43,293 bases of DNA from a phage. This document shows positions 1 to 43,293 of the stretch, one piece after another. Where the stretch lies: sequence record PV357169.1. One strand, given 5' to 3'. The position numbers and the translations under genes were made by a program. Below the pieces are notes generated by a model. It did no database searches, was not told the DNA's origin, and worked only from the letters and a program-made list of their open reading frames with translations. How positions within the stretch are numbered: the first letter of the stretch is position 1; the number at the start of each line of letters is the position of its first letter.

Positions 1-314
1 CACAGCGTGCTTACTCATTACCTGCTGATATTGGTTCTGGGGTTACTGTTGTAAGCCTTAGTCCTGCCGGAGTATTAGTACACTCTGCCGGTAATGTAGA
101 CTTAGGTGCACTTGCTGTTGCTAGTGGGGCCACTTCAGGAACATTAACTATACCTAATGCAGATACAACTAAGTCGTATAGCGTTCGCCCATGGGTAGAT
201 AATCCAGCTACTGTAAACGATACTGCTTCCTGCGCTGCTGGCGTAATTACAGTAAACAGGCCTGTAGCAGTAGGTGTCCAACTTCCATCTACAGTGGAAT
301 ACTTATTGTTTTAA
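1..314 (+). CDS. 3' part of a gene that starts at 43046 and crosses the contig junction (156 aa in total); hypothetical protein downstream of the tailspike
   Basis: Frame from ATG 43046 continues through the 91-nt end overlap to TAA at 312-314; product is Ser/Thr/Val/Ala/Gly-rich; followed directly by a hairpin terminator. Confidence 0.5.
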   Translation, partial: QRAYSLPADIGSGVTVVSLSPAGVLVHSAGNVDLGALAVASGATSGTLTIPNADTTKSYSVRPWVDNPATVNDTASCAAGVITVNRPVAVGVQLPSTVEYLLF

Positions 315-315
315 A

Positions 316-350
316 CAAAGCCCCCCCCCCCCTGTAGTTGGGGGCTTTTC
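316..350 (+). terminator. Hairpin terminator after the last gene (poly-C tract / GGGGG stem followed by CTTTTCCTTTT)
   Basis: C12 run at 321-332, loop TGTAGTT, GGGGG at 340-344, then T-rich tail. Confidence 0.45.
321..332 (+). repeat. Homopolymer tract C12
   Basis: Seen directly; matched by a G13 tract at 562-574 about 230 bp downstream. Confidence 0.9.
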
Positions 351-531
351 CTTTTGTAGGTTAGTATTTATAAGTACTATTCCAGGTGCATATACGAAGT
401 TATCTGCAAGTGGGTACAAGAGAAGCGCCTGGAACATCACAAGGACTTCTCCCCCTGCGCAGGTGTATATCTGAACTCGAAATTTGTTATACTTACCCGA
501 CAGGGTCCCTCACCCTCAACGCGCCCAATTG

Positions 532-544
532 CCCCCATAGGGGG
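532..544 (+). repeat. Perfect palindrome CCCCCATAGGGGG
   Basis: Seen directly; as I recall the same 13-mer lies in the T7 terminal repeat, which suggests proximity to a genome end. Confidence 0.6.
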
Positions 545-561
545 TGTCCTGGGAGAATTTA

Positions 562-574
562 GGGGGGGGGGGGG
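562..574 (+). repeat. Homopolymer tract G13
   Basis: Seen directly. Confidence 0.9.
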
Positions 575-798
575 TATCTAGGTGGCTGGATGTCTGGACG
601 TCTAGATGGCCGCGGGCAGCCTGGGGCCTGCCAGTGCCTCTATGGCGCTCTCAGCGGCTCTCTGCGCTGCGCTAGGGCTATCGCTAGTGCTACCCTACGG
701 CTATGCCTGTGCGTTCACTAGGGCGCTTCCTGTGCGCTCCCTGTGGGCCATAGGGGTGCGCTCTGCCTTGCTTATTTTGTGCAGCCATAGTGCCACAC

Positions 799-820
799 CT
801 AGTGGGCCGTAGTGGGCCGC
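799..820 (+). repeat. Tandem direct repeat, 2 x TAGTGGGCCG
   Basis: Seen directly in the non-coding left-end region. Confidence 0.7.
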
Positions 821-846
821 CCAGTGCGCCGCTAGTGCGTCTATAT

Positions 847-881
847 GCTATCTCTAGAGCTATCTCTAGGGTTATCTCTAG
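847..881 (+). repeat. Tandem direct repeat, 3 x ~12 bp (GCTATCTCTAG / AGCTATCTCTAG / GGTTATCTCTAG)
   Basis: Seen directly. Confidence 0.8.
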
Positions 882-940
882 TGCTTTACATTGTGCCGAT
901 TATATGCTACGCTGCGCGCTCCCCACTAGGGCGCACATCC

Positions 941-980
941 ACTACCCACCACTACCCACCACTATCCACCACTATCCGCT
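941..980 (+). repeat. Tandem direct repeat, 4 x 10 bp (ACTACCCACC x2, ACTATCCACC, ACTATCCGCT)
   Basis: Seen directly. Confidence 0.8.
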
Positions 981-1056
981 ACACTCTGCCGTACTCTGTC
1001 GCTATCCCCAGAGCTATCCCTTACTCTTACTTTCATTCGAAAGCTATTCTGAAATG

Positions 1057-1073
1057 ATGTTACAGGAGTAGGA
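1057..1073 (+). promoter_or_regulatory. Copy 1 of conserved motif ATGTTACAGGAGTAGGA (candidate phage-RNAP promoter or nick-site element)
   Basis: Identical 17-mer also at 21259-21275 and 33408-33424; a variant at 13115-13134. Confidence 0.4.
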
Positions 1074-1494
1074 GGGTTTTAGGGAACTACATACACACTA
1101 CTTACTACTACTCACTAGTATCCCCTAGTAATGCCCTGTATTACGACCGTAGGGAGTAAGCATTACCTACACAGTCACCGCATCACTACGTGTCCTTTCA
1201 CTACGTACGGACACTACGTGACGCTTTATGTAGTACCGTGTAGTGTTGACTAGTAGTGGCTAGTATCGGCTAGTGCTATCCCTATTATGGTTGTAAGTAT
1301 TTGCCCTGCTTACCCTTTTTTGCCCTTAGGGATAAATATTTGCAAAAACTTTAAAATATTACTTGCTTCTTTTGGTTTGTTAGCGCTATAGTTCAATCAC
1401 CGGGAGGCGCTGAGGCGCTGAACGGGGTAGAGTCGGGAGACTCCACCGGATTAAAGCTAAATAGTGTGAAGGGTTAGATACTCAATAAAAAGAG

Positions 1495-1523
1495 TTGACA
1501 CCGCGAGGGACATAAGTTAGATT
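1495..1523 (+). promoter_or_regulatory. Candidate host sigma70 early promoter (TTGACA - 17 bp - TAGATT)
   Basis: Perfect -35 hexamer at 1495-1500, 17-bp spacer, 4/6 match -10 at 1518-1523; rightward, at the start of an ATG-poor leader before the first early gene. Confidence 0.4.
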
Positions 1524-1949
1524 GAATCCCGAAGTAAGAAGACTTCCCGATAGGTGATTAGCATCACGTTAAAAGGCTTCAACGGGGAGGCATCGGAAGA
1601 TGCAAGGTAGGACGCGCAAGGAGGCGCTAACAGGTAGTAAGAAATAAACGCGTGACAAGTTCTGATTCACCTAGTAACTTAGATAGCGAACAACGTAGTA
1701 AGCTGGTTTGCGGGGAGGCCCAGTACCTTAACTGGTACGTTGACGACCAAGCCTAGATAATCAGTTATAAAGAGTAAACGTGCCGGACGTTATCACCGGG
1801 GTTCTGAGGCAAACCTTACTGCCGAGGCGTGAGCAGCACGCTCCTCTGAATCGAGGGAACAAGGCGCGGAGTGTATCCCGCAAAGAGCATATAACATAGC
1901 GTAGCAGTAACAAGGCTGCGCTAGATTATGTTCTCTGAGAGGTAAGAGT

Positions 1950-2147
1950 ATGCGCAAAGCAAAACGCCTAGTATTGCGGCGGAATATGCAGTTATCACTG
2001 AATCCTACCGACGACGTGCCGCTTACTGTGAAGCCCAGCAAACAAGGACTTAGCAGTGAGCACAAGGTGAGGGGAAAGCAAAAACAAAAGGGCGGCAGTA
2101 AACAGCCTAGTGGGTGGCCTACTGTTAACTCCCAATTTGGGCACTAA
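1950..2147 (+). CDS. Small basic early protein (65 aa), hypothetical
   Basis: ATG preceded by GAGAGG 7 nt upstream; first ORF after the long leader. Confidence 0.45.
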   Translation: MRKAKRLVLRRNMQLSLNPTDDVPLTVKPSKQGLSSEHKVRGKQKQKGGSKQPSGWPTVNSQFGH

Positions 2148-2153
2148 TTACAG

Positions 2154-2183
2154 CCTATAGCATCCTATGTGGTGCTATGTGAA
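2154..2183 (+). promoter_or_regulatory. Conserved stem-loop element A (CCTATAGCATCCT...GCTATGTGAA)
   Basis: Stem TAGCA/TGCTA; same flanks and a co-varying stem at 2937-2966 and 9714-9745; 45 nt upstream of the gene at 2226. Confidence 0.45.
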
Positions 2184-2225
2184 GTAATTCGATAAGTAAA
2201 CAACCAACAATCAAAGAGGTGCGTC

Positions 2226-2801
2226 ATGACTCATTCAACTGGTAAAGTATTTAAGCTCACTGCTGCTGCTGGTATCCGCAAAGCACTGTCTGGCGTAGTG
2301 GAAGCAAAGCGCAACATCACTATCAGCGCGCTCTTTCACGGCCTGATTAGCAGCAACGTTTCCTGGGCTACTGAAATGCAGCGCAGCGACGCCGCTGACT
2401 TCGATATGGTGCTGCGTACGCTGTTGCCCATCAAGTTTAACAAGGAGTCCGGCAAGTACGAATTCAATGCTAAGAAGTGCTATGCGTCTGCTGAGAAGCT
2501 GGGTATCGAACTGGACACTATGCGTCTGGATTATAAACAAGCTGACAAGCAAGGCCGTGAAGAGATTGTGACCAGCTTCTATAGCTCCTGTATGGCCCTG
2601 TACGCTGCTGAAGCAGAGCAAGTGAAGAATGATGCCCTTGATGCCGATGCAGTGCGCCTGCAAGCTCTGGGGCGCGTTAAAAACGCCATCAAGAAGGCTA
2701 AAGAAACTGGGGTGAGCGACTCTGATTTGGTATCTATGCTTATCAGTCAGGGCGTGGATGTACGCGCTGTACTGGATGCAACTTTGAAGGTAGCGGCATG
2801 A
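2226..2801 (+). CDS. Early protein, hypothetical (191 aa)
   Basis: Long ORF with AAGAGG RBS 7 nt upstream. Confidence 0.7.
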   Translation: MTHSTGKVFKLTAAAGIRKALSGVVEAKRNITISALFHGLISSNVSWATEMQRSDAADFDMVLRTLLPIKFNKESGKYEFNAKKCYASAEKLGIELDTMRLDYKQADKQGREEIVTSFYSSCMALYAAEAEQVKNDALDADAVRLQALGRVKNAIKKAKETGVSDSDLVSMLISQGVDVRAVLDATLKVAA

Positions 2802-2929
2802 TTTATAAGATTCAAGCTATCAAGTGGTGGGCATTGATTCCGGCAGCTAACGACTCTGACGCCTTTGATGTGCCAACCCGGGGCCGCCATAACAGGTGGC
2901 ACTATAAGGGATTGGGAGAATACGTATAA
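2798..2929 (+). CDS. Small hypothetical protein (43 aa), translationally coupled (ATGA overlap)
   Basis: ATG overlaps the stop of the upstream gene; below the ORF-track size cutoff. Confidence 0.25.
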   Translation: MIYKIQAIKWWALIPAANDSDAFDVPTRGRHNRWHYKGLGEYV

Positions 2930-2936
2930 TGGTAAG

Positions 2937-2966
2937 CCTATAGCGTCCTGCGGGGCGCTATGTGAA
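2937..2966 (+). promoter_or_regulatory. Conserved stem-loop element B (CCTATAGCGTCCT...GCTATGTGAA)
   Basis: Stem ATAGCG/CGCTAT; compensatory change relative to element A. Confidence 0.45.
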
Positions 2967-2989
2967 TACCGTTAACAACGGGGTTTCAA

Positions 2990-3211
2990 ATGAAAGCAAA
3001 GCTAATCTATCCGGGGCATGTACTCTGGCCCGTATGGTGCAATCAAGTGCATACAGAGTATAACTATACTGTGATGATATTCTCTGACCGCGACACCAAT
3101 CAGGAATCCCCTTTAGATCTCGTAGACACCCATACCGAAGCAGCGGCGCGTACTTTGCTGGATGCCGTGAATCTCGGTATTATTACCGACTGGAGACAAC
3201 TTTATGACTAG
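2990..3211 (+). CDS. Early protein, hypothetical (73 aa)
   Basis: ORF directly downstream of stem-loop B; weak RBS. Confidence 0.5.
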   Translation: MKAKLIYPGHVLWPVWCNQVHTEYNYTVMIFSDRDTNQESPLDLVDTHTEAAARTLLDAVNLGIITDWRQLYD

Positions 3212-3467
3212 TATTGTCAATATCATTGTTACCAGCGCCATGCTGGTGCTAGGCAACGATGTGAATAACCCAGTGCCTTATTGCACTGTACACGTCCAAC
3301 AAGGGCAGCAGCAGGAGCAGCAACCACGCCCTGAGTACGACCTCTTTGAGAATCCAGAGGGCGGTTGCAAGGCGTTAGGTATTCGCCTACTTAAGGCGGT
3401 GCGAGAACAAGTGCCTAACGTCGCGGTAACTCTGACCGTGGACGGTGTAAGCAACAACGGTATCTGA
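3204..3467 (+). CDS. Early protein, hypothetical (87 aa, Gln-rich centre)
   Basis: Start overlaps the stop of the upstream gene. Confidence 0.5.
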   Translation: MTSIVNIIVTSAMLVLGNDVNNPVPYCTVHVQQGQQQEQQPRPEYDLFENPEGGCKALGIRLLKAVREQVPNVAVTLTVDGVSNNGI

Positions 3468-3474
3468 GGTGGGT

Positions 3475-3654
3475 ATGTACGGAAAGAATCCTGAAACGCT
3501 GCTGATGCGTAGGCAGCAACCAACAATCGACGGGCTAGCGCGGGAGTACAGCGCAAAAGCAGCGCTGCGCCAGCACTATGAGAAACAAGCAAAGCGGCTG
3601 GGTATGACCCTGCGCGGTTACTGTCACCGTTTTAATGTGCGAGGTGTAATATGA
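3475..3654 (+). CDS. Early protein, hypothetical (~59 aa; GTG start at 3469 also possible)
   Basis: GAGGTGGGT directly upstream of ATG 3475. Confidence 0.45.
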   Translation: MYGKNPETLLMRRQQPTIDGLAREYSAKAALRQHYEKQAKRLGMTLRGYCHRFNVRGVI

Positions 3655-3854
3655 ATGAATTAGTTGCATATGACTTGTACAAGCGCCCGAACGGGTTACT
3701 GTACCGGGTGCCGCTGTATGGTACGCTGAACGAGCACGCTGAACACTATAACAAACCTCTGCAGCGGTGGTTGCAGTCAAGCCACACAGTTGGCGGTATA
3801 GTATCCAGCGACAAGAGCACACTCGTGGCTCGCAATGTAGTATTCAAGGATTAA
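3651..3854 (+). CDS. Early protein, hypothetical (67 aa)
   Basis: ATGA overlap with the upstream gene. Confidence 0.5.
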   Translation: MNELVAYDLYKRPNGLLYRVPLYGTLNEHAEHYNKPLQRWLQSSHTVGGIVSSDKSTLVARNVVFKD

Positions 3855-3856
3855 GT

Positions 3857-4201
3857 ATGCTTACAGTAGACGAAACAGCGCTACTGTGCTGGCGCTTGCT
3901 AGAAACGCAGGGCAAGTGCGGGTGCCCGTGGGAAATATTCAAAGAGGTTCCAGATGAACTCAAGCAAATCGTGCCAGTCGAGCGCCGATTACTCCGCGTT
4001 AGAAAAGAGGGTATTGGCACTGTTCTCACAACCTATCGAGAGTATACAGAGTCTGCCGCGCGCAGATTGCAAGAGCACATTTCGTTCGATGTGGTTGCAG
4101 CACTCCTACGGTACGGGTATCGTGGAGCCTATACAAGATTTAGGGCGGCTGTGCGCTCGTATTATAAGCAGCGACAACTCTCAGCGTGGTATGCACGCTG
4201 A
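3857..4201 (+). CDS. Early protein, hypothetical (114 aa)
   Basis: Internal ATG of track ORF 3767-4201, with AAGGA RBS 8 nt upstream and no overlap with the preceding gene. Confidence 0.5.
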   Translation: MLTVDETALLCWRLLETQGKCGCPWEIFKEVPDELKQIVPVERRLLRVRKEGIGTVLTTYREYTESAARRLQEHISFDVVAALLRYGYRGAYTRFRAAVRSYYKQRQLSAWYAR

Positions 4202-4247
4202 ACTTTTAATGCATGATGAGATACTACTAACACCGGAGACAAAGAAA

Positions 4248-5948
4248 ATGCAAGGGACTAATAAAGTAACTGTAGACGTAAAAGTACCTGCCCACGAGGG
4301 TTGGACCATCAAATTTCCAGAAGGGGCCAATGCTCTTCCACTGAAGGATAGTATGTACTCTTCCGGGGATTACTGGTGCCAACTTCCCTACCTATCAACT
4401 CAAGGCCGTGCGCGCGTGCAAAGTAACAAAACCCGTGCGCTTTTGAATGGCTTTTATATGTTGTCAAGGGTGCTGCCGGGGTACCATGTAGCACTCGGCA
4501 ACTTTACAGCTGCAGGAGAGGAGTTGAGTGTATATACTGGGCCGCTGGGCACGGTTGATGTTAGTGACACTCTCCTGCATAACCTCTTTGGCTGTGCAGG
4601 TACCTGCGACCAAGCATTCGGTTTATCTAGCAGAAACTTCTATGATGGCCCTGACGTAGTTACAGAACGCGTAGTAGAAGCGGTCCAATACTTTACCGGA
4701 TACAAGGTGCACAAGCAGGCTATAGAGTTATTCGAAGAGATTATGCTAGCACCTACGTACTCCCTCCGGCGCAAATACCTTCGTGGGTACAGTGAAATTG
4801 ATGGGGATTACTGGGCAGCAACCTTGCTTATGCAGTTGCACGGATTTGTAGTATCTAGATTTGCAATCCCACTAGGTTTCGGCTTCCGCAACGGTGAGCC
4901 TGTAGTAATGCTGGGGCAGCCGCGATTACACAAAGACTACGCCGCTGTTACTGAGTATCGCTGTGTAGAGATGCGAGTAGGTAAGTGGCTCGCTAACTAT
5001 TACGGCAGCGGTGTAGACTTCAGGGAATGTATTGAAGACCTCAAAGCTATGAATGTGGAGCCTACTACATATCTTTGTAAGACCGAGCGGGAGTGGTACA
5101 ACGCATACGAGAATGGTCCTCGTAGCTGCATGACCGGATACAACTTCGAAGATAGCCCGGTGCGTGTATACGCTACGACTAGTCACGGCTTGCCGGACAA
5201 TAATCTGCGCCTGTTCATCCAGTATACTGGGGAACTTTTTGGTGACGACTTTGAAGTGCACGCCCGTGCTATCGTTAACATCGAAACCAATGAATATGTC
5301 CGTGCATATGGGGATGCTGCGGATGCCATCCTACGTGCTAACGGATATGAGTGCAATACAGACTGCTTAGATGGCGTACTACTGGCGCGTATTCCGCACC
5401 CTGAAAATGAAGGTGCCGTGCTTATGCCGTACTTGGATGGGAACCAAGACGGGGTGGATGAATTGGGCGGGGATGCATTCGTTATCTGCGACTGCTACGA
5501 CTACGAAGCGAAGGACGCTGCTGGTTACATTTGGATTGATGATGGTCACAGTGCTTGTGCAGAGTGTGGGGGACGTTTCGACGAGGATGACATGTACGTA
5601 GCTTGTGACGGTGGTTATGTATGCCCGCACTGCATCGGTGATACTTACGTACAGGTAGTGGGCCGCAGCATAGTGTACCCATCATGGGATTGCTCATGGT
5701 CTGACTACCACGACTCTTGGGTACTTGACCGGGACGTAGAACATTGTGCTGTAGAGGGTACAGTGCATGATGAAGAGCCAATGGCGTGCGTACAAGGGTA
5801 CAATGTTCTGAGTGTGCATGCCGAAGAGCACCCAGTGCACGGTATGATTCTCACGGAGTATGCTGCGTCCATATTGGATGAGCCCTACCTCGGTAATGAA
5901 GAAGCCGAAGAAGACAAAGAAGCTAAAGCAGAACAGGAGGCAGCTTAA
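4248..5948 (+). CDS. Large early protein of unknown function with a Cys-rich C-terminal region (CDCYDY, CAECGG, CPHC), ~566 aa
   Basis: Start chosen at ATG 4248 with GGAGA RBS (track ORF opens at 3954 but overlaps the previous gene); paired Cys motifs suggest metal binding. Confidence 0.55.
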   Translation: MQGTNKVTVDVKVPAHEGWTIKFPEGANALPLKDSMYSSGDYWCQLPYLSTQGRARVQSNKTRALLNGFYMLSRVLPGYHVALGNFTAAGEELSVYTGPLGTVDVSDTLLHNLFGCAGTCDQAFGLSSRNFYDGPDVVTERVVEAVQYFTGYKVHKQAIELFEEIMLAPTYSLRRKYLRGYSEIDGDYWAATLLMQLHGFVVSRFAIPLGFGFRNGEPVVMLGQPRLHKDYAAVTEYRCVEMRVGKWLANYYGSGVDFRECIEDLKAMNVEPTTYLCKTEREWYNAYENGPRSCMTGYNFEDSPVRVYATTSHGLPDNNLRLFIQYTGELFGDDFEVHARAIVNIETNEYVRAYGDAADAILRANGYECNTDCLDGVLLARIPHPENEGAVLMPYLDGNQDGVDELGGDAFVICDCYDYEAKDAAGYIWIDDGHSACAECGGRFDEDDMYVACDGGYVCPHCIGDTYVQVVGRSIVYPSWDCSWSDYHDSWVLDRDVEHCAVEGTVHDEEPMACVQGYNVLSVHAEEHPVHGMILTEYAASILDEPYLGNEEAEEDKEAKAEQEAA

Positions 5949-6982
5949 TGTACGGTGTTGACCTTAAACTACTGACAAAGATACTAACAACGCACCGACC
6001 TAGCTGGGGTAGTACCAAATGGTTTGAACCTCTACTTAGTAGCGCTCTTGCTGGTGCAGAGCACTACGTTAGGGATGCTCATGGTAACTACTTTGTGCTT
6101 ATTGGTGGCTCTGAACAGAGTGATGTAGCATTTACATCACACCTCGACACAGTGGCCCGGCCTGGTAGTGCTGCGCCAGACATTGCAACCACTAACAAGG
6201 GTGTAATGTTCCTGCGGAATCCACAGGTGGCGGATTGTCTAGGTGCAGACTGTGGTGCTGGTATCTACTTGATGCTGGAGATGATTAAGCGGGGAGTACA
6301 TGGACGTTACTGCTTCTTCGTGGATGAAGAGGTAGGCTGTGAAGGCAGCAGTGCATCCGCCAAGGACGACACTGGCTTCTGGACTGGTGTCAAGGCAATG
6401 ATTAGTTTTGACCGCCGAGGTGATGAGATCATTACGCATCAACGATACCAGCGTTGCTGTTCTGATACGTTCGCAAAGGAGCTGGCGGCCCGACTAGGAC
6501 GAACGGATGCGCACTTACAAAAAGGGGTATACACTGACTCTGCTGAGTTCATGCAGATTATCCCCGAATGCACTAACGTAGGTGTAGGGTACATGCACGA
6601 ACATACACCAGATGAGGTGCTGGACCTTAGCATTCTTGGTAGCGTACTGGAGCGCGTACTTAGTCCGGGTACATTCAAGCACCTGCCGATTGAGCGTGAT
6701 CCTAAAGTAGTGGAACCGGATGCGTGGTTATCTGCCTATACGCATCCCCTAACGATGCCTCTGGATGTTCCCCCTGCGGAAGATCCGCATTTACTAGCAG
6801 CGTTTAAGGAGGTGTCACAACTTTCTAAGCAGCAACTGATTAGCTGGGTGCTAGATAACCCAGCAAGAGCGGCGGAATACATCATGGTGTATTCTGATTA
6901 TGGCTTCAAAGAAGAGCTGATTGAACTAGGCACCCGAGTTGTAGAGGACTGGGGTGGATACGATAATATTGTGGAGGGTTGA
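5948..6982 (+). CDS. Putative M20/M28-like zinc metallopeptidase (344 aa)
   Basis: Ordered motifs SHLDTV, GADCGAG, DEEVGCEGS and a later His (GYMHEHT) resemble the metal-ligand pattern of M20-type peptidases; TAATG coupling to the upstream gene. Confidence 0.45.
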   Translation: MYGVDLKLLTKILTTHRPSWGSTKWFEPLLSSALAGAEHYVRDAHGNYFVLIGGSEQSDVAFTSHLDTVARPGSAAPDIATTNKGVMFLRNPQVADCLGADCGAGIYLMLEMIKRGVHGRYCFFVDEEVGCEGSSASAKDDTGFWTGVKAMISFDRRGDEIITHQRYQRCCSDTFAKELAARLGRTDAHLQKGVYTDSAEFMQIIPECTNVGVGYMHEHTPDEVLDLSILGSVLERVLSPGTFKHLPIERDPKVVEPDAWLSAYTHPLTMPLDVPPAEDPHLLAAFKEVSQLSKQQLISWVLDNPARAAEYIMVYSDYGFKEELIELGTRVVEDWGGYDNIVEG

Positions 6983-6984
6983 TT

Positions 6985-7452
6985 ATGTCTAAGTTTAAAG
7001 TTGGTGATAAAGTAGTACGCAAATCACCCGACGACAGCTCGTCGTTTAAGAAGCGCCAAGGGGATTTTGATTACTACACAGTTACAGCTATATCCTCAGG
7101 CGGTCACTGGTTACGGTTGAACAATTGTACTATCGATGGTGACTGGTACCCGTGGTATGCATCTAACTTTGAGCTGTACCAAGAGCCGGACGACGAGCTG
7201 CCACCGGTTCCAGCTAGTGTGGCTTACATGAACTCCAAGCGCGACCGCGGCAACGACCAGCGGCTAGTCCTAGAAAGATGCAGTTGGACTGATGAGAACC
7301 TACTCTACATCGGAATAGTTCCTAAAAAGAACAGCACCCGGGCAGAGCAGGAGATTGGTATTAATATGAGTCCTGATGCAGCCCTGCAACTAGCACACGA
7401 CCTTCGTCGCATGGCTATGGATATCAAACGTAAGGGGAAAGCAAATGCATAA
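6985..7452 (+). CDS. Hypothetical protein (155 aa)
   Basis: GGAGGG RBS 6 nt upstream of ATG 6985 (track starts at TTG 6979). Confidence 0.6.
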   Translation: MSKFKVGDKVVRKSPDDSSSFKKRQGDFDYYTVTAISSGGHWLRLNNCTIDGDWYPWYASNFELYQEPDDELPPVPASVAYMNSKRDRGNDQRLVLERCSWTDENLLYIGIVPKKNSTRAEQEIGINMSPDAALQLAHDLRRMAMDIKRKGKANA

Positions 7453-7648
7453 AATTATCACGTACAAAATGCCGCCTAAGAGTATTGTGGTTGGCATTCC
7501 GTTCACTTGGGGATCATGCAGCTTTTGGGTTATAAAGGTAGAGGGTGGCTACATATACCGTCTGGACGATGGACGGAAGGTGGATGTACCCGAAAGAGAC
7601 ATTTTATTGTGTGGAATAGTATACGCTAACAGAATCGAGATTAAGTAA
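7445..7648 (+). CDS. Hypothetical protein (67 aa)
   Basis: AAGGGGA RBS; overlapping stop/start with neighbours. Confidence 0.5.
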   Translation: MHKIITYKMPPKSIVVGIPFTWGSCSFWVIKVEGGYIYRLDDGRKVDVPERDILLCGIVYANRIEIK

Positions 7649-8439
7649 TGGACCAGCCCTGGCTTAGAGCGTGCAAGCGCCTGGCCGTGGGGCAGAGGGC
7701 ACGCTTTCGGTGCTGCGGCAGGGACTCCGCCGGGGTGCTCTATAATAACCCGGATGCCTGGGAATACTATTGCCACCGCTGCAAACAGGTAGGCAAGGAG
7801 CGCAAGCAGTACCAGCGCATACAGTTACAGGAAGAGCCGAGGGTGCAGCCCTCTGCACCTGCAGATGCAATTTGCATTAGCCAAGCGCCTGCAGAAACGC
7901 AGAGTTTTATTTACGGATTCCTTGCTTCAAAGGGAATCATGCCTGAAATGGTGGGGGATGCAGAATGGAGCAAAGAGAAACAGCGGATAATCTTCCGTGT
8001 CGGAAGCGCTGCTCTGGGCCGTGCAGTACATGCTCGGCAGCAACCGAAGTGGGTAATGTACGGCCAGCCAATAGCTTTCGCTGTCGCGGAACCTGCCGTA
8101 GCACCGGCTGTAGCTGCGGGCGCTCCTCTAAAGGTCGTGCTCACAGAGGACTTACTCTCAGCCCTGAAGATACAGCACGCAGTTACGAGCTACAGTGCGT
8201 TGAACGTGCAGGCTATAGCTATGCTGGGTACACGCTTGCCCACGCAGCTAAGGGCCTGGCTGATTCAGAATCGCCCGGAAGTGATTCTAATGTTGGACAA
8301 TGACCCGGCAGGACATGCTGGGGTAGCGGCAACACGCCGGGCACTGCGCCCGTTCATGCAGTGCCGAGAACACTACTTCGCTGCGGATCCTAAGGACGCA
8401 GAAATCAAAGAGATACTGGAGGCATTAACTTGGACTTAA
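7648..8439 (+). CDS. DNA primase (zinc-ribbon + TOPRIM)
   Basis: CCGRDSAG...YYCHRCKQ zinc-binding pattern; acidic TOPRIM motifs LTEDLL and MLDNDPAG. Confidence 0.7.
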   Translation: MDQPWLRACKRLAVGQRARFRCCGRDSAGVLYNNPDAWEYYCHRCKQVGKERKQYQRIQLQEEPRVQPSAPADAICISQAPAETQSFIYGFLASKGIMPEMVGDAEWSKEKQRIIFRVGSAALGRAVHARQQPKWVMYGQPIAFAVAEPAVAPAVAAGAPLKVVLTEDLLSALKIQHAVTSYSALNVQAIAMLGTRLPTQLRAWLIQNRPEVILMLDNDPAGHAGVAATRRALRPFMQCREHYFAADPKDAEIKEILEALTWT

Positions 8440-9710
8440 TAGTTGTGCGTGCAATGTGCACGCAGAAGGTCTGGAACCGACTGCGAGAGCAGATACCCAA
8501 GTCTATGCTTGCGCCGGACACCTCGAACCTGCTGGACTGGGTAGGGCTGTACTGGAACACGTACCCAGAGCACCAAGAGGTGCAGTGGGATGCGATGCAG
8601 AGTATGCTCAACCTCCGGGCCGGGCATCTATCCCGTGAAGAGCGGGTGATTATGGATGAGCTTATGCGGGGAGTACAAGCCGTACCACAGGATTCTGTGG
8701 TGGGGATTGTGCAGACCCTGAATGAGTTGGCATACAGCGGAGAGGTTGCAGCGCTCACGCAGCGCTACCAAGACGGTGAGGAGGTTGATTATCTACTGGA
8801 GATGAAGCACCTCCAGCGCAAGTACGGGGATGGTGCTGCTGTTCATGATTCGCTACTAGAGTGGGAGAGCGGAAGTGTTGATGAGATACTTGCCGCGACT
8901 GATGAAAGTGGTGGTCTTAAACTGGGCGTATTTGAGCAACTCTCTAATAGCATCCGCGGGCTTCGCGGTGGTGATTGTATTGCTGTGGCTGCCCCTGTTG
9001 ATTCTGGTAAAACTAGCCTACTCGCTGCTATTGCTGTGGACTTTGCTAAGCAGATGCAGCAGCAACCGGAGGTGTACGGGGATCGTCCGATTCTATGGCT
9101 GGTTAATGAAGGCCCGGCGACGCGCACTGTGCCGAGGGTATACCAAGCGGCGCTGCATTGGACTCTGGCTGAGATTAAGGACAGGCACAGTAAGCAAGAG
9201 TTTGTGCCGGCCTATTTGGAGAAAGTAGGTAGGGCTGACCGCATCCGTATCAAGGCGGCACACTCTCTTACTATGGCTCAAATCTCTACGCTAATGGAGG
9301 AGATGCGCCCGGCGGTAATCATCATAGATATGGTAGCTAACATCCGTGGTGGTACGATGGAGAGCGAACACCAGAACCTAGAGGCGAAGTGGCAGGAGCT
9401 GCGAATCCTGGGGTGTGAGAATGACTGTGCCGTTATTGGTACTATGCAGCTTTCACTCGAAGGTTATAACCTGCTGTTTCCACCGCTCACAGCAATGAAG
9501 CAGAGTAAGATTGGTGTGCAAGGTGCTTTGGATTTAGCAATTATGATGGGGTGCTTGGACAGGAACGAGCAGCCGCATATGCAAAACATTCGTGGTATCA
9601 GTACGCCGAAGAATAAGATGGCGCTATCGGGTAAGGAATCGCTACTGCAATTCGAGGTAGCATTCGACCCAGGTAGATGCCGATTTAACGAAGGGCAGAT
9701 TAACAAGTGA
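8430..9710 (+). CDS. Replicative DNA helicase (DnaB/T7 gp4 C-terminal-like)
   Basis: Walker A AAPVDSGKTSLL; directly follows the primase; probable TTG start with GGAGG RBS. Confidence 0.75.
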   Translation: MDLIVVRAMCTQKVWNRLREQIPKSMLAPDTSNLLDWVGLYWNTYPEHQEVQWDAMQSMLNLRAGHLSREERVIMDELMRGVQAVPQDSVVGIVQTLNELAYSGEVAALTQRYQDGEEVDYLLEMKHLQRKYGDGAAVHDSLLEWESGSVDEILAATDESGGLKLGVFEQLSNSIRGLRGGDCIAVAAPVDSGKTSLLAAIAVDFAKQMQQQPEVYGDRPILWLVNEGPATRTVPRVYQAALHWTLAEIKDRHSKQEFVPAYLEKVGRADRIRIKAAHSLTMAQISTLMEEMRPAVIIIDMVANIRGGTMESEHQNLEAKWQELRILGCENDCAVIGTMQLSLEGYNLLFPPLTAMKQSKIGVQGALDLAIMMGCLDRNEQPHMQNIRGISTPKNKMALSGKESLLQFEVAFDPGRCRFNEGQINK

Positions 9711-9713
9711 CTT

Positions 9714-9745
9714 CCCTAGCGCCTTCCTAGAGGGCGCTATGTAGG
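9714..9745 (+). promoter_or_regulatory. Conserved stem-loop element C (CCCTAGCGCC...GGCGCTATGTAGG)
   Basis: 7-bp stem TAGCGCC/GGCGCTA; related to elements A and B; sits just after the helicase gene. Confidence 0.4.
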
Positions 9746-9772
9746 TACACAGATGATGGATGGAGATATACT

Positions 9773-9871
9773 ATGTTTATACTGACAGACTGGGAGTGCA
9801 AGCACTGCGGGGCAAGGTTGACATTTATAGGTGGTATGTGCATCCAGTGTGGGAGAAGGCAGAATGCTTAA
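9773..9871 (+). CDS. Small zinc-ribbon-like protein (32 aa; CKHC...CIQC)
   Basis: GGAG RBS 8 nt upstream; two CxxC pairs; below the ORF-track cutoff. Confidence 0.35.
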   Translation: MFILTDWECKHCGARLTFIGGMCIQCGRRQNA

Positions 9872-10019
9872 ACCGTCCGACATTAACTATCTCGACGAAG
9901 AGGTAATTAAGGCGTACGCTGCATCTGTGGGTACTTTCAGCATACGGCCCGTGCTAATTAGCAGCCGGCTGATTGTGCACTTGGCTGTCAATAAGGCGCG
10001 GAGGATTAATTGGAGATGA
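9864..10019 (+). CDS. Hypothetical protein (51 aa)
   Basis: Internal ATG of track ORF 9831-10019 with GGAGAAGG RBS. Confidence 0.35.
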   Translation: MLKPSDINYLDEEVIKAYAASVGTFSIRPVLISSRLIVHLAVNKARRINWR

Positions 10020-10465
10020 CAGATTGTATCGACCACGGGCAGAAGGGAAGCACTTGCCGAGGAAAGTGCGCTGGATATGGCCGCTCCAGATTTGATGGAG
10101 AGACAACTGGAAGCCACCGCAAAGCGTATTGTATAGCCCACAACTTGAAGCTGAGTGATATCGCGGGACTTGTAGTCCGGCATTCGTGTGACAATCCTCG
10201 GTGCATAAATCCGGAGCACCTGCTACTAGGGACTTCTAGTGATAATATGCAGGACCGAAATAAAGGTGCGCGTAATTTGCTGGGCAGCCGCAACCCTGCT
10301 GCCAGACTTACCCCAGAAGACGTGCACAGTATACGAGAAGCATATGCTGGCGGTGAGACCCAGGTATCTATAGCGAGACGCTTCGGGATAAGTCAAGGAT
10401 ACATATCTAATATCATAAAGGGGAGGGTATGGAATGAGCAGAAGCATCCTGATAACGGATTATGA
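10010..10465 (+). CDS. HNH homing endonuclease (copy 1)
   Basis: HSCDNPRCINPEHLLLGT HNH core; paralog of 13155-13589; 3' end overlaps the DNA polymerase start by 32 nt. Confidence 0.8.
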   Translation: MEMTDCIDHGQKGSTCRGKCAGYGRSRFDGETTGSHRKAYCIAHNLKLSDIAGLVVRHSCDNPRCINPEHLLLGTSSDNMQDRNKGARNLLGSRNPAARLTPEDVHSIREAYAGGETQVSIARRFGISQGYISNIIKGRVWNEQKHPDNGL

Positions 10466-12773
10466 GACGCAAAATCACCCATATTACGGTAGTGTTGCTT
10501 CCCCGTACTGTCCGGATAATTACATCGTAGAATCAGCGTGGCGTATTGACCGCACGCACGATGACGGTACGGTAGAAGTAGGCCCCGTAGAGAGTGTACG
10601 GTATAACAGTCGCGCGCACTTTGAAGCGGCACCTGTATCAGAATGGCTCCCAATACCAGCTGACTGTTGGCTGATTGTGGCCCACAACGCCGCATATGAG
10701 ATTAGCTGGTTCCTAACCTTTGCGCGCGCCGAGTTTGAGGCCTTCCTAAAGCGGGGAGGTCGCGTATTCTGTACGATGCATTCTGAGTACATCGCCTCGG
10801 ACTTTCAGAGTATGTATCCGTCACTGGACGAGACAGCTCCTAAGTACGGCGGTACGCACAAAGTAGACGGTGTTAAGATTCTATGGGAGCAAGGTGTATT
10901 AACCTCCCAGATCGACCCTATACTATTGCACGACTACCTAGTTAACGGGGATATACCGAACACGGCCCTGTGCTTCTACGGCCAGTGCGGTATCTTTGCA
11001 GAGCGCAACCAAATGCAGTACGTATGGGAGCGCATGGATGCCTTACTGGCCTGGGCCTACTGCGAATGGTTCGGTCTGTTCGTGAATATGCCGATTGCTC
11101 GCAAGAACCAAGAAGAGCAGGAACAGCGTATACTGGAGATTAAGAAGGAGCTGCAGCAGTATATCCCCAAGGACTTGCCGGAGACGCTAGATTTCAACTT
11201 CGGTTCTGACTTTCATATGTCTGCGCTGGTGTATGGCGGCCCTATCAAGTACCGCAAGAAGGTGCCCTACGACCCGCCGCAATACGTCAAGGCGGACTAC
11301 TGGCAAGTAGGCGACACTTGGGTTGCTGTGGATGATATGCCCGCTCCCCCTGGGGCGACTACATACAAGGCCGGGAAGAACAAGGGCTTACCAAAAGTCT
11401 TCCGCATAGATACAGCGGAAGAGAAACTCAAATGGGAAGAGGACCTCTACTTCTGCCCAGGCCTGGTTAACATCCAAGAACTGCCCGAGGTACTCCGAGA
11501 GAAGTATGCTGAGCGTGGAGAGTTCAGGCAAGCCCGGAATCTGCAGGATGGGACACCAATCTACAGCACCAGTACTGATGCTATGGAAGCGCTAGCCCGT
11601 CACGGGTTCGAGTTCTGTCGATTGGTGAACGAGCTAGGTGCTCTGGAGAAGGACACAGGAACCTACTATCTACGAACGGAGTACAACGAAGATGGGTCAG
11701 TTAAAAAGACCTCGGGCATGCTTCAATACGTCATACCTCAGAACCCTGATGGTTCAGGTATTATCCACCACCGTCTTAACACCTGTGCCACCGTCACCGG
11801 GCGACTGTCAGGTTCTAACCCGAATCTCCAGAATCTACCGCGCGATGGGACGAGCCGGGTTAAACAGATGTTCACCTCTCGTTTCGGAGAATCTGGTCGC
11901 ATCACTGAGGTTGACTATTCGGCCCTGGAAGTGGTTATGTCTTGTGTTCACACTGGAGACCTTAAACTACTGGGGCTACTGCAGTCCGGCACGGACATGC
12001 ACTGTTACCGACTAGCATTTAAGGAGAACAAAACCTACGAAGAGATGTACGACCTGTGCCATAACGCTGACGGGCCAGACTACAAGTACTGGAAGCAGCA
12101 GCGTACGGACATTAAGCCCCCTAGTTTTGCTGCGCAGTATGGTGCTACGGCTAAGGGTATCGCCTTTGCTACCGGATGTACCGTAGAGTATGCACAGGCG
12201 TTCCTGGATAACGAGGCTAAGCTGTTCCCAACAACCATAGGATTCCGCGCTGTTGTCAAGGAAGAAGTAGAGCGTACCGGGGCAGCTGGACGCATTTACC
12301 GGGAGCAAGCTGATGATGGTAGTTATCGTATCTACCGAATTGGTACCTGGACCAGCCCAGCAGGTGCCCGCTACAGCTTCCGTCAGAAGGAGCAGTGGAA
12401 GGAAGTAGTCCCTGGCCAGCGCAAGCAGAAGGTGATGGACTACAAGGAAACCGAGATGGCTAACTACTGGTGTCAAGGTGAGGCGTTCTTCTTGATGGCA
12501 GTCGCAGCCGGTATGGTTCTGCGTGCGATGCTGGCACGTGACTGGTTCGACAATCAGGTGTGCTTGATTACGAACGTACACGATGCATTGTATCTTGACA
12601 GTGCCAATCCAGAGGTAGGCAGAGAAGCGAGCCTGTTAGTTAAGCAGTGCATGGAAGACGCACCTAAGCGTATCCACCAGCTATGGCCTAACTACGGTAT
12701 CATTGGGCAGGTCCCGTTCCCAGCGGAAGCTGAAATGGGTACAAGCATGTACAGTAAGGAGAAAGTAGAATGA
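10434..12773 (+). CDS. DNA polymerase, family A (T7 gp5-like)
   Basis: Motif A EVDYSALE, motif B K...FAAQYG, motif C VHDALYLD; N-terminal exonuclease-like region. Confidence 0.9.
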   Translation: MSRSILITDYETQNHPYYGSVASPYCPDNYIVESAWRIDRTHDDGTVEVGPVESVRYNSRAHFEAAPVSEWLPIPADCWLIVAHNAAYEISWFLTFARAEFEAFLKRGGRVFCTMHSEYIASDFQSMYPSLDETAPKYGGTHKVDGVKILWEQGVLTSQIDPILLHDYLVNGDIPNTALCFYGQCGIFAERNQMQYVWERMDALLAWAYCEWFGLFVNMPIARKNQEEQEQRILEIKKELQQYIPKDLPETLDFNFGSDFHMSALVYGGPIKYRKKVPYDPPQYVKADYWQVGDTWVAVDDMPAPPGATTYKAGKNKGLPKVFRIDTAEEKLKWEEDLYFCPGLVNIQELPEVLREKYAERGEFRQARNLQDGTPIYSTSTDAMEALARHGFEFCRLVNELGALEKDTGTYYLRTEYNEDGSVKKTSGMLQYVIPQNPDGSGIIHHRLNTCATVTGRLSGSNPNLQNLPRDGTSRVKQMFTSRFGESGRITEVDYSALEVVMSCVHTGDLKLLGLLQSGTDMHCYRLAFKENKTYEEMYDLCHNADGPDYKYWKQQRTDIKPPSFAAQYGATAKGIAFATGCTVEYAQAFLDNEAKLFPTTIGFRAVVKEEVERTGAAGRIYREQADDGSYRIYRIGTWTSPAGARYSFRQKEQWKEVVPGQRKQKVMDYKETEMANYWCQGEAFFLMAVAAGMVLRAMLARDWFDNQVCLITNVHDALYLDSANPEVGREASLLVKQCMEDAPKRIHQLWPNYGIIGQVPFPAEAEMGTSMYSKEKVE

Positions 12774-12991
12774 CTATTAAACCAGGTAGTATTGTGGAGA
12801 TACTAGGACTTGGGCCGGAACCATTAGAACCTAGACACCGTGATTACTTTGCACCTGGCACTCAGCATCGTGTGATATCTTATGATCCTGAACTCTGGGA
12901 GGTGGAATTAATCAATCCAGATAACAACTCAGAGAAGCCTGGGGATGGTATTACCTTCTTCTCTGGAGAGTACAAACTTATCGTGGAGTGA
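12770..12991 (+). CDS. Hypothetical protein (73 aa)
   Basis: ATGA coupling to the DNA polymerase gene. Confidence 0.5.
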   Translation: MTIKPGSIVEILGLGPEPLEPRHRDYFAPGTQHRVISYDPELWEVELINPDNNSEKPGDGITFFSGEYKLIVE

Positions 12992-13114
12992 TGATATAGG
13001 TGGACCCTTGGGTGGTGTAGGGGGTTAGGGTAGCATGAGAATTAGCTAGGGTCAAGCAGATAATTAATTAAAATTATTTGTTGACTCTGACTTGATTCTG
13101 TGATTTACCGAGAA

Positions 13115-13134
13115 TTAATGTGATACGAGTAGGA
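13115..13134 (+). promoter_or_regulatory. Variant copy of the conserved motif (TTAATGTGATACGAGTAGGA)
   Basis: 16/19 identity to the 21259 copy; 20 nt upstream of the HNH copy 2 start. Confidence 0.3.
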
Positions 13135-13154
13135 ACAACATAAGAGGATACCAA

Positions 13155-13589
13155 ATGTCGATGTGCATTGACCATGGGTATACCAAATGCCTTAATAAGA
13201 ACGGGTACCGCCGGGCATGGTATAAGCCAACTAAACAATTGGAGCTTCTGCACCGGGTGGTGTACGCTGAGCATAACGGGATAGACATAAGGGCAATGGC
13301 CGGGCTGTCTGTTAGACACACCTGCGATAACCCTAGGTGCATTAATCCAGAGCACTTAGTGCTAGGGACGCACTTGGATAATATGAATGACCGTGCGGAA
13401 CGTGGAAGGAACCCAGATGTACGGGGAGAGCGAAACCCAAAAGCACTGCTATCTTGGGACGCCGTGCGGGATATTAGGGCCAACTATGTCCCGTACAAGA
13501 AAGGTATGCGGCAACACTTTGCTAATAAGTATGGTGTGGGTGTACATGTAATCAGTGACGTGATAAGTAACAGGAGCTGGAATGCCTAA
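13155..13589 (+). CDS. HNH homing endonuclease (copy 2)
   Basis: RHTCDNPRCINPEHLVLGT HNH core; AAGAGGA RBS. Confidence 0.8.
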   Translation: MSMCIDHGYTKCLNKNGYRRAWYKPTKQLELLHRVVYAEHNGIDIRAMAGLSVRHTCDNPRCINPEHLVLGTHLDNMNDRAERGRNPDVRGERNPKALLSWDAVRDIRANYVPYKKGMRQHFANKYGVGVHVISDVISNRSWNA

Positions 13590-14562
13590 GTTAAACACAA
13601 TCAAGCTATTCACCAAAGAGCAGCACGTAGATATCCTAAGCAAGCACAGCTCTAACGTGGACGCTGCAGCCGCCTACAACAAGCTGGCAGGACTAGCTGA
13701 GCCGGTGGTGTACCGCCAGATGGTGAAGTACTGGCGCAGCATCTTCCTAGACCACAATGGTAGCAAGGGTAAGGCAGTATCTCACATGAAGGAGGCACTA
13801 AAGCTCATACAGCCTAGCCCCACTGATGACATCGGTAAAACCTTCGTACCGGAAGTATGCCACCGTATTCTCGTTGTCGGTGATCTGCATGCCCCCTATA
13901 CTCACGTAGATGCCATGGACTTCCTAAAAAGTGTGCGGGATGAATACTGTCCTGACATGGTGGTACAGGTTGGTGATGAGACGGACGGCCACGCTATATC
14001 ATTCCACGAAAGTAACCCGAACCTAGACAGTGCCGGGGTGGAACTGGAGAAAGCTAAGCTAGTGCTGGAGGAGCTGCATGAACTATTCCCGAACCTTCTT
14101 GTTTGCGATTCCAATCACGGGAGTCTTGTATATCGCCGCGCCAAGGCTCACGGCTTACCAGTTCAATTTATTAAGCGATACCGGGACATTCTATTCCCCG
14201 AGCATAGTGCTCCAGGTTGGTCGTGGGCCGATGCTTGGGTGCTTAGTACACCTCTCGGGCCCGTCCGGTTTCAACATCAGGTTAGCGGCGACTTCATGCT
14301 TAACGCGAGCCACGAGAGAACGTCGCTCGTTTTGGGGCATGAACATGGGCGCTTCGAAGTACAATATGCGGCTTCTTCTACGGCACTGTATTTTGGCGCA
14401 TATGCAGGGTGCCTGATTGACCGCAAGAGCATGGCCTTTGCTTACGGCAGACTCACCCGTAAGAAACCAATCCTGGGTGTACTGGTAATCACGGAGGGTT
14501 GTCCCCAGTTAATTCCGATGTTACTTGACGACAATGGTCGTTGGGTTGGTCGTTCTAAATAA
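13582..14562 (+). CDS. Calcineurin-like metallophosphoesterase (putative nuclease/phosphatase)
   Basis: Signature order GDLHAP, GDETDGH, DSNHG, GHEHG. Confidence 0.7.
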   Translation: MPKLNTIKLFTKEQHVDILSKHSSNVDAAAAYNKLAGLAEPVVYRQMVKYWRSIFLDHNGSKGKAVSHMKEALKLIQPSPTDDIGKTFVPEVCHRILVVGDLHAPYTHVDAMDFLKSVRDEYCPDMVVQVGDETDGHAISFHESNPNLDSAGVELEKAKLVLEELHELFPNLLVCDSNHGSLVYRRAKAHGLPVQFIKRYRDILFPEHSAPGWSWADAWVLSTPLGPVRFQHQVSGDFMLNASHERTSLVLGHEHGRFEVQYAASSTALYFGAYAGCLIDRKSMAFAYGRLTRKKPILGVLVITEGCPQLIPMLLDDNGRWVGRSK

Positions 14563-14575
14563 TATAGAGGTGATG

Positions 14576-14743
14576 ATGAAAATGGAAATCTGTTCTATAC
14601 TGGGTCTTATCTTTGTAACTCTGAAACTGACCGGCGTTGTCGCCTGGTCTTGGTTGTGGGTGCTGCTCCCGTTCTGGGGGCCTTTAGTGATCTGCCTGTT
14701 AGTAGTGCTCATTCTATTGGGTCTTAAGGCCTTAGCCAGCTAA
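14576..14743 (+). CDS. Small membrane protein, two predicted TM helices (~55 aa)
   Basis: Strongly hydrophobic ORF; several in-frame starts (14570-14582) after a GAGG RBS. Confidence 0.4.
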   Translation: MKMEICSILGLIFVTLKLTGVVAWSWLWVLLPFWGPLVICLLVVLILLGLKALAS

Positions 14744-14794
14744 GCCCTGCATCTGCACGTAAATATTATTTGAACTAAACGAGGACATAATTAT

Positions 14795-15655
14795 ATGACT
14801 ATGAATGCACTGGATACTCTGAACTCCCTGGTTGCTGCCGCGATTGAAACCCAAGAAGTTGATATGACTGAGACTGCCCAGGGTGGTGCGTACGAAGATG
14901 TACTGCTGCCGAAGGGTGAGTACTACGGTTACTTTACTGAGTACGTGGAAATTGGTAAGCGCCTGCCGACTAAAGGTGGTAAGCCTACCGGTAAGCCTGC
15001 CGCGGCGAACGTTCGCATCGGGATTGTGGTGTACGGCCCGAACGGTGAGGTGAAGCGTATCCGTCCGTATCCGATGACTATCAGCAACTTTGAGCGTGCG
15101 GGCTTCAAGAAGTTCTTCGACAAGCTCAACTATGATGGTAGCATTAAGCACGCTGCGCAGCGACTGGGACAGGCGTTTGTGTTCCCGGTGGACGAGCACA
15201 CCAGCGCAGCGGGTAAGAAGTCCAACATCGTAGACCTCGCAGCAATCCGTCCGATTCCTAAGTTCGACCCAAATACCGGCGAGCCAATTAAAATGCCTGA
15301 GCTGGATGCTTCCGAGATTAAGCTGTTCTTGTGGAACAATCCGACCAAAGAAACCTGGGATAGCTTGTATATCGAAGGGACCAAGGATGATGGTAAGAGT
15401 AAAAACTGGATTCAGGAAGACATGTACAAGGCTGTTGACTTCCCAGGCAGTGCGTTGGATATTATGCTGAATGCTGGTTCGGTTCCGAGTCCTCAGTCTA
15501 TGCAGGCCCCGGCTGCTCCTGCAGCCCCCGCAGCCCCCGCAGCCCCAGCCACCCCGGCTGCGCCCACTGCACCAGCGGCACCGAGTGCTCCAGTAGCACC
15601 AGCAGCACCAGTGGCTCCAGCGGCTCCTGTAGCGCCTGCTGCACCGCAAGCCTAA
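14795..15655 (+). CDS. Hypothetical protein with C-terminal (PAAPA)n low-complexity tail
   Basis: GAGGA RBS; residues ~240-286 are almost pure Pro/Ala repeats. Confidence 0.65.
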   Translation: MTMNALDTLNSLVAAAIETQEVDMTETAQGGAYEDVLLPKGEYYGYFTEYVEIGKRLPTKGGKPTGKPAAANVRIGIVVYGPNGEVKRIRPYPMTISNFERAGFKKFFDKLNYDGSIKHAAQRLGQAFVFPVDEHTSAAGKKSNIVDLAAIRPIPKFDPNTGEPIKMPELDASEIKLFLWNNPTKETWDSLYIEGTKDDGKSKNWIQEDMYKAVDFPGSALDIMLNAGSVPSPQSMQAPAAPAAPAAPAAPATPAAPTAPAAPSAPVAPAAPVAPAAPVAPAAPQA

Positions 15656-15707
15656 GCAACCCTATTACTAACTAATACGGCCCCGCCTGGGGCCTTAGAG
15701 GAAGCCT

Positions 15708-15962
15708 ATGAATATCATCAAGATTCTCACCAAACCCCTAAGTGCAGCTTATACAGCAGAAGCTAAACGTGCTGACGCTAAGGCACAAATGAATGAACAG
15801 TTGTCGATTAAGTTTGCAGATGATGCAGTGCGCCTGGCGGCACAATCCGAGGCACGAGTAGAAGACTCCAAACACAGCAAAGCTGAAGCAGCTAAGTGCG
15901 CTGAACAGGCTGATAAACTGCGCGCTAAGCGTGATGAAGTAGTAAACTTTCTGGGGGTATGA
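15708..15962 (+). CDS. Hypothetical protein (84 aa, Ala/Lys-rich)
   Basis: AGAGGA RBS; follows a GC hairpin (GGCCCC-GCCT-GGGGCC) at ~15680-15695. Confidence 0.55.
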   Translation: MNIIKILTKPLSAAYTAEAKRADAKAQMNEQLSIKFADDAVRLAAQSEARVEDSKHSKAEAAKCAEQADKLRAKRDEVVNFLGV

Positions 15963-15965
15963 TTG

Positions 15966-16343
15966 ATGGATAAAGTATTAGACGCATACAAGAATCTGGC
16001 TAAAGCTGTAGCTTCAGTGGTATATGACTCGGCGCATGATTATGTTGTAGATGATGATGAGTTGGGCACACTCTATGATGCGCTGGATAAACTGGCTGCC
16101 CTATACGGCATGGATCTGGAGCTGGCCGCTACCGCCTTCAAGGAACACAACGACCTGGCGGCACATGCCGATAAGTTGAAGGGGGACGATCTGGCAGTTA
16201 TCCGCATCGTAGGTACTCTCAGTATCGGGTTGGCGGAGATTGGTTCCTGTATCTACGACGTGGACCAGAGTCTGCGTACGCCAGAAGTAATCGGGGATAT
16301 GCTTGGTACCGTGTTGGTACTGTCTGAGTTGGAGTCGTGCTGA
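15966..16343 (+). CDS. Hypothetical acidic protein (~125 aa)
   Basis: ATG 15966 overlaps the upstream stop. Confidence 0.55.
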   Translation: MDKVLDAYKNLAKAVASVVYDSAHDYVVDDDELGTLYDALDKLAALYGMDLELAATAFKEHNDLAAHADKLKGDDLAVIRIVGTLSIGLAEIGSCIYDVDQSLRTPEVIGDMLGTVLVLSELESC

Positions 16344-16501
16344 TGCTATACTTACATCGTGCAATTTACGTAGTTTTGATTCTCCCACTAATCCCCTTGG
16401 CGGGACTCTGCTACCTGTGCGACAAGCTCACCAAGGCGAAGTGGGCTGAACGTTGGGTTAACTGGGCCGACAAGAAGGCTCGAGACATCACGGGGCGCTA
16501 A
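16343..16501 (+). CDS. Small hydrophobic protein (52 aa)
   Basis: ATG overlaps the upstream TGA and its stop overlaps the next ATG (TAATG); below the ORF-track cutoff. Confidence 0.35.
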   Translation: MLYLHRAIYVVLILPLIPLAGLCYLCDKLTKAKWAERWVNWADKKARDITGR

Positions 16502-17469
16502 TGATTATCAACGGGGTTGACTTGTCCCAGCTCGGGGAGCAGCTAGCCCCGCAGAACTCTGGGAAGATTCTGCTATATGACGCAGATTTTTGCGTGTACA
16601 AAGCCGCCGCTACAGTGAAACGTTTAGATACGGCGATACGTCGCTTCTATCAGCTAGTGCTTGAGGACATGTTCTTGGTGGGCTGCTCGGAAGCAGTGGC
16701 GTATCTTACTCCTGCTGGTTGTGCTAAGTGTCTGCGTTGGCACCTACCCACAGCTAAGCCGTACCAGGGGCAGCGAGCTAATCGGCAGGAGCTACCACTG
16801 AAGGCACCTTTGAAGCGGCACCTGATTGATAATCCGGACCAGTATTCTGAGCAAGGTATCCAAGTAGTTAGTAGCGACTTCTTCGAGGCGGATGATCTAT
16901 TCATAATGGACTCATACGCTTTCGGTGAGCGCGGTATACTGATGTCACAGGACAAGGACTCCTGGCTCAGCCCTATGGCCCGGTTCGATATCCCGACCGG
17001 AACCGTGTGGCCTGCCTTGAATAACCCCTTCGGCTGGATTAAGTGGGATGATACCCAGGCTATGCCAGTACGGGCGCATGGCACTAAGTTCTTCTGGTGG
17101 CAGATGCTAGCAGGGGATGACGCAGATAACGTCAAAGGCATCACATTGCTTGATGGGAAGCTCTGTGGGAAGCGAACGGCCTTTGATGCTATCTACCCTA
17201 TTACCTCAGAGCAGGACGCCGCAGAATTCGTTGTAGCGGCTTATGCTCGAAACAACCAAGACGTACTCGCAGAGGCTGAATGCCTGTGGCTGAGGCGCTC
17301 CCAGTCAGATTCAGCGTACCTGTATCTGATGTCACTGTTGACTACTCCCAGTCTGCGTGACTGGGTGCACTCGCTGCACGAGTACCATAAACAGCACATA
17401 CAGTGGATACAGGAGCACCCAGACAATGGCGAAGATGACTGCGAAGGAAATGAGCCTGCGGGCGATTGA
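16501..17469 (+). CDS. 5'-3' exonuclease (FEN/PIN-like, T7 gp6-like)
   Basis: Acidic clusters LLYDADFCVYKAA, FEADDLF, GDDADNVKG. Confidence 0.7.
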   Translation: MIINGVDLSQLGEQLAPQNSGKILLYDADFCVYKAAATVKRLDTAIRRFYQLVLEDMFLVGCSEAVAYLTPAGCAKCLRWHLPTAKPYQGQRANRQELPLKAPLKRHLIDNPDQYSEQGIQVVSSDFFEADDLFIMDSYAFGERGILMSQDKDSWLSPMARFDIPTGTVWPALNNPFGWIKWDDTQAMPVRAHGTKFFWWQMLAGDDADNVKGITLLDGKLCGKRTAFDAIYPITSEQDAAEFVVAAYARNNQDVLAEAECLWLRRSQSDSAYLYLMSLLTTPSLRDWVHSLHEYHKQHIQWIQEHPDNGEDDCEGNEPAGD

Positions 17470-17641
17470 GTTATACTACGAGGGGAAGCATGATGAACTT
17501 GAAATTATTTTGGACGCGCTGCGTGAACGAGCACCCAAAACACATCGAAGAACAGTTGAGCATTTGGATTCTCTCATTCACGACAATGCTCTGCTGGATG
17601 TAGTGGGGGAGATTGAGTTATGCGGGATATACTCGGATTAA
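17426..17641 (+). CDS. Hypothetical protein (71 aa)
   Basis: Internal ATG of track ORF 17357-17641 with AGGAG 10 nt upstream; overlaps the exonuclease 3' end. Confidence 0.4.
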   Translation: MAKMTAKEMSLRAIELYYEGKHDELEIILDALRERAPKTHRRTVEHLDSLIHDNALLDVVGEIELCGIYSD

Positions 17642-17700
17642 TTATCTGTATTGTAATAGCCTTATGTGGCGCACTGCTGGCTTATGGGTTAAGTTTATGA
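17620..17700 (+). CDS. Tiny hydrophobic peptide (26 aa)
   Basis: GGGGGAG RBS 8 nt upstream; bridges two genes by overlaps; speculative. Confidence 0.2.
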   Translation: MRDILGLIICIVIALCGALLAYGLSL

Positions 17701-17855
17701 CTCCACTGGATAAGATTAGGGCGCAATTAGAAAGGGAAACTACCGTTAAACCTAAAATTAAAACGGTGCCTGGACACTTAAGAAACACAAAGTGTCCGTG
17801 CGGTAGTGGTAGAAAGGCAAAGAATTGTTTGTGTGAGGACCCTAAATGGCCCTAA
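17697..17855 (+). CDS. Small protein with SEC-C-like metal-binding motif (CPCGSGRKAKNCLC)
   Basis: Internal ATG of track ORF 17613-17855; motif read directly. Confidence 0.4.
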   Translation: MTPLDKIRAQLERETTVKPKIKTVPGHLRNTKCPCGSGRKAKNCLCEDPKWP

Positions 17856-18268
17856 GAAAGATTACACGGGCGCAGATTCGCTCTGTGGCTATTAAGCTCG
17901 CCAAAGACCAGGGAGGCGTATGCCTCCTTTGTGGCAAACCTTTGGACTTTACAATCAAGGGGGTAACGGGTGATTCTGTTGTCGTTGACCACTGTCATAT
18001 TACTGGGCGTATTCGGGGTGCTCTTCATCGCTCGTGCAATGGAGGGGAAGGCAAGGTGGCATCTGCCGCTGGGCGCTGGATTGTTGGTAGCATGCAATCT
18101 CCTGGGGCTATTGCTGAATCTCTGCGTAGGGTTGCCGACTACCTAGACCGAGAGCCAACGGATATGCTATACTATACGCATAAGACGCCGGAAGAACTGG
18201 CACAGGCACAGAAGCTCAAGGCCCGCAAGGCCAGGGCACGACGCAAAGCACGGGAGACTATTAAATGA
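17846..18268 (+). CDS. Endonuclease VII-like Holliday-junction resolvase
   Basis: VVVDHCHITGRIRGALHRSCNGGEG matches the His-Me finger pattern of T4 endonuclease VII. Confidence 0.7.
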   Translation: MALRKITRAQIRSVAIKLAKDQGGVCLLCGKPLDFTIKGVTGDSVVVDHCHITGRIRGALHRSCNGGEGKVASAAGRWIVGSMQSPGAIAESLRRVADYLDREPTDMLYYTHKTPEELAQAQKLKARKARARRKARETIK

Positions 18269-18642
18269 CGGACGTTATTCTAGGTAAATGCGCAGGTTAT
18301 TGTGAGGCTTGCGCTGGGGATATCAGATACCCTCACAGAGACTCTTTAGCTGTTAGGATGCAAAGACTTAAACCAGCAACTACACAGGAACCTACTGCAC
18401 CTGTAACCACTGACGCAGTGAACTCCCCGAAGCACTATCAGTTCTTCCCGGACCTAGAGGCTATCGAAGTTATTGCTCGTAGCATGACTCAGGAGCAGTT
18501 CTACGGTTATTGTTTGGGAAACAGATTAAAATACCGTCTACGCGCCGGTAACAAGGATAAACTGGAGCAGGATATCGCCAAGTCAGATAAGTATCTGGAG
18601 CTGTATGGGAAGCACAAAGGACTCTGTACTGATGCCGAGTGA
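18265..18642 (+). CDS. Hypothetical protein, possibly DUF3310-like
   Basis: NSPKHYQ and downstream YxxR segments recall that phage family; recalled, not searched. Confidence 0.35.
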   Translation: MTDVILGKCAGYCEACAGDIRYPHRDSLAVRMQRLKPATTQEPTAPVTTDAVNSPKHYQFFPDLEAIEVIARSMTQEQFYGYCLGNRLKYRLRAGNKDKLEQDIAKSDKYLELYGKHKGLCTDAE

Positions 18643-18783
18643 GTGGTGTCACCAGATGTGGCAAGCAGCAATAGAGCGGGGTGACGAAAGCTCCGCTAAT
18701 GATTACCTGGAGATGTACAATCTCTGGGTAAGTCGAAACCAGTAGTTAGAAATACCAGACATAACCAAGGAGATTAAGCGCCT

Positions 18784-21252
18784 ATGATTAGCGCCCTGAA
18801 TACGGTTGTAGTACCAGAGGAAGCACTGGTGGAACGCCAGTTGGAGCTTGAAGAGACCTACAAGATTCGCGGCATTGAACGTGCTCGCAAATTGATTACC
18901 GATGCTCTACAAAACGGCGGGATTATGAACCTGCCAATGACTCAGCGTATGCTCACCTCTGCGTATGATGTAGCCTCTGCAGCCATTGAGGAAATGCGTA
19001 ACGTTAAAGCCCCAGGTATTGGTGGAAAGTACCGCCGATTCCTGCGCTTAGTCCCCTTGGATGTCCTAACTACTCTGAGCCTGTGCACAATGTTTGAGGC
19101 GTTCAGTGTAGCCCCTGGTGAGTCCGCCAGTCGCCGCCAGACAGCTCAGGCAGTGATGTCCGCTCTGGGTAGGAATGTACAGTCAGAGCTGCTGGCCCTA
19201 CAACTACGTAATGTTGCCCCAGCGTATATGGACCGGGTATATGAATACCTCACTGAGCGCCGTACTAAGTCGCCTACGCACATTCTACGTACGCTCCGCG
19301 CCAGTGCTGAGAACGTGCACTATGGGCATGAGCCTTGGACCAACGCTCAGAATATTTCTGTGGGACGTCTGCTGTGTTCCGCAGTGTTTGAGACAGGGCT
19401 GTTCCAGTGGAAGACGGGTAGTGGGAACTTGAGTATGCTATATCCCGCAGATAATGTTATGGAAGCATTTCAGCAGTTAGTGGAATCTGCTGACACTGTA
19501 ACTATGAAGCCTCCGATGCTGGTACCGCCGGTGCAACATACTACACTGTGGGATGGTGGATACCTCACCCCAATCGATAACCGTGGGACGTACCACAACT
19601 CACACATTGACCGCGCCAGACTGCGTGAAGTAGCAGAAGCATTTAAGTCTGCGGACGGTATCAAGAAGGCACTTAATAAGGCGCAGGAAACTCCTTATCG
19701 CATTAATAAGCAAATACTGGAACTGGTACAAGAAGCACGGGCCTTAGGTATTGGTGTAGGTATGCCGCGCTCAGTGCCAGAGCCGAAACCTGAGTGGTAC
19801 TTAGATGGTGTACCAAAAGAGAATTACACCGAGGAGGAACTCGACCGCTTCGGAGAGTGGAAGACGCGTATGTCCTTATGGTACAGCGCCGACCGTAAGC
19901 GTGTGTCGCAACTGCGTAGTCTATTGACCACGCTAGAGATGGCAGAGGAATTCAAAGATGAGAAAGCCTTGTACTTCCCGACTTGTGTGGACTGGCGGTA
20001 CCGACTGTACTTCAAGTCCTCACTGCACCCACAAGGTTCTGATTTGCAGAAAGCCCTTCTTGAATTCGGACGAGGTAAACCTCTGGGAGAGAGGGGGCTA
20101 TTCTGGCTTAAAGTGCACGTCGCTACATGCTTTGGTTATGACGAAACCCTATTCGAAGACCGCGCAGCTTGGGTTGATGCAAACTTTGCAGAGATTGAGC
20201 AGCTCGCGGATTCTCCTTTTGATTGCCCTGCTTTTACCTCCGCCGACAGCCCTTGGTGCTTCCTGGCAGCCGCTATCGACTTGGTTAATGCTGTACGTTC
20301 TGGATGCCCAGAAGAGTATATTAGCCGAATCCCAGTTGCTATGGATGCTACAAACTCAGGTGGGCAGCACCTCTCAGCGCTCCTGAGAGACCCTGTAGGC
20401 GGACGCCTGACGAACCTGTACTGGGAGGGTAACGACAAGAAAGCGGATCTGTATATGGACGTGAAGCGCCGTACGGACGAGAAGGTGATACTGGACCTGG
20501 ACAAAGAGGATTTCGTTATCCAGAGCACGTACTGGAGAGAGAACGAAATCACTCGAAGCATGACCAAGCGTCCTAGCATGACCTACTTCTACAGCGCCAC
20601 GGTGCGCAGCTGCAGCGACTACATCTTTGCAGGGGCCTGTGAAGAGGGGTATGAAGGAACAGACACGCACAGTCTCTGGAACTTATCCTGCTACCTTGCC
20701 CCTAGAATGCGTAGCGCTATTGAGGAAGCTAACCCGGCAGCAGCAGCAGCTATGGGGTATCTGCAGAACCTAGCTAGGCGTGTACCTGCTAGTCAGCATC
20801 TGCAGTGGAAGACTCCTCTAGGCGGGTTGGTGATGAACCGGTACTCTCAGCGAGAGGAGGTGCGTGTACGTATTGATTGTATGAACCTATCTGCCGTGCT
20901 GGTGCACAACCGTGACTTTAAGACCTGTAATAAGCGCAAGGCTGCCTCCGGTATTGCTCCGAACTTTGTACATAGTCTGGATAGTACGCACTTGATGATG
21001 GTACTCTGTGCTGCAGAAGGTATAGATATTATACCTATTCACGATTCGATGGCTACTCACGCATCTGACGTTGATGCTCTGCACCGCCATATCCGTGAAC
21101 AGTTTGTGAAGCTGTACGAGGAGCATGATCTTCTGGGGGATATTACCCGGGCAGCTGCCGAAGCAGGGGCAGACCTCACAGATTTAGAGATGCCTGCAAT
21201 AGGTACTTTGGACATCCGACAAGTACTGGAATCACCCTTCTTCTTCTCATAA
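18784..21252 (+). CDS. DNA-directed RNA polymerase, single-subunit T7-like (822 aa)
   Basis: Catalytic motifs PVAMDATNSGGQHLSALL and IPIHDSMATH; AAGGAG RBS; sits at the end of the replication module. Confidence 0.9.
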   Translation: MISALNTVVVPEEALVERQLELEETYKIRGIERARKLITDALQNGGIMNLPMTQRMLTSAYDVASAAIEEMRNVKAPGIGGKYRRFLRLVPLDVLTTLSLCTMFEAFSVAPGESASRRQTAQAVMSALGRNVQSELLALQLRNVAPAYMDRVYEYLTERRTKSPTHILRTLRASAENVHYGHEPWTNAQNISVGRLLCSAVFETGLFQWKTGSGNLSMLYPADNVMEAFQQLVESADTVTMKPPMLVPPVQHTTLWDGGYLTPIDNRGTYHNSHIDRARLREVAEAFKSADGIKKALNKAQETPYRINKQILELVQEARALGIGVGMPRSVPEPKPEWYLDGVPKENYTEEELDRFGEWKTRMSLWYSADRKRVSQLRSLLTTLEMAEEFKDEKALYFPTCVDWRYRLYFKSSLHPQGSDLQKALLEFGRGKPLGERGLFWLKVHVATCFGYDETLFEDRAAWVDANFAEIEQLADSPFDCPAFTSADSPWCFLAAAIDLVNAVRSGCPEEYISRIPVAMDATNSGGQHLSALLRDPVGGRLTNLYWEGNDKKADLYMDVKRRTDEKVILDLDKEDFVIQSTYWRENEITRSMTKRPSMTYFYSATVRSCSDYIFAGACEEGYEGTDTHSLWNLSCYLAPRMRSAIEEANPAAAAAMGYLQNLARRVPASQHLQWKTPLGGLVMNRYSQREEVRVRIDCMNLSAVLVHNRDFKTCNKRKAASGIAPNFVHSLDSTHLMMVLCAAEGIDIIPIHDSMATHASDVDALHRHIREQFVKLYEEHDLLGDITRAAAEAGADLTDLEMPAIGTLDIRQVLESPFFFS

Positions 21253-21258
21253 AATTTA

Positions 21259-21275
21259 ATGTTACAGGAGTAGGA
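21259..21275 (+). promoter_or_regulatory. Copy 2 of conserved motif ATGTTACAGGAGTAGGA, abutting the first post-RNAP gene
   Basis: Exact 17-mer (20-mer TTAATGTTACAGGAGTAGGA shared with copy 3); at the replication/structural module boundary. Confidence 0.45.
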
Positions 21276-21719
21276 ATGAAGTTAAAACACACTAGTAAAA
21301 CACCCAATACTCACTCACTAAAAGTTCTGCATAAGCACGATGATATTAGAGAAGCAGTGAGGGCTCTGCACGAACTTGGTCACGGCATTAGTCGGGGCCT
21401 TACCACAGAGCAACACTATTGGAGAGTACTAAAAAGTATACTGGGTAAACAGTATATACTAGGAGTCTATGACTCCCGGGGCGACTTAGTAGGTGCTGTC
21501 AGTTACTACCCAGAAGCTGTAGAGGACTGCCATTACGTAGAGCCTGTGTTGTACACAGACTTCTTCGTATTGAAACCAGGAAACAGTGAGGCAATGCTTG
21601 TAGTTATGAAGGGTCTGCAAGCAATCGCTAAGTGTATGCGAGCTGGGCGCATCGCCATTAGTCGCAATACATCGGATAATACTTACAAAACAACTTACCA
21701 TTTAGTGAGGTCAGCATGA
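21276..21719 (+). CDS. Hypothetical protein (147 aa)
   Basis: First ORF after the RNA polymerase. Confidence 0.6.
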   Translation: MKLKHTSKTPNTHSLKVLHKHDDIREAVRALHELGHGISRGLTTEQHYWRVLKSILGKQYILGVYDSRGDLVGAVSYYPEAVEDCHYVEPVLYTDFFVLKPGNSEAMLVVMKGLQAIAKCMRAGRIAISRNTSDNTYKTTYHLVRSA

Positions 21720-21979
21720 GCGGTGGATTAGGTAAACTGTTAGGTAAGGCCACGGATATGCTTGGCCTTACTGATAACGAAGGATTAGAACAACAGCAGC
21801 GCATGGCTGAGCAGCAGGCTGAGGCAGCAAAACAGCAGGCAGCCTTAGAGGCAAACAGTGCAGCTGACAATATTGCTGAGGTAAACCCCTCCGGCGCGGC
21901 CTCTGCATCTGCAGATGCAATTACGTCTGAGCAGAAGAAACGGCGACGGGCAGGGCAGAGCAACCCCCTGGGCCTGTAA
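21716..21979 (+). CDS. Small hypothetical protein, possibly virion-associated (87 aa)
   Basis: Gln/Ala-rich; immediately upstream of the portal gene. Confidence 0.5.
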   Translation: MSGGLGKLLGKATDMLGLTDNEGLEQQQRMAEQQAEAAKQQAALEANSAADNIAEVNPSGAASASADAITSEQKKRRRAGQSNPLGL

Positions 21980-21988
21980 GGAGGAAGC

Positions 21989-23584
21989 TTGGACTATAAA
22001 AAGACATTAGCGGAACTGTTCCTGGGGGACCAGGATGCTGGCGTACTGGATGCGTCAGAGAAGTTTGCTGAGTGGACGCTACCTACAATCTTTACCCGAG
22101 AGCTCTATACTGATGGGCGGCGTATGCAGCTTAGTCGAGACTATCAGAGTACAGGTGCTCAGCTGGTCAATACAGCAGCGACTAAAATTGTAGGTGCGTT
22201 ATTCCCGCAAGGTACTAGCTTCTTTCGGTTCTCTAAGAGTGCAGCCCTTGACAACTTTATTAGTAGTCTGGGAAGTTCTAGCACTGCGGAATCCCGTCTA
22301 TCCGAGGTAGAGAACACCGCCTCTCAGAAGGTGTTTGAGAAGGATGGGTATGCTGCTAAGCTTCAAGCTGTGAAGTTGCTGCTTATCACCGGGAACGCAT
22401 TGGAGTATATCGATGAAAGAACCGGGAAATCCATTATCTACTCGGTCCGTAACTTTACCGTTCGAAGGGATGGTAGCGGGAACGTGCTGCGACTCATTAT
22501 CAAGGAGCGCGCCAGCATCCAGGACCTCCCAGAAGACATTCAAAAAGCACACTACAACGGACGGGACCCCTACAGCGACATTGATATCTACACTGCCGCT
22601 TGTCGTAAGATTAAGCACCTTCCAACTGGAGAGGAAGCAGTAAGCTATGAGGTGTATCAAGAAGTTGATGGCCGTCGCCTAGGAGAGAGCAGCACCTACC
22701 CTGAGCTGGAACTTCCGTATAACGTATTGGTGTGGAACCTGGTTAATGGTGAGCACTATGGACGCGGTCTGGTGGAAGACTATGCGGGTGACTTTGCGCG
22801 GCTATCTGTGCTGACCGAAGCGTTGACCAACTACGAGATTGAGGCCTCCCGCCTTATCCCTATGGTTGATGCTAGTTCTGGACTGGATGTGGACGAGTTC
22901 TCTCAAGCCGAGACCGGTGAGGCAGTACAGGTTGGTGGTGGTGGTAGTAATGGTAACACCAAGTCCCCTGTAACAGCTTACGAGGGTGGTGCAGCTCAAA
23001 AGATTCAGTGGATTGCTAGCGACATTCAGATGCTTGAGCAGAAACTGGCTCGTGCGTTTATGTACACAGGCAATGCTCGACAGGGTGAGCGTGTAACTGC
23101 TTATGAGATTCGTCAGAATGCTAAAGAGGCAGAGTACGCTATGGGTGGTGGATTCAGCATCCTCAGTGACTCCTGGCTGCGTAAGCTCGCGTACCTGTAT
23201 ACTATCGTGGCGTATCCTAAGTTCAAGGTGTACCTCACCGAGGGTGTAGTGGATATCAACGTGATGGTAGGTACTGCAGCACTAGCTAAAGCAGCAGCAG
23301 CAGATAAACTGCTAGAAGCTACCCAGGCTATGCAGCTGGCTATTCCTGTGCTCAAACAGCTCACTCCTCGCTTTAATGAGGATGCATGCGTAGATTGGTA
23401 CTTGGATGCATACGGTATTGTAAGTGGACCGTTCATGCTCACAGAAGAGCAACTGCAAGAGAAGCAGCAAGTTCAAGATAATGCAGCGGCGGCATCAGCA
23501 GCACAAGCACAGTCGCAGGTACAAGATCTCCAGGCAGCGGATCCTACCGTAGCAGGACAACAACTAGGCCTGTTACCGGGCTAA
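21989..23584 (+). CDS. Portal (head-tail connector) protein, T7 gp8-like
   Basis: GERVTAYEIR...GGGFSILS and GEHYGRG segments parallel recalled T7 gp8; TTG start with AAGGAGG RBS. Confidence 0.8.
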   Translation: MDYKKTLAELFLGDQDAGVLDASEKFAEWTLPTIFTRELYTDGRRMQLSRDYQSTGAQLVNTAATKIVGALFPQGTSFFRFSKSAALDNFISSLGSSSTAESRLSEVENTASQKVFEKDGYAAKLQAVKLLLITGNALEYIDERTGKSIIYSVRNFTVRRDGSGNVLRLIIKERASIQDLPEDIQKAHYNGRDPYSDIDIYTAACRKIKHLPTGEEAVSYEVYQEVDGRRLGESSTYPELELPYNVLVWNLVNGEHYGRGLVEDYAGDFARLSVLTEALTNYEIEASRLIPMVDASSGLDVDEFSQAETGEAVQVGGGGSNGNTKSPVTAYEGGAAQKIQWIASDIQMLEQKLARAFMYTGNARQGERVTAYEIRQNAKEAEYAMGGGFSILSDSWLRKLAYLYTIVAYPKFKVYLTEGVVDINVMVGTAALAKAAAADKLLEATQAMQLAIPVLKQLTPRFNEDACVDWYLDAYGIVSGPFMLTEEQLQEKQQVQDNAAAASAAQAQSQVQDLQAADPTVAGQQLGLLPG

Positions 23585-23598
23585 CAACAGAGGTATAA

Positions 23599-24471
23599 AT
23601 GGACGGCGTAGAAACCACTCAAACTAACGTAACAACTACCCAGGTAGAGAACCAAGGCGGCCCTAAGATTCCGGGCCTGGGCGCTCCTCTTAACGCCCCA
23701 AATAATCAGGGTGTGCAGGATGCGCAGATCTCTATGCAGCAGCAACAGGGCAAAGATTCCCCTGCACCTGCAGTAGTTCCGGCAGTAGCTCCAGCACAGA
23801 TTCCTCTGGATATCGAAGCCCTAAAAGCGGCCCTTAATGACAAGGGTGGCGAAAGCGCCAAAGAGCAGCCTCAGGAGCTGGCTCAAACAGGCAACCCGAC
23901 GATTGATGCCGGTGTAGCGATGTTGAAGCAAGTCTCTGGGTTAACTGACTCGGACATGGTGCGGGCACTTAGTAAGGCCCTGGAGTATCAGGACCCTAAC
24001 CTAATCGATACGGCCTTCATCAAGGAGCGCTTCGGTGAGCACGCTGCGTATGCAGAGCTGCTGGCTAAGGCGTATCTTGAAGACCAGGTGGGACAAGCCA
24101 CTAAGGCTGTACAGGAAGCGTATGACCTCGTAGGCGGGAAGGAGAATTGGGAGGTAGCAGCGCAGCTGTTTAATTCCAAGGCCCCAGAGCCTCTGCGTAA
24201 GGCTGCACGAGTCCTGGCTGATTCTGGTGAGCTTAAACAGGCAGCAGAGTTAGTGGCAGGTTACTGCCGTGATATGGGTCTTATCAAGACCTCAAATCCA
24301 TTAGTACGTGGTGTCCCTGGCAACAATGCCTTGTCCGCTGCGGACTTCAAAGTAGAGTATGCTAAGCTGCGTCAGGAGGCAGGGAACCGAAGCCTGGAAT
24401 CTCAACAGTTCAGTCAACGTTATCATGATTTACTCGCACGCCGTGAAGCCGGTAAACGCGTAGGTCTTTAA
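23599..24471 (+). CDS. Scaffolding protein (putative)
   Basis: Position between portal and capsid; size and acidic, helical-looking composition. Confidence 0.55.
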   Translation: MDGVETTQTNVTTTQVENQGGPKIPGLGAPLNAPNNQGVQDAQISMQQQQGKDSPAPAVVPAVAPAQIPLDIEALKAALNDKGGESAKEQPQELAQTGNPTIDAGVAMLKQVSGLTDSDMVRALSKALEYQDPNLIDTAFIKERFGEHAAYAELLAKAYLEDQVGQATKAVQEAYDLVGGKENWEVAAQLFNSKAPEPLRKAARVLADSGELKQAAELVAGYCRDMGLIKTSNPLVRGVPGNNALSAADFKVEYAKLRQEAGNRSLESQQFSQRYHDLLARREAGKRVGL

Positions 24472-24495
24472 TATCATTTAAAAGGAAAGTAATAC

Positions 24496-25515
24496 ATGGC
24501 AGATACCATTTATAAAGCTGGTGACACTCGTCCGCATTGGGGTGGAGCGGCGTCCGACGTAGATATTCACCTGGAAGTGTACCAGAATGAAGTGGATACC
24601 CGCTTCCAGTACCAGGCGCTGTTCCTGGGTCTCTCTAGCCAGCGCTCTATCAGCGGCTCTAACACCTACCGTATCGACCGCCTGAATACCTCTGCGGTGA
24701 AGGGTCGTCGTTCTGGTGAAGCGCTGGATAGCACTCCGGTCCGTAACGATAAGATGATTATCGTAGTGGATACGGTGCTGTACATCCGTAACCCAATCGA
24801 CTACCAGGATGACTGGACTGGTCCGGACTTCCTCTCTGAGATGGGTCAGAACAACGGTTCCGAGTTCGCGGAGACCTTCGACCAGGCGCACCTGATTCAG
24901 CTCATCAAAGGCCGTTCCTGGGTTGCACCAGCGCACCTGAAGCCTGCGTTCAACGACGGTATCGAAGTAGGTGCTTCTATCCTCGTAGCGGGCAGTACTC
25001 CGGATAAGCAGCTGACTCAGGCTGAGATGGAAGCCAACGCCATGAACATCAACCTGGCTCACAAGGCTGGTATTGATGAACTCATCAAGCGTAAGACTCC
25101 GCTTATGGATATGATTACTCTGGTGGACGTGGATACCTACTCCCGACTGCTGGAGCATCCAAAGCTGTTAAATCTTGAGTTCGGCGCAACTAACGACGAC
25201 GGTTACAAGAACCGCCGAGTTGTGAAGATGAACGGTGTGCCGGTAGTAGAGTGCACTGAGTTCCCGACCGAAGCTGGTACACACCCGCTGGGTACAGCTT
25301 ACACGGTCACTGAGGATGATGCGAAGTGCCGCATGGTGACTTTCAGTAAGTCCAAGACCTTGGTGACGGTAGAAGCTAAACCGTTCACTTCTCGTATCTG
25401 GGATGACCAGCGCGAGTTCAACAACGTTCTGGACTGCTACGCGATGTACAACATCGGTCTGCGTCGTCCAGATACCGCCGCAGTGACTAAGTTCACCTTC
25501 ACCACCAAAGCCTGA
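24496..25515 (+). CDS. Major capsid protein
   Basis: 339 aa ORF in the T7 gene 10 position; followed closely by a strong terminator. Confidence 0.8.
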   Translation: MADTIYKAGDTRPHWGGAASDVDIHLEVYQNEVDTRFQYQALFLGLSSQRSISGSNTYRIDRLNTSAVKGRRSGEALDSTPVRNDKMIIVVDTVLYIRNPIDYQDDWTGPDFLSEMGQNNGSEFAETFDQAHLIQLIKGRSWVAPAHLKPAFNDGIEVGASILVAGSTPDKQLTQAEMEANAMNINLAHKAGIDELIKRKTPLMDMITLVDVDTYSRLLEHPKLLNLEFGATNDDGYKNRRVVKMNGVPVVECTEFPTEAGTHPLGTAYTVTEDDAKCRMVTFSKSKTLVTVEAKPFTSRIWDDQREFNNVLDCYAMYNIGLRRPDTAAVTKFTFTTKA

Positions 25516-25526
25516 TTGGAGGTTAA

Positions 25527-25724
25527 ATGGCAGTAATCGCCGTGTTCGGTCTGGAGACTCTCAAGGCCAACGCTGCTCAACGTGAGGCGGTAAAAGCCGC
25601 CTCCGAGGTAGCGAAGCACATTCAAGTAGGTTCGGTCGAATCTGGCCGCAAAGCTACTAAGCGTACCCGCAAAGCTGTTGATGCAGTAGCCGACGCAGCA
25701 GCTGGTACAGAAACTAAAGAGTAA
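25527..25724 (+). CDS. Small hypothetical protein between capsid gene and terminator (65 aa)
   Basis: Own GGAGG RBS 12 nt after the capsid stop. Confidence 0.4.
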   Translation: MAVIAVFGLETLKANAAQREAVKAASEVAKHIQVGSVESGRKATKRTRKAVDAVADAAAGTETKE

Positions 25725-25727
25725 TAT

Positions 25728-25770
25728 GCGCCCCTGGTGCCTTCGGGTGCCGGGGGCTTTTTTTTTTTGT
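25728..25770 (+). terminator. Rho-independent terminator after the capsid module
   Basis: GC-rich hairpin with TTCG loop (GCGCCCCTGGTGCC-TTCG-GGTGCCGGGGGC) followed by T11. Confidence 0.8.
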
Positions 25771-25813
25771 CCCTGTCTTAAAGGTCCTAGGGGTCTTTAA
25801 TAGAGGAACAAAT

Positions 25814-26374
25814 ATGAGAGAGTTAGACGCCATTAATTTGACGCTGGAAGCCCTAGGGGAATCTCGCGTTATGGATATCAACACTTCAAACCCTAGTGCG
25901 GGGTTAGCACGTTCTGCGCTCGCGCGTAATCGCAGAGGGTTGCTCAGTACTGGTTACTGGTTCAACGTAGTTGAGCGGGAGGTTACCCCTACAACTGATG
26001 GTTTTATTAAAATTCCATGGAACCATCTAGCTGTGTATGATGCGTGCTCCAACAATAAGTACGGTGTACGTGATGGAAACCTTTATAACCTAATCGAGCA
26101 GGACGAGTACTTCGATTCTCCTGTTAAGATTAAGGTGGTGCTGGACCTCAACTTTGAGGATCTTCCAGAGCATGCCGCCATGTGGATTGCAAACTACACT
26201 GCTGCACAGGTGTACCTGAATGACCTAGGCAGTGACGGCAACTACGCCAACTACGCTGCAGAGGCAGAGCGGTACAAGTCCCTGGTGTTGCGAGAGCATC
26301 TACGGAACCAGAAGTACAGTACCAGCAAGACCAGATTCGCACGTCGTATTCGTCGTGCACGCTTCATGATTTAA
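25814..26374 (+). CDS. Tail tubular protein A (T7 gp11-like)
   Basis: Size and position; some resemblance to recalled T7 gp11. Confidence 0.65.
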   Translation: MRELDAINLTLEALGESRVMDINTSNPSAGLARSALARNRRGLLSTGYWFNVVEREVTPTTDGFIKIPWNHLAVYDACSNNKYGVRDGNLYNLIEQDEYFDSPVKIKVVLDLNFEDLPEHAAMWIANYTAAQVYLNDLGSDGNYANYAAEAERYKSLVLREHLRNQKYSTSKTRFARRIRRARFMI

Positions 26375-26383
26375 GGAGAGGTT

Positions 26384-27478
26384 ATGGCACAATCATTAGA
26401 AGGCACCATTCAGAGTTTGCTCCAGGGTGTGTCCCAGCAGATTCCAAGAGAGCGCCAGCCCGGGCAACTTGGGGCTCAACTGAACATGCTCAGTGACCCG
26501 GTATCCGGAATACGTAGACGACCCCCAGCAGAGATTGTATGGGAGAGTAGTATCGACAATCCGGACCTAGACTCCCTGTATACAGAATACGTTGAGCGTG
26601 GTTCCGACGGTAGGCACCTGCTGATTAACACCAGTAACGGTAATTGGTGGCTATTGTCCAAGGATGGCAAATCCATTGTAAACAGCGGGAACGACCCGTA
26701 CTTCGTAACAACGGTAGGGCAGACCTCTATCCAGACTGCGAGTATTGCTGGGTTGACCTACATCCTGAATACAGAGATGGCTCCGAATGCAACTGTGGAC
26801 AACACTGGTCGAATTGACCCGAGCACCACGGGATTCTTCTACATCAAGACAGTGGCCTTCCAGAAGCGCTGGGAGGTTACTGTATCCTGGACAGGTGGTT
26901 CCGTATCAGGTTATTACAACGCCCCTGATGCAAGTCACGGCGAATCCGCAGAGTGGGTTTCCGCGCCGTATGTAGTTAGGGCCTTAATCGACGGGGATCC
27001 TAATGGTCAGGGTATAGGCTCAGCTATTACGGCGGCTGGTGGAAGTATAAGCCGTTTCGAGGGGTATATGTATATATCCGGACTGCCTAATCTCGTAGTT
27101 AGTACATCTGCTGGAGACACCTACGCCGTGGCATCTGGGCAGAGTAGGGTTCATCAAGAACAGGACCTACCTGCACAGCTACCAGCACAGGCTCACGGTA
27201 CGATGTGCCAAGTGGGTACAGCTTCAGCTGAGACAGCGTGGTATCAGTTCGACTATAATTCCCGCACCTGGTCAGAGGTTGGGGCCTACGGTAGCATCTC
27301 CAAAATTACTAACATGCCCCGGGAACTGGCATCGGATGATAACATCATTGCTCGTGAATGGGAGGGGCGTCTTGCTGGGAACGACGAAAACAACCAGGAC
27401 CCTGGGTTTATTGAGAATGGCTACATTACAGGTATAGCAGCATTCCAGGCCGTCTGGTGCTGCTTAGTGGTAGTGTAG
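26384..27478 (+). CDS. Tail tubular protein B, N-terminal fragment (frameshifted gene)
   Basis: 364-aa ORF that ends in an implausible tail (AVWCCLVVV); continues in the -1 frame from ~27415. Confidence 0.6.
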   Translation: MAQSLEGTIQSLLQGVSQQIPRERQPGQLGAQLNMLSDPVSGIRRRPPAEIVWESSIDNPDLDSLYTEYVERGSDGRHLLINTSNGNWWLLSKDGKSIVNSGNDPYFVTTVGQTSIQTASIAGLTYILNTEMAPNATVDNTGRIDPSTTGFFYIKTVAFQKRWEVTVSWTGGSVSGYYNAPDASHGESAEWVSAPYVVRALIDGDPNGQGIGSAITAAGGSISRFEGYMYISGLPNLVVSTSAGDTYAVASGQSRVHQEQDLPAQLPAQAHGTMCQVGTASAETAWYQFDYNSRTWSEVGAYGSISKITNMPRELASDDNIIAREWEGRLAGNDENNQDPGFIENGYITGIAAFQAVWCCLVVV

Positions 27479-28761
27479 TGGACATGTCAGCATCTGGGCT
27501 GTATCAGCGATTCTATCGCTCTACAGTAACCTCTCTGCTGGATACAGACCGTATCAGCATTAGCTCGGCATCTGCTCAGGATTCCGTGTACCGTACAGCT
27601 ATACAATTCAACCGAGACTTGGTTCTGTTTGCAAATAGCATGCAGGCTGTAGTGCCTGGGTCAGTAGTGCTTACTCCAACTAACGCCAGTATTAGCATCA
27701 CTAGCACCTACGAATGTGACAGCCGAGTAACGCCAGTAATGGCTGGGCAGACTGTGATTTACCCGAACAAGCGCAACAGCAGCTACGCGGGTATTCTGGA
27801 GCTTATCCCATCCCCGTATACTGCCTCACAATATACTACGCAGGATGCGACTGTGCACCTCCCTCGGTATATCCATGGGAGGGTGCTGCAGATGCAAAAC
27901 TCCAGTGTCACTAATATGGCGTTTGTGCGTATGTCCGGACAGCGCAAGAGTCTGCTGGTATATGAGTTCATGTGGGGTGGACAGGATGGTGGTAAGGTGC
28001 AATCAGCCTGGCACCAATGGACGTTCCCGTATAATATTCTGAGCGTGCAGGCACTTGAAGATGAAGTGTTCCTGTACCTGCAAGGGCCAAGCCCGGGCAA
28101 TAAACTTCTGATTTTGTCTATGGACCCACGCGAGGGGTACAACCTCGGCAGTGAGTATACAGATGCGTACTCGGACTTGCAGACGCAAGTTACTGTAAGC
28201 GCCGGAGTGTTAACAGTGCCCGCAGTATTGCGCCCAGCGGGTTGGGCGGATACGTACAAAGAGGACCTAATCCTCACGTACCCAGCCAACAATCCTATGG
28301 GACCTACCGAAGTAGGGTTACAGGATATTGCCGGTACAAATCAGCTCAGAGTCGTACGTGGTGTTCCTGATGGGCAGTATATCCTGGGTCGCAGGTACAA
28401 TAGCGCATTCACTCTGACTACCCCAGTACTTCGGGATCAGAATGATAAGTTAGTTGGTAGCGGGCACGTGCGTTTGTTGCGTCTGGATGTAGCAGTACGT
28501 AACTCCGGGCACTTTGATGTGCATGTAACGGATACGCCCCGGGATGTTGACTGGAGTGGAGAACTCACAGGTATCTTGATGAACTCCAAGGAGCTGACGT
28601 TGGGGCAGACCTTGCGTATGGACTTGGCTACCATCACGGTGCCGTGCCGCACTAACGCGGATACTACGGAAATCACTTTGTATACCAAGGGCTCCCAGGA
28701 GCTGAACGTGCTGGATATCTCTTATATCCTGCGCTACAACCAACGCAGACGGAGGATTTAA
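27457..28761 (+). CDS. Tail tubular protein B, C-terminal fragment
   Basis: 434-aa ORF; the two fragments sum to ~798 aa, about the size of T7 gp12. Confidence 0.6.
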   Translation: MLLSGSVVDMSASGLYQRFYRSTVTSLLDTDRISISSASAQDSVYRTAIQFNRDLVLFANSMQAVVPGSVVLTPTNASISITSTYECDSRVTPVMAGQTVIYPNKRNSSYAGILELIPSPYTASQYTTQDATVHLPRYIHGRVLQMQNSSVTNMAFVRMSGQRKSLLVYEFMWGGQDGGKVQSAWHQWTFPYNILSVQALEDEVFLYLQGPSPGNKLLILSMDPREGYNLGSEYTDAYSDLQTQVTVSAGVLTVPAVLRPAGWADTYKEDLILTYPANNPMGPTEVGLQDIAGTNQLRVVRGVPDGQYILGRRYNSAFTLTTPVLRDQNDKLVGSGHVRLLRLDVAVRNSGHFDVHVTDTPRDVDWSGELTGILMNSKELTLGQTLRMDLATITVPCRTNADTTEITLYTKGSQELNVLDISYILRYNQRRRRI

Positions 28762-28762
28762 T

Positions 28763-29350
28763 ATGGGTATGTGGTGGGCCGCCGCCGCCCTAGCAGGCTC
28801 TAAACTGCTTGGTGCTGGGGCGCAGATTGAGGTTGCCAAAGCACGTAACAAAGCAGTAATTCAGCAGACAGCGAAGCAGCTTAACGATATTGCGCTGCAA
28901 CGTGCCCAGTCCAGGGACCGGACTGAGGTTGCTCTGTTCAACATTCAACAGCAGAAGCTGCAAGCACAGAGTCAGGTAGGCCTGCAAGCTGCTGCGTCCG
29001 GTACTATGGGGGCGTCTGTTAAGGATGCCGTAGCAACCGTGAATACAGTAGCAGATCGTCAGATATCTGGAATCAGGTCCCAGCAGGCCACTCAGGAAGA
29101 GGGCTACCGAATGATGGTGGATAAGGCCGTGGATAGCGGATTAGCCAATATGGACCTGGAGAGCGGATACGATAAGATGTTTAATGCCGCCTTGGGCTTT
29201 GGTGGGCAACTGCTCGGGCAATACATAGGGAATGAACTATCCAAGAGCACTCCCGATAGTACCGACACCGCCCCGGAGCCTGCAGCAGATAATTCGTTCT
29301 TGTATGACCTATGGGGCAGCAAGGGTAATAGCAAAGTACACACCTGGTAA
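28763..29350 (+). CDS. Internal virion protein A (putative)
   Basis: Position after the tail tubular genes; N-terminal hydrophobic segment. Confidence 0.5.
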   Translation: MGMWWAAAALAGSKLLGAGAQIEVAKARNKAVIQQTAKQLNDIALQRAQSRDRTEVALFNIQQQKLQAQSQVGLQAAASGTMGASVKDAVATVNTVADRQISGIRSQQATQEEGYRMMVDKAVDSGLANMDLESGYDKMFNAALGFGGQLLGQYIGNELSKSTPDSTDTAPEPAADNSFLYDLWGSKGNSKVHTW

Positions 29351-29365
29351 ACTAAGGGGAAGTAA

Positions 29366-32050
29366 ATGCCTGTAATTCAACCCAACCGACAGGGTCTAAA
29401 TATCGGCGGCGTGCAATTGCAGGCCAACGAGGTTAACTTGCCCTCTACAGTCGGGGATGTAGTAGTAGACACGTCCAAAGCAAACCGCCTTGCAGCACTC
29501 TCTGGCTTCGTCCAGGACTTCGGTATAGGGTTTGATGCAGCAGTAAAAGAAAATGCAGCAGCAGCCACTGTGCGAGGTGCTATGGATGCCCAGGGTGCAG
29601 TAGATGCAATGGCCTCTAAAGATGAGGCAGTACAGAAGCAGAATCTATTTGTACGAGAAGCCTACCAGGATGGTTATGTATCTGCTGCGGCCTACGATTC
29701 TCTAGCTAAGTGGCGCACGGATAGTATTGCTCGCGCTAAGAAGGCAGCTGAGGCTGGGCTGACCGATGAAGAGTTCCACCAGCAGGAGCAAGAGCATGTC
29801 CAGGCTATGTCTGACAAGCTCGGTATGTATCTTCCGGATATGTCCAAACAGTCCGCTACAGCGGTACTGCAGCAGCTCCGTGCAACCAGCTTAGCGAATT
29901 ATACGGCCTTCCAGAAGGGTCGCGCAGAGTTTGCGGTAGTACAAGCAGATCGTGCGCTGGACCGTGGGCTTAGCTCCTCTGTTGATGAGTTCTATCAGCG
30001 CCTGAATGCTGGGCAGGGTGCAGCAGCACAGATGTCAATTAAGACAGGACTGGATAGCATCCTAGCGGCTGAACACCTGGATAAATCTAAGAAGCTAGAC
30101 CGGGCCAAGCAGTACCTGGTTAGTGTAGCACAGCAGACCCAGGACCCTTTAATCATCAACCAGTTGCAGGAGATGGCAACGAAAGAGCTGGGCGTCAATG
30201 CTGTAGACGTCAATGCTGCCTTGTATCAGGAATTTAAACGTGCCGGTACCCAGGTTGAGACTCAGGCACGTTTTGAAATCTCCGATGCAATCCAGTCTCT
30301 TGAGGGGCAATCCCCGGAAGAGCAAGAGCAGACGATGCAGCATATCCGCAACCGTGTGATTGAGTTATCTGTTACGGATGTGTTAAGCCCTGGTACCAGT
30401 ATGGAATTCTGGAACAAGGCCCAGACTATCCGGGAGAAGACTGCGGATACACAGGCTTTACGTATCGCCATCACAGGGAACCTCCCTACATCCACCTTAG
30501 CTGGGATGTTCAAAGGGGATTTGGATAAGGCCCGGTCACAGGTACTCAAAAACTTCCCAGACACTCCAGAGGGGAACTTGCAGCTACTGGCTTATGGTAG
30601 CAACAGTAAGGATGCGTGGGCCGTTAATGAGGCGCACAAGCGCATGTCCTCGGATATGGCGCGTACCCTCACTACACTGGACCAGTTAGGTGAGGATGGG
30701 CAGGTGTCCAAGGAGAATGTCAATAGCATCAACCTGTGGGCCCAAGCATATAGTACCAGTACCGACTTAGGTAAGATGGCTCTGCTGTCTGAAGTCCCAT
30801 CTGAGTGGCAGGGGGTGGTTCAGAAGGCCATTGCACAGAACCCCAATAACGCCAGCAACACCATTCTGGACGACCTGCGTCGCCAGGCCCGTAACAAGGC
30901 TAGCGGGCGCTACAACAACATCAGTAGCAACCCCACAGACAAAATGGTGGATCCGAGTCACACTGCTAATTGGTTCAGCTTCTTCGGCACAGCGGACGCA
31001 CAGCGCCAAGAGGCGCGCGCCGCTATGGAGGAAGAATATCGGTACGTATATAATCACAACCCAGAGGCGTTAGTTGGTAAGGATCCTGATGATATCAACA
31101 CGATGCTCAAAGGTAACATCCAAGCCCGTAAGCTGGAGTTAGATATCTCTGGAGCCCCTCGGCACGTGTATCTGCCAGCTGGGACTTCTATTCAATCCCT
31201 AATGGGGGATTATCGAGGAGACCAGGAGCAGTTCAAGTCGTCTCTGCAGCAGCAGATTCAGAGCCAGGTCAACGCCTTAACTAACCCTAGCAACCTTGAA
31301 CGAGTAGTAGTGCAGGCTGCCACAGCGGGTAACTCAGCGCAGAACATGACTGTTACTATATTCGACAAGAAGGGAACCTTCCAGACTATGTCGGTGAATC
31401 TGCGTGACGTTCAAACCACTGCGCAAGATGCGTACAACAAGGCGCTAGCTGGTGAGATGAAGATTGGCAGCGAGCAAGTAGGTGTCCGTCCAGCTACCTT
31501 CTACGACCATGACAACGGCAGAGTTGTAAGTACGCAGGTCAATGGACGTAATGGGGTAGGTGTAGAGCCATCGCTATTCAGTGAGATTCTTGCCAACACC
31601 ATGCAGTTCGAGGGATTCCGAGAAGGCAAAGGTAATGGTAGCGTAGGCTTCGGTTTGCACAACAACTCCGGTATGCCTGTTCCGAAGAAAGTTACTATTG
31701 ACGACGGTATTAGTATTCTGAAATCCTCCCTGGAGAAGCAGTACATCCCGAATGTGAACAAACAGTTGCGCGGACAGGGCTTGAATGCCTCTGCGGATGC
31801 TATGAAGGTTATGGTTGACTTGAACTATCACGGTGGTAACGGTAGTTCTGGCCCGGTAGCAGAGGCAGTGGCACAGGTACGTAAAGCTTCCAAGTCTCCG
31901 GTAGGGGCGTACCAGTACCCTGTATCTGAGGCTCAGGGTAAGGCTTGGCAAGCACTCCGTAATACTCCAGCTTACAAACAGGCACAGCCTAAACGTAAGA
32001 AATATCTGGAGCAAGGACTACGTAACTGGATGTTTGAGGTAACACACTAA
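29366..32050 (+). CDS. Internal virion protein B (T7 gp15-like, putative)
   Basis: 894-aa ORF in the conserved position. Confidence 0.55.
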   Translation: MPVIQPNRQGLNIGGVQLQANEVNLPSTVGDVVVDTSKANRLAALSGFVQDFGIGFDAAVKENAAAATVRGAMDAQGAVDAMASKDEAVQKQNLFVREAYQDGYVSAAAYDSLAKWRTDSIARAKKAAEAGLTDEEFHQQEQEHVQAMSDKLGMYLPDMSKQSATAVLQQLRATSLANYTAFQKGRAEFAVVQADRALDRGLSSSVDEFYQRLNAGQGAAAQMSIKTGLDSILAAEHLDKSKKLDRAKQYLVSVAQQTQDPLIINQLQEMATKELGVNAVDVNAALYQEFKRAGTQVETQARFEISDAIQSLEGQSPEEQEQTMQHIRNRVIELSVTDVLSPGTSMEFWNKAQTIREKTADTQALRIAITGNLPTSTLAGMFKGDLDKARSQVLKNFPDTPEGNLQLLAYGSNSKDAWAVNEAHKRMSSDMARTLTTLDQLGEDGQVSKENVNSINLWAQAYSTSTDLGKMALLSEVPSEWQGVVQKAIAQNPNNASNTILDDLRRQARNKASGRYNNISSNPTDKMVDPSHTANWFSFFGTADAQRQEARAAMEEEYRYVYNHNPEALVGKDPDDINTMLKGNIQARKLELDISGAPRHVYLPAGTSIQSLMGDYRGDQEQFKSSLQQQIQSQVNALTNPSNLERVVVQAATAGNSAQNMTVTIFDKKGTFQTMSVNLRDVQTTAQDAYNKALAGEMKIGSEQVGVRPATFYDHDNGRVVSTQVNGRNGVGVEPSLFSEILANTMQFEGFREGKGNGSVGFGLHNNSGMPVPKKVTIDDGISILKSSLEKQYIPNVNKQLRGQGLNASADAMKVMVDLNYHGGNGSSGPVAEAVAQVRKASKSPVGAYQYPVSEAQGKAWQALRNTPAYKQAQPKRKKYLEQGLRNWMFEVTH

Positions 32051-32053
32051 CAG

Positions 32054-32071
32054 AGGCCCTTCGGGGCCTCC
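32054..32071 (+). terminator. GC hairpin with TTCG loop (GAGGCCC-TTCG-GGGCCTC); terminator or processing site
   Basis: Perfect 7-bp stem directly after the stop; not followed by a clean T-run. Confidence 0.4.
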
Positions 32072-32099
32072 CCTTATCAAAATTCTTTCAGGAGATATT

Positions 32100-35000
32100 A
32101 TGGCTCAGTTTCTGAACCAAGAACCGAATCCACAGGAAAAGGATTCTGCTAAGGGCGCAACACTTAAACCTGCGCCTGCGCGTATAGATTGGAACGATGC
32201 GGGTGATGACGGCTTGAATGCACTGGAGCGTGCCTCCTTACTAGCACAGGCCAAGACTCCTGCTACTACAGCTGCAGAGAGCTTTGCGTCTGGTATGGGT
32301 AATAGCATCATAGCTGCAGCTATCCGTAAAGCCTCCGCCCCGGCATTTGTCCCAGAGCAGGGTTTTGATGCTAAGAAGCAATTAAGCACTGATTCACGGG
32401 CTAAACTCTATACCCCTAATCAAGAAGAAATTGATTACTTACATGGAGCAGTGTCTCTGGAGGACTATAACTACCGCATACAGCAGATGCTTGATCAGCG
32501 TCATCGCGATCGCTTAATGGCTGACAACACAATAGCTGGGTTCGCTGGGGCTATAGCAGGTGACTCTCCATTTCTCCTAGCTCCGATGTCTGCGGCAGGT
32601 ATCGCTGGTCGGGCTGGCTTAGCAGTGCGCACTGCTATCCGCGCAGCGGATGTAGGTACGGCTGTTTATGCACAGGACCAACTGGGTCAGTCTGCGGCAG
32701 TTACTGCTCTTGTAGCAGGTGTAGCTGGTCTAGACCAACTCTGGGATATCCGTAGGGCTGTACGCGCATCTACGGCAGCTGCGTCAACTACAAGAGCTGC
32801 TGAGACCACCCCTAATGCTGCTACGGCAACTTCCCGCACTGCTCCGGAAGAAGTAGCAACAAGTCGCAATGTGGTAGATTCCCCTGCTGGCCCGTCTAAT
32901 GCGCAAGCTGATAGTGCTGCGGTTGCTAAAACCACTGACGGTTTACCAGAAGGTTTAAGCTTGAACGTGCTGGATGATGTAGAGCACCACGCTTACTCTG
33001 GTGTACGCGTACCTGGTATAGAGGTAGAAGTAAATCGCGGAGATAAGTTGGTTGGTGTTGTGCAGGCTTATCGTGTAGGTGATGATTTACAAGTAGCACA
33101 TGCCTGGGTTGATAAATCCCTGCGTGGCAAGGGAGTAGGTGCGAGCATGTACAAAGCACTAGTTAAGCGCGCTACTGATGCAGGATATGGTAACTTGTTG
33201 TCTGATAACTCAGTAACTGCGTCTGCTCAGCAGATGTGGCGCAAACTTGGTGCTACCAAAACCAAAGATTTTAAAGAACTAACGGACGGTATTGAAGGGC
33301 AGCGTTATGCAGTCTCTGCGGATGAAAAGTCCCCACTCTTTACTCTAGACTTGAAACGTCCTGTGTTTGACCCAGATGCGCCTACAACTCGTACAGCGAG
33401 GGATGTTAATGTTACAGGAGTAGGAGAGGGGGAAGAAATCCTCACCAAAGCACTGGATGAACCGATAAAAGTCCTTAGAAACAACACTACTACTGTTAAC
33501 ATTAAAGCGCAGGACGTAGTTCGATTCCTAAAGACCTCTGAGCATTTATCTAAGGGTCAGAAGGCTATCCTGGACACCCTGGGCGATGCAGTACAGGACA
33601 TTGATTTTAAGTTGGTGGCAGGCTCTTCTAACCGTAGCCACTACAGCTTTCCACTGGTATCAAGAACTGATAGGGGTTTTGTATCTTTACGTGCCCCTAA
33701 GAAAGCTAATGGAAGTACTTGGACAACTGTAGGCGACGCCCTACGTGCCATGGACGCCGATACTAGTCGAGTAGCAGTGCACGAGCTGATTCACGCTGCC
33801 ACTACTAGGGCCCTTAAGCGGAATCCTGAAATTGCTAGTAAGCTGGAAGAGGTGCGCGCTGCAATAGCAGCTGATTCAACCCTCAGTGATAAGCTTAAGT
33901 ACTACGCAAGCGATGTGCACGAGATGCTAGCTGGACTAGGTGATAGCCCTGAGTGGGTGGAGTATCTCTCTAAAACTCAATCTCCTACTGGTAGGAGTAT
34001 GCTCCGCCAGATTGGTGAGTACATCATGAATGCCCTGGGGATTCGCACCAAGGGGTCCGCTCTGGAGGATGTTCTGGACGCGTACGAGGATGCTGTCAAG
34101 TGGACAGCAAAGGACTACGCAGAACAAGTTCAGAGCTTCCGCAGCGAATCTTTCCAGGACCTAGCGGATACATCGGTTAAGAATGAGGCCCTGAAAGCTC
34201 AGACTATGATGGACACGGCCAAGCGTAAGTTAGCCACTATGTTCTCCCTGTATGATAACATCGCAGAGGGTAGCGAGGACCTGGCACGCTTACTGGTATC
34301 TGATGCTACTGCTGTAGGCGGTCGTAAACCGTCTGTGGTGGACTTCAAGCGTAACCTTACGTTGGAGATGGATGCTAGTGCCAGTGTAGTTGAGGACGCT
34401 ATACTTGGTGCCCTCAAGGCCAAAGGTGTAGGTTTCATAGACCGCTTCTTCCACCGTAGCAACTTCCGAGCAGCTCGTGCTGACTTAGAAGATCGCTTGG
34501 GCCGTTACCTGGACTCTGCGTACAGCGCTGAGGTTAATGGACGCCCTGTACCTCTGCCGGACTCTGACTTGGTTCCGCTAGTAGAGGCGTACCGCAACTC
34601 CGGCTGGGCCAGTAAGTGGCACGATCACATGACTGCTGCCGGACTGGTGGATGACGGTACTCTGATTAAATCGGACTATTACTTCCCTCGCCAGTACAGC
34701 TACGATAAGATGCGCCAAGGTATTGCAAATGGTCGCTCCCTGGATAATTATCGGGATCTGTTCCGTCAGGCATTGCGTGACGTGTACCCGTCTATGGAAC
34801 CCGAAGTTGTCCAGCGCGTTGCTAAGGAGATGGTTGACGGTATCTATAACGGACGCTCCTCGGCTTCTGGTCCTATGTGGAAGCAACTCATCAATGGTAT
34901 GGGTAATGATGAAGTAGTTATGGCCATGCGTAATGCTGGCGTAGACGAGAGTGCAATCCAGAGTTTCTTGGCAGGTAATGTCCGAGAATCTGGCGCTACC

Positions 35001-36362
35001 TCGCCTGCTAAGAACCTCCGTCAACGTACCCGCTTCAACATGGACAAAGAGTACATCGTAGACGGTCAGGTTATGCGCATGCAGGATCTGATGGATACTG
35101 ATGTAGCCAAGGTAATGCACGGTTACACCAACCGCATGTCAGGTCGTGTAGGTATGGCTTACGCCGGAGTCTCTGACCTAAAAACACTAGAGACGATGAT
35201 TAACGAGTCCAAACACGCTCTGGCTGATTCCGGTAAGTGGGAGAAGACCGTTAATGACACCATCGACTTTATCTTAGGTGGGGCACCAGCCGACGCCGGT
35301 CAAATGCCGGACCTGCTCCGTGCAGCCGGTAACATGGCCAACGCTACCATGCTTAAGAACTCTGGGTTGTACCAGCTTACTGACACCGCTCTAGCGCTGA
35401 AAGAGTTTGGTATGTCCCGAGTACTCCGCAGTATGCGTGAGCAGCCCTGGTTTAAAGAGGGTGCCGTAGCTATTCGCACTCCGGATATGGCTAGTCGTCT
35501 GGATGCAATCCTACGTGGTAGTATCCAGAAGGAGATGCGCTTCCGCTGGTTGAATACCTACGCAGACGATAACTTGGACCTGACCCGTCAGGCTTCCTGG
35601 TTTAATGTCACCCAGAACGTTGGACAGGCTGCGCGTCACGTCAACGGTATGAGTATGGTACATCGACTGCAGGTTAACCTTAACTCAGGTATTGTAGCGG
35701 ATGAGCTCCAGCAGATGTTCAAGGGCGACGCTGAGGCGTTTAAGCGTCTGGAGCGTTTCGGGCTTACCCGCGACGTTGCAGACCGTGCCATTGCTGCTAA
35801 CAAGGCTAATCCTGGTGCTATGTTCCAGCCGGACCTGCAAATGCAGATTGAGGTGGTAGGTACCAGAATGATGGACTACCTGGTGCAGCAAGTACGTACC
35901 GGTGAGACCTCGCACTTCGCACAGTTTAACCCTATTGGCAAGATAATTGTAGGTTACCAGAGCTTCGCCCTGGCTGCCACCAACAAGATTCTACGTAGGG
36001 AGCTGAGCGACGCTGGATGGATTGGCGTAGCCCATATTATGGCGTACCAGTTCCCGTTAATGCTACTGGCTACTATGGCTAAGCATGGTATGGATGGGAA
36101 GGACGTAGACACCCAGAAGCTAATCAGTGAATCTGTGATGGGTATGAGCGCCATTGGTGGGATCTCGCTTCTGCAGGATATCTTCACTGGGGACTCACCG
36201 CGTCACTCCTTGGCGTCTATGGGTTACGTTACAGGGCTGTTGGGTGCGCTGCAGGATCTGGCTACTGGGGATATGGATATCCAGACCTTCACTAAGCAGG
36301 TCCCGTTAATCCAGGAATTCGCTCCTACGCGAGCTATAATCAATAACTTCGGAGACGATTAA
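32100..36362 (+). CDS. Internal virion protein C (T7 gp16-like ejection protein, 1420 aa) with GNAT-like and HExxH segments
   Basis: Largest ORF, in the conserved position; Ala-rich N-terminus; RGKGVG segment (~aa 345) and HELIH (~aa 561). Confidence 0.6.
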   Translation: MAQFLNQEPNPQEKDSAKGATLKPAPARIDWNDAGDDGLNALERASLLAQAKTPATTAAESFASGMGNSIIAAAIRKASAPAFVPEQGFDAKKQLSTDSRAKLYTPNQEEIDYLHGAVSLEDYNYRIQQMLDQRHRDRLMADNTIAGFAGAIAGDSPFLLAPMSAAGIAGRAGLAVRTAIRAADVGTAVYAQDQLGQSAAVTALVAGVAGLDQLWDIRRAVRASTAAASTTRAAETTPNAATATSRTAPEEVATSRNVVDSPAGPSNAQADSAAVAKTTDGLPEGLSLNVLDDVEHHAYSGVRVPGIEVEVNRGDKLVGVVQAYRVGDDLQVAHAWVDKSLRGKGVGASMYKALVKRATDAGYGNLLSDNSVTASAQQMWRKLGATKTKDFKELTDGIEGQRYAVSADEKSPLFTLDLKRPVFDPDAPTTRTARDVNVTGVGEGEEILTKALDEPIKVLRNNTTTVNIKAQDVVRFLKTSEHLSKGQKAILDTLGDAVQDIDFKLVAGSSNRSHYSFPLVSRTDRGFVSLRAPKKANGSTWTTVGDALRAMDADTSRVAVHELIHAATTRALKRNPEIASKLEEVRAAIAADSTLSDKLKYYASDVHEMLAGLGDSPEWVEYLSKTQSPTGRSMLRQIGEYIMNALGIRTKGSALEDVLDAYEDAVKWTAKDYAEQVQSFRSESFQDLADTSVKNEALKAQTMMDTAKRKLATMFSLYDNIAEGSEDLARLLVSDATAVGGRKPSVVDFKRNLTLEMDASASVVEDAILGALKAKGVGFIDRFFHRSNFRAARADLEDRLGRYLDSAYSAEVNGRPVPLPDSDLVPLVEAYRNSGWASKWHDHMTAAGLVDDGTLIKSDYYFPRQYSYDKMRQGIANGRSLDNYRDLFRQALRDVYPSMEPEVVQRVAKEMVDGIYNGRSSASGPMWKQLINGMGNDEVVMAMRNAGVDESAIQSFLAGNVRESGATSPAKNLRQRTRFNMDKEYIVDGQVMRMQDLMDTDVAKVMHGYTNRMSGRVGMAYAGVSDLKTLETMINESKHALADSGKWEKTVNDTIDFILGGAPADAGQMPDLLRAAGNMANATMLKNSGLYQLTDTALALKEFGMSRVLRSMREQPWFKEGAVAIRTPDMASRLDAILRGSIQKEMRFRWLNTYADDNLDLTRQASWFNVTQNVGQAARHVNGMSMVHRLQVNLNSGIVADELQQMFKGDAEAFKRLERFGLTRDVADRAIAANKANPGAMFQPDLQMQIEVVGTRMMDYLVQQVRTGETSHFAQFNPIGKIIVGYQSFALAATNKILRRELSDAGWIGVAHIMAYQFPLMLLATMAKHGMDGKDVDTQKLISESVMGMSAIGGISLLQDIFTGDSPRHSLASMGYVTGLLGALQDLATGDMDIQTFTKQVPLIQEFAPTRAIINNFGDD
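33408..33424 (+). promoter_or_regulatory. Copy 3 of conserved motif ATGTTACAGGAGTAGGA, inside the internal virion protein C gene
   Basis: Exact 17-mer; encodes NVTGVG in frame. Confidence 0.35.
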
Positions 36363-36363
36363 T

Positions 36364-37353
36364 ATGGCATTCAGCTGGCAAGAACAAATCAAGCCAGCTG
36401 GTACCCAGGATATCCAGTGCGATATTGAGTATTTGGACAAGTCCTATATTCATGTATACCTAGACGGTGCGGAAACCACTGGGTACACCTGGACCAGCGC
36501 TACTAATATAAGATTAAATTCGGCCCTAACTGCGAACACTACAGTGCTTCTCATTCGTAAGACTGAGCGCGAGTATCTGTATATTGAGTTTGCTAGCGGC
36601 TCTCCGTTCATCGAGGTGAACGTAGATTCTCAAAATACACAGTTCTTGCACTTGGCGCAAGAGCTTGTGGAAGGCAGGGCTATCCCCGGATTCTACGGGG
36701 ATATAAGCATGAACGGGTACCGCATCACGAATGTATCAGACCCGGTGGACTTGCAAGATGCTGCTACCAAGCACTACGTAGACTCTCGTATTGATGCAGA
36801 GCACGCCGCTTGGGTATCCGCTGATGCCACCATCAAATCCTACGTTGTTTCTGAGGACGCCAGGCTAGACACCCGCATCGACACAGAACGCGCCGCTAGG
36901 AAGGCTGCGGACGATGCCTTGAGTATGCGTACCTCTGCTCTGGAAAACACCTTTATAAGTGGTGTAGAAACAGTAAGCTACCCGTGGAGCACGGTGCTTA
37001 CAGAGGATACAGACGAGGTAACTCCAGGGCTAAAGTTTACTAAGGCTATAGTAGAACTTAATGGTGTTGGGCAGATTCGTGGCTACAGTTTTGAGATTGT
37101 AGATAACACCATAATGTTTGCCGAGACTCTCCCTGCAGGAACGATCGTAGCTGCTCGATTAGGTGCTGATGTAACTGCAGGGGACGGTTTCGCTACACAA
37201 GCATCCGTAGACCACTTAGCCAACTCCTTAGGGGCTTTGGCGTACCTAGGCAAAGCAGAGGCTGTGGAGGATGCAACCGGTGCTGAGGACGTGGTGAATC
37301 AACTAAATGCATTACTAGCAGCACTACGTGCCAGCGGAGTAGTAACATCCTAA
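36364..37353 (+). CDS. Tail fibre protein with T7 gp17-like N-terminal adaptor domain
   Basis: N-terminus loosely resembles the recalled T7 gp17 N-terminus; position before the terminase genes. Confidence 0.6.
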   Translation: MAFSWQEQIKPAGTQDIQCDIEYLDKSYIHVYLDGAETTGYTWTSATNIRLNSALTANTTVLLIRKTEREYLYIEFASGSPFIEVNVDSQNTQFLHLAQELVEGRAIPGFYGDISMNGYRITNVSDPVDLQDAATKHYVDSRIDAEHAAWVSADATIKSYVVSEDARLDTRIDTERAARKAADDALSMRTSALENTFISGVETVSYPWSTVLTEDTDEVTPGLKFTKAIVELNGVGQIRGYSFEIVDNTIMFAETLPAGTIVAARLGADVTAGDGFATQASVDHLANSLGALAYLGKAEAVEDATGAEDVVNQLNALLAALRASGVVTS

Positions 37354-37365
37354 CAGGAGGATCAT

Positions 37366-37668
37366 ATGGCAGGGGCGGCTAAACGCAGCCGTCTCTCGGA
37401 GCTGCATCGCATGTTCACAGAGGCTTTGATTGAAGAGATCAAACAGTCTAAAGAAGATGAGGTGCCGCTCCCGGCCGCAGATAAGTCAGTCATCGCTAAA
37501 TTCTTGAAGGATAATGATATCACTGCGGATGCAGATTCCGAGGAGATGCAGGACCTTCGTGATGAATTTGATGATGAACTAGCGGCACGCAGAGAGGCGC
37601 GTAAACAAGAAATTTTAGGTAAGATTAGTGGGTCTGACTCTGAGGATTTACTAGAAGGAATTGTCTAA
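37366..37668 (+). CDS. Terminase small subunit (putative)
   Basis: 100-aa acidic protein immediately upstream of the large terminase. Confidence 0.5.
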   Translation: MAGAAKRSRLSELHRMFTEALIEEIKQSKEDEVPLPAADKSVIAKFLKDNDITADADSEEMQDLRDEFDDELAARREARKQEILGKISGSDSEDLLEGIV

Positions 37669-39524
37669 TGGTATCGGCGAAGACTGCGCGAAGACTGCGC
37701 ATGCTCAACCAGAAACTTGCCGGCTATAGTGCGAATCCGCGCAGTATTCCCAAAGAGGAGCGCGAGGATATCGCCATGATGATGGCGGCTACCCTCGGCA
37801 ATTTTAGGGAGTTCGCATATATAGGTATGCGCTTCCTGGGCTTTACGCTCACGGAGATGCAAGCCGATATTGCAGAGTACATGCAGAAAGGTCCTAGGAA
37901 GCGCATGGTGGCTGCACAGCGTGGTGAGGCTAAATCTACACTAGCTGCGCTGTATGCTGTCTGGCGGCTCATCCAGGACCAATCCTGCCGTATACTGATT
38001 GTATCCGGTGCGGAGAAGCAGGCGTCCGACGTTGCGAACTTAATCATTCGTATGCTGGAAACCTGGCCTCTGTTGTGTTACCTGAAGGCCGACCCTACTC
38101 GTGGGGACCGTACTTCATTTGAAGGCTATGACGTCAACTGCGACTTGAAACCGCTGGATAAGTCTGCCAGCGTAGCTTGTGTCGGTATCACTGCATCCCT
38201 GCAAGGGAAGCGTGCTGACCTGTTGATTCCAGATGATATTGAGACCACCAAGAACGGTTTGACACAAACCCAGCGTGAGCAGTTGCTGATGATTTCGAAA
38301 GACTTCGCGGCTATCTGTACGCACGGGGATACGCTGTACCTGGGTACACCACAGACCAAGGACAGTATTTATAAAACCCTGCCGGGGCGTGGTTTCGAGG
38401 TCCGAGTGTGGCCTGGACGCATCCCGTCAGTTGAAATGGAAGAACGATATGGAAGTACACTTGCTCCTTATATACTGCAGCTCATTGAGCGGGGTTATAA
38501 ACGAACCGGGTTCGGAGTAGATGGGACGTTAGGTGAGAGCACTGACACCGGTCGATACGACGAGGATGCGCTGATTGAGAAGGAGCTGGACTTCGGCCCA
38601 GAGGGTTTCCAGCTGCAATACATGCTTGACACAACCTTGTCTGATCAGATGCGCACCCGTATCAAGTTGTCGGATATGCTCGTGTACTCTGGTAGCCTAG
38701 ATTCCTCTCCTGAGACCTTCTCCTACATTGCGGACCGTCGGTACTTGTACCAGCATGAGCATGAGGGGATTATGGGGCAGCAGATGTACTCCCCGGCATT
38801 CTATGGAGATATGCATCTACCATATCAGCATAAGGTGCTAGTGGTGGACCCAGCGGGTTGTGGTGGGGATGAAGTGTCCTACGCTGCAGGCGGTGCTGCT
38901 AACTCGTACATTCACTTATTCTCCGTTGGGGGTTTCCAAGGAGGTGTAAGCACTGAGAATATTGATAAGCTCATTGATTTGTGCGTAGAGTTGGACATCT
39001 CAGACATGGTGGTGGAGAGTAACATGGGGCACGGTACTGTGTCTATGCTGATCCTGAACCGCCTAAGAGAGCGTCGCCTTGCTGGTATTGGTGTGCGCGA
39101 CATCAACAACACCACGCAGAAAGAGCGCCGTATTATCGACACAATCAGCCCTGTAACTCGACGCCATCGCCTGGTGGTGCATGAGCGTGCTATTCAAGAT
39201 GATATTGGGACTTGTATGCTCTACTCCCGAGACCGTCGGTGGTTGTACTCTGCGTTCGCACAGCTCGCAGGTATTACGTACGACCGAGGGAGTTTAGCGA
39301 AGGATGACCGAGCAGACGCCATCGCTATGATGGTGGCAGTACTGAATGGACACCTGGTAGAAGACGAGAAAGTAGTAGCTGAGCGTGAGTCCGAGAAGAT
39401 GGCCCTGGCCTTCATTGAGAACCCACTGGATTGGGCACAGAGTAAATTGTCTAAGGGACTTCGCGGTGTAGCGGCTCGGTTGCAGAACCGTGGCAGAGGT
39501 AAACAACATAGAGGAAGAAGATAA
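37668..39524 (+). CDS. Terminase large subunit (T7 gp19-like)
   Basis: ACVGITASLQGKRADLLIPDDIE and RILIVSGAEKQASDV closely parallel recalled T7 gp19 segments. Confidence 0.9.
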   Translation: MVSAKTARRLRMLNQKLAGYSANPRSIPKEEREDIAMMMAATLGNFREFAYIGMRFLGFTLTEMQADIAEYMQKGPRKRMVAAQRGEAKSTLAALYAVWRLIQDQSCRILIVSGAEKQASDVANLIIRMLETWPLLCYLKADPTRGDRTSFEGYDVNCDLKPLDKSASVACVGITASLQGKRADLLIPDDIETTKNGLTQTQREQLLMISKDFAAICTHGDTLYLGTPQTKDSIYKTLPGRGFEVRVWPGRIPSVEMEERYGSTLAPYILQLIERGYKRTGFGVDGTLGESTDTGRYDEDALIEKELDFGPEGFQLQYMLDTTLSDQMRTRIKLSDMLVYSGSLDSSPETFSYIADRRYLYQHEHEGIMGQQMYSPAFYGDMHLPYQHKVLVVDPAGCGGDEVSYAAGGAANSYIHLFSVGGFQGGVSTENIDKLIDLCVELDISDMVVESNMGHGTVSMLILNRLRERRLAGIGVRDINNTTQKERRIIDTISPVTRRHRLVVHERAIQDDIGTCMLYSRDRRWLYSAFAQLAGITYDRGSLAKDDRADAIAMMVAVLNGHLVEDEKVVAERESEKMALAFIENPLDWAQSKLSKGLRGVAARLQNRGRGKQHRGRR

Positions 39525-39901
39525 TGGCATCAATCATCGCGGCTAAAGCTGCGGACGTCCAGTACGCTATTGTAGGTAAGAGCCAGAACCTCGAGAAAGA
39601 GGTGGCCCCGGATTATAATGCCGGGTTTATTGGTACGGGTGCACTGGATAAACTCAACGCTTTCTTTACCTACATGGAGTCCCAGGGATACTCGGCTACA
39701 GCTACTGGTGAGTCTTTTAAGGCTGACGGCACCTTGCAGGCTCGTCTATTTTCTATGCTATTCCAACTTAGCAAGACAGGTTATGTAGCACTCACTGGTA
39801 CCGGTATGCCCTTAGGTGAGGACTCTGGTACTGACTTCGACAATTCATTCAAGGCCCTACAGGCGGCTTTCGTTGCAGCTACTAATGCTGCTGCGGGATA
39901 A
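39524..39901 (+). CDS. Hypothetical protein (125 aa)
   Basis: ORF starting one base after the terminase stop. Confidence 0.5.
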   Translation: MASIIAAKAADVQYAIVGKSQNLEKEVAPDYNAGFIGTGALDKLNAFFTYMESQGYSATATGESFKADGTLQARLFSMLFQLSKTGYVALTGTGMPLGEDSGTDFDNSFKALQAAFVAATNAAAG

Positions 39902-39914
39902 TAGGAGAATCTAT

Positions 39915-40097
39915 ATGGCAATTGCAAAAGCGACCCAAGTGCAACAGCAGGAGCTGCTGCGTCAGCTGAACATTCTCGGTAAGGATCTGTATGCTATCCT
40001 TACCCAGCCACAGGATGTAGTCCAGACCGGCGCAGCGTTCGACGCTAAGATTGCTGCCCTAGAAACAGCTATTACCGCTGTGAAGTCGGCTAGCTAA
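39915..40097 (+). CDS. Hypothetical protein (~60 aa)
   Basis: AGGAGA RBS upstream of ATG 39915. Confidence 0.45.
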   Translation: MAIAKATQVQQQELLRQLNILGKDLYAILTQPQDVVQTGAAFDAKIAALETAITAVKSAS

Positions 40098-40501
40098 TGT
40101 ATAAACTGGTCGCTGGGTTACTGCTCGCGGTTACTCTGACTGGTTGCTCAGCGACCTCTGCACTAACCGGCTTAGTTGGCTCTAAGCCGGAAGTATCTGC
40201 ACAGGTTGGTGCTGAGAATACTAAGCAGGTACTCGGGCTGAATAATAAGGTGGACTCCAGCACCACCAACAAAACTGATGTACAGGATTCTAACGTAGGT
40301 ACACTGGATACTTCTAGCAAGAAGCAAGTGCAGACTATTAGTACTGGCACAATCCAGGCAGAGCGCCTACAGGTAGTTAACAATGATAGTTACAGCCTTA
40401 TCCTCGCCGGATTAGCAGGGGCCAGCATTCCTTTGGTCTTCCTAGTAACCATTCTGGTGATTCGTAAGCTGTTCAGGAAGAAGGGTCAGCAGGATGATTA
40501 A
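40097..40501 (+). CDS. Unimolecular-spanin-like protein (N-terminal lipoprotein signal + C-terminal TM helix)
   Basis: Lipobox LTGC at residues 14-17; C-terminal hydrophobic helix followed by RKLFRKKG. Confidence 0.5.
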   Translation: MYKLVAGLLLAVTLTGCSATSALTGLVGSKPEVSAQVGAENTKQVLGLNNKVDSSTTNKTDVQDSNVGTLDTSSKKQVQTISTGTIQAERLQVVNNDSYSLILAGLAGASIPLVFLVTILVIRKLFRKKGQQDD

Positions 40502-40745
40502 AGTAGGGGATGTAGTTGGGGCAGACCTCGCTACCCGGGCAGGGGCAGCTGTTACTGGTGCTACAGTCTCAGGAGGCTGGTTGGCGGAGTTAATGAGTTG
40601 GAACTGGAGTGTGATCAGCTTCATTACTGCGACGGTATGTGCAGTGCTAACCCTGGCGTGGAATGCGTACTATAAACGACGCACATACAAGCTCCTAGAA
40701 GAGCACGCACGTAAGGGGGCGATTAAATATGAGTTTAAGGACTAG
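40494..40745 (+). CDS. Putative holin / pinholin (83 aa)
   Basis: One strongly hydrophobic TM segment, charged C-terminus; directly upstream of the endolysin. Confidence 0.45.
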   Translation: MIKVGDVVGADLATRAGAAVTGATVSGGWLAELMSWNWSVISFITATVCAVLTLAWNAYYKRRTYKLLEEHARKGAIKYEFKD

Positions 40746-41340
40746 GGTTATAGCAGCACTCGCCGGGGCGACCATGCTCGGCGGAGCTATTACTGAGGTA
40801 GTCCAACACAACGAGGGCTTGAGCCTTACAGCATACAAAGACAGTGCAGGCATCCCTACAATCTGCTACGGGGAGACAAAGGGCGTCAAAATGGGCCAGA
40901 GAGCCACACTGAGCGATTGTCAGAAGCAACTGATAGAATCAGCAGGGGAGCATGCAAAGGCTCTTGACGGGCTTCCTATGCAGCTCTCTGACGTAGCCTT
41001 AGTTGGGTCCATAGACTTCATTTATAACGTAGGCGTAGCTAGCTTCAATGGCAGCGCCGTGAAACGGCATCTCAAAAACCTTGATTATGCAGCGGCTGGA
41101 AAGGCTGTGCTGGACTGGCGTTACATTAGTAAGTACCAGCAGAAGTCCCCAGGAACTGGTTGGGTTTATAAGGGTAGCAACCGCTGGATTTTCGACTGCT
41201 CCCAGTATATTAACGGGCAGCGCAATAAGGTATGCTGGGGCCTATGGGAACGTAGGCAGTGGCAAGCAAAGGCTATTGGTAATCGGTATGACTCATTGGA
41301 GTCTGCTGTTAATGCACTCATGAAAGGACAGGGGATATAA
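40729..41340 (+). CDS. Endolysin, T4-lysozyme-like muramidase with N-terminal SAR-type hydrophobic segment
   Basis: Catalytic pattern E-x8-D-x5-T (NEGLSLTAYKDSAGIPTICYGET); N-terminal VIAALAGATMLGGAI. Confidence 0.7.
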   Translation: MSLRTRVIAALAGATMLGGAITEVVQHNEGLSLTAYKDSAGIPTICYGETKGVKMGQRATLSDCQKQLIESAGEHAKALDGLPMQLSDVALVGSIDFIYNVGVASFNGSAVKRHLKNLDYAAAGKAVLDWRYISKYQQKSPGTGWVYKGSNRWIFDCSQYINGQRNKVCWGLWERRQWQAKAIGNRYDSLESAVNALMKGQGI

Positions 41341-42995
41341 TGGCACTTACAAATTTAATTTACAATGCGAGCAAGAATAATGACCGTGAACAGTGGCGTC
41401 GTAGTCTTGTAGAGGCAGGGTTAACACTTGTTGATGGTAGCTTTGAAGAGGGTGCTACTGCAAACAGTAAAACTGATGCTGTTTGGCATATTGCCGGTGG
41501 TCAGTGTTATACGTGGGATGCCACATTCCCTAAAACCGTTCCTGCTGCCTCAACCCCAGAAACTTCTGGCGGTGTTGGTTCAGGCGCATGGGTGAGTGTT
41601 GGCGATGCAAGTTTGAGATCGGACCTCTCAAGCACAGACGTCGGCAGAGGTGCCTCTTTAATTGGGACAACTGACGGTAGTAATGTGCAAGAGGCTTTGG
41701 ATGATATTAATAACTCAATATACCAGGACCCTCTTACCAAATGGCATCTTGGTGGTACGCTAAAAATAAAGCAGGGAGTGTATGATGTATCCTCAGCACT
41801 TACCCTCGATTATGGCAATTATGATGCTTCGTTTATAGGCTCTCCTGGTGTTCGCGCTCATTACGAAGGCGAGAACATGGCAGAAACCATCTTTAATTGT
41901 CAGGTTGCTGATTTTAACTTGAAGATGCTAGGAGATACCGTTGGGGCGACACAACGTGTACACGCATATGATTATCTGGGGAACATTACGCTTAAAGGTT
42001 CGGGATCGTCTTATGGTCTTGTTGTATCCAGTAAAGCATATACTAAGTTAGAGAACATAGTATCTTACGGACATACCAACGGGGAAGGTTTACGAACAGA
42101 TGGCGTTTTAACGTCGGAACTGGATAATGTGTACCTGCAGGCGAATCGTATTGGGTGGCGAGCGGTTAATTATGATGATGTGTCAGAACTTAATGCAATT
42201 ACGGTCAACAGATTAACGGCAAGCCAGAATACACAATGGGGTATTCTTGGCGACAGATGGGGTGCAGGGACTACCATCAACAGCCTTACCTGTGAGGGTA
42301 ACGGCACGCAAGGTAATGCTGGAACTGGCGGTATGCAGATTGCCGTGAACGGTCTTAATGGATCATGTGCTTTGGTGCTTAACAACCCATATTTCGAGGG
42401 TAATGCCGGTGGTTCTGACCTTGCCATTGATAACACGGGAACGCGCCCAGTAACCGTAATTATTAACGGCGGCGGCTTCCATCGTGTTAGTAATACGGCT
42501 TACACCATAAACAACTTAAATATTACAAGTTCTGGCGGGGGTAAAGTAACCGTAATTCTCAATGGTACGACATTCCAGAGCGCGGGTTCTTATGCCCCAA
42601 GCAGCACGCGACCGTTCTGGGTTACTGGCGCTAATTGTGAAGTAATCGACATTGGCTGCACATTCACGGAGCAAACCAGCAAGAATACTTCTGTCTCTGC
42701 TGGAAGTATTCCTCGTTCTGGAAGGATTAGTGCCGCGGGTGGCATAGGAATTGCGCCTGGTGTTTCATCAGTAAACGTAGTAGCTACGGGGGTATATGAT
42801 GTAGTTTTTTCTCATGAATTATCTACATATCTTGATGGGTATGTGGTACAGATAACGCCAATATCGGCGGGTGACTCCGTGGCTTGTGATGTTGAATATT
42901 TCAGCACAACCCGATTCAGGGTTACATTGAGGAACACTGTCAGCGGCGCTGGCATAGCGAGTGCATTCGCTTATAGTGTCACAAGGCTTGTATAA
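41340..42995 (+). CDS. Tailspike protein, probable polysaccharide depolymerase (beta-helix-like)
   Basis: 551 aa, Gly/Asn/Thr-rich repetitive segments typical of parallel beta-helices; right-end position. Confidence 0.6.
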   Translation: MALTNLIYNASKNNDREQWRRSLVEAGLTLVDGSFEEGATANSKTDAVWHIAGGQCYTWDATFPKTVPAASTPETSGGVGSGAWVSVGDASLRSDLSSTDVGRGASLIGTTDGSNVQEALDDINNSIYQDPLTKWHLGGTLKIKQGVYDVSSALTLDYGNYDASFIGSPGVRAHYEGENMAETIFNCQVADFNLKMLGDTVGATQRVHAYDYLGNITLKGSGSSYGLVVSSKAYTKLENIVSYGHTNGEGLRTDGVLTSELDNVYLQANRIGWRAVNYDDVSELNAITVNRLTASQNTQWGILGDRWGAGTTINSLTCEGNGTQGNAGTGGMQIAVNGLNGSCALVLNNPYFEGNAGGSDLAIDNTGTRPVTVIINGGGFHRVSNTAYTINNLNITSSGGGKVTVILNGTTFQSAGSYAPSSTRPFWVTGANCEVIDIGCTFTEQTSKNTSVSAGSIPRSGRISAAGGIGIAPGVSSVNVVATGVYDVVFSHELSTYLDGYVVQITPISAGDSVACDVEYFSTTRFRVTLRNTVSGAGIASAFAYSVTRLV

Positions 42996-43002
42996 TAGCA
43001 AA

Positions 43003-43024
43003 GCCCCGCTTCGGCGGGGTTTCC
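43003..43024 (+). terminator. Hairpin with TTCG loop (CCCCGC-TTCG-GCGGGG) followed by TTTCC
   Basis: Directly after the tailspike stop. Confidence 0.5.
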
Positions 43025-43045
43025 TAGAAAAACAATGAGGTTTAT

Positions 43046-43293
43046 ATGAACGAAATGTTCTCACAAGATGGTAAAGGTTCAACGGGAATCTTAACTAATA
43101 AACAAGCAGTGGCTCGACACTTCGGAGTTAAGCAATCAGAGGTTGTTTACTTCTCAGTGGGTGCTCTGCTTGCTGGTTACAAAGTCATCTATGACAAAGT
43201 GACACAGCGTGCTTACTCATTACCTGCTGATATTGGTTCTGGGGTTACTGTTGTAAGCCTTAGTCCTGCCGGAGTATTAGTACACTCTGCCGG
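43046..43293 (+). CDS. 5' part of the junction-spanning gene (continues at 1-314 after removing the 91-nt overlap)
   Basis: ATG with GAGG RBS; the ORF runs off the end of the window. Confidence 0.5.
   Translation, partial: MNEMFSQDGKGSTGILTNKQAVARHFGVKQSEVVYFSVGALLAGYKVIYDKVTQRAYSLPADIGSGVTVVSLSPAGVLVHSA
43203..43293 (+). repeat. 91-nt exact duplicate of window positions 1-91 (circular-assembly overlap)
   Basis: Seen directly; identical base for base. Confidence 0.95.

Follow-up and report, generated by a model that had tools for sequence, protein, structure and literature searches.

Results

Genomic setting and four small ORFs

The window, that is the whole 43,293-nt stretch of phage DNA analysed here (PV357169.1), was identified as the genome of a KP34-like Klebsiella phage (Drulisvirus; Autographiviridae, Slopekvirinae). 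Its helicase-polymerase region is matched by 260 phage records at 84-97% identity, nearly all of them Klebsiella Drulisvirus, and every long, plausibly coding ORF of the window lies on the + strand. Four small ORFs had been picked out earlier from the sequence alone (the original prediction) as translated genes of the replication module. All four were recovered at the same positions, with translations exactly as first given, and Pfam searches placed them in a replication/DNA-metabolism module, with a Toprim primase, a DnaB-like helicase, an HNH endonuclease, a family A polymerase and endonuclease VII around them. The features referred to below are as follows (evidence in brackets).

7648-8439, + strand: Toprim primase (Pfam)
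8430-9710, + strand: DnaB-like helicase (Pfam)
9711-9750, + strand: conserved stem-loop, directly 3' of the helicase stop (arms 9717-9726 and 9730-9739; 3-nt loop)
9762-9765, + strand: Shine-Dalgarno GGAG of ZnR32 (7 nt before the ATG, read from the sequence)
9773-9871, + strand: ZnR32, gene for a 32-aa putative Cys4 mini zinc ribbon (phrog_17317, invariant Cys, dN/dS, intact copies)
9864-10019, + strand: 51-aa gene (phrog_4548, E 3.3e-22)
10010-10465, + strand: HNH endonuclease (Pfam)
10434-12773, + strand: family A DNA polymerase (Pfam)
16343-16501, + strand: gene for a 52-aa predicted membrane protein (phrog_7652, synteny)
16501-17469, + strand: 5'-3' exonuclease (annotation in relatives)
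17620-17700, + strand: 26-aa hydrophobic ORF (frame-specific conservation, intact in 28 records)
17697-17855, + strand: gene for a 52-aa SEC-C protein (Pfam PF02810)
17846-18268, + strand: endonuclease VII (Pfam)

The good ribosome-binding sites and overlapping start and stop codons claimed for these ORFs were read directly from the sequence (GGAG or GGGGGAG sites; TGATG, TAATG, ATGA and ATGCTTAA junctions). The ORFs had also been described as missed by the ORF track; they are indeed not in it, as a mere effect of its 60-aa length cut-off. Any 43-kb sequence will hold many chance ORFs of 26-52 codons, so the coding case for the small ORFs rests on homology and selection. Searches with tblastn returned 297 phage records for the 32-aa ORF, 165 for the 52-aa ORF at 16343-16501, 28 for the 26-aa ORF and 53 for the SEC-C ORF. 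The suggestion that all four are translated received strong comparative support for the 32-aa, 52-aa and SEC-C ORFs and moderate support for the 26-aa ORF; on comparative grounds all four are protein-coding genes, the 26-aa one less certainly so. The 32-aa, 52-aa and SEC-C ORFs are new members of known, uncharacterised families, and nothing categorically new was found among them.

Coding evidence for ZnR32

The ZnR32 protein is MFILTDWECKHCGARLTFIGGMCIQCGRRQNA. Its gene would share a transcript with the DNA-metabolism genes and use the GGAG as its own translation signal, and its TAA (9869-9871) overlaps the ATG (9864-9866) of the 51-aa gene, giving ATGCTTAA (8-nt overlap). The protein was matched full length by phrog_17317 (E 1.8e-16, 60.5 bits, residues 1-31 on positions 1-31 of the 31-position profile). 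E-values down to 1e-12 were obtained by tblastn with the window protein, and a T4-like query returned 289 records.

An alignment of 15 sequences was used to score conservation, and 14 residues were invariant (I3, L4, D6, E8, C9, K10, C12, G13, L16, F18, G20, C23, C26 and Q30). Between the window and its nearest relative, Kpp-9, dN was 0.043 and dS 0.673 (dN/dS 0.064). Nucleotide identity to the T4-like copies was 59-66%, with synonymous sites saturated, and the differences fell mainly at third codon positions (about 6, 6 and 19 at positions 1, 2 and 3). The original prediction looked to conservation in relatives as a check, and on this count the ORF did well: only its own frame (+1) is free of stops across all 8 homologues compared, and an intact ORF of 30-34 aa was present in 22/22 IMG/VR loci. 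An alternative-frame ORF (9760-9906) was rejected, stops closing that frame in all T4-like copies. ZnR32 is, by these comparative measures, a real gene under strong purifying selection.

Distribution of the ZnR32 family

Homologues of ZnR32 were found in about 290 T4-like Straboviridae and in only about six Drulisvirus genomes or contigs. Among the 297 tblastn records the only Drulisvirus were Kpp-9 and IME308, both with 91% amino-acid identity to the window protein; the remaining records were T4-like Straboviridae of 160-180 kb, with 55-73% amino-acid identity. The T4-like carriers infect Klebsiella, Escherichia, Enterobacter, Salmonella, Citrobacter, Serratia, Erwinia, Edwardsiella and Cronobacter, and the carrier genera include Winklervirus, Krischvirus (RB49 type), Kanagawavirus and Kagamiyamavirus. 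A further 3 Drulisvirus-sized and 19 T4-like contigs carrying ZnR32 were obtained from IMG/VR. Of the 260 phage records, mostly of Klebsiella Drulisvirus, that the helicase-polymerase query returned, 2 carry ZnR32 and about 99% are without it. That the family is mostly T4-like, and the gene a rare accessory one in Drulisvirus, goes beyond the original prediction.

The 32-aa ORF had been called unannotated, and this was true in 8/8 GenBank loci inspected (Kpp-9 and IME308 of Drulisvirus; X20, G2248, EcS1, PEi20, SonariX and 011D4 of the T4-like phages), where it fills a gap of about 90 nt. A homologue annotated as a hypothetical protein is present in RB49 (RB49p237), S16, Melville and CF1. A collection of about 15 billion proteins did not contain the exact peptide of the window, and an exhaustive HMMER search over 1.84 billion representatives returned three true short relatives only; its other 26 matches were set aside as generic, being long proteins in which a Cys motif recurs 3-10 times. 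A bacterial or prophage origin was set aside, no copy having been found in bacteria or archaea across 185,579 species (one genome per species). A literature search on the ZnR32 family, small zinc proteins of Drulisvirus and phage SEC-C proteins found nothing specific. The family spans two unrelated phage lineages and is often left out of annotation, its small size putting it under the length cut-offs.

Locus, hairpin and mobility of ZnR32

The genes flanking ZnR32 on both sides are unrelated among its carriers; a conserved partner gene beside it was therefore ruled out. At the T4-like loci inspected, ZnR32 is always a member of the gp32-frd-td cluster; it precedes frd in X20, EcS1, PEi20 and SonariX and follows it in the RB49 type. 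The stop codon of the T4-like copies nearly always overlaps the next start (TAATG or TGATG), and that of the Drulisvirus copies does so through the 8-nt ATGCTTAA overlap. The downstream 51-aa gene is annotated in VLCpiA1a, AttikonH1, IK_ECO1, Kpp-9 and IME308, and occurs in Drulisvirus relatives with or without ZnR32. Where ZnR32 is missing, the 51-aa gene is preceded by a TAGGAGG ribosome-binding site of its own, the place of which is taken in the window by the final ZnR32 codons (GGG AGA AGG). The overlap of the ZnR32 stop with the start of the 51-aa gene suggests that the two are probably translationally coupled.

The stem-loop at 9711-9750 is present in 9/9 Drulisvirus loci compared, with 92-100% identity and a variable 3-nt loop, and is unique within the window. 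The predicted RNA fold of positions 9705-9775 had a free energy of -23.5 kcal/mol (z = -2.85). The element had no Rfam match, no U-tract terminator and no recognisable sigma-70 promoter. It marks the boundary of an accessory-gene slot: nothing lies between hairpin and 51-aa gene in VLCpiA1a; in KPV811 the hairpin is followed by the polymerase without any inserted gene; AttikonH1 has a 69-aa gene 3' of the hairpin; ZnR32 occupies this position in the window and in five other Drulisvirus; and in IK_ECO1 a 106-aa gene is inserted on the 5' side.

Sequence identity across the slot is uneven. The ZnR32 segment is 89-94% identical among Drulisvirus carriers, as against 80-85% for the flanks. The window itself is a mosaic, in which the helicase end and hairpin resemble KPV811 (95-100%), ZnR32 is closest to an IMG/VR contig (94%), and the HNH gene and polymerase 5' end resemble AttikonH1 and IK_ECO1 (95-97%). 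A link of ZnR32 to the nearby HNH homing endonuclease, or its origin as a remnant of it, was ruled out on two observations. ZnR32 is found without an annotated homing endonuclease within about 2.5 kb in Kpp-9, IME308 and the six T4-like loci inspected, and in VLCpiA1a and AttikonH1 the HNH gene is present and ZnR32 absent.

Modules are exchanged in the hyperplastic regions of T4-like phages by way of PeSL (promoter-early stem-loop) motifs (Comeau et al., 2014; PMC4122927). In the Drulisvirus locus, too, a conserved stem-loop between core genes is where small accessory ORFs replace one another. The Drulisvirus hairpin differs in having neither a recognisable sigma-70 promoter nor a U-tract terminator and in being a single site, not a repeated motif, and a part in recombination would be by analogy. 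The comparisons above make ZnR32 an accessory mini-gene of the phrog_17317 family that behaves autonomously, in an indel hotspot after the hairpin. It entered Drulisvirus by horizontal exchange, and the slot just 3' of the hairpin is prone to recombination.

Motif and predicted fold of ZnR32

The protein has the pattern W-x-C-x2-C-x10-C-x2-C, with a first knuckle CxxCG and a second CxxC(G/K). The candidate ligands C9, C12, C23 and C26 are invariant in the 15 aligned sequences, and from this invariant Cys4 set we infer metal binding; the fold of ZnR32 is most likely organised by a single metal ion, probably Zn2+, with these four residues as its ligands. An AlphaFold2 model built from an 11-sequence alignment was of moderate quality (pLDDT 73) and had short beta-strand segments around the two knuckles. 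When this model was compared with the PDB using Foldseek, the top matches were all small Cys4 zinc fingers, many of the RanBP2/NZF type, and none was significant (RanBP2/NZF matches: TM 0.5-0.65, and 0.55-0.65 for the closest, rmsd about 2 Å, E >0.6, for a model of pLDDT 73). Foldseek against BFVD returned generic zinc-ribbon proteins, none significant, and a sequence profile search of the PDB returned nothing significant. No curated zinc-ribbon model reached its threshold (best DUF7129, 17.7 of 30 bits), and the RanBP2-type PF00641 was likewise below threshold (10.9 bits against a gathering threshold of 27; E 0.28). The earlier description as zinc-ribbon-like is thus upheld by the four invariant Cys, the two CxxC(G/K) knuckles, the model and the Cys4 fingers found by Foldseek, and has neither a curated model nor a significant fold match behind it.

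RanBP2/NZF-type Cys4 fingers bind Ran, ubiquitin or ssRNA. ZnR32 resembles PF00641 in its W-x-C-x2-C-x10-C-x2-C pattern and its length of about 30 residues, and on the model it may share the two beta-hairpin zinc knuckles. It differs in that the characteristic Asn is missing, the fold E-values exceed 0.6 and the Pfam score is below cut-off; moreover, the RanBP2/NZF fingers are eukaryotic modules within large proteins, whereas ZnR32 is a free-standing phage protein. On the model it is best called a minimal zinc ribbon of the Cys4 kind that has the Cys spacing of RanBP2 fingers and would work in the manner of a RanBP2/NZF finger, and not a member of the RanBP2 family. It would be a two-knuckle ribbon of the smallest possible size, a one-metal scaffold displaying a small binding surface made of I3, L4, D6, E8, K10, L16, F18, G20 and Q30, together with W/Y7.

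The T4-like members of phrog_17317 (RB49p237, NP_891808.1; S16, AGE48209.1; Melville; Citrobacter CF1) are hypothetical proteins of 30-32 aa. They are homologous to ZnR32 over the full length, with 58-73% identity, similar length and the same four Cys. Common to both are the signature DWECK(H/Y)CG...L.F.G..C..C(G/K) and the overlap onto the next start codon. The setting differs, ZnR32 being placed between helicase and polymerase in a podovirus and its T4-like homologues in the gp32-frd-td cluster of myoviruses; the Drulisvirus proteins end in RRQNA or RKQNA, codons that double as the ribosome-binding site of the next gene. Other small phage Cys4 proteins that act on a host or phage macromolecule through binding are the zinc-finger regulators P2 Ogr, P4 Delta and Mu Com, which are two to three times as long as ZnR32 and have different genomic contexts. 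No similarity of these proteins to ZnR32 was seen in the searches run.

Proposed role of ZnR32

The two carrier lineages share Enterobacterales hosts, and share neither gene neighbours nor replication machinery, the latter being non-homologous; the partner of ZnR32 is for this reason likely to belong to the host. It is most likely a host macromolecule, which ZnR32 would most likely bind or inhibit stoichiometrically during host takeover or in counter-defence. The original prediction saw small metal-binding phage proteins as often being regulators or inhibitors of host enzymes, and such a role would be putative here. The target may also be a nucleic acid, or a conserved phage process such as nucleotide metabolism beside frd/td in the T4-like phages. 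A reading as a trans-acting zinc domain for the primase was discarded: a Cys4 motif is already present at the N-terminus of the primase itself, and ZnR32 is missing from about 99% of relatives. Taken whole, the best explanation is that all four ORFs are coding and that ZnR32 is an autonomous accessory mini-gene, a probable zinc ribbon and a likely host binder; we would give this combination about an even chance of being right in full.

A more specific proposal is put forward tentatively, and we think it rather less probable than the general one: ZnR32 may be among the smallest folded phage effectors, a ribbon of about 30 residues that binds and neutralises a host factor shared by the Enterobacterales and is traded horizontally between the unrelated T4-like myovirus and KP34-like podovirus lineages. 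The host factor could be a defence or a housekeeping enzyme.

Unlikely, in our estimate, is a reading of ZnR32 as a nucleic-acid-binding regulator that recognises a short ssRNA or DNA motif and tunes middle-gene transcripts in cis or in trans, at the level of their translation or processing. ZRANB2-type RanBP2 fingers bind AGGUAA. The Cys spacing of ZnR32 is identical to that of RanBP2-type fingers, the ssRNA-bound ZRANB2 finger 3G9Y is among its closest folds, its C-terminus is basic (RRQ/MRQ), and the gene sits inside polycistronic DNA-metabolism operons, coupled to the next gene in nearly all phages. The fold matches are, however, non-significant; downstream genes and flanks are unrelated among carriers, so that no common cis target is visible; and the invariant surface, largely hydrophobic or acidic (I3, L4, D6, E8, L16 and F18), is a better fit to a protein interface.

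We consider improbable a reading in which ZnR32 serves phage enzymes of nucleotide or DNA metabolism, either as a redox cofactor that binds iron in the manner of rubredoxin or as a small accessory subunit. In its favour, both knuckles are of the rubredoxin-like CxxCG type (the second is CxxCK in the S16/Moon subgroup), weak matches were obtained to the rubredoxin-like models NF045720 (E 0.012) and Zn_ribbon_LapB (E 0.019), and the gene is always placed in the gp32-frd-td cluster in T4-like phages and between helicase and polymerase in Drulisvirus. Against it, NF045720 scored 15.1 bits against a threshold of 45, all model matches were far under threshold, PDB rubredoxins gave E >0.7, and the spacer is 10 residues long as against about 29 in rubredoxin. 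In addition, about 99% of Drulisvirus relatives have the same enzymes and are without ZnR32, and the neighbouring enzymes of the two lineages are non-homologous.

The family has some practical interest. Strong purifying selection maintains this gene of about 30 aa in two lytic lineages that are unrelated to each other and find use in Klebsiella/Enterobacter phage therapy, which makes it a cheap, synthesisable candidate for a host-directed binder. The conserved family is routinely lost from phage annotations, and in practice the results serve to improve annotation and to name a few candidates for experiment.

The SEC-C protein and the 26-aa ORF

The 26-aa ORF (17620-17700) has a GGGGGAG at 17605-17611, 8 nt before its ATG, and is joined to the SEC-C ORF (17697-17855) by an ATGA overlap; the latter overlaps the endonuclease VII start at 17846. 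About 28 Drulisvirus records, some 10% of relatives, have the two ORFs side by side; the closest relatives of the window lack them. This status as an accessory pair was not part of the original prediction.

The SEC-C motif assigned earlier scored above the curated Pfam threshold (PF02810, 24.7 bits against a cut-off of 20.4). The C-terminus of the protein carries a SecA-type metal-binding motif, RNTKCPCGSGRKAKNCLC, and the stretch RNTKCPCGSGRKAKNC aligns with the SecA C-terminal peptides 1OZB, 1SX0 and 1TM6 and with YchJ-C 9L6B; 1OZB is a SecA peptide crystallised with SecB. The protein is 90-98% identical across about 27 Drulisvirus records, and homologues at 64-66% identity come from L018, a divergent podophage contig, and from the Webervirus VAC113. 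Like the SEC-C domains of the SecA C-terminus, YecA and YchJ (PF02810), it has RN..CPCGSG.K.K.C. Unlike those proteins it is a free-standing 52-aa protein without an ATPase or UPF0149 domain, and its last ligand is Cys, not His (C-x-C-x8-C-x-C). In E. coli the SecA metal-binding domain has been described as binding metal, SecB and ribosomes (10.1101/613315). Judged by its motif, the phage protein corresponds to the C-terminal metal-binding domain of SecA standing on its own. It could compete for SecB or the ribosome, the partners of that domain, and would be a candidate, open to test, for interfering with functions linked to SecB or the ribosome.

The 26-aa product is hydrophobic, with one transmembrane-length segment. 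No significant family was found for it in Pfam, PHROGs or NCBIfam (best phrog_20576, E 0.063). By tblastn the ORF is intact in 28 records; 23 of these encode one and the same protein, and informative divergence is confined to about 3 sequences. When the window was aligned with L018, an exact 78-nt insertion, beginning with ATG, was found between the ribosome-binding site and the SEC-C ATG, and this insertion is the 26-codon ORF. The ORF would thus have taken over the ribosome-binding site of the SEC-C gene and would now lead SEC-C by ATGA coupling.

In some records, PP889474 among them, the SEC-C ORF is annotated 11 codons longer (63 aa), from ATG 17664, and then overlaps the 26-aa ORF. The two frames were compared over the contested 33 nt in two informative relatives. 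In the 26-aa frame 5 changes were synonymous and 1 non-synonymous; in the extension frame 1 was synonymous and 7 non-synonymous, including two W-to-R. This frame-specific conservation, from very few changes, favours the 26-aa ORF as coding. The other reading, that the ORF gives no functional peptide and is a leader or incidental insertion delivering ribosomes to SEC-C, or else that SEC-C starts at ATG 17664, is in our view possible and somewhat doubtful. It draws on the L018 SEC-C locus, where the 26-aa ORF is absent, on the Webervirus VAC113 locus, where none is annotated (a comparison at annotation level), on the lack of a family match, and, for the longer protein, on the 63-aa forms of PP889474 and P0053. 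Set against it, besides the 33-nt substitutions, are the mostly hydrophobic-to-hydrophobic replacements elsewhere in the 26-aa protein, the length and ATGA junction kept in all full copies, and the strong ribosome-binding site 8 nt before the 26-aa ATG, with none before ATG 17664.

The 52-aa membrane protein

The ORF at 16343-16501 has a GGAG at 16331-16334, 8 nt upstream, and overlaps both neighbouring genes by 1 nt (TGATG and TAATG). Its product was matched by phrog_7652 (E 4.7e-32, residues 1-52 on positions 2-53 of the 53-position profile). In the 6/6 relatives' loci inspected that cover the region, the gene lies directly upstream of the 5'-3' exonuclease gene and overlaps its start, and this synteny holds even at 37-39% identity. 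Compared with phi1_146024 (88% amino-acid identity), 18 codon differences were synonymous and 6 non-synonymous. The label unannotated, apt for the 32-aa ORF, did not hold here: a feature, usually a 'hypothetical protein', is annotated under the match in most records among the matches listed.

That the small ORFs are chance ORFs within non-coding spacers is very improbable, plentiful as ORFs of 26-52 codons are in 43 kb: family matches, cross-family conservation, third-position bias and the ZnR32 dN/dS of 0.064 oppose it, as does the exact filling of gaps with overlapping start and stop codons, and for the 32-aa, 52-aa and SEC-C ORFs it is already contradicted. A non-coding RNA reading was dropped after Rfam and tRNA scans of the whole window gave no match.

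The 16343-16501 product is, from its sequence, a syntenic small membrane protein of Drulisvirus and is not new; its synteny and already wide annotation were observed in addition to what had been predicted. A transmembrane-length N-terminal helix is predicted at residues about 8-26 (maximum Kyte-Doolittle 2.38), and the tail that follows is basic and Trp-rich.

The helicase-polymerase slot

In all Drulisvirus genomes compared, the helicase stop codon is followed by a stem-loop, and accessory-gene insertions lie directly on its 3' side (in one case on its 5' side). The features of this interval in the window, and the genes found in the slot in two relatives, are as follows:

9711-9750, conserved stem-loop, directly 3' of the helicase stop
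9864-10019, 51-aa gene (phrog_4548), also below 60 aa
10010-10465, HNH endonuclease with a C-terminal helix-turn-helix
AttikonH1 (locus L002) 1842-2051, 69-aa hypothetical gene
IK_ECO1 (locus L003) 1785-2105, 106-aa hypothetical gene

The stem-loop occurs once in the window, and its loop triplet differs among relatives (CTA, TAC or TAT). Neither a U-tract, a sigma-70 promoter nor an Rfam match was found for it; its role could be that of a processing site or of a landmark for recombination.

The 51-aa gene appears in the ORF list solely as a 62-aa GTG ORF (9831-10019); comparison with relatives places its start at the ATG at 9864. The HNH gene runs into the start of the DNA polymerase gene (10434). 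Some relatives have this gene; KPV811, Kpp-9 and IME308 lack it. It appears to be an inserted, free-standing homing endonuclease. The slot genes of AttikonH1 and IK_ECO1 are unrelated.

Positions 9400-10900 form a local mosaic in which the nearest relative changes by segment: KPV811 for the helicase 3' end and the stem-loop (95-100%), an IMG/VR contig for the 32-aa zinc-ribbon gene (94%), and AttikonH1 and IK_ECO1 for the HNH gene and the polymerase 5' end (95-97%). The 51-aa gene has only 76-83% identity to any relative, and its central residues (approximately 25-35) diverge from all of them.

The primase (7648-8439) has a Cys-rich motif of its own at the N-terminus (CC...CxxC); Pfam searches of this protein returned the Toprim domain only, with the motif undetected.

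The SEC-C region

In locus L016 (phage PBKP05, MH885472.1, a record marked UNVERIFIED), the SEC-C gene is broken by a 13-nt insertion and a 25-nt deletion (1578-1700), reflecting either an assembly error or a pseudogene. One further gene was recorded near the SEC-C gene in the window:

17426-17641, 71-aa gene (phrog_6923)

Its C-terminus differs from one relative to another, and the stop comes earlier in AltoGao; the cause is the overlap with the 78-nt insertion that carries the 26-aa ORF.

Follow-up and report, generated by a model that had tools for sequence, protein, structure and literature searches.

The free-standing homing endonuclease genes of phages follow a described paradigm of intergenic location, a cleavage site distant from the insertion site, and co-conversion (PMC2988022, PMC2790892). 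MobE of phage T4, an HNH enzyme encoded between nrdA and nrdB, is intergenic and sporadic and mobilises its flanks by co-conversion (PMC2790892, PMC2988022). SegF and SegG of T4 follow the same logic, with experimentally mapped cleavage sites in a neighbouring conserved gene away from the insertion site, variable co-conversion tracts and local marker exclusion (PMC2988022); their catalytic domain is of the GIY-YIG type and not HNH. In Drulisvirus papers, homing endonucleases have been recorded solely as present or absent (PMC7013548).

In the present study, we analysed two HNH genes, HNH1 and HNH2, in a stretch of 43,293 nucleotides (PV357169.1), called here the window, which is the complete genome of a KP34-like (Drulisvirus), Klebsiella-type podophage. 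Like MobE, both genes are intergenic, sporadic and associated with co-converted flanks, and the logic proposed for them is that of SegF and SegG. The regulatory context of MobE is its own, comprising an internal terminator and a promoter downstream, whereas HNH1 and HNH2 occupy the position of the start codon and ribosome-binding site (RBS) of the downstream gene and overlap that gene; the activity of MobE has been demonstrated, and that of HNH1 and HNH2 is predicted. By sequence, the closest named relative was gp7.7 of phage T7 (34% identity, 97% of the length, E 9e-12, tblastn with HNH2 as query), a protein of the same size and the same layout of HNH_3 and helix-turn-helix (HTH) domains from an Autographiviridae genome. 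Gp7.7, to which T7-group HNH proteins such as gp5.3 are related, differs in genomic location, and to our knowledge neither mobility nor a target has been established for it. I-HmuI of Bacillus phage SPO1 (PDB 1u3e) differs in being an intron-encoded nicking enzyme, with 18% sequence identity. The His-Cys box enzyme I-PpoI has in common with our proteins a cysteine- and histidine-rich His-Me finger, with a Pfam zf-His_Me_endon (PF05551) match at the zinc-binding loop, but it is eukaryotic, intron-encoded and dimeric and has no HTH domain. HNH1 and HNH2, relatives of T7 gp7.7, are elements of a known kind and do not represent a new type of system. The features of the region are as follows.

9864..10019, + strand: conserved small gene of 51 aa (PHROG 4548), 5' of HNH1; its stop codon, TGA, overlaps the ATG of HNH1 as ATGA
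10016..10465, + strand: HNH1, 149 aa, predicted free-standing HNH (His-Me finger) endonuclease with a C-terminal HTH domain
10420..10427, + strand: putative RBS of pol, GGGGAGGG, within the 3' end of HNH1 (from reading the sequence and the empty-site alignment)
10434..12773, + strand: family A DNA polymerase gene (pol), 779 aa (Pfam DNA_pol_A, 93.9 bits)
10434..10870, + strand: 5' tract of pol travelling with HNH1 (from informative-site types)
12770..12991, + strand: conserved gene of 73 aa (PHROG 6862), between pol and the HNH2 region
13115..13134, + strand: variant copy of a repeated motif, TTAATGTTACAGGAGTAGGA, putative promoter of a phage RNA polymerase (RNAP)
13155..13589, + strand: HNH2, 144 aa, predicted free-standing HNH endonuclease, paralog of HNH1 (from Pfam matches and the junction alignment)
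13582..14562, + strand: metallophosphoesterase gene (mpe), 326 aa, ATG start
13582..14016, + strand: 5' tract of mpe travelling with HNH2 (from informative-site types)

An earlier note, made from the sequence alone, had described two paralogous HNH genes at 10010-10465 and 13155-13589. Both ORFs exist there, with a correction to the first: TTG 10010 is the mechanical ORF start, and the likely start of HNH1 is ATG 10016, because this ATG and the stop of the 51-aa gene overlap as ATGA and the GenBank orthologs are annotated with this start. The paralogy was borne out by an alignment over the full length (41% identity, BLASTP E 2e-32) that includes the common core CDNPRCINPEHL(L/V)LGT, and no third HNH paralog was found in the window by tblastn. 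As the note had proposed, both are HNH proteins. HNH1 and HNH2 scored 30.3 and 39.7 bits against Pfam HNH_3 (PF13392, gathering cutoff 24.8 bits), and both matched PHROG HNH families at about 1e-25 (for HNH1, PHROG 6254 at 1e-25). Additional Pfam matches were to Sigma70_r4/HTH families in HNH1 and to zf-His_Me_endon in HNH2 (28.3 bits). In an alignment of 59 homologs, C4, H56, C58, N60, C63, H68, N77 and D80 were invariant, and all of them are kept in both proteins; they presumably serve as the catalytic histidine, the Asn/Asp metal ligands and the Cys/His zinc ligands. The AF2 model of HNH1 had a pLDDT of 88.8, and the top Foldseek matches were to I-PpoI and weak (E 0.04, TM about 0.28). A sequence search of solved structures with HNH1 gave no nuclease relative and only weak matches, mostly HTH proteins at the C-terminal region. 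These results suggest a layout with an N-terminal zinc-stabilised His-Me finger nuclease and a C-terminal HTH DNA-binding domain. The dN/dS of HNH1 orthologs against the window copy was 0.07-0.12 and that of HNH2 orthologs 0.05-0.09 at dS of about 0.7-1.3, and in these diverged ortholog pairs (0.05-0.12 overall) both ORFs are under strong purifying selection.

On the map, HNH1 (end 10465) overlaps the start of pol (10434) by the 32 nt that had been noticed before. HNH2 had been placed immediately 3' of pol, which is not the case, as the 73-aa ORF (12770-12991) and an intergenic region of 163 nt lie between them. The 73-aa gene belongs to the backbone, with 99% identity to the closest relative, KPV811. 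Thus, that the two genes bracket pol is acceptable as a loose description of the map, but each is the 5' neighbour of a different conserved gene, and the idea that both flanks of one conserved target gene were invaded does not hold, since HNH2 is apart from pol and tied instead to mpe. Both HNH genes are separate ORFs at gene boundaries, outside any intron, and lie in the replication module, HNH1 translationally coupled to pol and HNH2 to mpe.

The insertion junctions are precise. HNH1 is placed exactly at the start codon of pol and HNH2 exactly at that of mpe, and alignments with HNH-less genomes make clean empty sites and a take-over of the RBS visible. In HNH1-less relatives, the same ATGA junction joins the stop of the 51-aa gene to the start of pol. 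According to the junction alignment, HNH2 separates the RBS of mpe, AAGAGGA (13142-13148), from the mpe start codon, and in KPV811, which has no HNH2, mpe starts with TTG directly after this shared RBS. HNH2 overlaps the mpe start (13582) by 8 nt and contains the new mpe RBS AGGAG (13572-13576). HNH1 uses the RBS of pol and HNH2 that of mpe, and each brings a replacement RBS for the downstream gene; with this RBS and an ATG inside the 3' end of the HNH gene, the downstream gene is therefore still translated.

The variant motif copy upstream of HNH2 was also found as described, at 13115-13134 (TTAATGTGATACGAGTAGGA). It is one of four copies, the others being at 1054, 21256 and 33406, and this family surfaced only in a repeat search; with 13110-13139 as query and up to 3 mismatches, the sole match was the query itself. 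The motif is part of the backbone, because it is identical in HNH2-less KPV811. It is probably a phage-RNAP promoter, which in genomes without HNH2 would directly serve mpe. A scan of 9600-13800 for sigma-70 promoters and intrinsic terminators gave none above chance, and an Rfam scan of 9000-15000 gave no intron and no other RNA. An intron-encoded HNH of the I-HmuI type was rejected, as this interval holds no group I intron. A packaging cofactor of the terminase-associated HK97 gp74 type was rejected as well, on the position in the replication module (helicase, pol, mpe) and the lack of the genes in most relatives.

KPV811 has about 96% backbone identity to the window (95-99%) and carries neither HNH1 nor HNH2. 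Among 268 related GenBank records, HNH1 was present in 29 (about 11%) and HNH2 in 14 by megablast, or about 17 (about 6%) when more divergent copies are counted, and only IK_ECO1 and RMN1 have both. The two genes are distributed independently, with different associated genes. In relatives, these intergenic sites and those next to them hold many further HNH lineages, several of which have their own pol 5' allele. Separately, a group I intron unrelated to HNH1 and HNH2 was observed inside pol of two relatives (L056 and L060).

The tract transferred with each HNH gene reaches downstream from it, into the 5' end of pol for HNH1 and of mpe for HNH2. Among the HNH1 carriers, HNH1 itself is about 95% identical; over the first 467 nt of pol the identity is 96-99%, and over the rest of pol it is 78-89% except in two closely related pairs (94% and 98%). 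The nearest backbone neighbour of each carrier is without HNH1, save for one pair of carriers, L005 and L006, which are mutually nearest (98%) and followed by the HNH1-less L058 (97-98%). To these HNH1-less neighbours, the rest of pol is 94-99% identical for most carriers (only 86% for L002), but the pol 5' tract just 62-70%. The window has an unbroken series of 129 informative sites (10438-10847) that are all of the HNH1-carrier type; the switch to the KPV811 type falls between 10847 and 10892, and the block of strong divergence reaches to about 10793. In at least five backbones, the tract always begins at HNH1 and extends one way with variable length, its end varying by backbone (about 10870, 11090, 11140, 11235, 11260 and 11285). 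These differing breakpoints therefore point to several conversion events that were independent of each other. Of the GenBank records, 30 had the carrier-type 5' allele of pol, namely the 29 HNH1 carriers and one record whose first base already lies within pol. The divergence of the carrier from the naive allele is uninterrupted over pol nt 1-360, and the N-terminal segment of 120 codons in carriers, which spans the Exo I region (D-x-E kept), has many amino-acid changes and a 4-codon deletion.

The 5' end of mpe showed a corresponding tract. The carrier-type allele was at least 83.7% identical in 17 records, with the next best record at 68.5%; carrier and naive alleles differ continuously over mpe nt 1-440, and the N-terminus linked to HNH2 has an 18-residue indel. 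In the window the mpe tract is patchy, being of the carrier type at 13582-13856, of the KPV811 type at 13881-13943, of the carrier type again at 13965-14016, and of the KPV811 type from 14025. For both elements, the HNH gene and the flanking allele are associated in an essentially 1:1 manner over about 270 genomes. Mobility, which the earlier note had proposed to check against related genomes, is strongly supported: both genes are absent from KPV811 and sporadic elsewhere, and the flanking tracts conflict with the backbone phylogeny. With an HNH domain also detected, the idea of mobile HNH genes withstood the refutation that the note itself had set. Overall, the original observation was real and partly confirmed, and its interpretation was partly supported.

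We consider, with a probability of roughly 80%, that HNH1 and HNH2 belong to one HNH_3 lineage and are free-standing homing endonuclease genes independent of each other, with nuclease activity and cleavage sites predicted from these comparisons. In a mixed infection with an element-less relative, the nuclease would cut or nick the naive allele not more than a few hundred bases into the downstream gene, and the break would be repaired from the carrier genome. Such repair would copy the HNH gene together with a variable length of the 5' end of the adjacent gene (co-conversion). The 5' stretch of the carrier itself would escape cutting because it is strongly diverged, which would make the carrier allele immune. 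On this basis, the cleavage sites are expected in pol nt 1-460 and mpe nt 1-440, or upstream of these segments.

The HNH genes could instead be inactive or non-specific and simply ride ordinary homologous recombination among co-infecting Drulisvirus, the tracts being general mosaicism. The whole helicase-pol-mpe region is mosaic, with varied small inserts at four intergenic sites, some of them non-nuclease, and divergent flanking blocks could stem from modular recombination between distant lineages. A separate point against homing is that one HNH lineage at site B in relatives (L028 and L029) is not tied to a distinct pol allele. We nevertheless judge the passenger reading unlikely, since a high-identity tract that always starts from the HNH gene and runs in one direction for variable lengths, an allele association close to 1:1, the repeated occupation of the same sites by different HNH lineages, and strong purifying selection with all conserved family residues kept, including the presumed catalytic ones, all argue against a mere passenger. 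That the ancestor of the genus already had both genes, with precise deletion in most lineages, was rejected as extremely improbable. The clean empty sites (the ATGA overlap, and a start codon directly behind the RBS) could in principle reflect precise deletions, but vertical descent with loss predicts divergence at the level of the backbone and no variable tract ends. Element and flank are far more similar among carriers than their backbones, which reach just 78-89%, and the nearest backbone relative of most carriers is without the gene.

The strong conservation could also be read as domestication, with the HNH proteins kept for the benefit of the phage and mobility secondary or lost; possible benefits are the exclusion of rivals through cutting of pol or mpe, degradation of host DNA, or nicking in replication or repair. 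HNH2 orthologs that are intact at dS up to 1.3 would fit a long-retained, beneficial gene, as would the coupling of both genes to essential or conserved genes of the replication module, and for T-even phages, marker exclusion caused by homing endonucleases has been described (PMC2988022). Against this, each gene is missing from about 90-95% of the close relatives, among them KPV811, which is nearly isogenic, and therefore neither is needed for growth; at least one copy, that of L005, is frameshifted, and competitive exclusion is the same mechanism as homing. We regard domestication as quite improbable. Returning to homing, the HNH1 cassette would swap a divergent polymerase N-terminus and the HNH2 cassette that of mpe. 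It is a doubtful extension that homing endonucleases act here as a means of exchanging functional domains in essential replication proteins, with chimeras like BUCT86 keeping the DNA-binding half linked to the protected allele.

The locus offers a clean natural example, in which about 270 relatives display a near-perfect link of each nuclease gene with a downstream gene whose 5' segment has diverged. The variable ends of the conversion tracts narrow the probable location of the cleavage sites to a few hundred bases, and homing assays can therefore be designed directly. The genus concerned, Klebsiella Drulisvirus, is in therapeutic use, and the local mosaicism is created in pol, which is a frequent phylogenetic marker; the shifted start codons and RBSs of the neighbouring genes also affect annotation. 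The horizontal spread of each nuclease gene together with the start of its downstream gene is clear yet ordinary phage biology.

The window, 43,293 bases long, holds a complete podophage genome whose major genes are all on the plus strand. An identical stretch of 91 nt stands at both ends (1-91 and 43203-43293) and by its sequence indicates a full genome with a direct terminal repeat. The region of interest has ~95% identity to Klebsiella phage KPV811, the closest relative, and 83-88% identity to numerous other genomes of the genus Drulisvirus (KP34-like, Autographiviridae). Its genes are arranged as follows.

Features from the primase to the metallophosphoesterase gene
7648-8439, plus strand, primase
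8430-9710, plus strand, DnaB-type helicase, next after the primase
9864-10019, plus strand, 51-aa gene, between helicase and HNH1
10016-10465, plus strand, HNH1 (149 aa), between the 51-aa gene and pol
10434-12773, plus strand, family A DNA polymerase gene (pol), after HNH1
12770-12991, plus strand, 73-aa gene, after pol
163 nt, spacer between the 73-aa gene and HNH2
13155-13589, plus strand, HNH2 (144 aa), between the spacer and mpe
13582-14562, plus strand, metallophosphoesterase gene (mpe), after HNH2

Directly after the helicase stop there is an inverted repeat (TAGCGCC...GGCGCTA, 9706-9737), nearly invariant in relatives whichever inserts come after it, which may be a signal for transcript processing or termination. 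Between this hairpin and the 51-aa gene lies a 111-nt insertion (9753-9863), missing in KPV811, IK_ECO1, Minorna and most relatives and ~90% identical in two related loci (L032 and L035); its 32-aa mini-ORF (9773-9871) carries CxxC...CxxC, is zinc-ribbon-like and runs into the 5' end of the 51-aa gene. The motif TTAATGTTACAGGAGTAGGA occurs in four copies in the window, two exact and two variant (1054-1073, 13115-13134, 21256-21275 and 33406-33425), and is probably the promoter consensus of the phage RNA polymerase. The variant copy noted earlier in front of HNH2, at 13115, is one of these four; it is backbone sequence, conserved in genomes without HNH2 and identical in one of them, KPV811.

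The observation of two HNH genes around the polymerase gene was largely correct. HNH1 and HNH2 are indeed paralogous (41% identity over the full length, E 2e-32), and in the profile search both proteins exceeded the Pfam HNH_3 gathering score; HNH2 additionally exceeded that of zf-His_Me_endon, and helix-turn-helix matches were obtained at the C-terminus of HNH1. A third paralog was sought in the window and was not found. The database search gave 87 homologs, nearly all with HNH_3, and ten residues were invariant in a 59-sequence alignment (C4, H56, C58, N60, C63, H68, L69, G72, N77 and D80), all of which are kept in both window proteins. The AlphaFold model built from this homolog alignment was confident (pLDDT 88.8) and predicts a strand-rich N-terminal domain bearing the motif helix and a three-helix C-terminal domain. 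The dN/dS was 0.07-0.12 for HNH1 of the window against its orthologs and 0.05-0.09 for HNH2 pairs (dS 0.2-1.3); therefore, both proteins are maintained by selection. The ORFs exist and end as described, and the 32-nt overlap of HNH1 with the pol start is correct, but HNH1 does not begin at 10010: ATG 10016, the equivalent of the start annotated in HNH1 orthologs, overlaps the stop codon of the 51-aa gene in an ATGA, and TTG 10010 is probably not used. HNH2, which had been placed immediately 3' of pol, lies 381 nt past the pol stop, with the 73-aa gene and the spacer in between, and its last 8 nt are shared with the start of mpe.

The comparison of relatives at these junctions, proposed in the earlier note, revealed genomes with (carriers) and without (non-carriers) each gene. 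Both are present in IK_ECO1 and RMN1, Minorna has HNH2 alone and KPV811 has neither. By megablast, 29 of the 268 GenBank phage records matching the region hold HNH1 and 14 hold HNH2, and the HNH2-type locus rises to ~17 records once the divergent copies of Minorna and phage 6995 are counted. In a second sample, 77 IMG/VR loci retrieved by using the polymerase, orthologs were found in 5 (HNH1) and 3 (HNH2). The HNH1 ortholog of the metagenomic contig L005 (2518-2965) is split by a frameshift, which could be decay or a sequencing error.

In HNH1-empty genomes, the pol start overlaps the stop of the 51-aa gene (GGAAATGACAACC). HNH1 of the carriers starts at that same ATGA, and pol starts 418 nt further downstream, behind a GGGGAGGG RBS inside HNH1. 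Genomes without HNH2 read ...CATAAGAGAGGCAACCC-TTG-GCT..., where mpe starts at the TTG behind its RBS. The sequence in carriers is ...CATAAGAGGATACCAA-ATG-TCG...; HNH2 occupies the mpe start position, and mpe restarts at an ATG behind AGGAG in the 3' end of HNH2. The mpe N-termini are homologous (MPKLNTIKLFTKEQH vs MAKVSLIKLFTKEQH). Therefore, each element takes the translation-initiation position of the downstream gene and supplies a replacement.

HNH1 carriers are 95-96% identical to the window in HNH1, 98-100% in 10434-10652 and 96-97% in 10653-10900, but over the remaining part of pol the value falls to 81-84%. In 10434-10652, non-carriers without exception have 62-80%; KPV811 is unalignable there, 84% identical in 10653-10900 and 96% in the rest of pol. 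In pairwise comparison, carriers share 96-99% identity over the first 467 nt of pol and 78-89% over the remainder, except that two pairs of close relatives reach 94% and 98% there. Every HNH1 carrier has a non-carrier as its nearest backbone neighbour, except for L005 and L006, a near-identical pair, and identity to this neighbour in the rest of pol is mostly 94-99% (86% in L002). At informative sites, those distinguishing KPV811 from the carrier consensus, the window has the carrier state 129 times in a row (10438-10847) and is KPV811-type from 10892. The same analysis of other carriers, each against its own neighbour, placed breakpoints near 11064-11111, 11087-11195, 11231-11237, 11252-11264 and 11285, with no clear breakpoint in L053; these differing positions therefore imply several independent transfer events with unequal tract lengths. 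Carrier and naive (KPV811-type) pol consensus differ continuously across 10434-10793, a 12-nt indel included, and are then almost identical; thus, the mobile unit is HNH1 plus the diverged first 120 pol codons. The carrier-type segment occurs in 30 GenBank records, exactly the 29 HNH1 carriers and one record starting inside pol, and one cluster of pol 5' alleles is made up solely of HNH1 carriers. Two further HNH lineages at the insertion site in relatives (site B) are each confined to their own allele cluster, the cluster of an AP2-type HNH lineage also contains loci without a detected insert ORF, and one HNH lineage is not specific to an allele. Within 10016-10810, the window differs from other carriers mostly in the 5' two-thirds of HNH1 (~5%), and differences almost vanish over ~10390-10810 (0.2-1%); thus, the 3' end of HNH1 and pol codons 1-125 are more conserved than the nuclease gene. 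Chimeric HNH genes stand at the equivalent site in OL474125 (BUCT86) and PQ663821 (KpV17Sklif), HNH1-like only in the 3' ~60%, the DNA-binding half (~96%), and the carrier-type pol 5' allele is still present in both. This arrangement suggests that the nuclease domain was shuffled, with the DNA-binding half staying tied to the flanking allele.

HNH2 follows a similar pattern, yet looks older. Within HNH2, carriers have 82-95% identity to the window; over mpe nt 1-300, they are 82-92% identical to each other (100% for one near-identical pair) and non-carriers have 56-65%. The nearest backbone neighbours of HNH2 carriers are often non-carriers. The window mpe is carrier-type in 13582-13856, KPV811-type in 13881-13943, carrier-type again in 13965-14016 and KPV811-type thereafter, and the two consensus sequences differ as far as ~14020. 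In GenBank, the carrier-type segment is bimodal (at least 83.7% in 17 records, next best 68.5%).

Published genome descriptions record that homing endonuclease genes vary among Drulisvirus and related PhiM1-like phages, notably near the genes for primase, helicase and polymerase (PMC7013548, PMC6115819). In Drulisvirus, the replication module is a hot spot of small inserts. The helicase/51-aa gene, 51-aa gene/pol, pol/73-aa gene and 73-aa gene/mpe boundaries, with compact empty states of ~55, -1, -1 and ~164 nt, hold many different inserts across relatives (L005-L081), including at least 7 lineages of CDNPRCINPEHL-type HNH, the type of HNH1 and HNH2, and several DH-I-N-R...DN-R (AP2-type) HNH genes. 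Other inserts are a 238-aa ORF, several 60-120-aa ORFs and a 182-aa ORF, which may be the 'nucleotidyltransferase' annotated here in one GenBank relative. Some HNH ORFs start with the first nine pol codons (L071 2544-2981, opening with TTSIMHID) or finish with the last sixteen (L018 3932-4411 and L019 5357-5836, closing with AEAEMGTSMYSKEKVE), and these fusions indicate that insertion or recombination took place in the terminal parts of the pol coding sequence. In L056 (4706-4914) and L060 (4703-4911), pol contains a group I intron (Rfam RF00028, 70.6 bits), near window-equivalent 12040-12160; an Rfam scan of 9000-15000 in the window showed none. L053 and L063 have a ~650-nt insertion at this place, possibly a group I intron with an ORF, and their pol spans ~3.0 kb.

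In T-even phages, free-standing homing endonuclease genes are intergenic and sporadically distributed, the enzymes cleave at a distant site in a conserved neighbour, and the sequence lying in between is co-converted (PMC2988022, PMC2790892). The pattern of HNH1 and HNH2 fits these defining comparative features. Passive hitch-hiking of the HNH genes on general recombination is disfavoured, as the comparative data speak against it; they likewise speak against a domesticated, beneficial role and against ancestral presence followed by loss, so that both of these readings are disfavoured as well. The mobility proposed in the earlier note is well supported by the sporadic presence and the co-transferred flanking tracts, but its picture of one target gene invaded on both flanks is not supported, since HNH1 goes with pol and HNH2 with mpe. 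On these comparative grounds, we conclude that HNH1 and HNH2 are two independent free-standing homing endonuclease genes, linked to pol and mpe respectively; for both we infer that the enzyme is active, where it cleaves and that the carrier allele is immune. They are a known kind of element, with orthologs already annotated in public records as HNH or homing endonucleases. Their main value lies in a natural record of co-conversion of unusual clarity, which sets bounds on the likely target sites.

Follow-up and report, generated by a model that had tools for sequence, protein, structure and literature searches.

The locus studied here raises two linked questions: why a protein in a phage replication module should end in a long run of proline and alanine, and what kind of protein carries such a tail. 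The stretch of DNA that was analysed (43,293 nucleotides, sequence record PV357169.1), which we call the window, is from a Drulisvirus (KP34-like; Autographiviridae, Slopekvirinae); positions 14000–16500 share 98.5% identity with Klebsiella phage KPV811 and are matched by 257 phage records. From the open reading frame (ORF) list and its translation, the gene occupies 14795–15655 on the plus strand, including a stop codon at 15653–15655, and encodes a 286-aa protein which belongs to PHROG 862 and is a homolog of LUZ19 Gp21. A Shine-Dalgarno-like GAGGA, read from the sequence at 14781–14785 (plus strand), precedes the ATG (14795) by 9 nt. The preliminary description of this DNA had called the product a replication-module protein, and its neighbours show that this was correct. 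Upstream are a primase (7648–8439), a DnaB-like helicase (8430–9710) and a DNA polymerase (10434–12773) with an HNH endonuclease before it, followed by a second HNH endonuclease and a metallophosphoesterase between the polymerase and 14795; downstream are a 5'-3' exonuclease (16501–17469) and then endonuclease VII, a nucleotide kinase and a T7-type RNA polymerase. The same slot between DNA polymerase and exonuclease is found in phikF77, in LUZ19 and in a metagenomic contig. The KPV811 ortholog is 100% identical over a 237-aa N-terminal query (residues 1–237).

The presence of a Pro/Ala-rich C-terminal tail was confirmed. It is 49 residues long (238–286; 15506–15652, plus strand) and 86% Pro/Ala with zero charged residues; beginning at Ala238 (nt 15506) and closing the protein with Ala286 (nt 15652), it reads APAAPAAPAAPAAPATPAAPTAPAAPSAPVAPAAPVAPAAPVAPAAPQA. 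The tail had been placed from 15508 onwards; it is indeed there, but that position lies two bases inside codon 238 and the true start is 15506. Residues 237–286 comprise 26 Ala, 16 Pro, 3 Val, 2 Thr, 2 Gln and 1 Ser. The repeat unit had been given as (PAAPA)n-like, which was not borne out: because the 16 prolines (residues 239, 242 and so on to 284) are spaced exactly by three, with the period unbroken, the unit is the tripeptide x-Ala-Pro, where x is A, V, T, S or Q, rather than any pentapeptide. Pro is present in 16/16 units and Ala in 15/16, giving an uncharged (x-Ala-Pro)16 array with ...AAPQA as its last residues, a feature defined by its composition, its exact period of three, its coil state in the AlphaFold model and its length polymorphism. 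Given the composition, the chance of exact period-3 proline spacing is approximately 1e−12, and in a six-frame scan of the window the tail was the sole 30-aa stretch in which Pro and Ala reached at least 70%. The translation shows that a junction, GSVPSPQSMQ (residues 228–237; 15476–15505, plus strand), links the folded domain to the repeat, and this junction is near-constant among close relatives as NAGSVPSP(Q/A)(S/A)MQ. A collagen-like triple helix was considered for the tail and rejected, as no Gly is present and the period-3 position is taken by Pro; the match between the protein and a collagen peptide in the PDB is compositional.

The DNA which encodes the tail had been described as a GC-rich imperfect repeat, correctly so: its GC content is 73% compared to 51% across the window, and Tandem Repeats Finder reported imperfect periods of 9, 18 and 27 nt with 73–88% matches. 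Near-perfect repetition (GCAGCCCCC) is limited to approximately three units at 15521–15547 (plus strand), which read GCAGCCCCC, GCAGCCCCC and GCAGCCCCA and were identified as the most homogeneous part by codon listing, as a period-9 array and by pairwise DNA alignment. Outside these positions no Ala or Pro codon is missing, as the tail uses all four of each. The Ala-Pro pattern is maintained at the protein level, without recent homogenisation of the DNA, and because Pro and Ala are constant while synonymous codons differ, selection appears to be on the peptide rather than on the DNA. No RNA family in Rfam matched positions 14400–16000. Two further ORFs which overlap the repeat, an antisense ORF at 14732–15649 (305 aa), which is Arg/Cys/Trp-rich opposite the repeat, and a +1-frame ORF at 15471–15596 (41 aa), were rejected as shadows of the sense frame.

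The proposals that the copy number of the repeat could vary by slippage, and that its length should be compared among related phages, both proved well founded. In a pairwise DNA alignment the tails of the window and KPV811 differ by a single clean in-frame 9-bp indel (one Ala-Ala-Pro) and two substitutions, and the indel is located in the most perfect units, at 15521–15547. We drew a series of tail lengths from the full-length members of three clusters at ≥ 90% identity: most of these proteins extend 34, 43, 46, 49, 52, 55, 58, 61 or 64 aa past the anchor GSALDIML, with 61 aa in the window and a few members falling outside this three-residue series. Close relatives thus carry 7–17 units per tail, changing in three-residue steps. 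Even where the 218-aa domains are identical, tail length differs in 5/7 pairs, by 3–18 residues and always by a multiple of 3, and in the remaining 2/7 the order of the units differs. The start of the array (MQAPAAP) and its end (AAPQA) are near-fixed among close relatives, and no other part of the protein changes nearly as fast as the tail. Variation in 9-nt steps fits either replication slippage or unequal recombination within the repeat. The repeat is a practical, fast-evolving length marker for separating near-identical Drulisvirus isolates. It is also a likely spot for assembly or frameshift errors: in the deposited genome of Klebsiella virus 2019KP1 (P0091) the tail is frameshifted, which may be genuine or may be a sequencing error in the GC-rich repeat.

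We compared the protein to known families to determine what it might be. It matched phrog_862 (E 2.4e−83), which is labelled 'unknown function', and by BLASTP it shared 34% identity with LUZ19 Gp21 (E 5e−45). A profile of the ~230-aa N-terminal domain recovered 1138 clusters at 50% identity, 514 of these at E ≤ 1e−30, and by tblastn the family was present in 898 of 50,697 phage records, with Klebsiella, Pseudomonas (phiKMV group), Acinetobacter, Pectobacterium, Vibrio and Ralstonia as the leading hosts. No Pfam model matched the protein or 55 of its relatives above noise (DUF2963, E 0.027), and a sequence search of the PDB returned low-complexity matches only (AKAP14, inulosucrase, the collagen peptide and a herpesvirus large tegument protein). 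GenBank names for the protein include 'hypothetical', 'Fe-S oxidoreductase', 'oxidoreductase' and 'large tegument protein'. The last of these names can be attributed to the low-complexity match to the herpesvirus protein; 'Fe-S oxidoreductase', which is used in the KPV811 annotation, was rejected, as no domain supports it and the protein contains no cysteine. Two recent GenBank records instead name it 'single strand DNA binding protein'. LUZ19 Gp21 (phiKMV-group ORF21; NCBI PHA02030) occupies the same slot, downstream of the DNA polymerase and immediately ahead of the exonuclease and endonuclease VII, and likewise has a long Ala/Val/Pro-rich C-terminal tail. The phiKMV-type tail is approximately 100 aa long, contains more Val and Gln, is slightly acidic and has short period-3 runs only, whereas that of Drulisvirus is shorter, carries no charge and follows (x-Ala-Pro)n strictly. 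Lavigne et al. (PMC3604761) reported that Gp21 ranks with the most abundant late-early/middle proteins of LUZ19, that a single copy of it arrested the growth of P. aeruginosa at once and that its expression reduced transcription and translation by 20–25% with DNA replication unaffected; the authors left its function open.

An AlphaFold2 model built with 55 homologs had a mean pLDDT of 85, with values > 90 in the core. From its secondary structure and pLDDT, the model has an N-terminal helix at residues 5–19 (14807–14851, plus strand), followed by a low-confidence segment (residues 20–40) which carries the conserved motif VDMT..GG, in which D23 and G31 are near-invariant. Residues 41–146 (14915–15232, plus strand) are predicted at pLDDT > 90 to form an OB-like beta-barrel core of three strands, helices and two strands; when modelled alone with 150 homologs this core reached a pLDDT of 96.3. 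Residues 176–227 (15320–15475, plus strand; FLWNNPTKETWDSL ... SKNWIQE ... GSAL) are modelled as a C-terminal helical subdomain and are the most conserved part of the family, with invariant columns at F178, P183, W188, L191, N204, Q207, G218, S219 and L221. The tail is modelled as coil at pLDDT 49–82, climbing to 71–82 across its last ~25 residues, which is unusual for pure disorder.

[quoted passage not shown] When the model was searched against the PDB with Foldseek, PriB, mitochondrial SSB, SsbB, Rim1 and gene V protein were near the top (E 0.008–0.3, TM 0.3–0.45), OB-fold ssDNA binders being the most frequent named type there, at non-significant scores; no PDB match reached E 0.001. Fold matches for the core-only model were no better, the best being mitochondrial SSB (E 0.06). 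In BFVD, four predicted models annotated as DUF669 were matched at E 7e−6 to 8e−5 with TM (target) of 0.44–0.53, and the strong matches among predicted viral structures were to models of uncharacterised podophage proteins.

The identity of the protein is best judged from the tails of its relatives. Out of 264 family members, 120 have neutral Pro-rich tails akin to that of the window, 54 end in ...D(A/P)LAALGL and 10 in ...DFGLP(S/T)L, while 16 end in the hallmark SSB tip of the [DE][DE][IV]PF type (for example ELDDDIPF, DFDDDIPF, GDDDIPF, DDEIPF, NDEVPF and DDIPY); 64 fitted no tail class, and some tails bear two motifs. Some relatives also have an internal D(I/V)PPF in their tails, which resembles the ...NDYPPF end of the HK620 SSB. 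One member tipped with DFDDDIPF occupies the slot of the window protein on a metagenomic contig (L006), where it directly follows a DNA polymerase and precedes endonuclease VII. Low-complexity tails of 37–124 aa were found in 116 homologs and of ~18–160 aa in 123/148 representatives in which the anchor motif GS(A/P)L...LL was found, and nearly all full-length members inspected have a low-complexity C-terminal tail.

Taken with the rest, these tips make 'probable SSB' the best reading of the protein, because they come together with a vacant SSB slot, with the abundance of Gp21 and with the OB-like core; we put this prediction at somewhat better than an even chance. The slot appears vacant in that, among 20 ORFs scanned between 2.2 and 21.7 kb, there was no other match to an SSB family. 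It should be noted that the end of the window protein, ...APAAPQA, contains no acidic residue and so has no SSB acidic tip, and that the lack of effect of LUZ19 Gp21 expression on DNA replication (PMC3604761) counts against an SSB. Sequence comparisons with known SSBs were negative: the Pfam SSB models had no match in the protein or its 55 relatives, PDB sequence and profile searches returned no SSB chain, and family profile searches of the PDB were empty or gave chance matches only. Searches of the literature on Drulisvirus or phiKMV SSBs returned no functional study, and no published ssDNA-binding assay for this family came to light.

The protein was also set beside three kinds of SSB. Its architecture is similar to that of the E. 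coli-type SSB (an OB fold, a disordered linker and the tip MDFDDDIPF) in having a predicted core and then a 40–60 aa Pro-containing disordered tail, and several relatives share the ...DDDIPF tip; the window protein differs in its extra N-terminal helix and conserved helical subdomain, and its tail in having neither the acidic tip nor the Gly/Gln-rich composition. T7 gp2.5, the replication SSB of another Autographiviridae phage, has an OB core and a functional C-terminal tail. That tail is acidic with a terminal Phe, the position of its gene is unlike that of the window protein, its structure (1JE5) was absent from the top 50 PDB fold matches, and hhalign gave it a probability of 0.05–0.12%. 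DUF669/N4-type proteins are regarded as SSBs with highly diverged OB folds and acidic C-terminal tails (PMC4889955), found in phages without another SSB (PMC4889955, PMC5928155), and the HK620 SSB binds ssDNA in vitro (PMC5928155); the window tail, in contrast, is uncharged. Using hhalign, a 30-sequence alignment of HK620-type DUF669 proteins gave a probability of 0.1% and the HK620 SSB alone gave nothing either, and DUF669 in Pfam had no match at E ≤ 1 in 55 members.

As to what the tail does, it had been suggested that such tails are usually flexible linkers. Flexibility is supported by the AlphaFold coil and by the P/A-polymer-like composition; the linker part did not hold, because nothing comes after the repeat and the acidic tip is absent, so the tail is terminal. 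We consider it probable that this is the disordered tail of a core phiKMV/KP34-type replication protein, most probably an SSB, and infer that it serves as an entropic spacer or bristle. The 49 residues of the tail include 16 Pro and 26 Ala, none is charged and the longest Ala run is 2, which is the composition of a P/A polymer. Synthetic P/A polymers with 25–35% Pro are expanded, highly solvated random chains with local polyproline-II structure and are described as 'PEG-like' (PMC5813227, PMC3715784). By analogy, the phage tail (~33% Pro, 53% Ala, no charge) may act as a PEG-like random chain with local polyproline-II. The Pro/Ala(/Ser) 'PAS' polymers used in PASylation are likewise uncharged and contain ~35% Pro with Ala, but are engineered and 200–600 residues long, whereas the phage tail is natural, with 21–51 repeat residues in close relatives. 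Among natural sequences, the (Pro-Ala)7 extension of the myosin essential light chain is an extended arm which behaves as a rigid cylinder (cited in PMC5813227); spacers of this type have a period of 2 and a higher Pro fraction, are stiffer and belong to unrelated proteins, and the resemblance of the phage tail to natural Ala/Pro spacers is physico-chemical only. On a DNA-bound protein which coats DNA at high density, the tail would form a bristle that could keep this abundant protein soluble and could tune spacing, cooperativity or partner access on the coated ssDNA. The spacer role proposed is the one attributed to the disordered linker of E. coli and other bacterial SSBs, and the length of the tail would be only loosely constrained, 7–17 units being tolerated.

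Other explanations have to be weighed against an entropic spacer. The tail might be a multivalent protein-binding element, in which overlapping PxxP motifs on a polyproline-II chain dock onto the OB/SH3-like folds of neighbouring molecules or onto the polymerase or helicase, replacing the acidic tip. Each pair of prolines at a spacing of three is a PxxP, giving 15 overlapping motifs, Ala-Pro is strongly conserved while x varies, and the short linear motifs in the tails of other members (DDDIPF, DALAALGL, DFGLPSL) are what would be expected if these tails are interaction platforms. We nevertheless regard such docking as unlikely, since measurements on the E. coli SSB show that its PxxP linker adds nothing to partner binding (PMC7145534) and the 2.4-fold range in units (7–17) among near-identical phages disfavours a fixed binding register; in PMC10164576 the PxxP mode is put forward only as a proposal, and the tip is reported as critical for RecG. 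That same variability in length, seen even between identical domains, together with the freedom of the x position and the frameshifted tail of 2019KP1, would also suit a tail which is essentially functionless, a slippage-prone GC-rich repeat which is tolerated and whose removal is not selected for. This too seems improbable: nearly all inspected full-length members retain a low-complexity tail, no close relative has < 7 units, the array boundaries (MQAPAAP... and ...AAPQA) are near-fixed, and Pro and Ala are kept despite many synonymous changes, which is unexpected for neutral DNA, whereas the 2019KP1 frameshift may be the sequencing error mentioned above.

The remaining alternative concerns the protein itself, which could be a host-shutoff or other regulatory factor and not an SSB, with a tail that serves that role. 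The behaviour of LUZ19 Gp21, which at single copy halts the growth of P. aeruginosa and depresses transcription and translation but not DNA replication (PMC3604761), would be explained in this way, as would the protein having no significant similarity to solved SSBs. Set against this are the replication-module position, which is conserved across genera, the canonical SSB tips in 16 members, the OB-like core with its DUF669 fold matches and a high abundance which suits a stoichiometric DNA-coating protein; moreover, toxicity would be unsurprising for an over-expressed foreign ssDNA-binding protein. We therefore consider a shutoff factor very unlikely, and retain a probable SSB with a spacer-like tail as the preferred reading.

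With this reading, the feature is real but fairly ordinary, being a clade-specific, charge-free disordered tail on a widespread and probably ssDNA-binding replication protein. Of more interest are two by-products: at the level of the family, tails that are modular and in some members carry a canonical SSB tip, and the errors in annotation. The gene is carried by hundreds of therapeutic-candidate podophages of Klebsiella, Pseudomonas and Acinetobacter, where the annotation reads 'hypothetical' or, in error, 'large tegument protein' or 'Fe-S oxidoreductase'; identifying the product as a probable SSB with a modular tail would both fill the empty SSB slot of the replication module and mend the annotation. 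The family is also a natural comparison set for the roles of SSB tails, as the tails seen in it are of four types: those tipped with acidic DDDIPF, with DALAALGL or with DFGLPSL, and those made of a Pro-rich repeat without charge, which in the Drulisvirus group takes the form of the strict x-Ala-Pro array. A bolder version, which we think distinctly unlikely, is that the Gp21 family is the long-missing phiKMV/KP34-type SSB and that in Drulisvirus the acidic tip, near-universal among SSBs, was swapped for a charge-free P/A polymer, the length of which evolves more quickly than the remainder of the protein. If the tip had been discarded in this way, replisome coupling would be tip-independent and the tail may serve for stealth or as a steric device, for example to evade the host SSB interactome or SSB-sensing defence; or it may set the spacing and condensation of coated ssDNA, and its length variation would be adaptive and not neutral.

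A GC hairpin (GGCCCC-GCCT-GGGGCC; 15679–15694, plus strand), read from the sequence, lies in the 52-nt spacer between the stop codon and the next gene (ATG at 15708). It is not assignable as an intrinsic terminator because there is no U-run 3' of it on the plus strand; a pattern scan gave it as a terminator-like site for the minus strand only. The hairpin is unchanged in KPV811.

Relatives of the Pro/Ala-tailed protein encoded at 14795-15655 (+) were found to end in distinct short C-terminal motifs, as seen in the homologous proteins P0102, P0167, P0254, P0273, P0281, P0300 and P0301, among others. These comprise the canonical SSB tip [DE][DE][IV]PF, the ending ...D(A/P)LAALGL, which is very common, and a third ending, ...DFGLP(S/T)L; a single tail sometimes carries two of the three. 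The LGL-type ends bear what we take to be a loose resemblance to C-terminal clamp-binding motifs. In the homolog from Klebsiella virus 2019KP1 (P0091, protein KP1_19; sequence ...APAAPAAPATLLLRQHRQHRLRQWLPW...KPKPKL), the end of the protein is the Pro/Ala repeat translated in a different frame and continuing beyond the normal stop. This could be a genuine frameshift variant, or the GC-rich repeat could contain a sequencing error.

In the AlphaFold model of the window's own protein, pLDDT was approximately 50 where the tail begins and climbed to 71–82 in the last ~25 residues (~262-286; 15581-15652), which DSSP assigned as coil. The high values in this part of the model may reflect prediction of a regular polyproline-II conformation or contact with the core.

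The gene has been given several names in GenBank, including "Fe-S oxidoreductase", "oxidoreductase" and "large tegument protein" or "putative large tegument protein", with "5'-3' exonuclease" used in one record only; the records bearing these names include KPV811, phiKpS2, PWKp2/7, SAA231 and KpV2883, among others. We found support for none of the oxidoreductase, large tegument protein or 5'-3' exonuclease names, and that of large tegument protein is due to a low-complexity match produced by the Pro/Ala tail.

A perfect 6-bp GC hairpin (GGCCCC-GCCT-GGGGCC; 15679-15694) lies 24 nt past the stop codon of this gene and is identical in KPV811. The + strand lacks a U-run after the hairpin, which therefore does not qualify as a classical intrinsic terminator; it might instead be a site of phage-polymerase pausing or termination, or of RNA processing. 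On the upstream side, a 50-nt spacer (14744-14794) corresponds to the position of an annotated phage-specific promoter in LUZ19 (1414-1433 of the LUZ19 locus, L008), which is situated directly upstream of gp21.

Two HNH endonuclease genes were located near the DNA polymerase gene: one at 10010-10465, overlapping its start, and one at 13155-13589, between the polymerase region and the metallophosphoesterase gene. The latter is missing from KPV811 (98.5% identical to the window across 14000-16500), and identity between the two phages ends at ~13147 and restarts at the start of the gene which follows the HNH gene. The HNH gene at 13155-13589 looks like a recent homing-endonuclease insertion.

Just upstream of the Pro/Ala-tailed gene is a strongly hydrophobic 72-aa ORF (14525-14743; phrog_1374, unknown function). 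Phage AttikonH1 has a counterpart annotated as a signal-peptide/transmembrane protein; an ORF of this type is an odd neighbour within a replication module.

Follow-up and report, generated by a model that had tools for sequence, protein, structure and literature searches.

The window analysed here, a 43,293-nucleotide stretch of phage DNA (sequence record PV357169.1), is assigned by database comparison to a KP34-like podovirus (Autographiviridae, Slopekvirinae, Drulisvirus). The + strand carries all of the long open reading frames (ORFs), including every gene with a match to a KP34 homologue. The nearest records are Klebsiella phage KPV811, Escherichia phage Minorna and Shigella phage SFN6B, and the hosts of this KPV811/Minorna/SFN6B branch, to which the window belongs, are E. 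coli, Shigella and Klebsiella. None of the searched records is identical to the window; the top match reaches 95.9% across 86% of the first 25 kb. Nucleotides 1–91 are identical to nucleotides 43203–43293 at the other end of the contig, which suggests an overlap from circular assembly. Because the physical left end of KP34 (nt 1–40) aligns to window positions 507–546, the contig is circularly permuted, by ~506 nt with respect to the ends that the virion DNA is likely to have, with the terminal repeat probably beginning close to 507.

The single-subunit RNA polymerase (RNAP) gene of the window terminates in a stop codon at 21250–21252, and the next gene begins with the ATG at 21276. The short interval between the two genes is occupied by a 17-nt motif, ATGTTACAGGAGTAGGA, which a motif search of the window found in three exact copies, all on the + strand (copy 1, 1057–1073; copy 2, 21259–21275; copy 3, 33409–33425). 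The earlier note had reported the 17-mer at these three places; its first two positions and the strand are exact, and its third, given as 33408–33424, moves by one nucleotide to 33409–33425. The gene context described there agrees with the ORFs, in that copy 2 adjoins the first gene past the RNAP ORF (18784..21252; next ATG 21276) and copy 3 is located within the internal virion protein gene (ORF 32100..36362), which encodes 1420 amino acids and whose KP34 homologue is annotated as an internal virion protein. Copies 2 and 3 have 20 nt in common, as also noted earlier (TTAATGTTACAGGAGTAGGA, at 21256–21275 and 33406–33425), and the corresponding stretch of copy 1 is ATGATGTTACAGGAGTAGGA. The three copies contain a 16-mer, T(A/G)ATGTTACAGGAGTA, that starts at 1055, 21257 and 33407 on the + strand and has no exact match on the - strand of the window. 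Each 16-mer is directly followed by GGA, the sequence context of the predicted +1 G. The view that the exact 17-mers exceed chance was upheld by a search with up to three mismatches, which returned five matches against 0.13 expected, a count reached in none of 100 shuffles. A match near 16939, inside an exonuclease-like ORF, was rejected as a further copy; it has 5 mismatches in 20 positions (~0.3 such matches expected), recurs only in KPV811, the closest relative, and is probably a chance match. Copy 1 is located ~550 nt from the predicted genome end, as judged from the alignment of the KP34 left end to 507–546, and the KP34 counterpart is at 475. The features of the window are summarized in Table 1.

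Table 1. Transcription-related features of the window (positions on the 43,293-nt stretch)
Feature	Sequence	Position	Strand	Remarks
Putative strong promoter copy 1, S2 type	TGATGTTACAGGAGTA	1055..1070	+	Predicted start G 1071; upstream of early genes
Promoter-like variant (fourth element)	TTAATGTGATACGAGTAGGA	13115..13134	+	17/20 match; mismatches at -10, -8 and -6; intergenic
Single-subunit RNA polymerase gene, 822 aa		18784..21252	+	95% identical to KP34 RNAP
Counterpart of KP34 weak promoter W	ACTTTGGACATCCGACAAGT	21205..21224	+	19/20 to KP34; inside 3' end of RNAP gene
Putative strong promoter copy 2, S1 type	TAATGTTACAGGAGTA	21257..21272	+	Predicted start G 21273
Intrinsic terminator, 12-bp stem + T10		25730..25767	+	Downstream of capsid gene
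Putative strong promoter copy 3, S1 type		33407..33422	+	Inside internal virion protein ORF 32100..36362; predicted start G 33423

The motif is matched by an experimentally characterized promoter. Lu et al. (2019) purified the KP34 RNA polymerase and located its main in vitro start at nt 22213 by 5'-RACE (PMC6834552). In that study, the KP34 strong promoter was defined as 5'-T(A/G)ATGTTACAGGAGTA-3' with the start at the base after GTA, and three copies were listed, at 475–490 (TGATG...), 22197–22212 right after the RNAP gene and 33721–33736. Both KP34 16-mers were equally active in vitro, the common 14-mer alone was much weaker, and the two 5' bases were required for full activity. A weak promoter, W (ACTTTGGACATCCGTCAAGT, 22144–22163), was weakly active in vitro (PMC6834552). 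Copy 1 of the window is identical to KP34 475–490, copy 2 to 22197–22212 and copy 3 to 33721–33736. The window thus has the same 16-mers as KP34 (S2 as copy 1 and S1 as copies 2 and 3), the same GGA context and the same three syntenic positions, with no difference of substance between the two sets; the activity of the KP34 promoter was shown in vitro, and that of the window copies is predicted from their sequence. All three syntenic sites have identical promoter sequences in KPV811 and SFN6B and a variant with C at -7 (...GTTACCGGAGTA) in fHe-Kpn01. Conservation of the motif in related genomes, which the earlier note had named as a means of checking its proposal, is therefore found at the syntenic sites of KP34, KPV811, SFN6B and, as the -7 C variant, fHe-Kpn01. 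Among IMG/VR loci, a counterpart of copy 2 was found downstream of the RNAP gene in all 62 loci in which both the specificity loop and the promoter could be read, and a counterpart of copy 3 in 33 of 33 related loci.

The polymerase and the motif vary together. The specificity-loop segment of the window RNAP, RVRIDCMNLSAVLVHNRDF, is encoded at 20863–20919, and the loop segment RVRIDCMNLSAVLVHNRD, which aligns to T7 R746–N762, is identical in the window, KP34 and SFN6B. The RNAP of fHe-Kpn01 has LTIMRV in the loop where the window has LSAVLV. In 65 IMG/VR loci that surround RNAP homologues, the RNAP-adjacent site always has A at -7 when the loop reads LSAVLV (30 loci and the window) and always C at -7 when the loop reads LTI[MLV]RV (32 loci). 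Because linkage alone could explain this pattern at the RNAP-adjacent site, the distant in-gene copy, 12.5 kb away, was checked in 33 contigs that were joined to the RNAP loci by contig name. At the in-gene site, A occurs with LSAVLV in 14 contigs and C with LTIMRV in 16, and none is discordant (30/30 contigs). In the window, the -7 base is located at 1064, 21266 and 33416, and the phage falls into the A class (LSAVLV, -7 A). Drulisviruses fall into two polymerase/promoter specificity classes in which the switch is concerted at all of the promoter copies examined. Such co-variation would be predicted of a promoter that is read by the specificity loop; with only two RNAP classes, shared ancestry could contribute to it. 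The promoter pattern would tell the specificity class of a phage (-7 A/LSAVLV or -7 C/LTIMRV), and the natural A/C polymerase–promoter pair is a candidate for orthogonal in vitro transcription systems.

The in-gene copy is also constrained at the nucleotide level. Copy 3 encodes (V/A/T)-N-V-T-G-V-G, and across 31 distinct sequences, positions 33407–33427 are invariant except for 33416, the -7 position, where the codons ACA and ACC both specify Thr. Third-codon positions are variable at one of seven sites in the motif and at 71 of 92 (77%) around it (Fisher p=0.0015).

With high confidence, the motif is the strong promoter used by the T7-like single-subunit RNA polymerase that the phage itself encodes. 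For this identification, the copies match a promoter validated by experiment and lie at its syntenic sites, the polymerase has the same specificity loop, promoter and loop co-vary, and the motif is constrained at the nucleotide level. The reading as a T7-type promoter put forward in the earlier note was borne out, in that the copies match the KP34 RNAP strong promoter exactly and occupy the same syntenic positions. As a KP34-type strong promoter in its three canonical places, the motif is already known, and its identification leaves knowledge of phage transcription unchanged.

In T7 RNA polymerase, an AT-rich recognition loop reads the promoter at ~-17 to -13 and the specificity loop reads it at ~-11 to -7. 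By analogy with T7, the phage polymerase would bind the 16-bp duplex T(A/G)ATGTTACAGGAGTA, with the recognition and specificity loops contacting these same intervals (~-17 to -13 and ~-11 to -7, respectively). The DNA would remain duplex and bound from ~-17 to -5 and be melted from ~-4 onward, and RNA synthesis would begin at the G after GTA. Initiation in this phage would accordingly be expected at 1071, 21273 and 33423, late starts that are assignable by pattern matching, here and in any KP34-like phage. From copy 2, just past the polymerase gene, transcription of the late structural genes would begin. Copy 3 would re-initiate transcription within the internal virion protein gene and thereby boost the distal late genes (tail fibre, terminase, lysis, tail spike). 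Copy 1 precedes the host-type early promoters and would match T7 phiOL in position. We infer this division of labour among the three copies.

Transcripts from copy 2 would meet the intrinsic terminator downstream of the capsid gene, which probably ends or attenuates them. The terminator is near-identical to the KP34-group terminator and is closest to the NTUH-K2044-K1-1 version (list in PMC4411677); the KP34 terminator is annotated at 26623–26660. At the 5' end, a transcript begun at 21273 would have only 3 nt (GGA) of leader before the ATG at 21276, and translation of the first gene from the copy 2 transcript may therefore be poor. An AGGAG at 21266–21270 stands at Shine–Dalgarno distance from the same ATG, and we infer that the first gene past copy 2 is translated mainly from read-through transcripts. 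These bases of copy 2 would thus have two uses, to bind ribosomes on read-through RNA and, in the DNA, to act as the promoter of a new transcript.

The late promoters of T7 are ~17–23-bp duplexes that are used by a single-subunit RNAP with a start at G, and ~17 promoters are found per genome. One T7 promoter is located directly after the RNAP gene (phi1.1A, 5848) and another close to the left end, ahead of the host promoters, as in the window. The likeness in sequence is limited to TAAT at the upstream end and TAGG at the start, and the window contains three strong promoters in place of ~17. The phage-specific promoters of LUZ19 and phiKMV, 5'-GgtTATGTCACacACAnnGG-3', were identified by ONT-cappable-seq (Putzeys et al. 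2024, PMC10914365). They have an ATGT[C/T]AC block and GG(A) at the start in common with the window motif, and the placement is the same, after the RNAP gene and in the internal virion protein gene, but positions -6 to -1 read ACACAnn in LUZ19/phiKMV and GGAGTA in the window. In phikF77, the LUZ19-type motif is found shortly past the RNAP gene (21016 and 21197), at 35481 in the internal virion protein gene and at 736 in antisense orientation; the left-end copy is on the - strand in such phiKMV-type phages, in contrast to the sense orientation of copy 1. The predicted promoters of Pantoea phage LIMElight (NC_019454) have the core A[C/T]GTTA[C/T]AG in common with the window. The LIMElight promoter at 22024, after the RNAP gene, corresponds to copy 2, and that at 14061, after the DNA polymerase gene and a small ORF, corresponds to the fourth element described below.

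The earlier note had weighed an alternative in which the copies are localized single-strand nick sites of the phiKMV type, and the nick consensus that it named was correct. The consensus of the phiKMV group is 5'-CGACxxxxxCCTA/CTCCGG-3' (Kulakov et al. 2009, quoted in PMC3517423), and its core, CCTACTCC, is contained in the reverse complement of the motif. A nickase would cut the - strand within CCTA/CTCC, at 1069/1068, 21271/21270 and 33421/33420 in + strand coordinates, and would generate strand-specific interruptions in virion DNA. Nicks occur in the wider phage group, the phiKMV sites likewise number few strand-specific copies per genome, and the 8-nt core extends to 10 nt in the fHe-Kpn01 class, whose members carry the full 10-mer CCTACTCCGG on the - strand at the three promoter sites; the chance of a specific 10-mer within the 21-nt motif is ~2e-5. 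However, the match in the window is confined to the 8-nt core on the strand opposite to that of the phiKMV sites relative to the genes. The CGAC-N5 half is missing at all three copies, CCTACTCC is followed by TG rather than GG, and the full consensus CGAC-N5-CCTACTCCGG has no match on either strand of the window. In phikF77, the nick motif CCTAoh pCTCCGG is located on the gene-sense + strand at 2811, 6386, 14327 and 24659, whereas the window has its core on the - strand; every phikF77 site is intergenic, whereas copy 3 is intragenic, and the positions are mostly non-homologous. In phikF77, promoters distinct from the nick sites stand at the counterparts of copies 2 and 3, and by position and sequence (ATGT[C/T]AC...GGA) these promoters, rather than the phikF77 nick sites, are the homologues of the window copies. 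The idea that the phiKMV nick sites are themselves the promoters of that group was ruled out, as the LUZ19 motif from ONT-cappable-seq differs from them (PMC10914365) and the phikF77 promoter motif (21016, 21197, 35481 and 736 on the - strand) is found apart from the nick sites. In LUZ19, the nick motif is unrelated to transcript abundance. PhageTerm and S1 nuclease analysis of fHe-Kpn01 gave a single extra break, at nt 7873, and not at its three motif sites (500, 22091 and 33631). Co-variation with the RNAP specificity loop is predicted for a promoter and not for a nickase site. The nick-site alternative is thus very improbable and was abandoned in favour of the promoter. A combined reading, in which the template strand is nicked in a fraction of virions at the promoters or at the element at 13115, is hardly more probable. 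It is suggested by the fHe-Kpn01-type promoter, whose positions -8 to +2 (CCGGAGTAGG) are the exact reverse complement of the nick core CCTACTCCGG, and by the fourth element, which is placed like the phikF77 nick at 14327 in that both follow the DNA polymerase gene and a small ORF (a loose homology). If it were true, the nick core of phiKMV would represent a promoter-initiation module in inverted form, whose recognition or melting would be coupled to nicking.

Two further explanations are each extremely unlikely. The motif could be mainly a translation signal, a conserved ribosome-binding region around AGGAG, as copy 2 places AGGAG 5 nt upstream of the ATG at 21276. However, copy 1 has no start codon within ~60 nt, copy 3 is internal to an ORF with no in-frame start nearby, the conserved block reaches 11 nt upstream of AGGAG to -16, and the two 5' bases are needed for full activity of the KP34 promoter (Lu et al., PMC6834552). 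Alternatively, the copies could be targets or landing pads of homing HNH endonucleases, or recombination hot spots, that are kept by adjacent mobile HNH insertions. The HNH gene at 13155..13589 directly follows the fourth element, many relatives have an extra gene between the RNAP gene and copy 2 (offsets of ~754 or 890 instead of 406), and the extra gene of fHe-Kpn01 between the RNAP gene and the promoter is annotated as HNH. Nevertheless, the motif is present and unchanged with or without an adjoining HNH gene, and in the window neither copy 1 nor copy 3 lies beside one. Free-standing homing genes are commonly found near promoters, which would explain the association without the motif being a target. 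The free-standing HNH genes (10010–10465 and 13155–13589 in the window) are differently scattered among relatives (L018, L035–L038 and others). Promoter copy 2 stays attached to the downstream ATG, and not to the RNAP stop codon, despite the inserted gene in relatives.

Next to the three strong promoter copies, the window contains a fourth, divergent element. The earlier note had described a variant at 13115–13134 upstream of an HNH gene; the variant is present there, and its match is counted as 17/20 rather than 16/19. About 0.002 matches of 17/20 quality are expected in the window by a binomial estimate. The element follows the DNA polymerase gene and a small ORF and is located 21 nt upstream of the ATG (13155) of the HNH gene, the product of which matches Pfam HNH_3 (E=4e-10). 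If the fourth element is a promoter, its predicted start is G 13132. The 20-mer is identical in KP34, fHe-Kpn01, KPV811 and SFN6B, and the 21-mer TTAATGTGATACGAGTAGGAA is identical in 55 of the 56 IMG/VR loci that reach this position, which include both RNAP loop classes. Past the element come a conserved AAGAG(G) ribosome-binding site and a next gene that varies (HNH in the window), and the conserved block of the element extends into the downstream Shine–Dalgarno sequence. Conservation is also seen in an upstream block, TGTTGACTCTGgCTTGATTCTGTGATT, which follows an AT-rich stretch (flanks 13078–13160). LIMElight-type phages have a consensus phage promoter at the same relative position. In those phages the site after the DNA polymerase gene has the same consensus as the site after the RNAP gene, whereas the window has a fixed divergent variant. 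By eye, the likeness of the element to a sigma-70 promoter is a weak match (TTGATT-N18-TAATGT). Most simply, the fourth element is a putative promoter that is weaker or differently regulated. The element does not track the RNAP class, and its three central mismatches are fixed; a simple promoter model would leave this independence of RNAP class unexplained.

Two other repeats of the window were observed. An early-region hairpin motif, AGCCTATAGC(A/G)TCC...GCTATGTGAA, occurs twice on the + strand, at 2152–2183 and 2935–2966. The hairpin AGCCTATAGC...GCTATGTGAA is the putative phage promoter of Eriksson et al. (2015), once proposed for KP34; it gave no transcription with the KP34 RNAP in vitro (PMC6834552) and was therefore rejected as the promoter. 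The second repeat is a 23-mer, CCTCTGCA[C/T]CTGCAGATGCAATT, located on the + strand at 7850–7872 in the primase ORF and at 21900–21922 in ORF 21716..21979. Its two copies are in the same codon phase, encode SA(P/S)ADAI and are both syntenic in KP34, fHe-Kpn01, KPV811 and SFN6B, and 55 of 65 IMG/VR loci contain the second copy (CCTCTGCATCTGCAGATGCAATT). The sole reported Drulisvirus nick, at fHe-Kpn01 7873 (PhageTerm and S1 nuclease), lies inside the first copy of this repeat (7866–7888); like the early-region motif, the region around the break starts with AGCCTA, followed by a hairpin. If the group has a nick motif, the 23-mer repeat would be a better candidate for it than the promoter.

Follow-up and report, generated by a model that had tools for sequence, protein, structure and literature searches.

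The window analyzed here, a 43,293-nucleotide stretch of phage DNA, is an essentially complete 43.3-kb genome of a KP34-like podovirus (Autographiviridae, Slopekvirinae, genus Drulisvirus). Genes on the + strand follow the order portal (21989-23584), scaffold (23599-24471, matching phrog_1018), major capsid protein (24496-25515), a small ORF of 65 aa (25527-25724), adaptor or tail tubular protein A (25814-26374), nozzle, internal core proteins, fibre and terminase, after which come two small decoration genes, a lysis cassette and the tailspike. The fibre and the large terminase (a 618-aa ORF, 37668-39524) were assigned by gene order alone; in the lysis cassette, a database match was obtained for the endolysin only, with the holin and spanin assigned from sequence features. 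The 1.8 kb surrounding the small ORF share 95-96% identity with Escherichia phages EC22.5-2 and Minorna as well as Klebsiella phage KPV811.

The capsid gene (339 aa), which is the upstream partner of the small ORF on the same transcript, matched phrog_267 ('major head protein', E 1e-94) as well as the PDB chains 23sf_I ('major capsid protein gp17', E 1e-214) and 8eld_A (HRP29 Gp37, E 4e-173). Its TGA stop (25513-25515) is followed by an 11-nt spacer on the + strand (25516-25526, TTGGAGGTTAA) that carries a Shine-Dalgarno GGAGG (25518-25522), leaving 4 nt to the small-ORF ATG (25527). A TAA triplet (25524-25526) sits in the small-ORF frame immediately 5' of this ATG. The spacer TTGGAGGTTAA was unchanged in 13 of the 13 Drulisvirus loci first examined; in two more divergent phages it reads TTGGAGGTTCA, and there TCA, not TAA, precedes the ATG. 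The earlier note had described a separate Ala/Lys-rich ORF of 65 aa with its own GGAGG ahead of a terminator, and every one of these features was recovered in place.

The terminator (+ strand, 25730-25768) starts five nucleotides past the end of the small ORF and consists of a hairpin (25730-25757) with a G+C-rich stem of 12 bp and a UUCG loop, followed by a run of 11 T residues (25758-25768). The hairpin has a folding energy of -25.8 kcal/mol (z -4.4), and none of 200 shuffled sequences was equally stable. It ends the portal-scaffold-capsid-small ORF expression unit before the tail genes begin. The same terminator was published in 2015 for KP34, SU503, SU552A, NTUH-K2044-K1-1 and F19 (PMC4411677 Table 3), and in KP34 it was placed between KP-KP34p43 and KP-KP34p44 (PMC4411677). 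In relatives that carry a homing endonuclease, the insertion lies past the terminator, where the adaptor gene starts, and the capsid-small ORF-terminator unit is intact.

The small ORF is a core Drulisvirus gene

The small ORF belongs to phrog_7403 ('unknown function'; E 1.3e-35 over residues 1-59), which was its sole PHROG match, and is the orthologue of KP34 gp43 (KP-KP34p43). It is thus an already catalogued gene and not a new one. In addition to the profile match, it shares with the KP34 gp43 family the position between capsid gene and terminator upstream of tail tubular protein A, the length, and the constrained residues 1-50. Most records, among about 250 Drulisvirus genomes, annotate it as a hypothetical protein; one GenBank record labels it a 'putative transcriptional regulator', an automatic and unsupported name. 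When phage records were searched using tblastn, the small ORF was present in 249, compared with 254 that encode a capsid protein at least 80% identical to that of the window, and it was intact even in records that do not annotate it. Truncation was considered for records matching residues 1-40 only and rejected, as the ORF is intact in these records and the partial matches are alignment artefacts. A collection of 5.8 billion proteins yielded 202 homologues, every one of 59-65 aa and from contigs of ~43 kb.

Further database searches returned little else for the 65-aa protein. Only one cluster was recovered when 1.84 billion cluster representatives were searched exhaustively with an HMMER profile, Pfam gave only a sub-threshold hit to DUF6894 (E 0.21), NCBIfam gave no match, a phmmer search of PDB sequences matched no chain and produced noise only, and an Rfam scan of positions 24000-26500 identified no RNA family. 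Judged by these Pfam, NCBIfam, PDB and Rfam results, homology beyond the genus assigns nothing further to the small ORF. No DNA-binding or enzymatic motif was found in the protein.

Selection on the small ORF was assessed using 12 distinct orthologous DNA sequences. Codon positions 1, 2 and 3 hold 8, 6 and 30 variable sites, respectively (binomial p 2.5e-6), and pN/pS is 0.16 in the frame of the small ORF vs 3.8 and 1.5 in the two shifted frames; the capsid gene, used as a control with a codon alignment from the same genomes, gave 0.065. Constraint is unevenly distributed, with pN/pS rising from 0.14 over codons 1-50 to 0.39 over codons 51-59. An alignment of 48 homologues produced the same picture at the protein level, with 30 invariant columns among residues 1-50 and a final 10-15 residues that differ in both sequence and length. 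An RNA-element reading of the region was rejected, as no Rfam family was matched and the codon-position signature contradicts it. A chance ORF is effectively excluded by the PHROG match, the 202 homologues, the 249 records and the coding-selection signature. The small ORF is a genuine coding gene under purifying selection, and a core, genus-wide late gene of Drulisvirus.

Translation of the gene has been observed in a relative. LC-MS/MS of purified particles of phage fHe-Kpn01 identified its orthologue g43 (89% identical) from at least two unique tryptic peptides (PMC7291057). The earlier note had looked to mass spectrometry for the protein in virions or infected cells, and the orthologue in these particles answers to that; a location on the capsid does not follow from it. 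In the same study, 29 of 56 gene products satisfied the 'virion-associated' definition, and these include the scaffolding protein, the peptidase homologue g13, g14 and the metallophosphoesterase g24 (PMC7291057). Since a scaffold and enzymes appear in the same list, detection proves expression and co-purification, not a structural place. Similarly, the scaffolding protein of phage Ar-KM was positive by mass spectrometry and invisible in the maps (bioRxiv 10.64898/2026.05.18.726046). Virion gels of KP34 and other Kp34likevirus members were run by SDS-PAGE, where a protein of 6-7 kDa is not resolvable (PMC3082699, PMC4411677), and the KP34 depolymerase paper contains no virion proteome. Two peptides of the small-ORF protein, HIQVGSVESGR and AVDAVADAAAGTETK, can be named for targeted PRM.

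The product is a 6.7-kDa protein with a pI of 9.6, in which Ala accounts for 16 of 65 residues (25%) and Lys plus Arg for 11 of 65 (17%). Its charge map divides into three parts: a near-neutral helix with a hydrophobic N-terminus (residues 1-40), a basic cluster of about +6 (RKATKRTRKA, residues 41-50) and a variable acidic tail (residues 51-65). The conserved N-terminal helix reads MAVIAVFGLETL.ANAAQREA. AlphaFold2 modeled the monomer with low confidence (pLDDT 67, pTM 0.33) as one continuous helix spanning residues 2-62, as would be predicted if the peptide needed a partner in order to fold.

Relation to the capsid and decoration proteins

The T7 minor capsid protein 10B is reportedly a -1 frameshift extension of 10A (Condron et al. 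1991, as cited in PMC3082699). Expression of the small ORF in the same manner, fused to the C-terminus of the capsid protein, was weighed against the frame geometry of the window. The frame of the small ORF is indeed -1 with respect to that of the capsid gene. This frame is closed by stops at 25488 and 25524, which limits any extension by a -1 shift to 3-4 residues. The +1 frame is closed at 25583, and a ribosome reading through the capsid TGA meets a TAA six codons on. Neither a slippery X_XXY_YYZ heptamer nor a homopolymer of at least five nucleotides was present in the last 400 nt of the capsid gene (25100-25515). On these grounds we rejected fusion of the two products, whether through readthrough or through a shift to the -1 or +1 frame, and the earlier note's description of a capsid ORF that ends cleanly, with no frameshift extension, holds. 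A capsid extension would account for an additional 42-kDa band in KP34 virions, for which the authors suggested a frameshift (PMC3082699), and the two divergent phages with TCA in place of TAA before the ATG lack the stop adjacent to it. Against this, the sequence of the window makes the junction peptide impossible, the small ORF has its own strong ribosome binding site and ATG, conserved in every relative, and the spacer measures 9, 11 or 12 nt in other genera, which means that the frame relation between capsid gene and small ORF is not conserved. We regard such an extension as extremely improbable, and the T7-like frameshift proposed for the 42-kDa band has no support in the window sequence.

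Decoration was the second capsid-associated role to be weighed, as the earlier note had proposed that the product may be a decoration or minor capsid protein. A PDB search with the small and late proteins of the window as one joined query identified two decoration genes at 39.5-40.1 kb, both on the + strand. One is of the 'paw/spike' type (125 aa, 39524-39901) and matched 23sf_A ('decoration protein gp6', E 1.5e-54) and 8eld_M (HRP29 Gp47, E 3.6e-40). The other is of the 'claw/staple' type (60 aa, MAIAKATQ..., 39915-40097) and matched 23sf_G ('decoration protein gp5', E 1.9e-25) and 8eld_H (HRP29 Gp48, E 4.8e-19), both over the full length. Entry 23sf, in which gp6 (124 aa) and gp5 (60 aa) form the decoration, comes from a phage near-identical to the window; capsid entries of relatives include 8eld (Shigella phage HRP29, Buco) and 8vb0 (Pectobacterium phage PhiM1), as well as 9s9b/9sys. 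The same staple pair is known as alpha-paw/alpha-claw in PhiM1 (PMC11440229), as gp47/gp48 in HRP29 and as gp54/gp55 in the phiKMV-like phage Ar-KM (bioRxiv 10.64898/2026.05.18.726046).

The models of the near-identical phage (23sf/23sg/23sh) comprise capsid gp17, decoration gp6 and gp5, portal gp19, gp20, core gp12 and gp11, adaptor gp14 and nozzle gp13; our literature search did not find the paper behind these entries. Between capsid and adaptor, the numbers gp16 and gp15 are missing. Because relatives with a homing endonuclease carry it past the terminator, these two numbers almost certainly correspond, by the numbering, to the small ORF and an HNH gene. No chain for the 65-aa ORF was found in 23sf, 8eld or any other PDB entry, a statement that concerns deposited models and not maps. 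HRP29 offers a second, independent case, as its gp38, which occupies the same slot between capsid gene and terminator, has no PDB chain while gp35, gp37, gp39, gp40, gp47 and gp48 were all built. Absence from deposited models is not proof of absence from the virion, since internal, asymmetric and low-occupancy proteins routinely go unmodeled.

A role on the outer capsid surface, as an ordered decoration or minor capsid protein, would fit a gene that lies beside the capsid gene and is co-expressed with it, a product whose small size and helical character recall the known staple proteins, and its appearance in particles by mass spectrometry. The inter-capsomer sites, however, are occupied by gp5/gp6 in 23sf and by gp47/gp48 in HRP29, that is, by two other products that are both encoded in the window, and neither the small ORF nor HRP29 gp38 has a chain in the PDB. 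Furthermore, BLASTP produced no alignment between the 65-aa ORF and either decoration protein at E values up to 100, and hhalign gave a probability of 0.9% for the small ORF against the staple decoration proteins. An ordered decoration role is very unlikely and already largely refuted. The parts of the earlier proposal that stand are that the ORF is a gene separate from the capsid gene and that it is translated, as seen by LC-MS/MS of its orthologue; the decoration role falls to the two other gene products that have been modeled.

The same slot in related phages and a proposed role

The arrangement of capsid stop, short spacer with a ribosome binding site, small ORF and terminator is common to Drulisvirus, Koutsourovirus, Bucovirus/HRP29, PAS7-like and VP93-like Vibrio phages, with slot ORFs of 72 aa in Koutsourovirus, 94 aa in HRP29, 66-70 aa in PAS7-like phages and 42 aa in VP93-like Vibrio phages. 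The order is different in Aeromonas phage PS and Friunavirus, where small ORFs are found downstream of the hairpin. Phimunavirus CB5 and the phiKMV-like MPK6 have the terminator only and no slot ORF, and since these phages assemble related capsids, capsids of this type do not in general depend on the function of the small ORF. A common layout is seen among the slot proteins, which begin with a MA[VL][IL]..[FI] N-terminus, continue with a helical middle part and a cluster rich in Lys, and end in an acidic stretch. Between the small ORF and HRP29/Buco gp38, 10 of the first 21 residues are identical (48%, pairwise E 3e-5). The start MA[VL][IL]A..F recurs among Koutsourovirus-type slot ORFs, the remainder of which diverges; hhalign of the Drulisvirus and Koutsourovirus slot profiles aligned 10 residues with a probability of 4%, giving homology between the two no statistical support. 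Similarity among slot ORFs survives at the N-terminus only and is significant for Buco gp38 alone.

Taken together, we tentatively propose, with somewhat less than even confidence, that the small-ORF product is an accessory protein of the head module that acts during assembly or maturation and is lost from, or disordered in, mature virions. The ORF is translated on its own from its strong GGAGG, 11 nt past the capsid stop, and, being placed ahead of the single strong terminator between head and tail genes, would lie on the most abundant late mRNA. Its translation is probably coupled to that of the capsid gene, and the amount of product is probably comparable to that of the capsid protein; both expectations derive from gene layout only, namely the position on the capsid transcript, the strong Shine-Dalgarno sequence and the 11-nt gap. 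The N-terminal helix may then dock on part of the head, be it the capsid protein, the scaffold or the portal, during assembly or maturation, as suggested by conservation, with the helix kept across genera and the charged tail variable. In mature virions the product would be mostly lost, or present at low occupancy or in disordered form, and such loss or disorder would make it positive by mass spectrometry and absent from cryo-EM models. An assembly role is favored because this profile (a head-module gene whose product is seen by mass spectrometry and unseen by cryo-EM) is that of a scaffolding protein. Docking partner and assembly role are both proposals of low confidence. The small ORF was rejected as the scaffolding protein itself, having no profile match of that kind, and phrog_1018 is matched instead by the canonical scaffold at 23599-24471.

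Two further explanations place the protein elsewhere. It could be a component of the mature virion that symmetric cryo-EM does not see, either as a basic internal protein on the packaged DNA or the inner wall of the capsid, or in a few copies near the portal and core. The LC-MS/MS detection in purified fHe-Kpn01 particles, the strongly basic cluster at residues 41-50 together with the pI of 9.6, expression with the head module at a presumed capsid-like level, and absence from models that were built with imposed symmetry are all consistent with this. The mass spectrometry argument is weakened by the scaffold and enzymes found in the same list, and a general DNA-binding reading by the HRP29 slot protein, which is acidic (pI 5.9). 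Moreover, the 87-aa ORF at 21716-21979, with its match to 23sg_m ('gp20', E 5.5e-40), already serves in a role like that of T7 gp7.3. We consider a hidden virion component possible but doubtful. Were such a component ejected with the DNA, it might resemble the small T7 head proteins gp6.7 and gp7.3. A gp7.3/gp6.7-like factor has been defined as a small helical ORF just upstream of the portal gene whose product is modeled with the portal and core (bioRxiv 10.64898/2026.05.18.726046). The small ORF was rejected as a candidate for this class, as it is the 87-aa ORF that occupies the place ahead of the portal gene.

Alternatively, the product may have a non-structural function, such as late gene regulation, lysis timing or action on a host target, and use the capsid transcript for abundance and lateness. 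Homology to structural families is undetectable, co-purification in mass spectrometry is non-specific, and one record carries the regulator name mentioned above, an unsupported automatic label. The position in the head block, however, is fixed across genera even where similarity is almost gone, which is more typical of a morphogenetic partner, and DNA-binding or enzymatic motifs were not found, making a non-structural function rather unlikely. A broader extension of the head-module proposal, which we also judge unlikely, would unite the Slopekvirinae slot ORFs (Drulisvirus gp43, HRP29 gp38, and the Koutsourovirus and PAS7 types) in one fast-evolving family of capsid-coupled peptides, with a MA[VL][IL]..FG..L.AN.A.R.A helix that docks on the capsid protein or portal and charged tails that act inside the head. 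These tails might serve in DNA or charge management during packaging, or the protein might be ejected with the DNA; if so, an abundant head component would have been overlooked by current cryo-EM atlases.

Few phages are used more widely as candidates for Klebsiella phage therapy than those of Drulisvirus, and for this universally conserved Drulisvirus gene the practical value lies mostly in correct annotation: labels such as decoration or minor capsid protein should be avoided, the true genes for decoration being those at 39.5-40.1 kb. If the product proves to be capsid-bound or packaged, it would add a further part to near-complete structural atlases and possibly a small handle for capsid engineering.

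Comparison with known systems

The observation that prompted this analysis is accurate but ordinary, and nothing points to a new kind of system. The small ORF resembles the coding capacity behind T7 10B in lying directly 3' of the capsid gene, ahead of the main late terminator and in the capsid -1 frame. It differs in being an independent cistron with its own ribosome binding site and ATG, from which fusion is barred by stops.

The staple proteins (HRP29 gp48/gp47, PhiM1, Ar-KM gp55/gp54 and 23sf gp5/gp6) are comparable in that the claw type is ~60 aa long, helical and Ala-rich with an MA- start. In contrast to the small ORF, which follows the capsid gene, their genes follow the large terminase gene, and they have been modeled on the capsid, show no sequence or profile similarity to the small ORF and are both encoded in the window alongside it. 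Their fold is a helix-turn-helix hairpin; the low-confidence monomer model of the small-ORF product (pLDDT 67) is one continuous helix. With the scaffolding protein (23599-24471), the small ORF shares a head-module gene, a helical product, detection in particle preparations by mass spectrometry and absence from virion models. There is, however, no sequence similarity between the two, the small ORF is about 4-fold smaller, and the canonical scaffold is present.

The slot ORFs of HRP29 (gp38) and of the Koutsourovirus and PAS7 types share the 9-12-nt spacer with a ribosome binding site and the terminator that follows. These proteins (66-94 aa) are unalignable to the small ORF past the N-terminus, and HRP29 gp38 is acidic overall compared to the basic small-ORF product. 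KP34 gp43, fHe-Kpn01 g43 and Minorna CPT_Minorna_017 are the same gene as the small ORF, with 89-98% identity over residues 1-56 or 1-65. The window's 65-aa tail variant (…AAAGTETKE) is typical of the branch infecting E. coli and Shigella. Otherwise, the small ORF agrees with the KP34 gp43 family in its capsid-terminator position and its 60-65 aa size class, and differs from it in nothing of substance.

Capsid decoration and other structurally solved proteins

Two genes near the right end of the window are the true capsid decoration genes. The first (39524-39901, 125 aa) is of the paw/spike type and matches gp6 in PDB 23sf, a model of a near-identical phage, as well as Gp47 of Shigella phage HRP29 (Buco), whose capsid has been solved. 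The second (39915-40097, 60 aa) is of the claw/staple type, matches gp5 in 23sf and Gp48 of HRP29, and is easily overlooked because the mechanical ORF call begins upstream at a GTG (39816). Just 5' of the portal gene, an Ala/Gln-rich ORF of 87 aa (21716-21979) corresponds to chain m, 'gp20', of PDB 23sg (E 5.5e-40), in agreement with how a preprint on the phiKMV-like phage Ar-KM (bioRxiv 10.64898/2026.05.18.726046) describes ejection and assembly factors of the T7 gp7.3 type. For the terminal tailspike (41340-42995, 551 aa), the match is to 'Putative tail protein gp13' of PDB 9occ, from residue ~27 on (E 7.6e-288); phages of this type therefore also have a solved structure for their receptor-binding or depolymerase protein.

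A split nozzle gene

The gene for the nozzle, tail tubular protein B (26384-28761), is present as two overlapping ORFs (26384-27478 and 27457-28761), both of which are covered by one uninterrupted alignment with 'nozzle gp13' (793 aa) of PDB 23sh. At about 27448-27449 the window has CCAGGCC, one G fewer than the CCAGGGCC found in Minorna, SFN6B, KPV811 and others. An error of sequencing or assembly in this essential gene is the probable cause of the split; the alternative is a defective variant.

Junctions flanking the small ORF in related phages

In SFN6B, an insertion of ~455 bp (locus L003, 2795-3251) lies 3' of the terminator at the start of the adaptor gene, tail tubular protein A, equivalent to about 25820-25824 of the window. 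ZH5, phiHAO78-1, Kpn13 and KMI6 give a similar two-piece match, the insertion site being mapped in SFN6B only. The records of ZH5 and phiHAO78-1 label the insertion an HNH/homing endonuclease. The capsid gene, small ORF (25527-25724 in the window) and terminator of these relatives remain contiguous with one another. On the capsid side, the codon preceding the small ORF's ATG is TCA rather than TAA in Klebsiella phages pKP-M212-2.1 and henu-LMZ (L023 and L024), and because of this replacement the capsid -1 frame may stay free of stops over a stretch that starts about 25 nt ahead of the capsid stop and continues into the small ORF. Neither phage shows an evident slippery site at this junction. 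The small ORF of henu-LMZ is intact yet carries no annotation.

The post-capsid slot in other genera

The genera of Acinetobacter phage B5 (Friunavirus) and Aeromonas phage PS use the same slot directly after the capsid gene and arrange it differently from the window: the hairpin comes first, immediately behind the capsid gene, with the small ORFs 3' of it, two in B5 (L016, 2388-2878; 61 and 97 aa) and one in PS (L015, 2367-2573; 68 aa). One Friunavirus small ORF in this slot is annotated as 'tail protein'.

Follow-up and report, generated by a model that had tools for sequence, protein, structure and literature searches.

In the 43,293-nt phage sequence PV357169.1 (the whole stretch analysed here, hereafter the window), two adjacent open reading frames (ORFs) of 364 and 434 aa lie in different frames between positions 26,384 and 28,761. 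The initial annotation of this locus read them as one tail tubular protein B split by a -1 frameshift, and named an assembly indel, a mutation in a non-viable or helper-dependent genome, or a programmed frameshift as its possible causes. We asked which of these accounts for the split and whether two fragments could serve in place of one protein.

The genetics of T7 has established the nozzle (tail tubular protein B) as an essential structural protein. Because the nozzle is essential in T7-like phages, a null allele at majority level in a strictly lytic phage is a priori unlikely. The T7 nozzle gp12 has a structural role in the tail, and its fold comprises a central seven-bladed beta-propeller together with a platform, a fiber dock and a nozzle tip (PMC6702177). 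If the frameshift were programmed or the split functional, the locus would reveal a new route of expression or assembly for an essential podovirus tail protein; the evidence presented below stands strongly against both.

Results

Two ORFs that make up one nozzle gene

The exact coordinates reported earlier for the two ORFs were confirmed (Table 1). In a Pfam search, ORF1 matched positions 4-355 and ORF2 positions 360-794 of the 794-position Phage_nozzle model PF25675 (E=2.9e-55 and E=4.9e-95, respectively). Because the ORFs cover complementary parts of one model, they are halves of a single T7-gp12-type nozzle gene, a correspondence far beyond chance. When the proteins of related phages were aligned to the window by tblastn, nozzle residues 1-364 fell in one frame, with 97-98% identity for the native N-terminal part, and residues 355-795 in the other. 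A TGA at 27412-27414 closes the -1 frame, which is open from 27415 on, as had been proposed, and reads ...GRLVLLSGSVVDMSASGLYQRF. Within the native gene, the GTG at which the mechanically listed ORF2 begins encodes an internal Val and is not a real start.

Table 1. Coordinates of the nozzle gene parts, ORFs and deletion site (positions in the window)
Feature	Position	Strand	Description	Evidence
Shine-Dalgarno of nozzle gene	26373..26381	+	AAGGAGAGG	anti-SD duplex -9.2 kcal/mol vs background mean -2.95
ORF1	26384-27478	+	364 aa; C-terminal end ...AAFQAVWCCLVVV / ...GIAAFQAVWCCLVVV, each followed by the stop	ORF list and translation
Native N-terminal coding part	26384..27448	+	codons 1-355, ending ...GIAAFQ	Pfam positions 4-355; tblastn 97-98% identity
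Deletion site	27448..27449	+	GG vs GGG in all relatives; CCAGG-CCGTC vs CCAGGGCCGTC	DNA alignment, indel list, public contigs
Native C-terminal coding part	27448..28761	+	codons 356-792, -1 frame, stop 28759-28761	restored frame, Pfam, tblastn
Out-of-frame ORF1 tail	27449..27478	+	AVWCCLVVV and TAG stop (27476-27478)	translation
ORF2 as mechanically listed	27457-28761	+	434 aa, GTG start, N-terminus MLLSGSVVDMSASGLYQRF...	ORF list

The surroundings of the gene are those expected of the family. Upstream lies the adaptor gene (gp11; PF17212 Tube, 25814-26374) and downstream the gene for a gp14-like internal virion protein (PF24072 T7_gp14, 28763-29350), an order of adaptor, nozzle and gp14-like protein that is the family order and is the same in the relatives. 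A ribosome-binding site is annotated in phage Minorna at the same place as the Shine-Dalgarno of the nozzle gene. Judged by sequence and synteny, the gene is an ordinary member of the Phage_nozzle/T7 gp12 family, carried by a Drulisvirus-like genome of the Autographiviridae. In the sequence as given, two ORFs in different frames take the place of one polypeptide of approximately 790 aa; adding one G at 27448-27449 yields such a polypeptide.

Two further features lie upstream, behind the capsid region. A GC-rich hairpin (GCCCCTGGTGCCTTCGGGTGCCGGGGGC) followed by a T run (25727-25770) resembles an intrinsic terminator, and Minorna has one annotated at the same place; the T run is 5 shorter than in AV102 and 1 longer than in Minorna and PSK2. 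Directly after the major capsid gene, a conserved 65-aa ORF (25527-25724) lies in the -1 frame relative to capsid. Because this ORF is preceded by a GGAGG ribosome-binding site of its own and, a short way upstream in the same frame, by a stop codon, it is a separate small gene and not a frameshift extension of the T7 10A/10B kind.

One G is missing relative to all close relatives

A megablast search with the region returned 238 phage records. The best matches, with 94-95% identity, were the Escherichia Drulisvirus phages (Autographiviridae, Slopekvirinae) AV102, EC22.5-2, Minorna, ZH5, PSK2 and phiHAO78-1, followed by Klebsiella KP34-like phages. In AV102, Minorna, ZH5 and phiHAO78-1, the gene carries names such as tail tubular protein B or non-contractile tail tubular protein Gp12. 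In these four phages and in PSK2, the nozzle is a single CDS of 2379 nt, compared with 2378 nt for the same region of the window, as is expected of a single gene broken by the frame change that had been suggested.

Alignment to AV102, Minorna, ZH5 and phiHAO78-1 located the missing base directly. The relatives read CCAGGGCCGTC where the window reads CCAGGCCGTC; across 27340-27540, CATTCCAGGGCCGTCTGG in the four relatives stands against CATTCCAGGCCGTCTGG in the window, with one G as the single gap. Besides this G, the flanks in the 200-nt alignment show a handful of single-base differences and are otherwise near-identical to the relatives. The junction, which had been placed between 27415 and 27478, is thus at 27448-27449. 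It had also been stated that there is no homopolymer at the site, and indeed no run of three or more identical bases is left in the overlap; the lesion itself, though, is a loss from a run of three G, and nothing longer.

The codons of the relatives at the site are CAG GGC CGT CTG GTG (Q G R L V). Frame 0 of the window has CAG GCC GTC TGG TGC TGC TTA GTG GTA GTG TAG instead, encoding Q A V W C C L V V V followed by a stop, and the -1 frame reads GGC CGT CTG GTG..., starting at base 27448, which codon 355 and the native C-terminal part have in common. The hydrophobic end AVWCCLVVV, earlier judged implausible, is not native protein sequence: it is out of frame, and the relatives have GRLVLLSGSVV there. 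With one G added, an open frame of 792 aa results that is 97.9-98.4% identical over its full length to the proteins of the four relatives.

Elsewhere in the window, the gp16-like internal virion (ejection) protein (32100-36362) has 1420 aa in the window and in ZH5 vs 1232 aa in AV102, Minorna and PSK2, and the extra ~564 nt (~32760-33360) encode a GNAT acetyltransferase domain (aa 311-401, PF00583, E=6e-7). The replication module contains two HNH_3 homing-endonuclease-like ORFs (10010-10465 and 13155-13589), each ~40% identical to relatives of the other; among the close relatives, endonuclease genes of this kind vary in presence and in position.

The lesion is very young

The codon differences between the window and AV102 comprise 40 synonymous and 2 non-synonymous changes upstream of the break, and 55 and 11 downstream. 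In both halves, codon differences from the relatives are overwhelmingly synonymous, and these ratios equal or slightly exceed the highest found among the relatives themselves. Among the codon changes private to the window, 37 of 40 are synonymous; downstream of the break the figure is 22 of 25, and the other three changes are conservative (N466S, G607A, K647Q). No sign of relaxed selection downstream of the break was seen in the codon differences from the relatives. Because the private changes downstream are mostly synonymous, the downstream frame was under purifying selection along the lineage of the window, and because it stayed so, the lesion is extremely recent.

The frameshift is younger than essentially all of the divergence of the window, which fits either a sequencing error or a mutation that had just arisen. 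A young lesion free of secondary damage agrees as well with a fresh mutation as with an error, and the sequence as given does carry GG. The deletion could be real, the nozzle gene having undergone a spontaneous loss-of-function mutation very recently; we consider this unlikely, though not negligibly so. In that case a defective variant would have been captured, for example from a low-coverage metagenome or a mixed lysate in which co-infecting wild-type phage supplied gp12 in trans.

The GG allele was found only in the window

We scanned the IMG/VR, metagenome and genome collections for the junction pattern GCAGCATTCCAGG[N0-1]CCGTCTGGTGCTGCT. Six IMG/VR contigs and two metagenome contigs matched, all eight with the 29-nt GGG form; the genome collection gave no match to the pattern, and the GG allele was found in none of the three collections. 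The protein is contiguous across the junction in all eight independent contigs (six with the full 792 aa; L010 and L016 partial). The absence of the allele from every other sequence in these viral, metagenome and genome collections counts against a real deletion.

Contiguity is also the rule at greater distance. A 60-aa peptide spanning the junction was contiguous in one frame with at least 80% coverage in 709 of 712 phage records, which range from Klebsiella and Escherichia phages out to phiKMV-like phages of Acinetobacter, Vibrio and Pseudomonas. Two of the three exceptions are among the matches listed: MH885472.1, which is fragmentary, and a partial record of 17.7 kb. A protein homologue search with ORF1 returned seven proteins, all of them fragments, and no full-length relatives. 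No independent copy of this exact phage emerged: its exact ORF1, gp11 and gp14 proteins are not on record, and its capsid protein was found only on two short Logan contigs that end before the nozzle gene.

Relatives with two separate genes of these sizes at this position, the arrangement that the initial annotation had named as evidence against a frameshift, were looked for and not found. Members of the nozzle family do occur elsewhere as two or more adjacent ORFs, with breaks at positions that differ from that of the window: near aa 222-235 in Logan SRR32022400 (L017), near aa 201-219 in CYGL01000837.1 (L020), near aa 498 in ERZ2660480 (L019; 3.8x coverage), where two adjacent genes of 498 and 256 aa are called, and at multiple points in MH885472.1 (L018; Phage PBKP05). 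For L019, tblastn aligned nozzle residues 1-792 in a single frame, and its gene boundary would be consistent with an in-frame stop. In the 30-kb record L018, the nozzle gene and most of its neighbours are chopped into many short ORFs; this record appears heavily error-laden or rearranged and would be a poor reference.

Because these copies break at differing positions, there is no conserved split point. A conserved two-gene architecture was rejected, as the split does not recur at the same point in related genomes. The breaks in L017, L019 and L020 do show that sporadic interruptions of this long gene turn up, whether real or artefactual, and to that extent they lend some support to a real deletion in the window.

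No signal for recoding at the junction

Under programmed recoding, full-length nozzle would be made by a -1 shift of the ribosome within 27415-27478, or by a slip of RNA polymerase there that inserts one more base. The frame relationship is what a -1 shift would repair, and T7-like phages use a -1 frameshift elsewhere, in the capsid gene 10A/10B (cited in PMC3082699). At the junction itself, neither an X XXY YYZ heptamer nor a run of at least three identical bases occurs in the overlap (27415-27478), and within 27413-27478 there is no codon whose tRNA would keep two base pairs (2/2 re-pairing) after a -1 slip. The minimum free energy of the 121 nt from 27440 to 27560 is -36.4 vs a mean of -35.9 for dinucleotide-shuffled sequences (z=-0.15). 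An upstream Shine-Dalgarno-like element was not found, anti-SD pairing being at background level.

The two-frame arrangement is also not conserved, since the close relatives all use a single frame and 709 of the 712 records are contiguous. The flanks are almost identical to those of relatives whose gene is read in one frame throughout, so that no recoding signal has arisen here. Transcriptional slippage was rejected as well; it needs a long homopolymer, and only GG is left at the site. A full-text literature search yielded no report of recoding or splitting of tail tubular protein B, and for KP34-like phages it turned up discussion of no frameshift other than the T7-type one of the capsid gene. 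Programmed frameshifting, which the initial annotation had kept as an option, is effectively excluded.

A functional split is very improbable

Alternatively, the split could be tolerated if the 355 native residues with their nine additional ones and a C-terminal fragment reassembled by fragment complementation of the beta-propeller. The C-terminal fragment would then arise by termination and reinitiation at GTG 27457 or ATG 27484, close to the TAG at 27476-27478. Of these two candidates for a restart, the GTG precedes the ORF1 stop by 19 nt and the ATG follows it by 5 nt, and a start at the GTG would lose only residues 356-358; moreover, as six nozzle copies would be needed per virion, low yields might suffice. 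A restart after the TAG is conceivable but would be fortuitous. Against it, the anti-SD pairing of the GTG and the ATG (-2.5 and -3.0 kcal/mol, respectively) equals the genome-wide background (mean -2.95), whereas nine genuine late-gene starts nearby score -5.6 to -12.1 kcal/mol.

The position of the break argues in the same direction. It falls between GIAAFQ and GRLVLLSG, in a motif that ranks among the best conserved in the family; 8es4 has this motif unchanged, and it can still be recognised in 9s0y and 7y22. The break aligns to approximately residue 355 of T7 gp12. In T7 gp12, the beta-propeller occupies the middle of the chain (W297 at blade 3, D478 in blade 6, C504 in blade 7, C554 in blade 1), and the first 45 residues supply three strands to the C-terminal platform barrel (PMC6702177). 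By inference, the break would lie inside the seven-bladed propeller. Because the break would fall in the propeller and the N-terminal 45 residues belong to the platform, the fragments would have to interlock in two domains. The N-terminal fragment would in addition carry a hydrophobic, Cys-rich tail of nine residues, and no relative has such an arrangement. We regard a functional split as very improbable, and even when it is combined with programmed recoding, the two together have little more probability than the split alone. If the GG allele were real and the phage viable, the locus would encode an essential virion protein with a naturally split beta-propeller.

The assembly looks clean elsewhere

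To see whether the assembly is generally poor, the window was searched by tblastn with every ORF, taken from stop to stop and 100 aa or longer, of four relatives with complete genomes. The only annotated gene with a frame-switching match in the 43-kb window was the nozzle gene; the remaining multi-frame matches were unannotated spurious ORFs or paralogous HNH endonucleases. The gap at 27448 is the only isolated, uncompensated indel of a length not divisible by three in a conserved coding region of the window, and it is present in comparison with all four relatives. Other such indels were clustered, mutually compensating gaps in divergent stretches, or were intergenic (e.g. the T tract at 25758). 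An error-riddled assembly was therefore rejected, as there was no other uncompensated coding frameshift in comparison with the four whole-genome relatives.

The ends of the window carry an exact direct repeat of 91 nt (bases 1-91 equal 43203-43293). They lie ~500-1500 nt away from the start or end of the records of the relatives and do not coincide with the genome ends of the relatives. Because this exact overlap sits at arbitrary positions relative to those ends, it suggests the overlap of a raw circularised de novo assembly, and not a physical terminal repeat or a finished, curated genome.

Discussion

Overall, a single nozzle gene has, in this sequence, lost one G from its GGG run, leaving GG at 27448-27449. 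Codon 355 (CAG) is therefore followed by nine aberrant, out-of-frame residues and a TAG, and the native reading goes on to 28761 in the -1 frame; the sequence has no element that would let ribosome or RNA polymerase correct the frame. The likeliest origin is a single-base undercall in the consensus, that is, an error of sequencing, assembly or polishing, and the real phage would carry an intact gene of 792 aa. The deletion and its position are observed directly; that it is a consensus error and not a real mutation is probable.

An undercall of GGG to GG is a classic sequencing or consensus error, and an artefact is further favoured by the uniqueness of the allele and by the unfinished, circularised look of the assembly. 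Against an artefact, a run of three bases is only a weak homopolymer for most platforms, and the remainder of the assembly is clean, so that the sequence does not look generally error-prone. A real deletion, in turn, meets the difficulty that, unless a helper is present, a lytic phage population that propagates cannot come to have a null allele as its consensus. For annotation, a single entry is appropriate: a nozzle (tail tubular protein B) gene that either is disrupted or has a suspected single-base error. Neither two proteins nor a case of recoding should be recorded. Nothing here amounts to a new kind of system, and the gene split is best treated as a non-feature.

Among known systems, the -1 frameshift of T7 gene 10A/10B resembles the window in the direction of the frame change and in the virus family, but its X XXY YYZ mechanism is inapplicable to the window, which is without slippery heptamer, stimulatory structure and conserved arrangement. 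The closest counterparts are the nozzle genes of AV102 (WPK32980.1), Minorna (QBP07066.1), ZH5 (UOL48262.1) and phiHAO78-1 (WWY66585.1), which share ~95% DNA identity with the window and the same gp11 and gp14-like neighbours, and whose 792-aa proteins are 98% identical to that of the window once the G is restored; they differ from it in being encoded by one CDS of 2379 nt, whereas the window has 2378 nt and hence two ORFs. The restored protein aligned end to end (1-792) with the solved nozzles 23sh ('nozzle gp13', E=0), 8es4 (Gp40, 2e-295) and 8vbx (gp51), and likewise end to end with the T7 gp12 nozzle (PDB 6R21, 1e-40). Of these, 23sh and 8es4 are KP34-like nozzles. As written in the window, the protein lies in two frames, broken at approximately residue 355.

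Follow-up and report, generated by a model that had tools for sequence, protein, structure and literature searches.

The 1420-residue 'internal core protein' of a Drulisvirus is a tetrameric ejection protein (TEP), the analogue of T7 gp16, and we re-annotated it as carrying a GNAT-fold domain, which is rare among its relatives, and an HExxH domain, which occurs family-wide. The window, by which we mean the whole stretch of DNA analysed (sequence record PV357169.1, 43,293 nucleotides), is a complete Drulisvirus (KP34-like) genome. Both homology and gene order identify the ejection protein. It matched PHROG 342 (E 1.6e-234), and its solved homologues are 23sg_S, gp10 (E 0), 8vb2_A, the PhiM1 gp48 'tetrameric ejection protein' (E 4.7e-89), and 9sfn_G. 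Its gene follows a gp14-like and a gp15-like gene and is itself followed by a tail fibre gene (Table 1). The original prediction had regarded enzymatic modules in such a protein as unusual. The modules are indeed more than chance matches, but modules of both kinds were known before from phage proteins that enter together with the DNA; the protein therefore does not represent a new kind of system.

Table 1. Coordinates of the ejection protein gene, its parts and its upstream neighbours in the window.
Feature	Residues	Position (nt)	Strand	Basis
gp14-like gene, upstream neighbour		28763..29350		Pfam T7_gp14
gp15-like gene, upstream neighbour (894 aa)		29366..32050		
Ejection protein gene ('internal core protein')	1-1420	32100..36362	+	ORF list and translation
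Conserved N-terminal region	1-224	32100..32771	+	84-90% amino acid identity to SFN6B, Minorna and myPSH1235
196-residue insert (linker and GNAT domain)	225-420	32772..33359	+	Alignment A1
Ala/Thr/Ser/Pro-rich low-complexity linker	225-282	32772..32945	+	Lowest sequence entropy within the N-terminal 460 residues
Minimal GNAT-fold acyltransferase domain (predicted)	283-420	32946..33359	+	Pfam, AF2 model, fold matches
RGKGVG, GNAT motif A, (R/Q)xxGx(G/A), predicted acetyl-CoA pyrophosphate-binding loop	342-347	33123..33140	+	Translation
HExxH domain, probably a zincin-like metallopeptidase	~440-690 (approximate boundaries)	33417..34169	+	
HELIH, proposed zinc ligands H561 and H565, proposed catalytic base E562	561-565	33780..33794	+	
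E608, candidate third zinc ligand (gluzincin pattern), on downstream helix	608	33921..33923	+	Invariant in A4 and A6
C-terminal alpha-helical body	701-1420	34200..36359	+	Aligns with 23sg_S, 8vb2_A and 9sfn_G

The two ends of the protein are well conserved. The N-terminal region, with a dN/dS of 0.06-0.10 against SFN6B, Minorna and myPSH1235, could also be aligned in the proteins P0021 and P0013. Its Gly/Ala-rich hydrophobic helices, seen as hydropathy peaks at residues ~145-176 and 199-217, suggest that it is probably membrane-active. The C-terminal body had a dN/dS of 0.04-0.06 and further hydrophobic helices at residues ~1305-1360 (hydropathy peaks).

A rare GNAT-fold insert

Residues 283-420 have a GNAT fold, in which a mixed beta-sheet is combined with helices alpha3 and alpha4. 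Curated Pfam profiles matched above their cut-offs, with PF00583 covering residues 311-384 (30.1 bits versus a cut-off of 20.7) and PF13673 scoring 26.2 bits (cut-off 23.6). The AF2 model of the domain reached a pLDDT of 85.6 and a pTM of 0.82, and a Foldseek search with it yielded 311 fold matches in the PDB at E<=0.001; the top 50 were all GNATs (probability 1.00, TM 0.46-0.63). The top viral fold matches (BFVD) were mostly acetyltransferases, one of which bears the annotation 'phage head morphogenesis domain'; several of the viral matches were proteins of >1000 residues. Profile search and structure prediction thus bore out the original prediction, which had placed a GNAT-like segment at residues ~285-390.

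The predicted cofactor loop lies within VDKSLRGKGVGASMYKALVKRA (residues 337-358, nt 33108-33173). Across the family of related GNATs, motif A has R/Q at its first position in 23 of 24 sequences, G at the fourth in 22 of 24 and G/A at the sixth in 23 of 24, and it was kept in members with 21-33% identity to the window. Y351, G362, S368 and A376 were invariant among the family members. The domain is minimal: the helices alpha1 and alpha2 expected of a GNAT are absent from the model, in which four strands follow one another with no helix between them, and the Pfam match to PF00583 begins only at profile position 38 of 116. In canonical GNATs these helices shape the acceptor site, and a Tyr in helix alpha4 is often the general acid. 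At that Tyr position the window has Trp, as do 18 of the 24 family sequences (Y in five, F in one).

The GNAT domain and the linker before it form a single insert, in place of which Minorna has eight unrelated residues (alignment A1). At least 80% of the gene was covered in 219 of 251 related records, and among the related records listed, all but five (three phages) aligned in two pieces with 86% coverage. By tblastn, the segment of residues 274-426 was found only in ZH5, SFN6B, myPSH1235 and KpV48, at 85-99% identity; in the collection, four of ~250 related phages carry the insert. GC content was 46.9% in the GNAT domain versus 51.7% in the stretch of the gene that follows the insert.

Selection acted very differently on the two parts of the insert. 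The linker was poorly conserved (46-49% amino acid identity, dN/dS 0.37-0.57 for the window or SFN6B versus myPSH1235), whereas the GNAT domain had a dN/dS of 0.035-0.094 and is under purifying selection as strong as that on the rest of the protein. Low complexity had been ascribed to the N-terminal ~280 residues as a whole. This stretch is Ala-rich as described (22% Ala), but it is not uniformly of low complexity: residues 1-224 are conserved, and the poorly conserved linker takes up only residues 225-282.

The window GNAT is related to GNATs of other virion and polyvalent proteins, the latter being large proteins of phages and conjugative elements that accompany the incoming DNA and combine several enzymatic modules (Iyer, Burroughs, Anand, de Souza & Aravind 2017, PMC5512222). 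P0021, a divergent protein of PHROG 342, has a member of the same family in the same place, and others were found in virion proteins of PHROG 6651 (P0049, P0029) and PHROG 22602 (P0030). The gp16-like protein of Xylella phage Cota gave a weak GNAT match below Pfam's cut-off. Some relatives adjoin polyvalent-protein domains, LPD38 with a score above Pfam's cut-off and LPD39 with one below it.

The HExxH domain and its relatives

The HELIH at residues 561-565, singled out in the original prediction, is not a chance match: the HExxHAxT pattern and a downstream Glu are invariant down to 22% identity. It is the sole HExxH in the 1420 residues, where ~0.014 would be expected from composition, and HExxH was present in 11 of 11 homologues. 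H561, E562, H565, A566, T568, E608 and A611 were all invariant, and the motif and its distant Glu stood unchanged among sequences sharing only 22-36% identity. HELIH aligned with HEAAH in PhiM1 gp48 (8vb2), HEAVH in the phiKMV-type 9sfn_G and HELVH in the N4 virion RNA polymerase (vRNAP; 11fw). The motif falls in a predicted helix at residues 553-574 and E608 in another at 606-612. With a helix, strands, the HExxH helix and the Glu helix in succession, the predicted secondary structure agrees with the core published for the polyvalent-protein metallopeptidase, and so does E608 as a candidate zinc ligand (PMC5512222). [quoted passage not shown] Judged from its sequence, the domain is probably a zincin-like metallopeptidase.

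The window segment matched no Pfam peptidase family. Among the 11 homologues, Pfam gave nothing beyond one match each to Peptidase_M90 (E 0.0013) and DUF3267 (E 0.16), both below threshold. The HExxH domain of the window protein proved homologous at the sequence level to that of an N4-like vRNAP. A profile built solely from TEPs scored 57 bits on the vRNAP of nACB1, as opposed to at most 7.2 bits in 2000 shuffles, and residues 527-629 of the window protein matched residues 2008-2140 of the nACB1 vRNAP by BLASTP (E 4e-9). The profile without the Schitoviridae (nACB1) row did not reach the vRNAP of N4 itself. N4 was reached only with that row, so the published zincin assignment connects to the window protein transitively, by way of nACB1. 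That assignment, of N4's own HExxH domain to the zincin-like metallopeptidases, dates from 2017 (PMC5512222); the motif in N4 was also noted by PMC13434306, in the C-terminal subdomain C1 (N4 gp50 residues 2124-2375, PDB 11fw).

PHROG 342 and many GenBank records carry the label 'internal virion protein with endolysin domain' or 'peptidoglycan lytic exotransglycosylase', and the PhiM1 paper describes Asp268-Asp528 of gp48 as an endolysin/exotransglycosidase-like domain. This stretch includes the aligned HEAAH and corresponds to the HExxH domain of the window. In Pfam scans, neither the whole window protein nor, at E up to 10, residues 421-720 gave an SLT or lysozyme match; Xylella phage Cota, by contrast, has a gp16-like protein with an SLT domain. 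The endolysin label for the HExxH region thus found no support.

Proposed mechanism and alternatives

We favour, with moderate confidence, a model in which the ejected TEP combines an optional GNAT effector that acylates a host target with a zinc-binding HExxH...E metallopeptidase that acts during ejection. The protein would be housed in the capsid and leave it before the DNA does. In build it resembles a small polyvalent protein, with four parts: a conserved, probably membrane-active N-terminal region, the optional GNAT on its flexible linker, the metallopeptidase module with HExxH and Glu, and the large helical body. About four copies per virion would reach the cell as infection begins. As acetyl-CoA is absent from the periplasm, catalysis by the GNAT domain requires that it get into the cytoplasm or else work in the producer cell. 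In the model it would use cytoplasmic acetyl-CoA and acylate a target in the host, most likely one of its proteins, as an accessory early effector in host takeover or counter-defence; the module appears dispensable because most relatives lack it. The metallopeptidase module would bind zinc via H561, H565 and E608 and, while ejection proceeds, might cleave the very protein that carries it, an envelope protein or a host protein. For N4 vRNAP, the best-studied case, packaging without processing is reported (PMC5512222), so that even there autoprocessing is not an established step.

A bolder extension, possible but doubtful, is that the GNAT module represents a distinct, unnamed family of minimal GNATs with the signature LQV..(R/Q)GKGxG..xY...A...GY...SDxSVSxxAxxVWxxLG...sPvFxL. 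The family would be specialised as a capsid-delivered effector, repeatedly inserted into polyvalent proteins and into ejection proteins of podophage lineages that are not related to each other, and would acetylate one specific target in the host only seconds after infection. Examples of such a target would be a defence protein, a component of translation or a signalling nucleotide. If so, the few GNAT-carrying Drulisviruses would gain a host-range or counter-defence advantage, for which their GNAT-less siblings provide a comparison.

The GNAT-fold module might instead be non-catalytic, a structural or assembly domain of the core like T7 gp13 (internal virion protein A), fused to the ejection protein because Drulisviruses are without a separate gp13 gene. 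T7 internal virion protein A and its syntenic genes match acetyltransferases by HHpred (Hardies et al., PMC4819975), and in a T7-like Pseudomonas phage the position of gp13 is taken by a gene for a 145-aa acetyltransferase. The window has no gene between the nozzle gene, which ends at 28761, and the gp14-like gene, which starts at 28763; the Trp in place of the catalytic Tyr and the missing helices alpha1 and alpha2 would also suit such a role. Yet the GNAT family did not match T7 gp13 (BLASTP E 0.67; hhalign probability 0.9%), PF11090 matches T7 gp13 and not the window protein, and the ~250 related phages without the insert have no separate gp13 there either, so the insert cannot be an essential component of the core. 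A purely structural role would not require the predicted acetyl-CoA loop, which is kept at 21-33% identity. We consider this reading quite unlikely.

A role in cell-wall degradation for the HExxH domain, as a glycosidase or zinc-dependent murein peptidase that opens the periplasmic peptidoglycan for the ejection tunnel and replaces the T7 gp16 transglycosylase, is also unlikely, albeit in line with several observations. The window protein has no SLT domain, and established T7 biology would then lead one to expect a wall-opening activity at some place in the core. A zinc enzyme requires no cytoplasmic cofactor, and the database labels, together with the endolysin-like stretch of PhiM1 gp48 that contains HEAAH, point the same way. 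It is very improbable that neither module has a present enzymatic function, the insert being a neutral recombination passenger and HExxH being retained solely because the core needs it to fold or pack. The rarity of the insert would agree with this, as would the packaging of unprocessed N4 vRNAP and the requirement of its HExxH region for encapsidation (PMC5512222). However, the low dN/dS of the GNAT domain (0.035-0.094) while the linker drifts, and the family-wide cofactor motif, speak against a passenger, and invariance of HExxH and its distant Glu at 22-36% identity typically marks an active site rather than residues that serve packing.

Comparison with known systems

Close counterparts of the window protein are PhiM1 gp48 (8vb2), the phiKMV-type 9sfn_G and the Drulisvirus-type gp10 of 23sg, with which it shares family, gene order, HExxH domain and C-terminal body; unlike the window protein, none of them aligns to the GNAT insert. 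With T7 gp16 (internal virion protein D) it has the position in the gene order in common and, by homology with PhiM1 gp48, the role: a tetramer that makes up the top layer of the internal core and, once ejected, the inner part of the DNA tunnel. T7 gp16 differs in having its own N-terminal lytic transglycosylase domain, where the window protein gave no SLT match, and its sole HExxH, HERLH at residue 559, stands in a context different from HExxHAxT. No phmmer match was found between the two proteins, both of which were compared against the P-set only.

N4-like vRNAP resembles the window protein in its HExxHA(A/S/I)T helix and downstream Glu helix, which are homologous to those of the window, and in that each is the largest ejected protein of a podophage. 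Nothing else is common to the two, as the window protein has no RNA polymerase. The commonest module of polyvalent proteins is a zincin-like metallopeptidase with HExxH and Glu, and GNATs of the RimI-like clade are among their protein-modifying modules, with two GNAT families described (PMC5512222); the text of that paper makes no mention of T7, KP34 or phiKMV-type ejection proteins. The window protein shares with polyvalent proteins an HExxH+Glu module and a GNAT module, and its GNAT has relatives next to LPD38 and LPD39, but it has only two catalytic-type modules, and these sit in a structural, tunnel-forming protein.

T4 Alt, an ADP-ribosyltransferase of the myovirus head, is injected with the DNA. 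Rac (cited in PMC10504331) is a phiKMV-type acetyltransferase, a non-virion early protein that is expressed separately. Both resemble the proposed GNAT effector in idea, as phage enzymes that modify host proteins at the start of infection.

Setting of the ejection protein

The 43.3 kb window contains the entire genome of a podophage of the KP34-like type (Autographiviridae, Slopekvirinae, Drulisvirus). Its ejection protein gene shares 94.6% DNA identity with that of Escherichia phage ZH5 and 91.6% with that of Shigella phage SFN6B. Upstream lie a gp14-like gene (Pfam T7_gp14) and then a gp15-like gene; a tail fibre gene follows downstream. Based on this gene order, a match to PHROG 342 (E 1.6e-234) and three solved homologues, we identified the product as the analogue of T7 gp16. 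The homologues are 23sg_S, a 1239-aa "gp10" very close to the window protein, 8vb2_A, which is the "tetrameric ejection protein" gp48 of PhiM1 (E 4.7e-89), and 9sfn_G, a phiKMV-type internal virion protein of 1337 aa. The original prediction had named it internal virion protein C, as some records do, but T7 naming gives D for the gp16 analogue.

Features of the window discussed in the text
Feature	Coordinates (nt)	Strand	Remarks
ORF after the RNA polymerase gene	21276..21719		147 aa
Tail nozzle gene (T7 gp12-like)	26384..28761		ORF junction ~27457-27478
Tail nozzle gene, 5' part	26384..27478		Pfam Phage_nozzle positions 4-355
Tail nozzle gene, 3' part	27457..28761		Pfam Phage_nozzle positions 360-794
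gp15-like gene	29366..32050		894 aa
Ejection protein gene	32100..36362	+	1420 aa; ORF translation
Linker and GNAT insert	32772-33359		aa 225-420 of the ejection protein
Segment matching nACB1 vRNAP	33678..33986		aa 527-629 of the ejection protein
Tail fibre gene	from 36364		

The tail nozzle gene is broken into two ORFs that overlap in different frames. As ZH5, PSK2 and other closest relatives are one base longer over nt 27300-27650, the window carries a 1-nt deletion in this gene, due either to an error in sequencing or assembly or to a true frameshift in an essential gene. The gp15-like protein matched PHROG 2083 ("internal virion lysozyme motif"), but Pfam returned only DUF5713 for it (E 0.11) and neither a lysozyme nor a transglycosylase. 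In SFN6B, an HNH endonuclease gene (7265..7753 of locus L002) separates the ejection protein and tail fibre genes. The window has no HNH gene there, and its tail fibre gene begins right after the ejection protein stop codon.

The GNAT domain, its insertion and its relatives

The segment originally read as GNAT-like is a real GNAT domain, and its motif VDKSLRGKGVGASMYKALVKRA lies within the predicted range, at aa 337-358. Pfam Acetyltransf_1 matched aa 311-384 with 30.1 bits (cut-off 20.7), and Acetyltransf_10 passed too. Word-indexed protein searches yielded no matches with either the segment or the family alignment; they are nearly blind to this family, and we therefore searched 1.84 billion representatives exhaustively with HMMER (query aa 275-425) and used tblastn against phage genomes. 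The 63 exhaustive matches at E<=0.001, when aligned, define a distinct family with the signature LQV..(R/Q)GKGxG..xY...A...GY...SDxSVSxxAxxVWxxLG...sPvF, in which Y351, G362, S368 and A376 never vary and D369 hardly does. An AlphaFold2 model built with the family alignment was confident (pLDDT 85.6, pTM 0.82). It had 311 PDB matches at E<=0.001, the best 50 of which were all GNAT acetyltransferases, and a viral structure library agreed on the fold. The model describes a minimal GNAT: four strands in succession are followed by helix alpha3, beta5, alpha4 and finally two more strands, and the usual helices alpha1 and alpha2 are absent.

Comparison with relatives shows that the domain is a rare, selected insert and that members of its recognisable family occur repeatedly in virion proteins. 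Residues 225-420 are also found in SFN6B and myPSH1235, and Minorna (1232 aa) has eight unrelated residues in their place. Coverage of the gene reached 80% or more in 219 of 251 related records; among the records listed, all except five (from three phages) align in two pieces, with 86% coverage. Close copies of the GNAT segment (aa 274-426; tblastn) were detected only in ZH5, SFN6B, myPSH1235 and KpV48. The dN/dS of the domain (0.035-0.094) indicates purifying selection as strong as in the remainder of the protein. Its GC content is 46.9%, compared to 51.7% in the gene sequence that follows the insert, and its synonymous divergence from myPSH1235 (0.71) is below that of the flanks (0.93-1.58), both of which hint at modular exchange. 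The N-terminus had been described as Ala-rich low complexity, which holds for aa 225-282, a drifting Ala/Thr/Ser/Pro linker (dN/dS 0.37-0.57), but not for aa 1-224, a conserved stretch containing hydrophobic helices rich in Gly and Ala (dN/dS 0.06-0.10). The SFN6B record is already annotated "cd04301: N-Acyltransferase superfamily", so the bare GNAT observation is not new; in the literature searched, no work on the SFN6B-type insert came up.

Several relatives of the domain reside in virion proteins. A divergent PHROG-342 ejection protein (P0021, 1446 aa; 160-4500 of locus L016) has GNAT at aa 292-431 and aligns over window aa 117 to 457, so the arrangement of N-terminal region plus GNAT is common to both. 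P0021 lacks HExxH over its whole length; behind its GNAT, at the expected site of the peptidase-like domain, it has a charged stretch rich in Lys and Glu. The GNAT and HExxH modules thus vary independently. The PHROG-6651 internal virion proteins P0049 and P0029 have GNAT at approximately aa 301-389, the virion structural protein P0030 belongs to PHROG 22602, and the gp16-like protein of Xylella phage Cota combines an SLT domain with a weak GNAT match below the Pfam cut-off. Other relatives stand alone as proteins of 130-200 aa, form tandem arrays, or are fused to ParB, mCpol (minimal CRISPR polymerase) or NUDIX. Such arrays and fusions, represented by P0012 (1090 aa), P0008, P0018 and P0059 (tandem-array, mCpol, ParB-like or NUDIX), are conflict-system-like architectures. 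In the 309-kb jumbo Tunturiibacter phage Tunturi_5 (PP885688.1, 264288-264590), a GNAT match lies beneath a gene annotated as a MutT/NUDIX hydrolase. Further relatives lie in large proteins that carry the polyvalent-protein domains LPD38 (above the Pfam cut-off) and LPD39 (below it). These contexts fit the published catalogue of polyvalent proteins, which includes RimI-like GNATs as protein-modifying modules accompanying invading DNA (PMC5512222).

T7 gp13 has been reported to be acetyltransferase-like (PMC4819975); its relationship to the insert was tested and rejected, as no link was found. The ORF after the RNA polymerase gene, at the site of the Rac acetyltransferase in phiKMV-type phages, had no Pfam match.

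The HExxH domain and N4-like RNA polymerases

HELIH, correctly located at aa 561-565 by the original prediction, is the sole HExxH in the protein (0.014 expected from composition). A word-indexed protein search with aa 421-720 returned just five fragments, and homologues were gathered from phage genomes. Eleven sequences were aligned, with rows including KP34, AltoGao, Peggy, phiKDA1, PA28, PM16, a Vibrio phage, Erwinia phage Micant, a Ralstonia phage and the virion RNA polymerase (vRNAP) of the N4-like Acinetobacter phage nACB1. HExxH is invariant down to 22% identity and is no chance match; H561, E562, H565, A566, T568, E608 and A611 are all invariant. HExxHAxT, followed some 40-55 residues on by xE(M/F/L)(L/I)A, is the gluzincin arrangement, and HELIH belongs to this conserved, active-site-like signature. 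The motif aligns with HEAAH (PhiM1 gp48), HEAVH (phiKMV-type protein) and HELVH (N4 vRNAP). Fold evidence for the putative zincin was weak, as the structure model of aa 421-720 was poor (pLDDT 49.8, only six close sequences in the alignment), and the segment matched no Pfam peptidase family. Sub-threshold zincin-family matches were obtained for two of the 11 homologues. The "endolysin" region of KP34-, PhiM1- and phiKMV-type ejection proteins has an invariant metallopeptidase signature; literature searches found no mention of a metallopeptidase for T7-like ejection proteins.

The same region has a common origin with the HExxH domain of N4-like vRNAPs. A profile of tetrameric ejection proteins only scored 57.1 bits on nACB1 vRNAP (maximum of 7.2 bits in 2000 shuffles), and pairwise BLASTP aligned the window segment with aa 2008-2140 of that protein (L018; E 4e-9). 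A PDB profile match to N4 vRNAP (E 3.6e-6) was obtained with the nACB1 (Schitoviridae) row in the profile and lost once that row was removed. Homology to the Schitoviridae domain is thus solid, and the step to N4 vRNAP itself is transitive. Nothing similar to the C-terminal region of nACB1 vRNAP was found outside the HExxH domain, which looks like a mobile module that two podophage families have swapped, in each case within the largest of their ejected proteins; a recent paper described those families as having no detectable sequence similarity. Using HHpred, which matched it to lethal factor, Iyer et al. (2017, PMC5512222) placed the HEXXH region of N4 vRNAP (aa 2130-2448) among the zincin-like metallopeptidases. 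In their description, the core comprises an N-terminal helix, a sheet of three strands and two helices that bear HEXXH and a Glu, respectively. A 2026 N4 structure paper placed a conserved HExxH in subdomain C1, its function not assigned (PMC13434306).

Possible roles and relation to known systems

By homology with PhiM1 gp48 and T7 gp16, approximately four ejection protein copies would sit atop the internal core and exit the capsid before the DNA. The HExxH module may bind zinc and act proteolytically, either on the ejection protein that carries it or on a target protein of the envelope or the host. The GNAT module could serve as an accessory effector and acylate a host target on meeting cytoplasmic acetyl-CoA; it is probably dispensable, since most relatives lack it.

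The acetyl-CoA loop (R/Q)xxGx(G/A) is conserved in 22-23 of 24 GNAT family members, and the alpha4 position commonly held by a catalytic Tyr is Trp here. The loop speaks against a structural, non-catalytic GNAT-fold module and the Trp in favour of one; we regard this reading as quite improbable. A muralytic HExxH domain would agree with PHROG 342, labelled "endolysin domain", and with the name "endolysin/exotransglycosidase-like" given to the equivalent PhiM1 gp48 region. Both labels found no support here: no lysozyme or transglycosylase similarity was detected in the whole protein (Pfam) or in a fold search with the poor aa 421-720 model, and we consider this activity unlikely. That both features are functionless leftovers, set beside the selection on one and the invariant residues of the other, is hardly credible.

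The metallopeptidase signature changes which experiments on the solved ejectosome structures are sensible, pointing to metal and proteolysis. Near-identical therapeutic-type Klebsiella, E. coli and Shigella phages with and without the folded, selected GNAT module offer a natural experiment, and their comparison could expose an injected host-modifying activity, as the carrier protein enters the cell ahead of the DNA. Enzyme activities in a DNA-delivered protein had been anticipated to be unusual; both module types are in fact already known in such phage proteins. Current ideas are not overturned, and the GNAT and HExxH findings carry the polyvalent-protein concept of 2017 over to T7-like ejectosomes.
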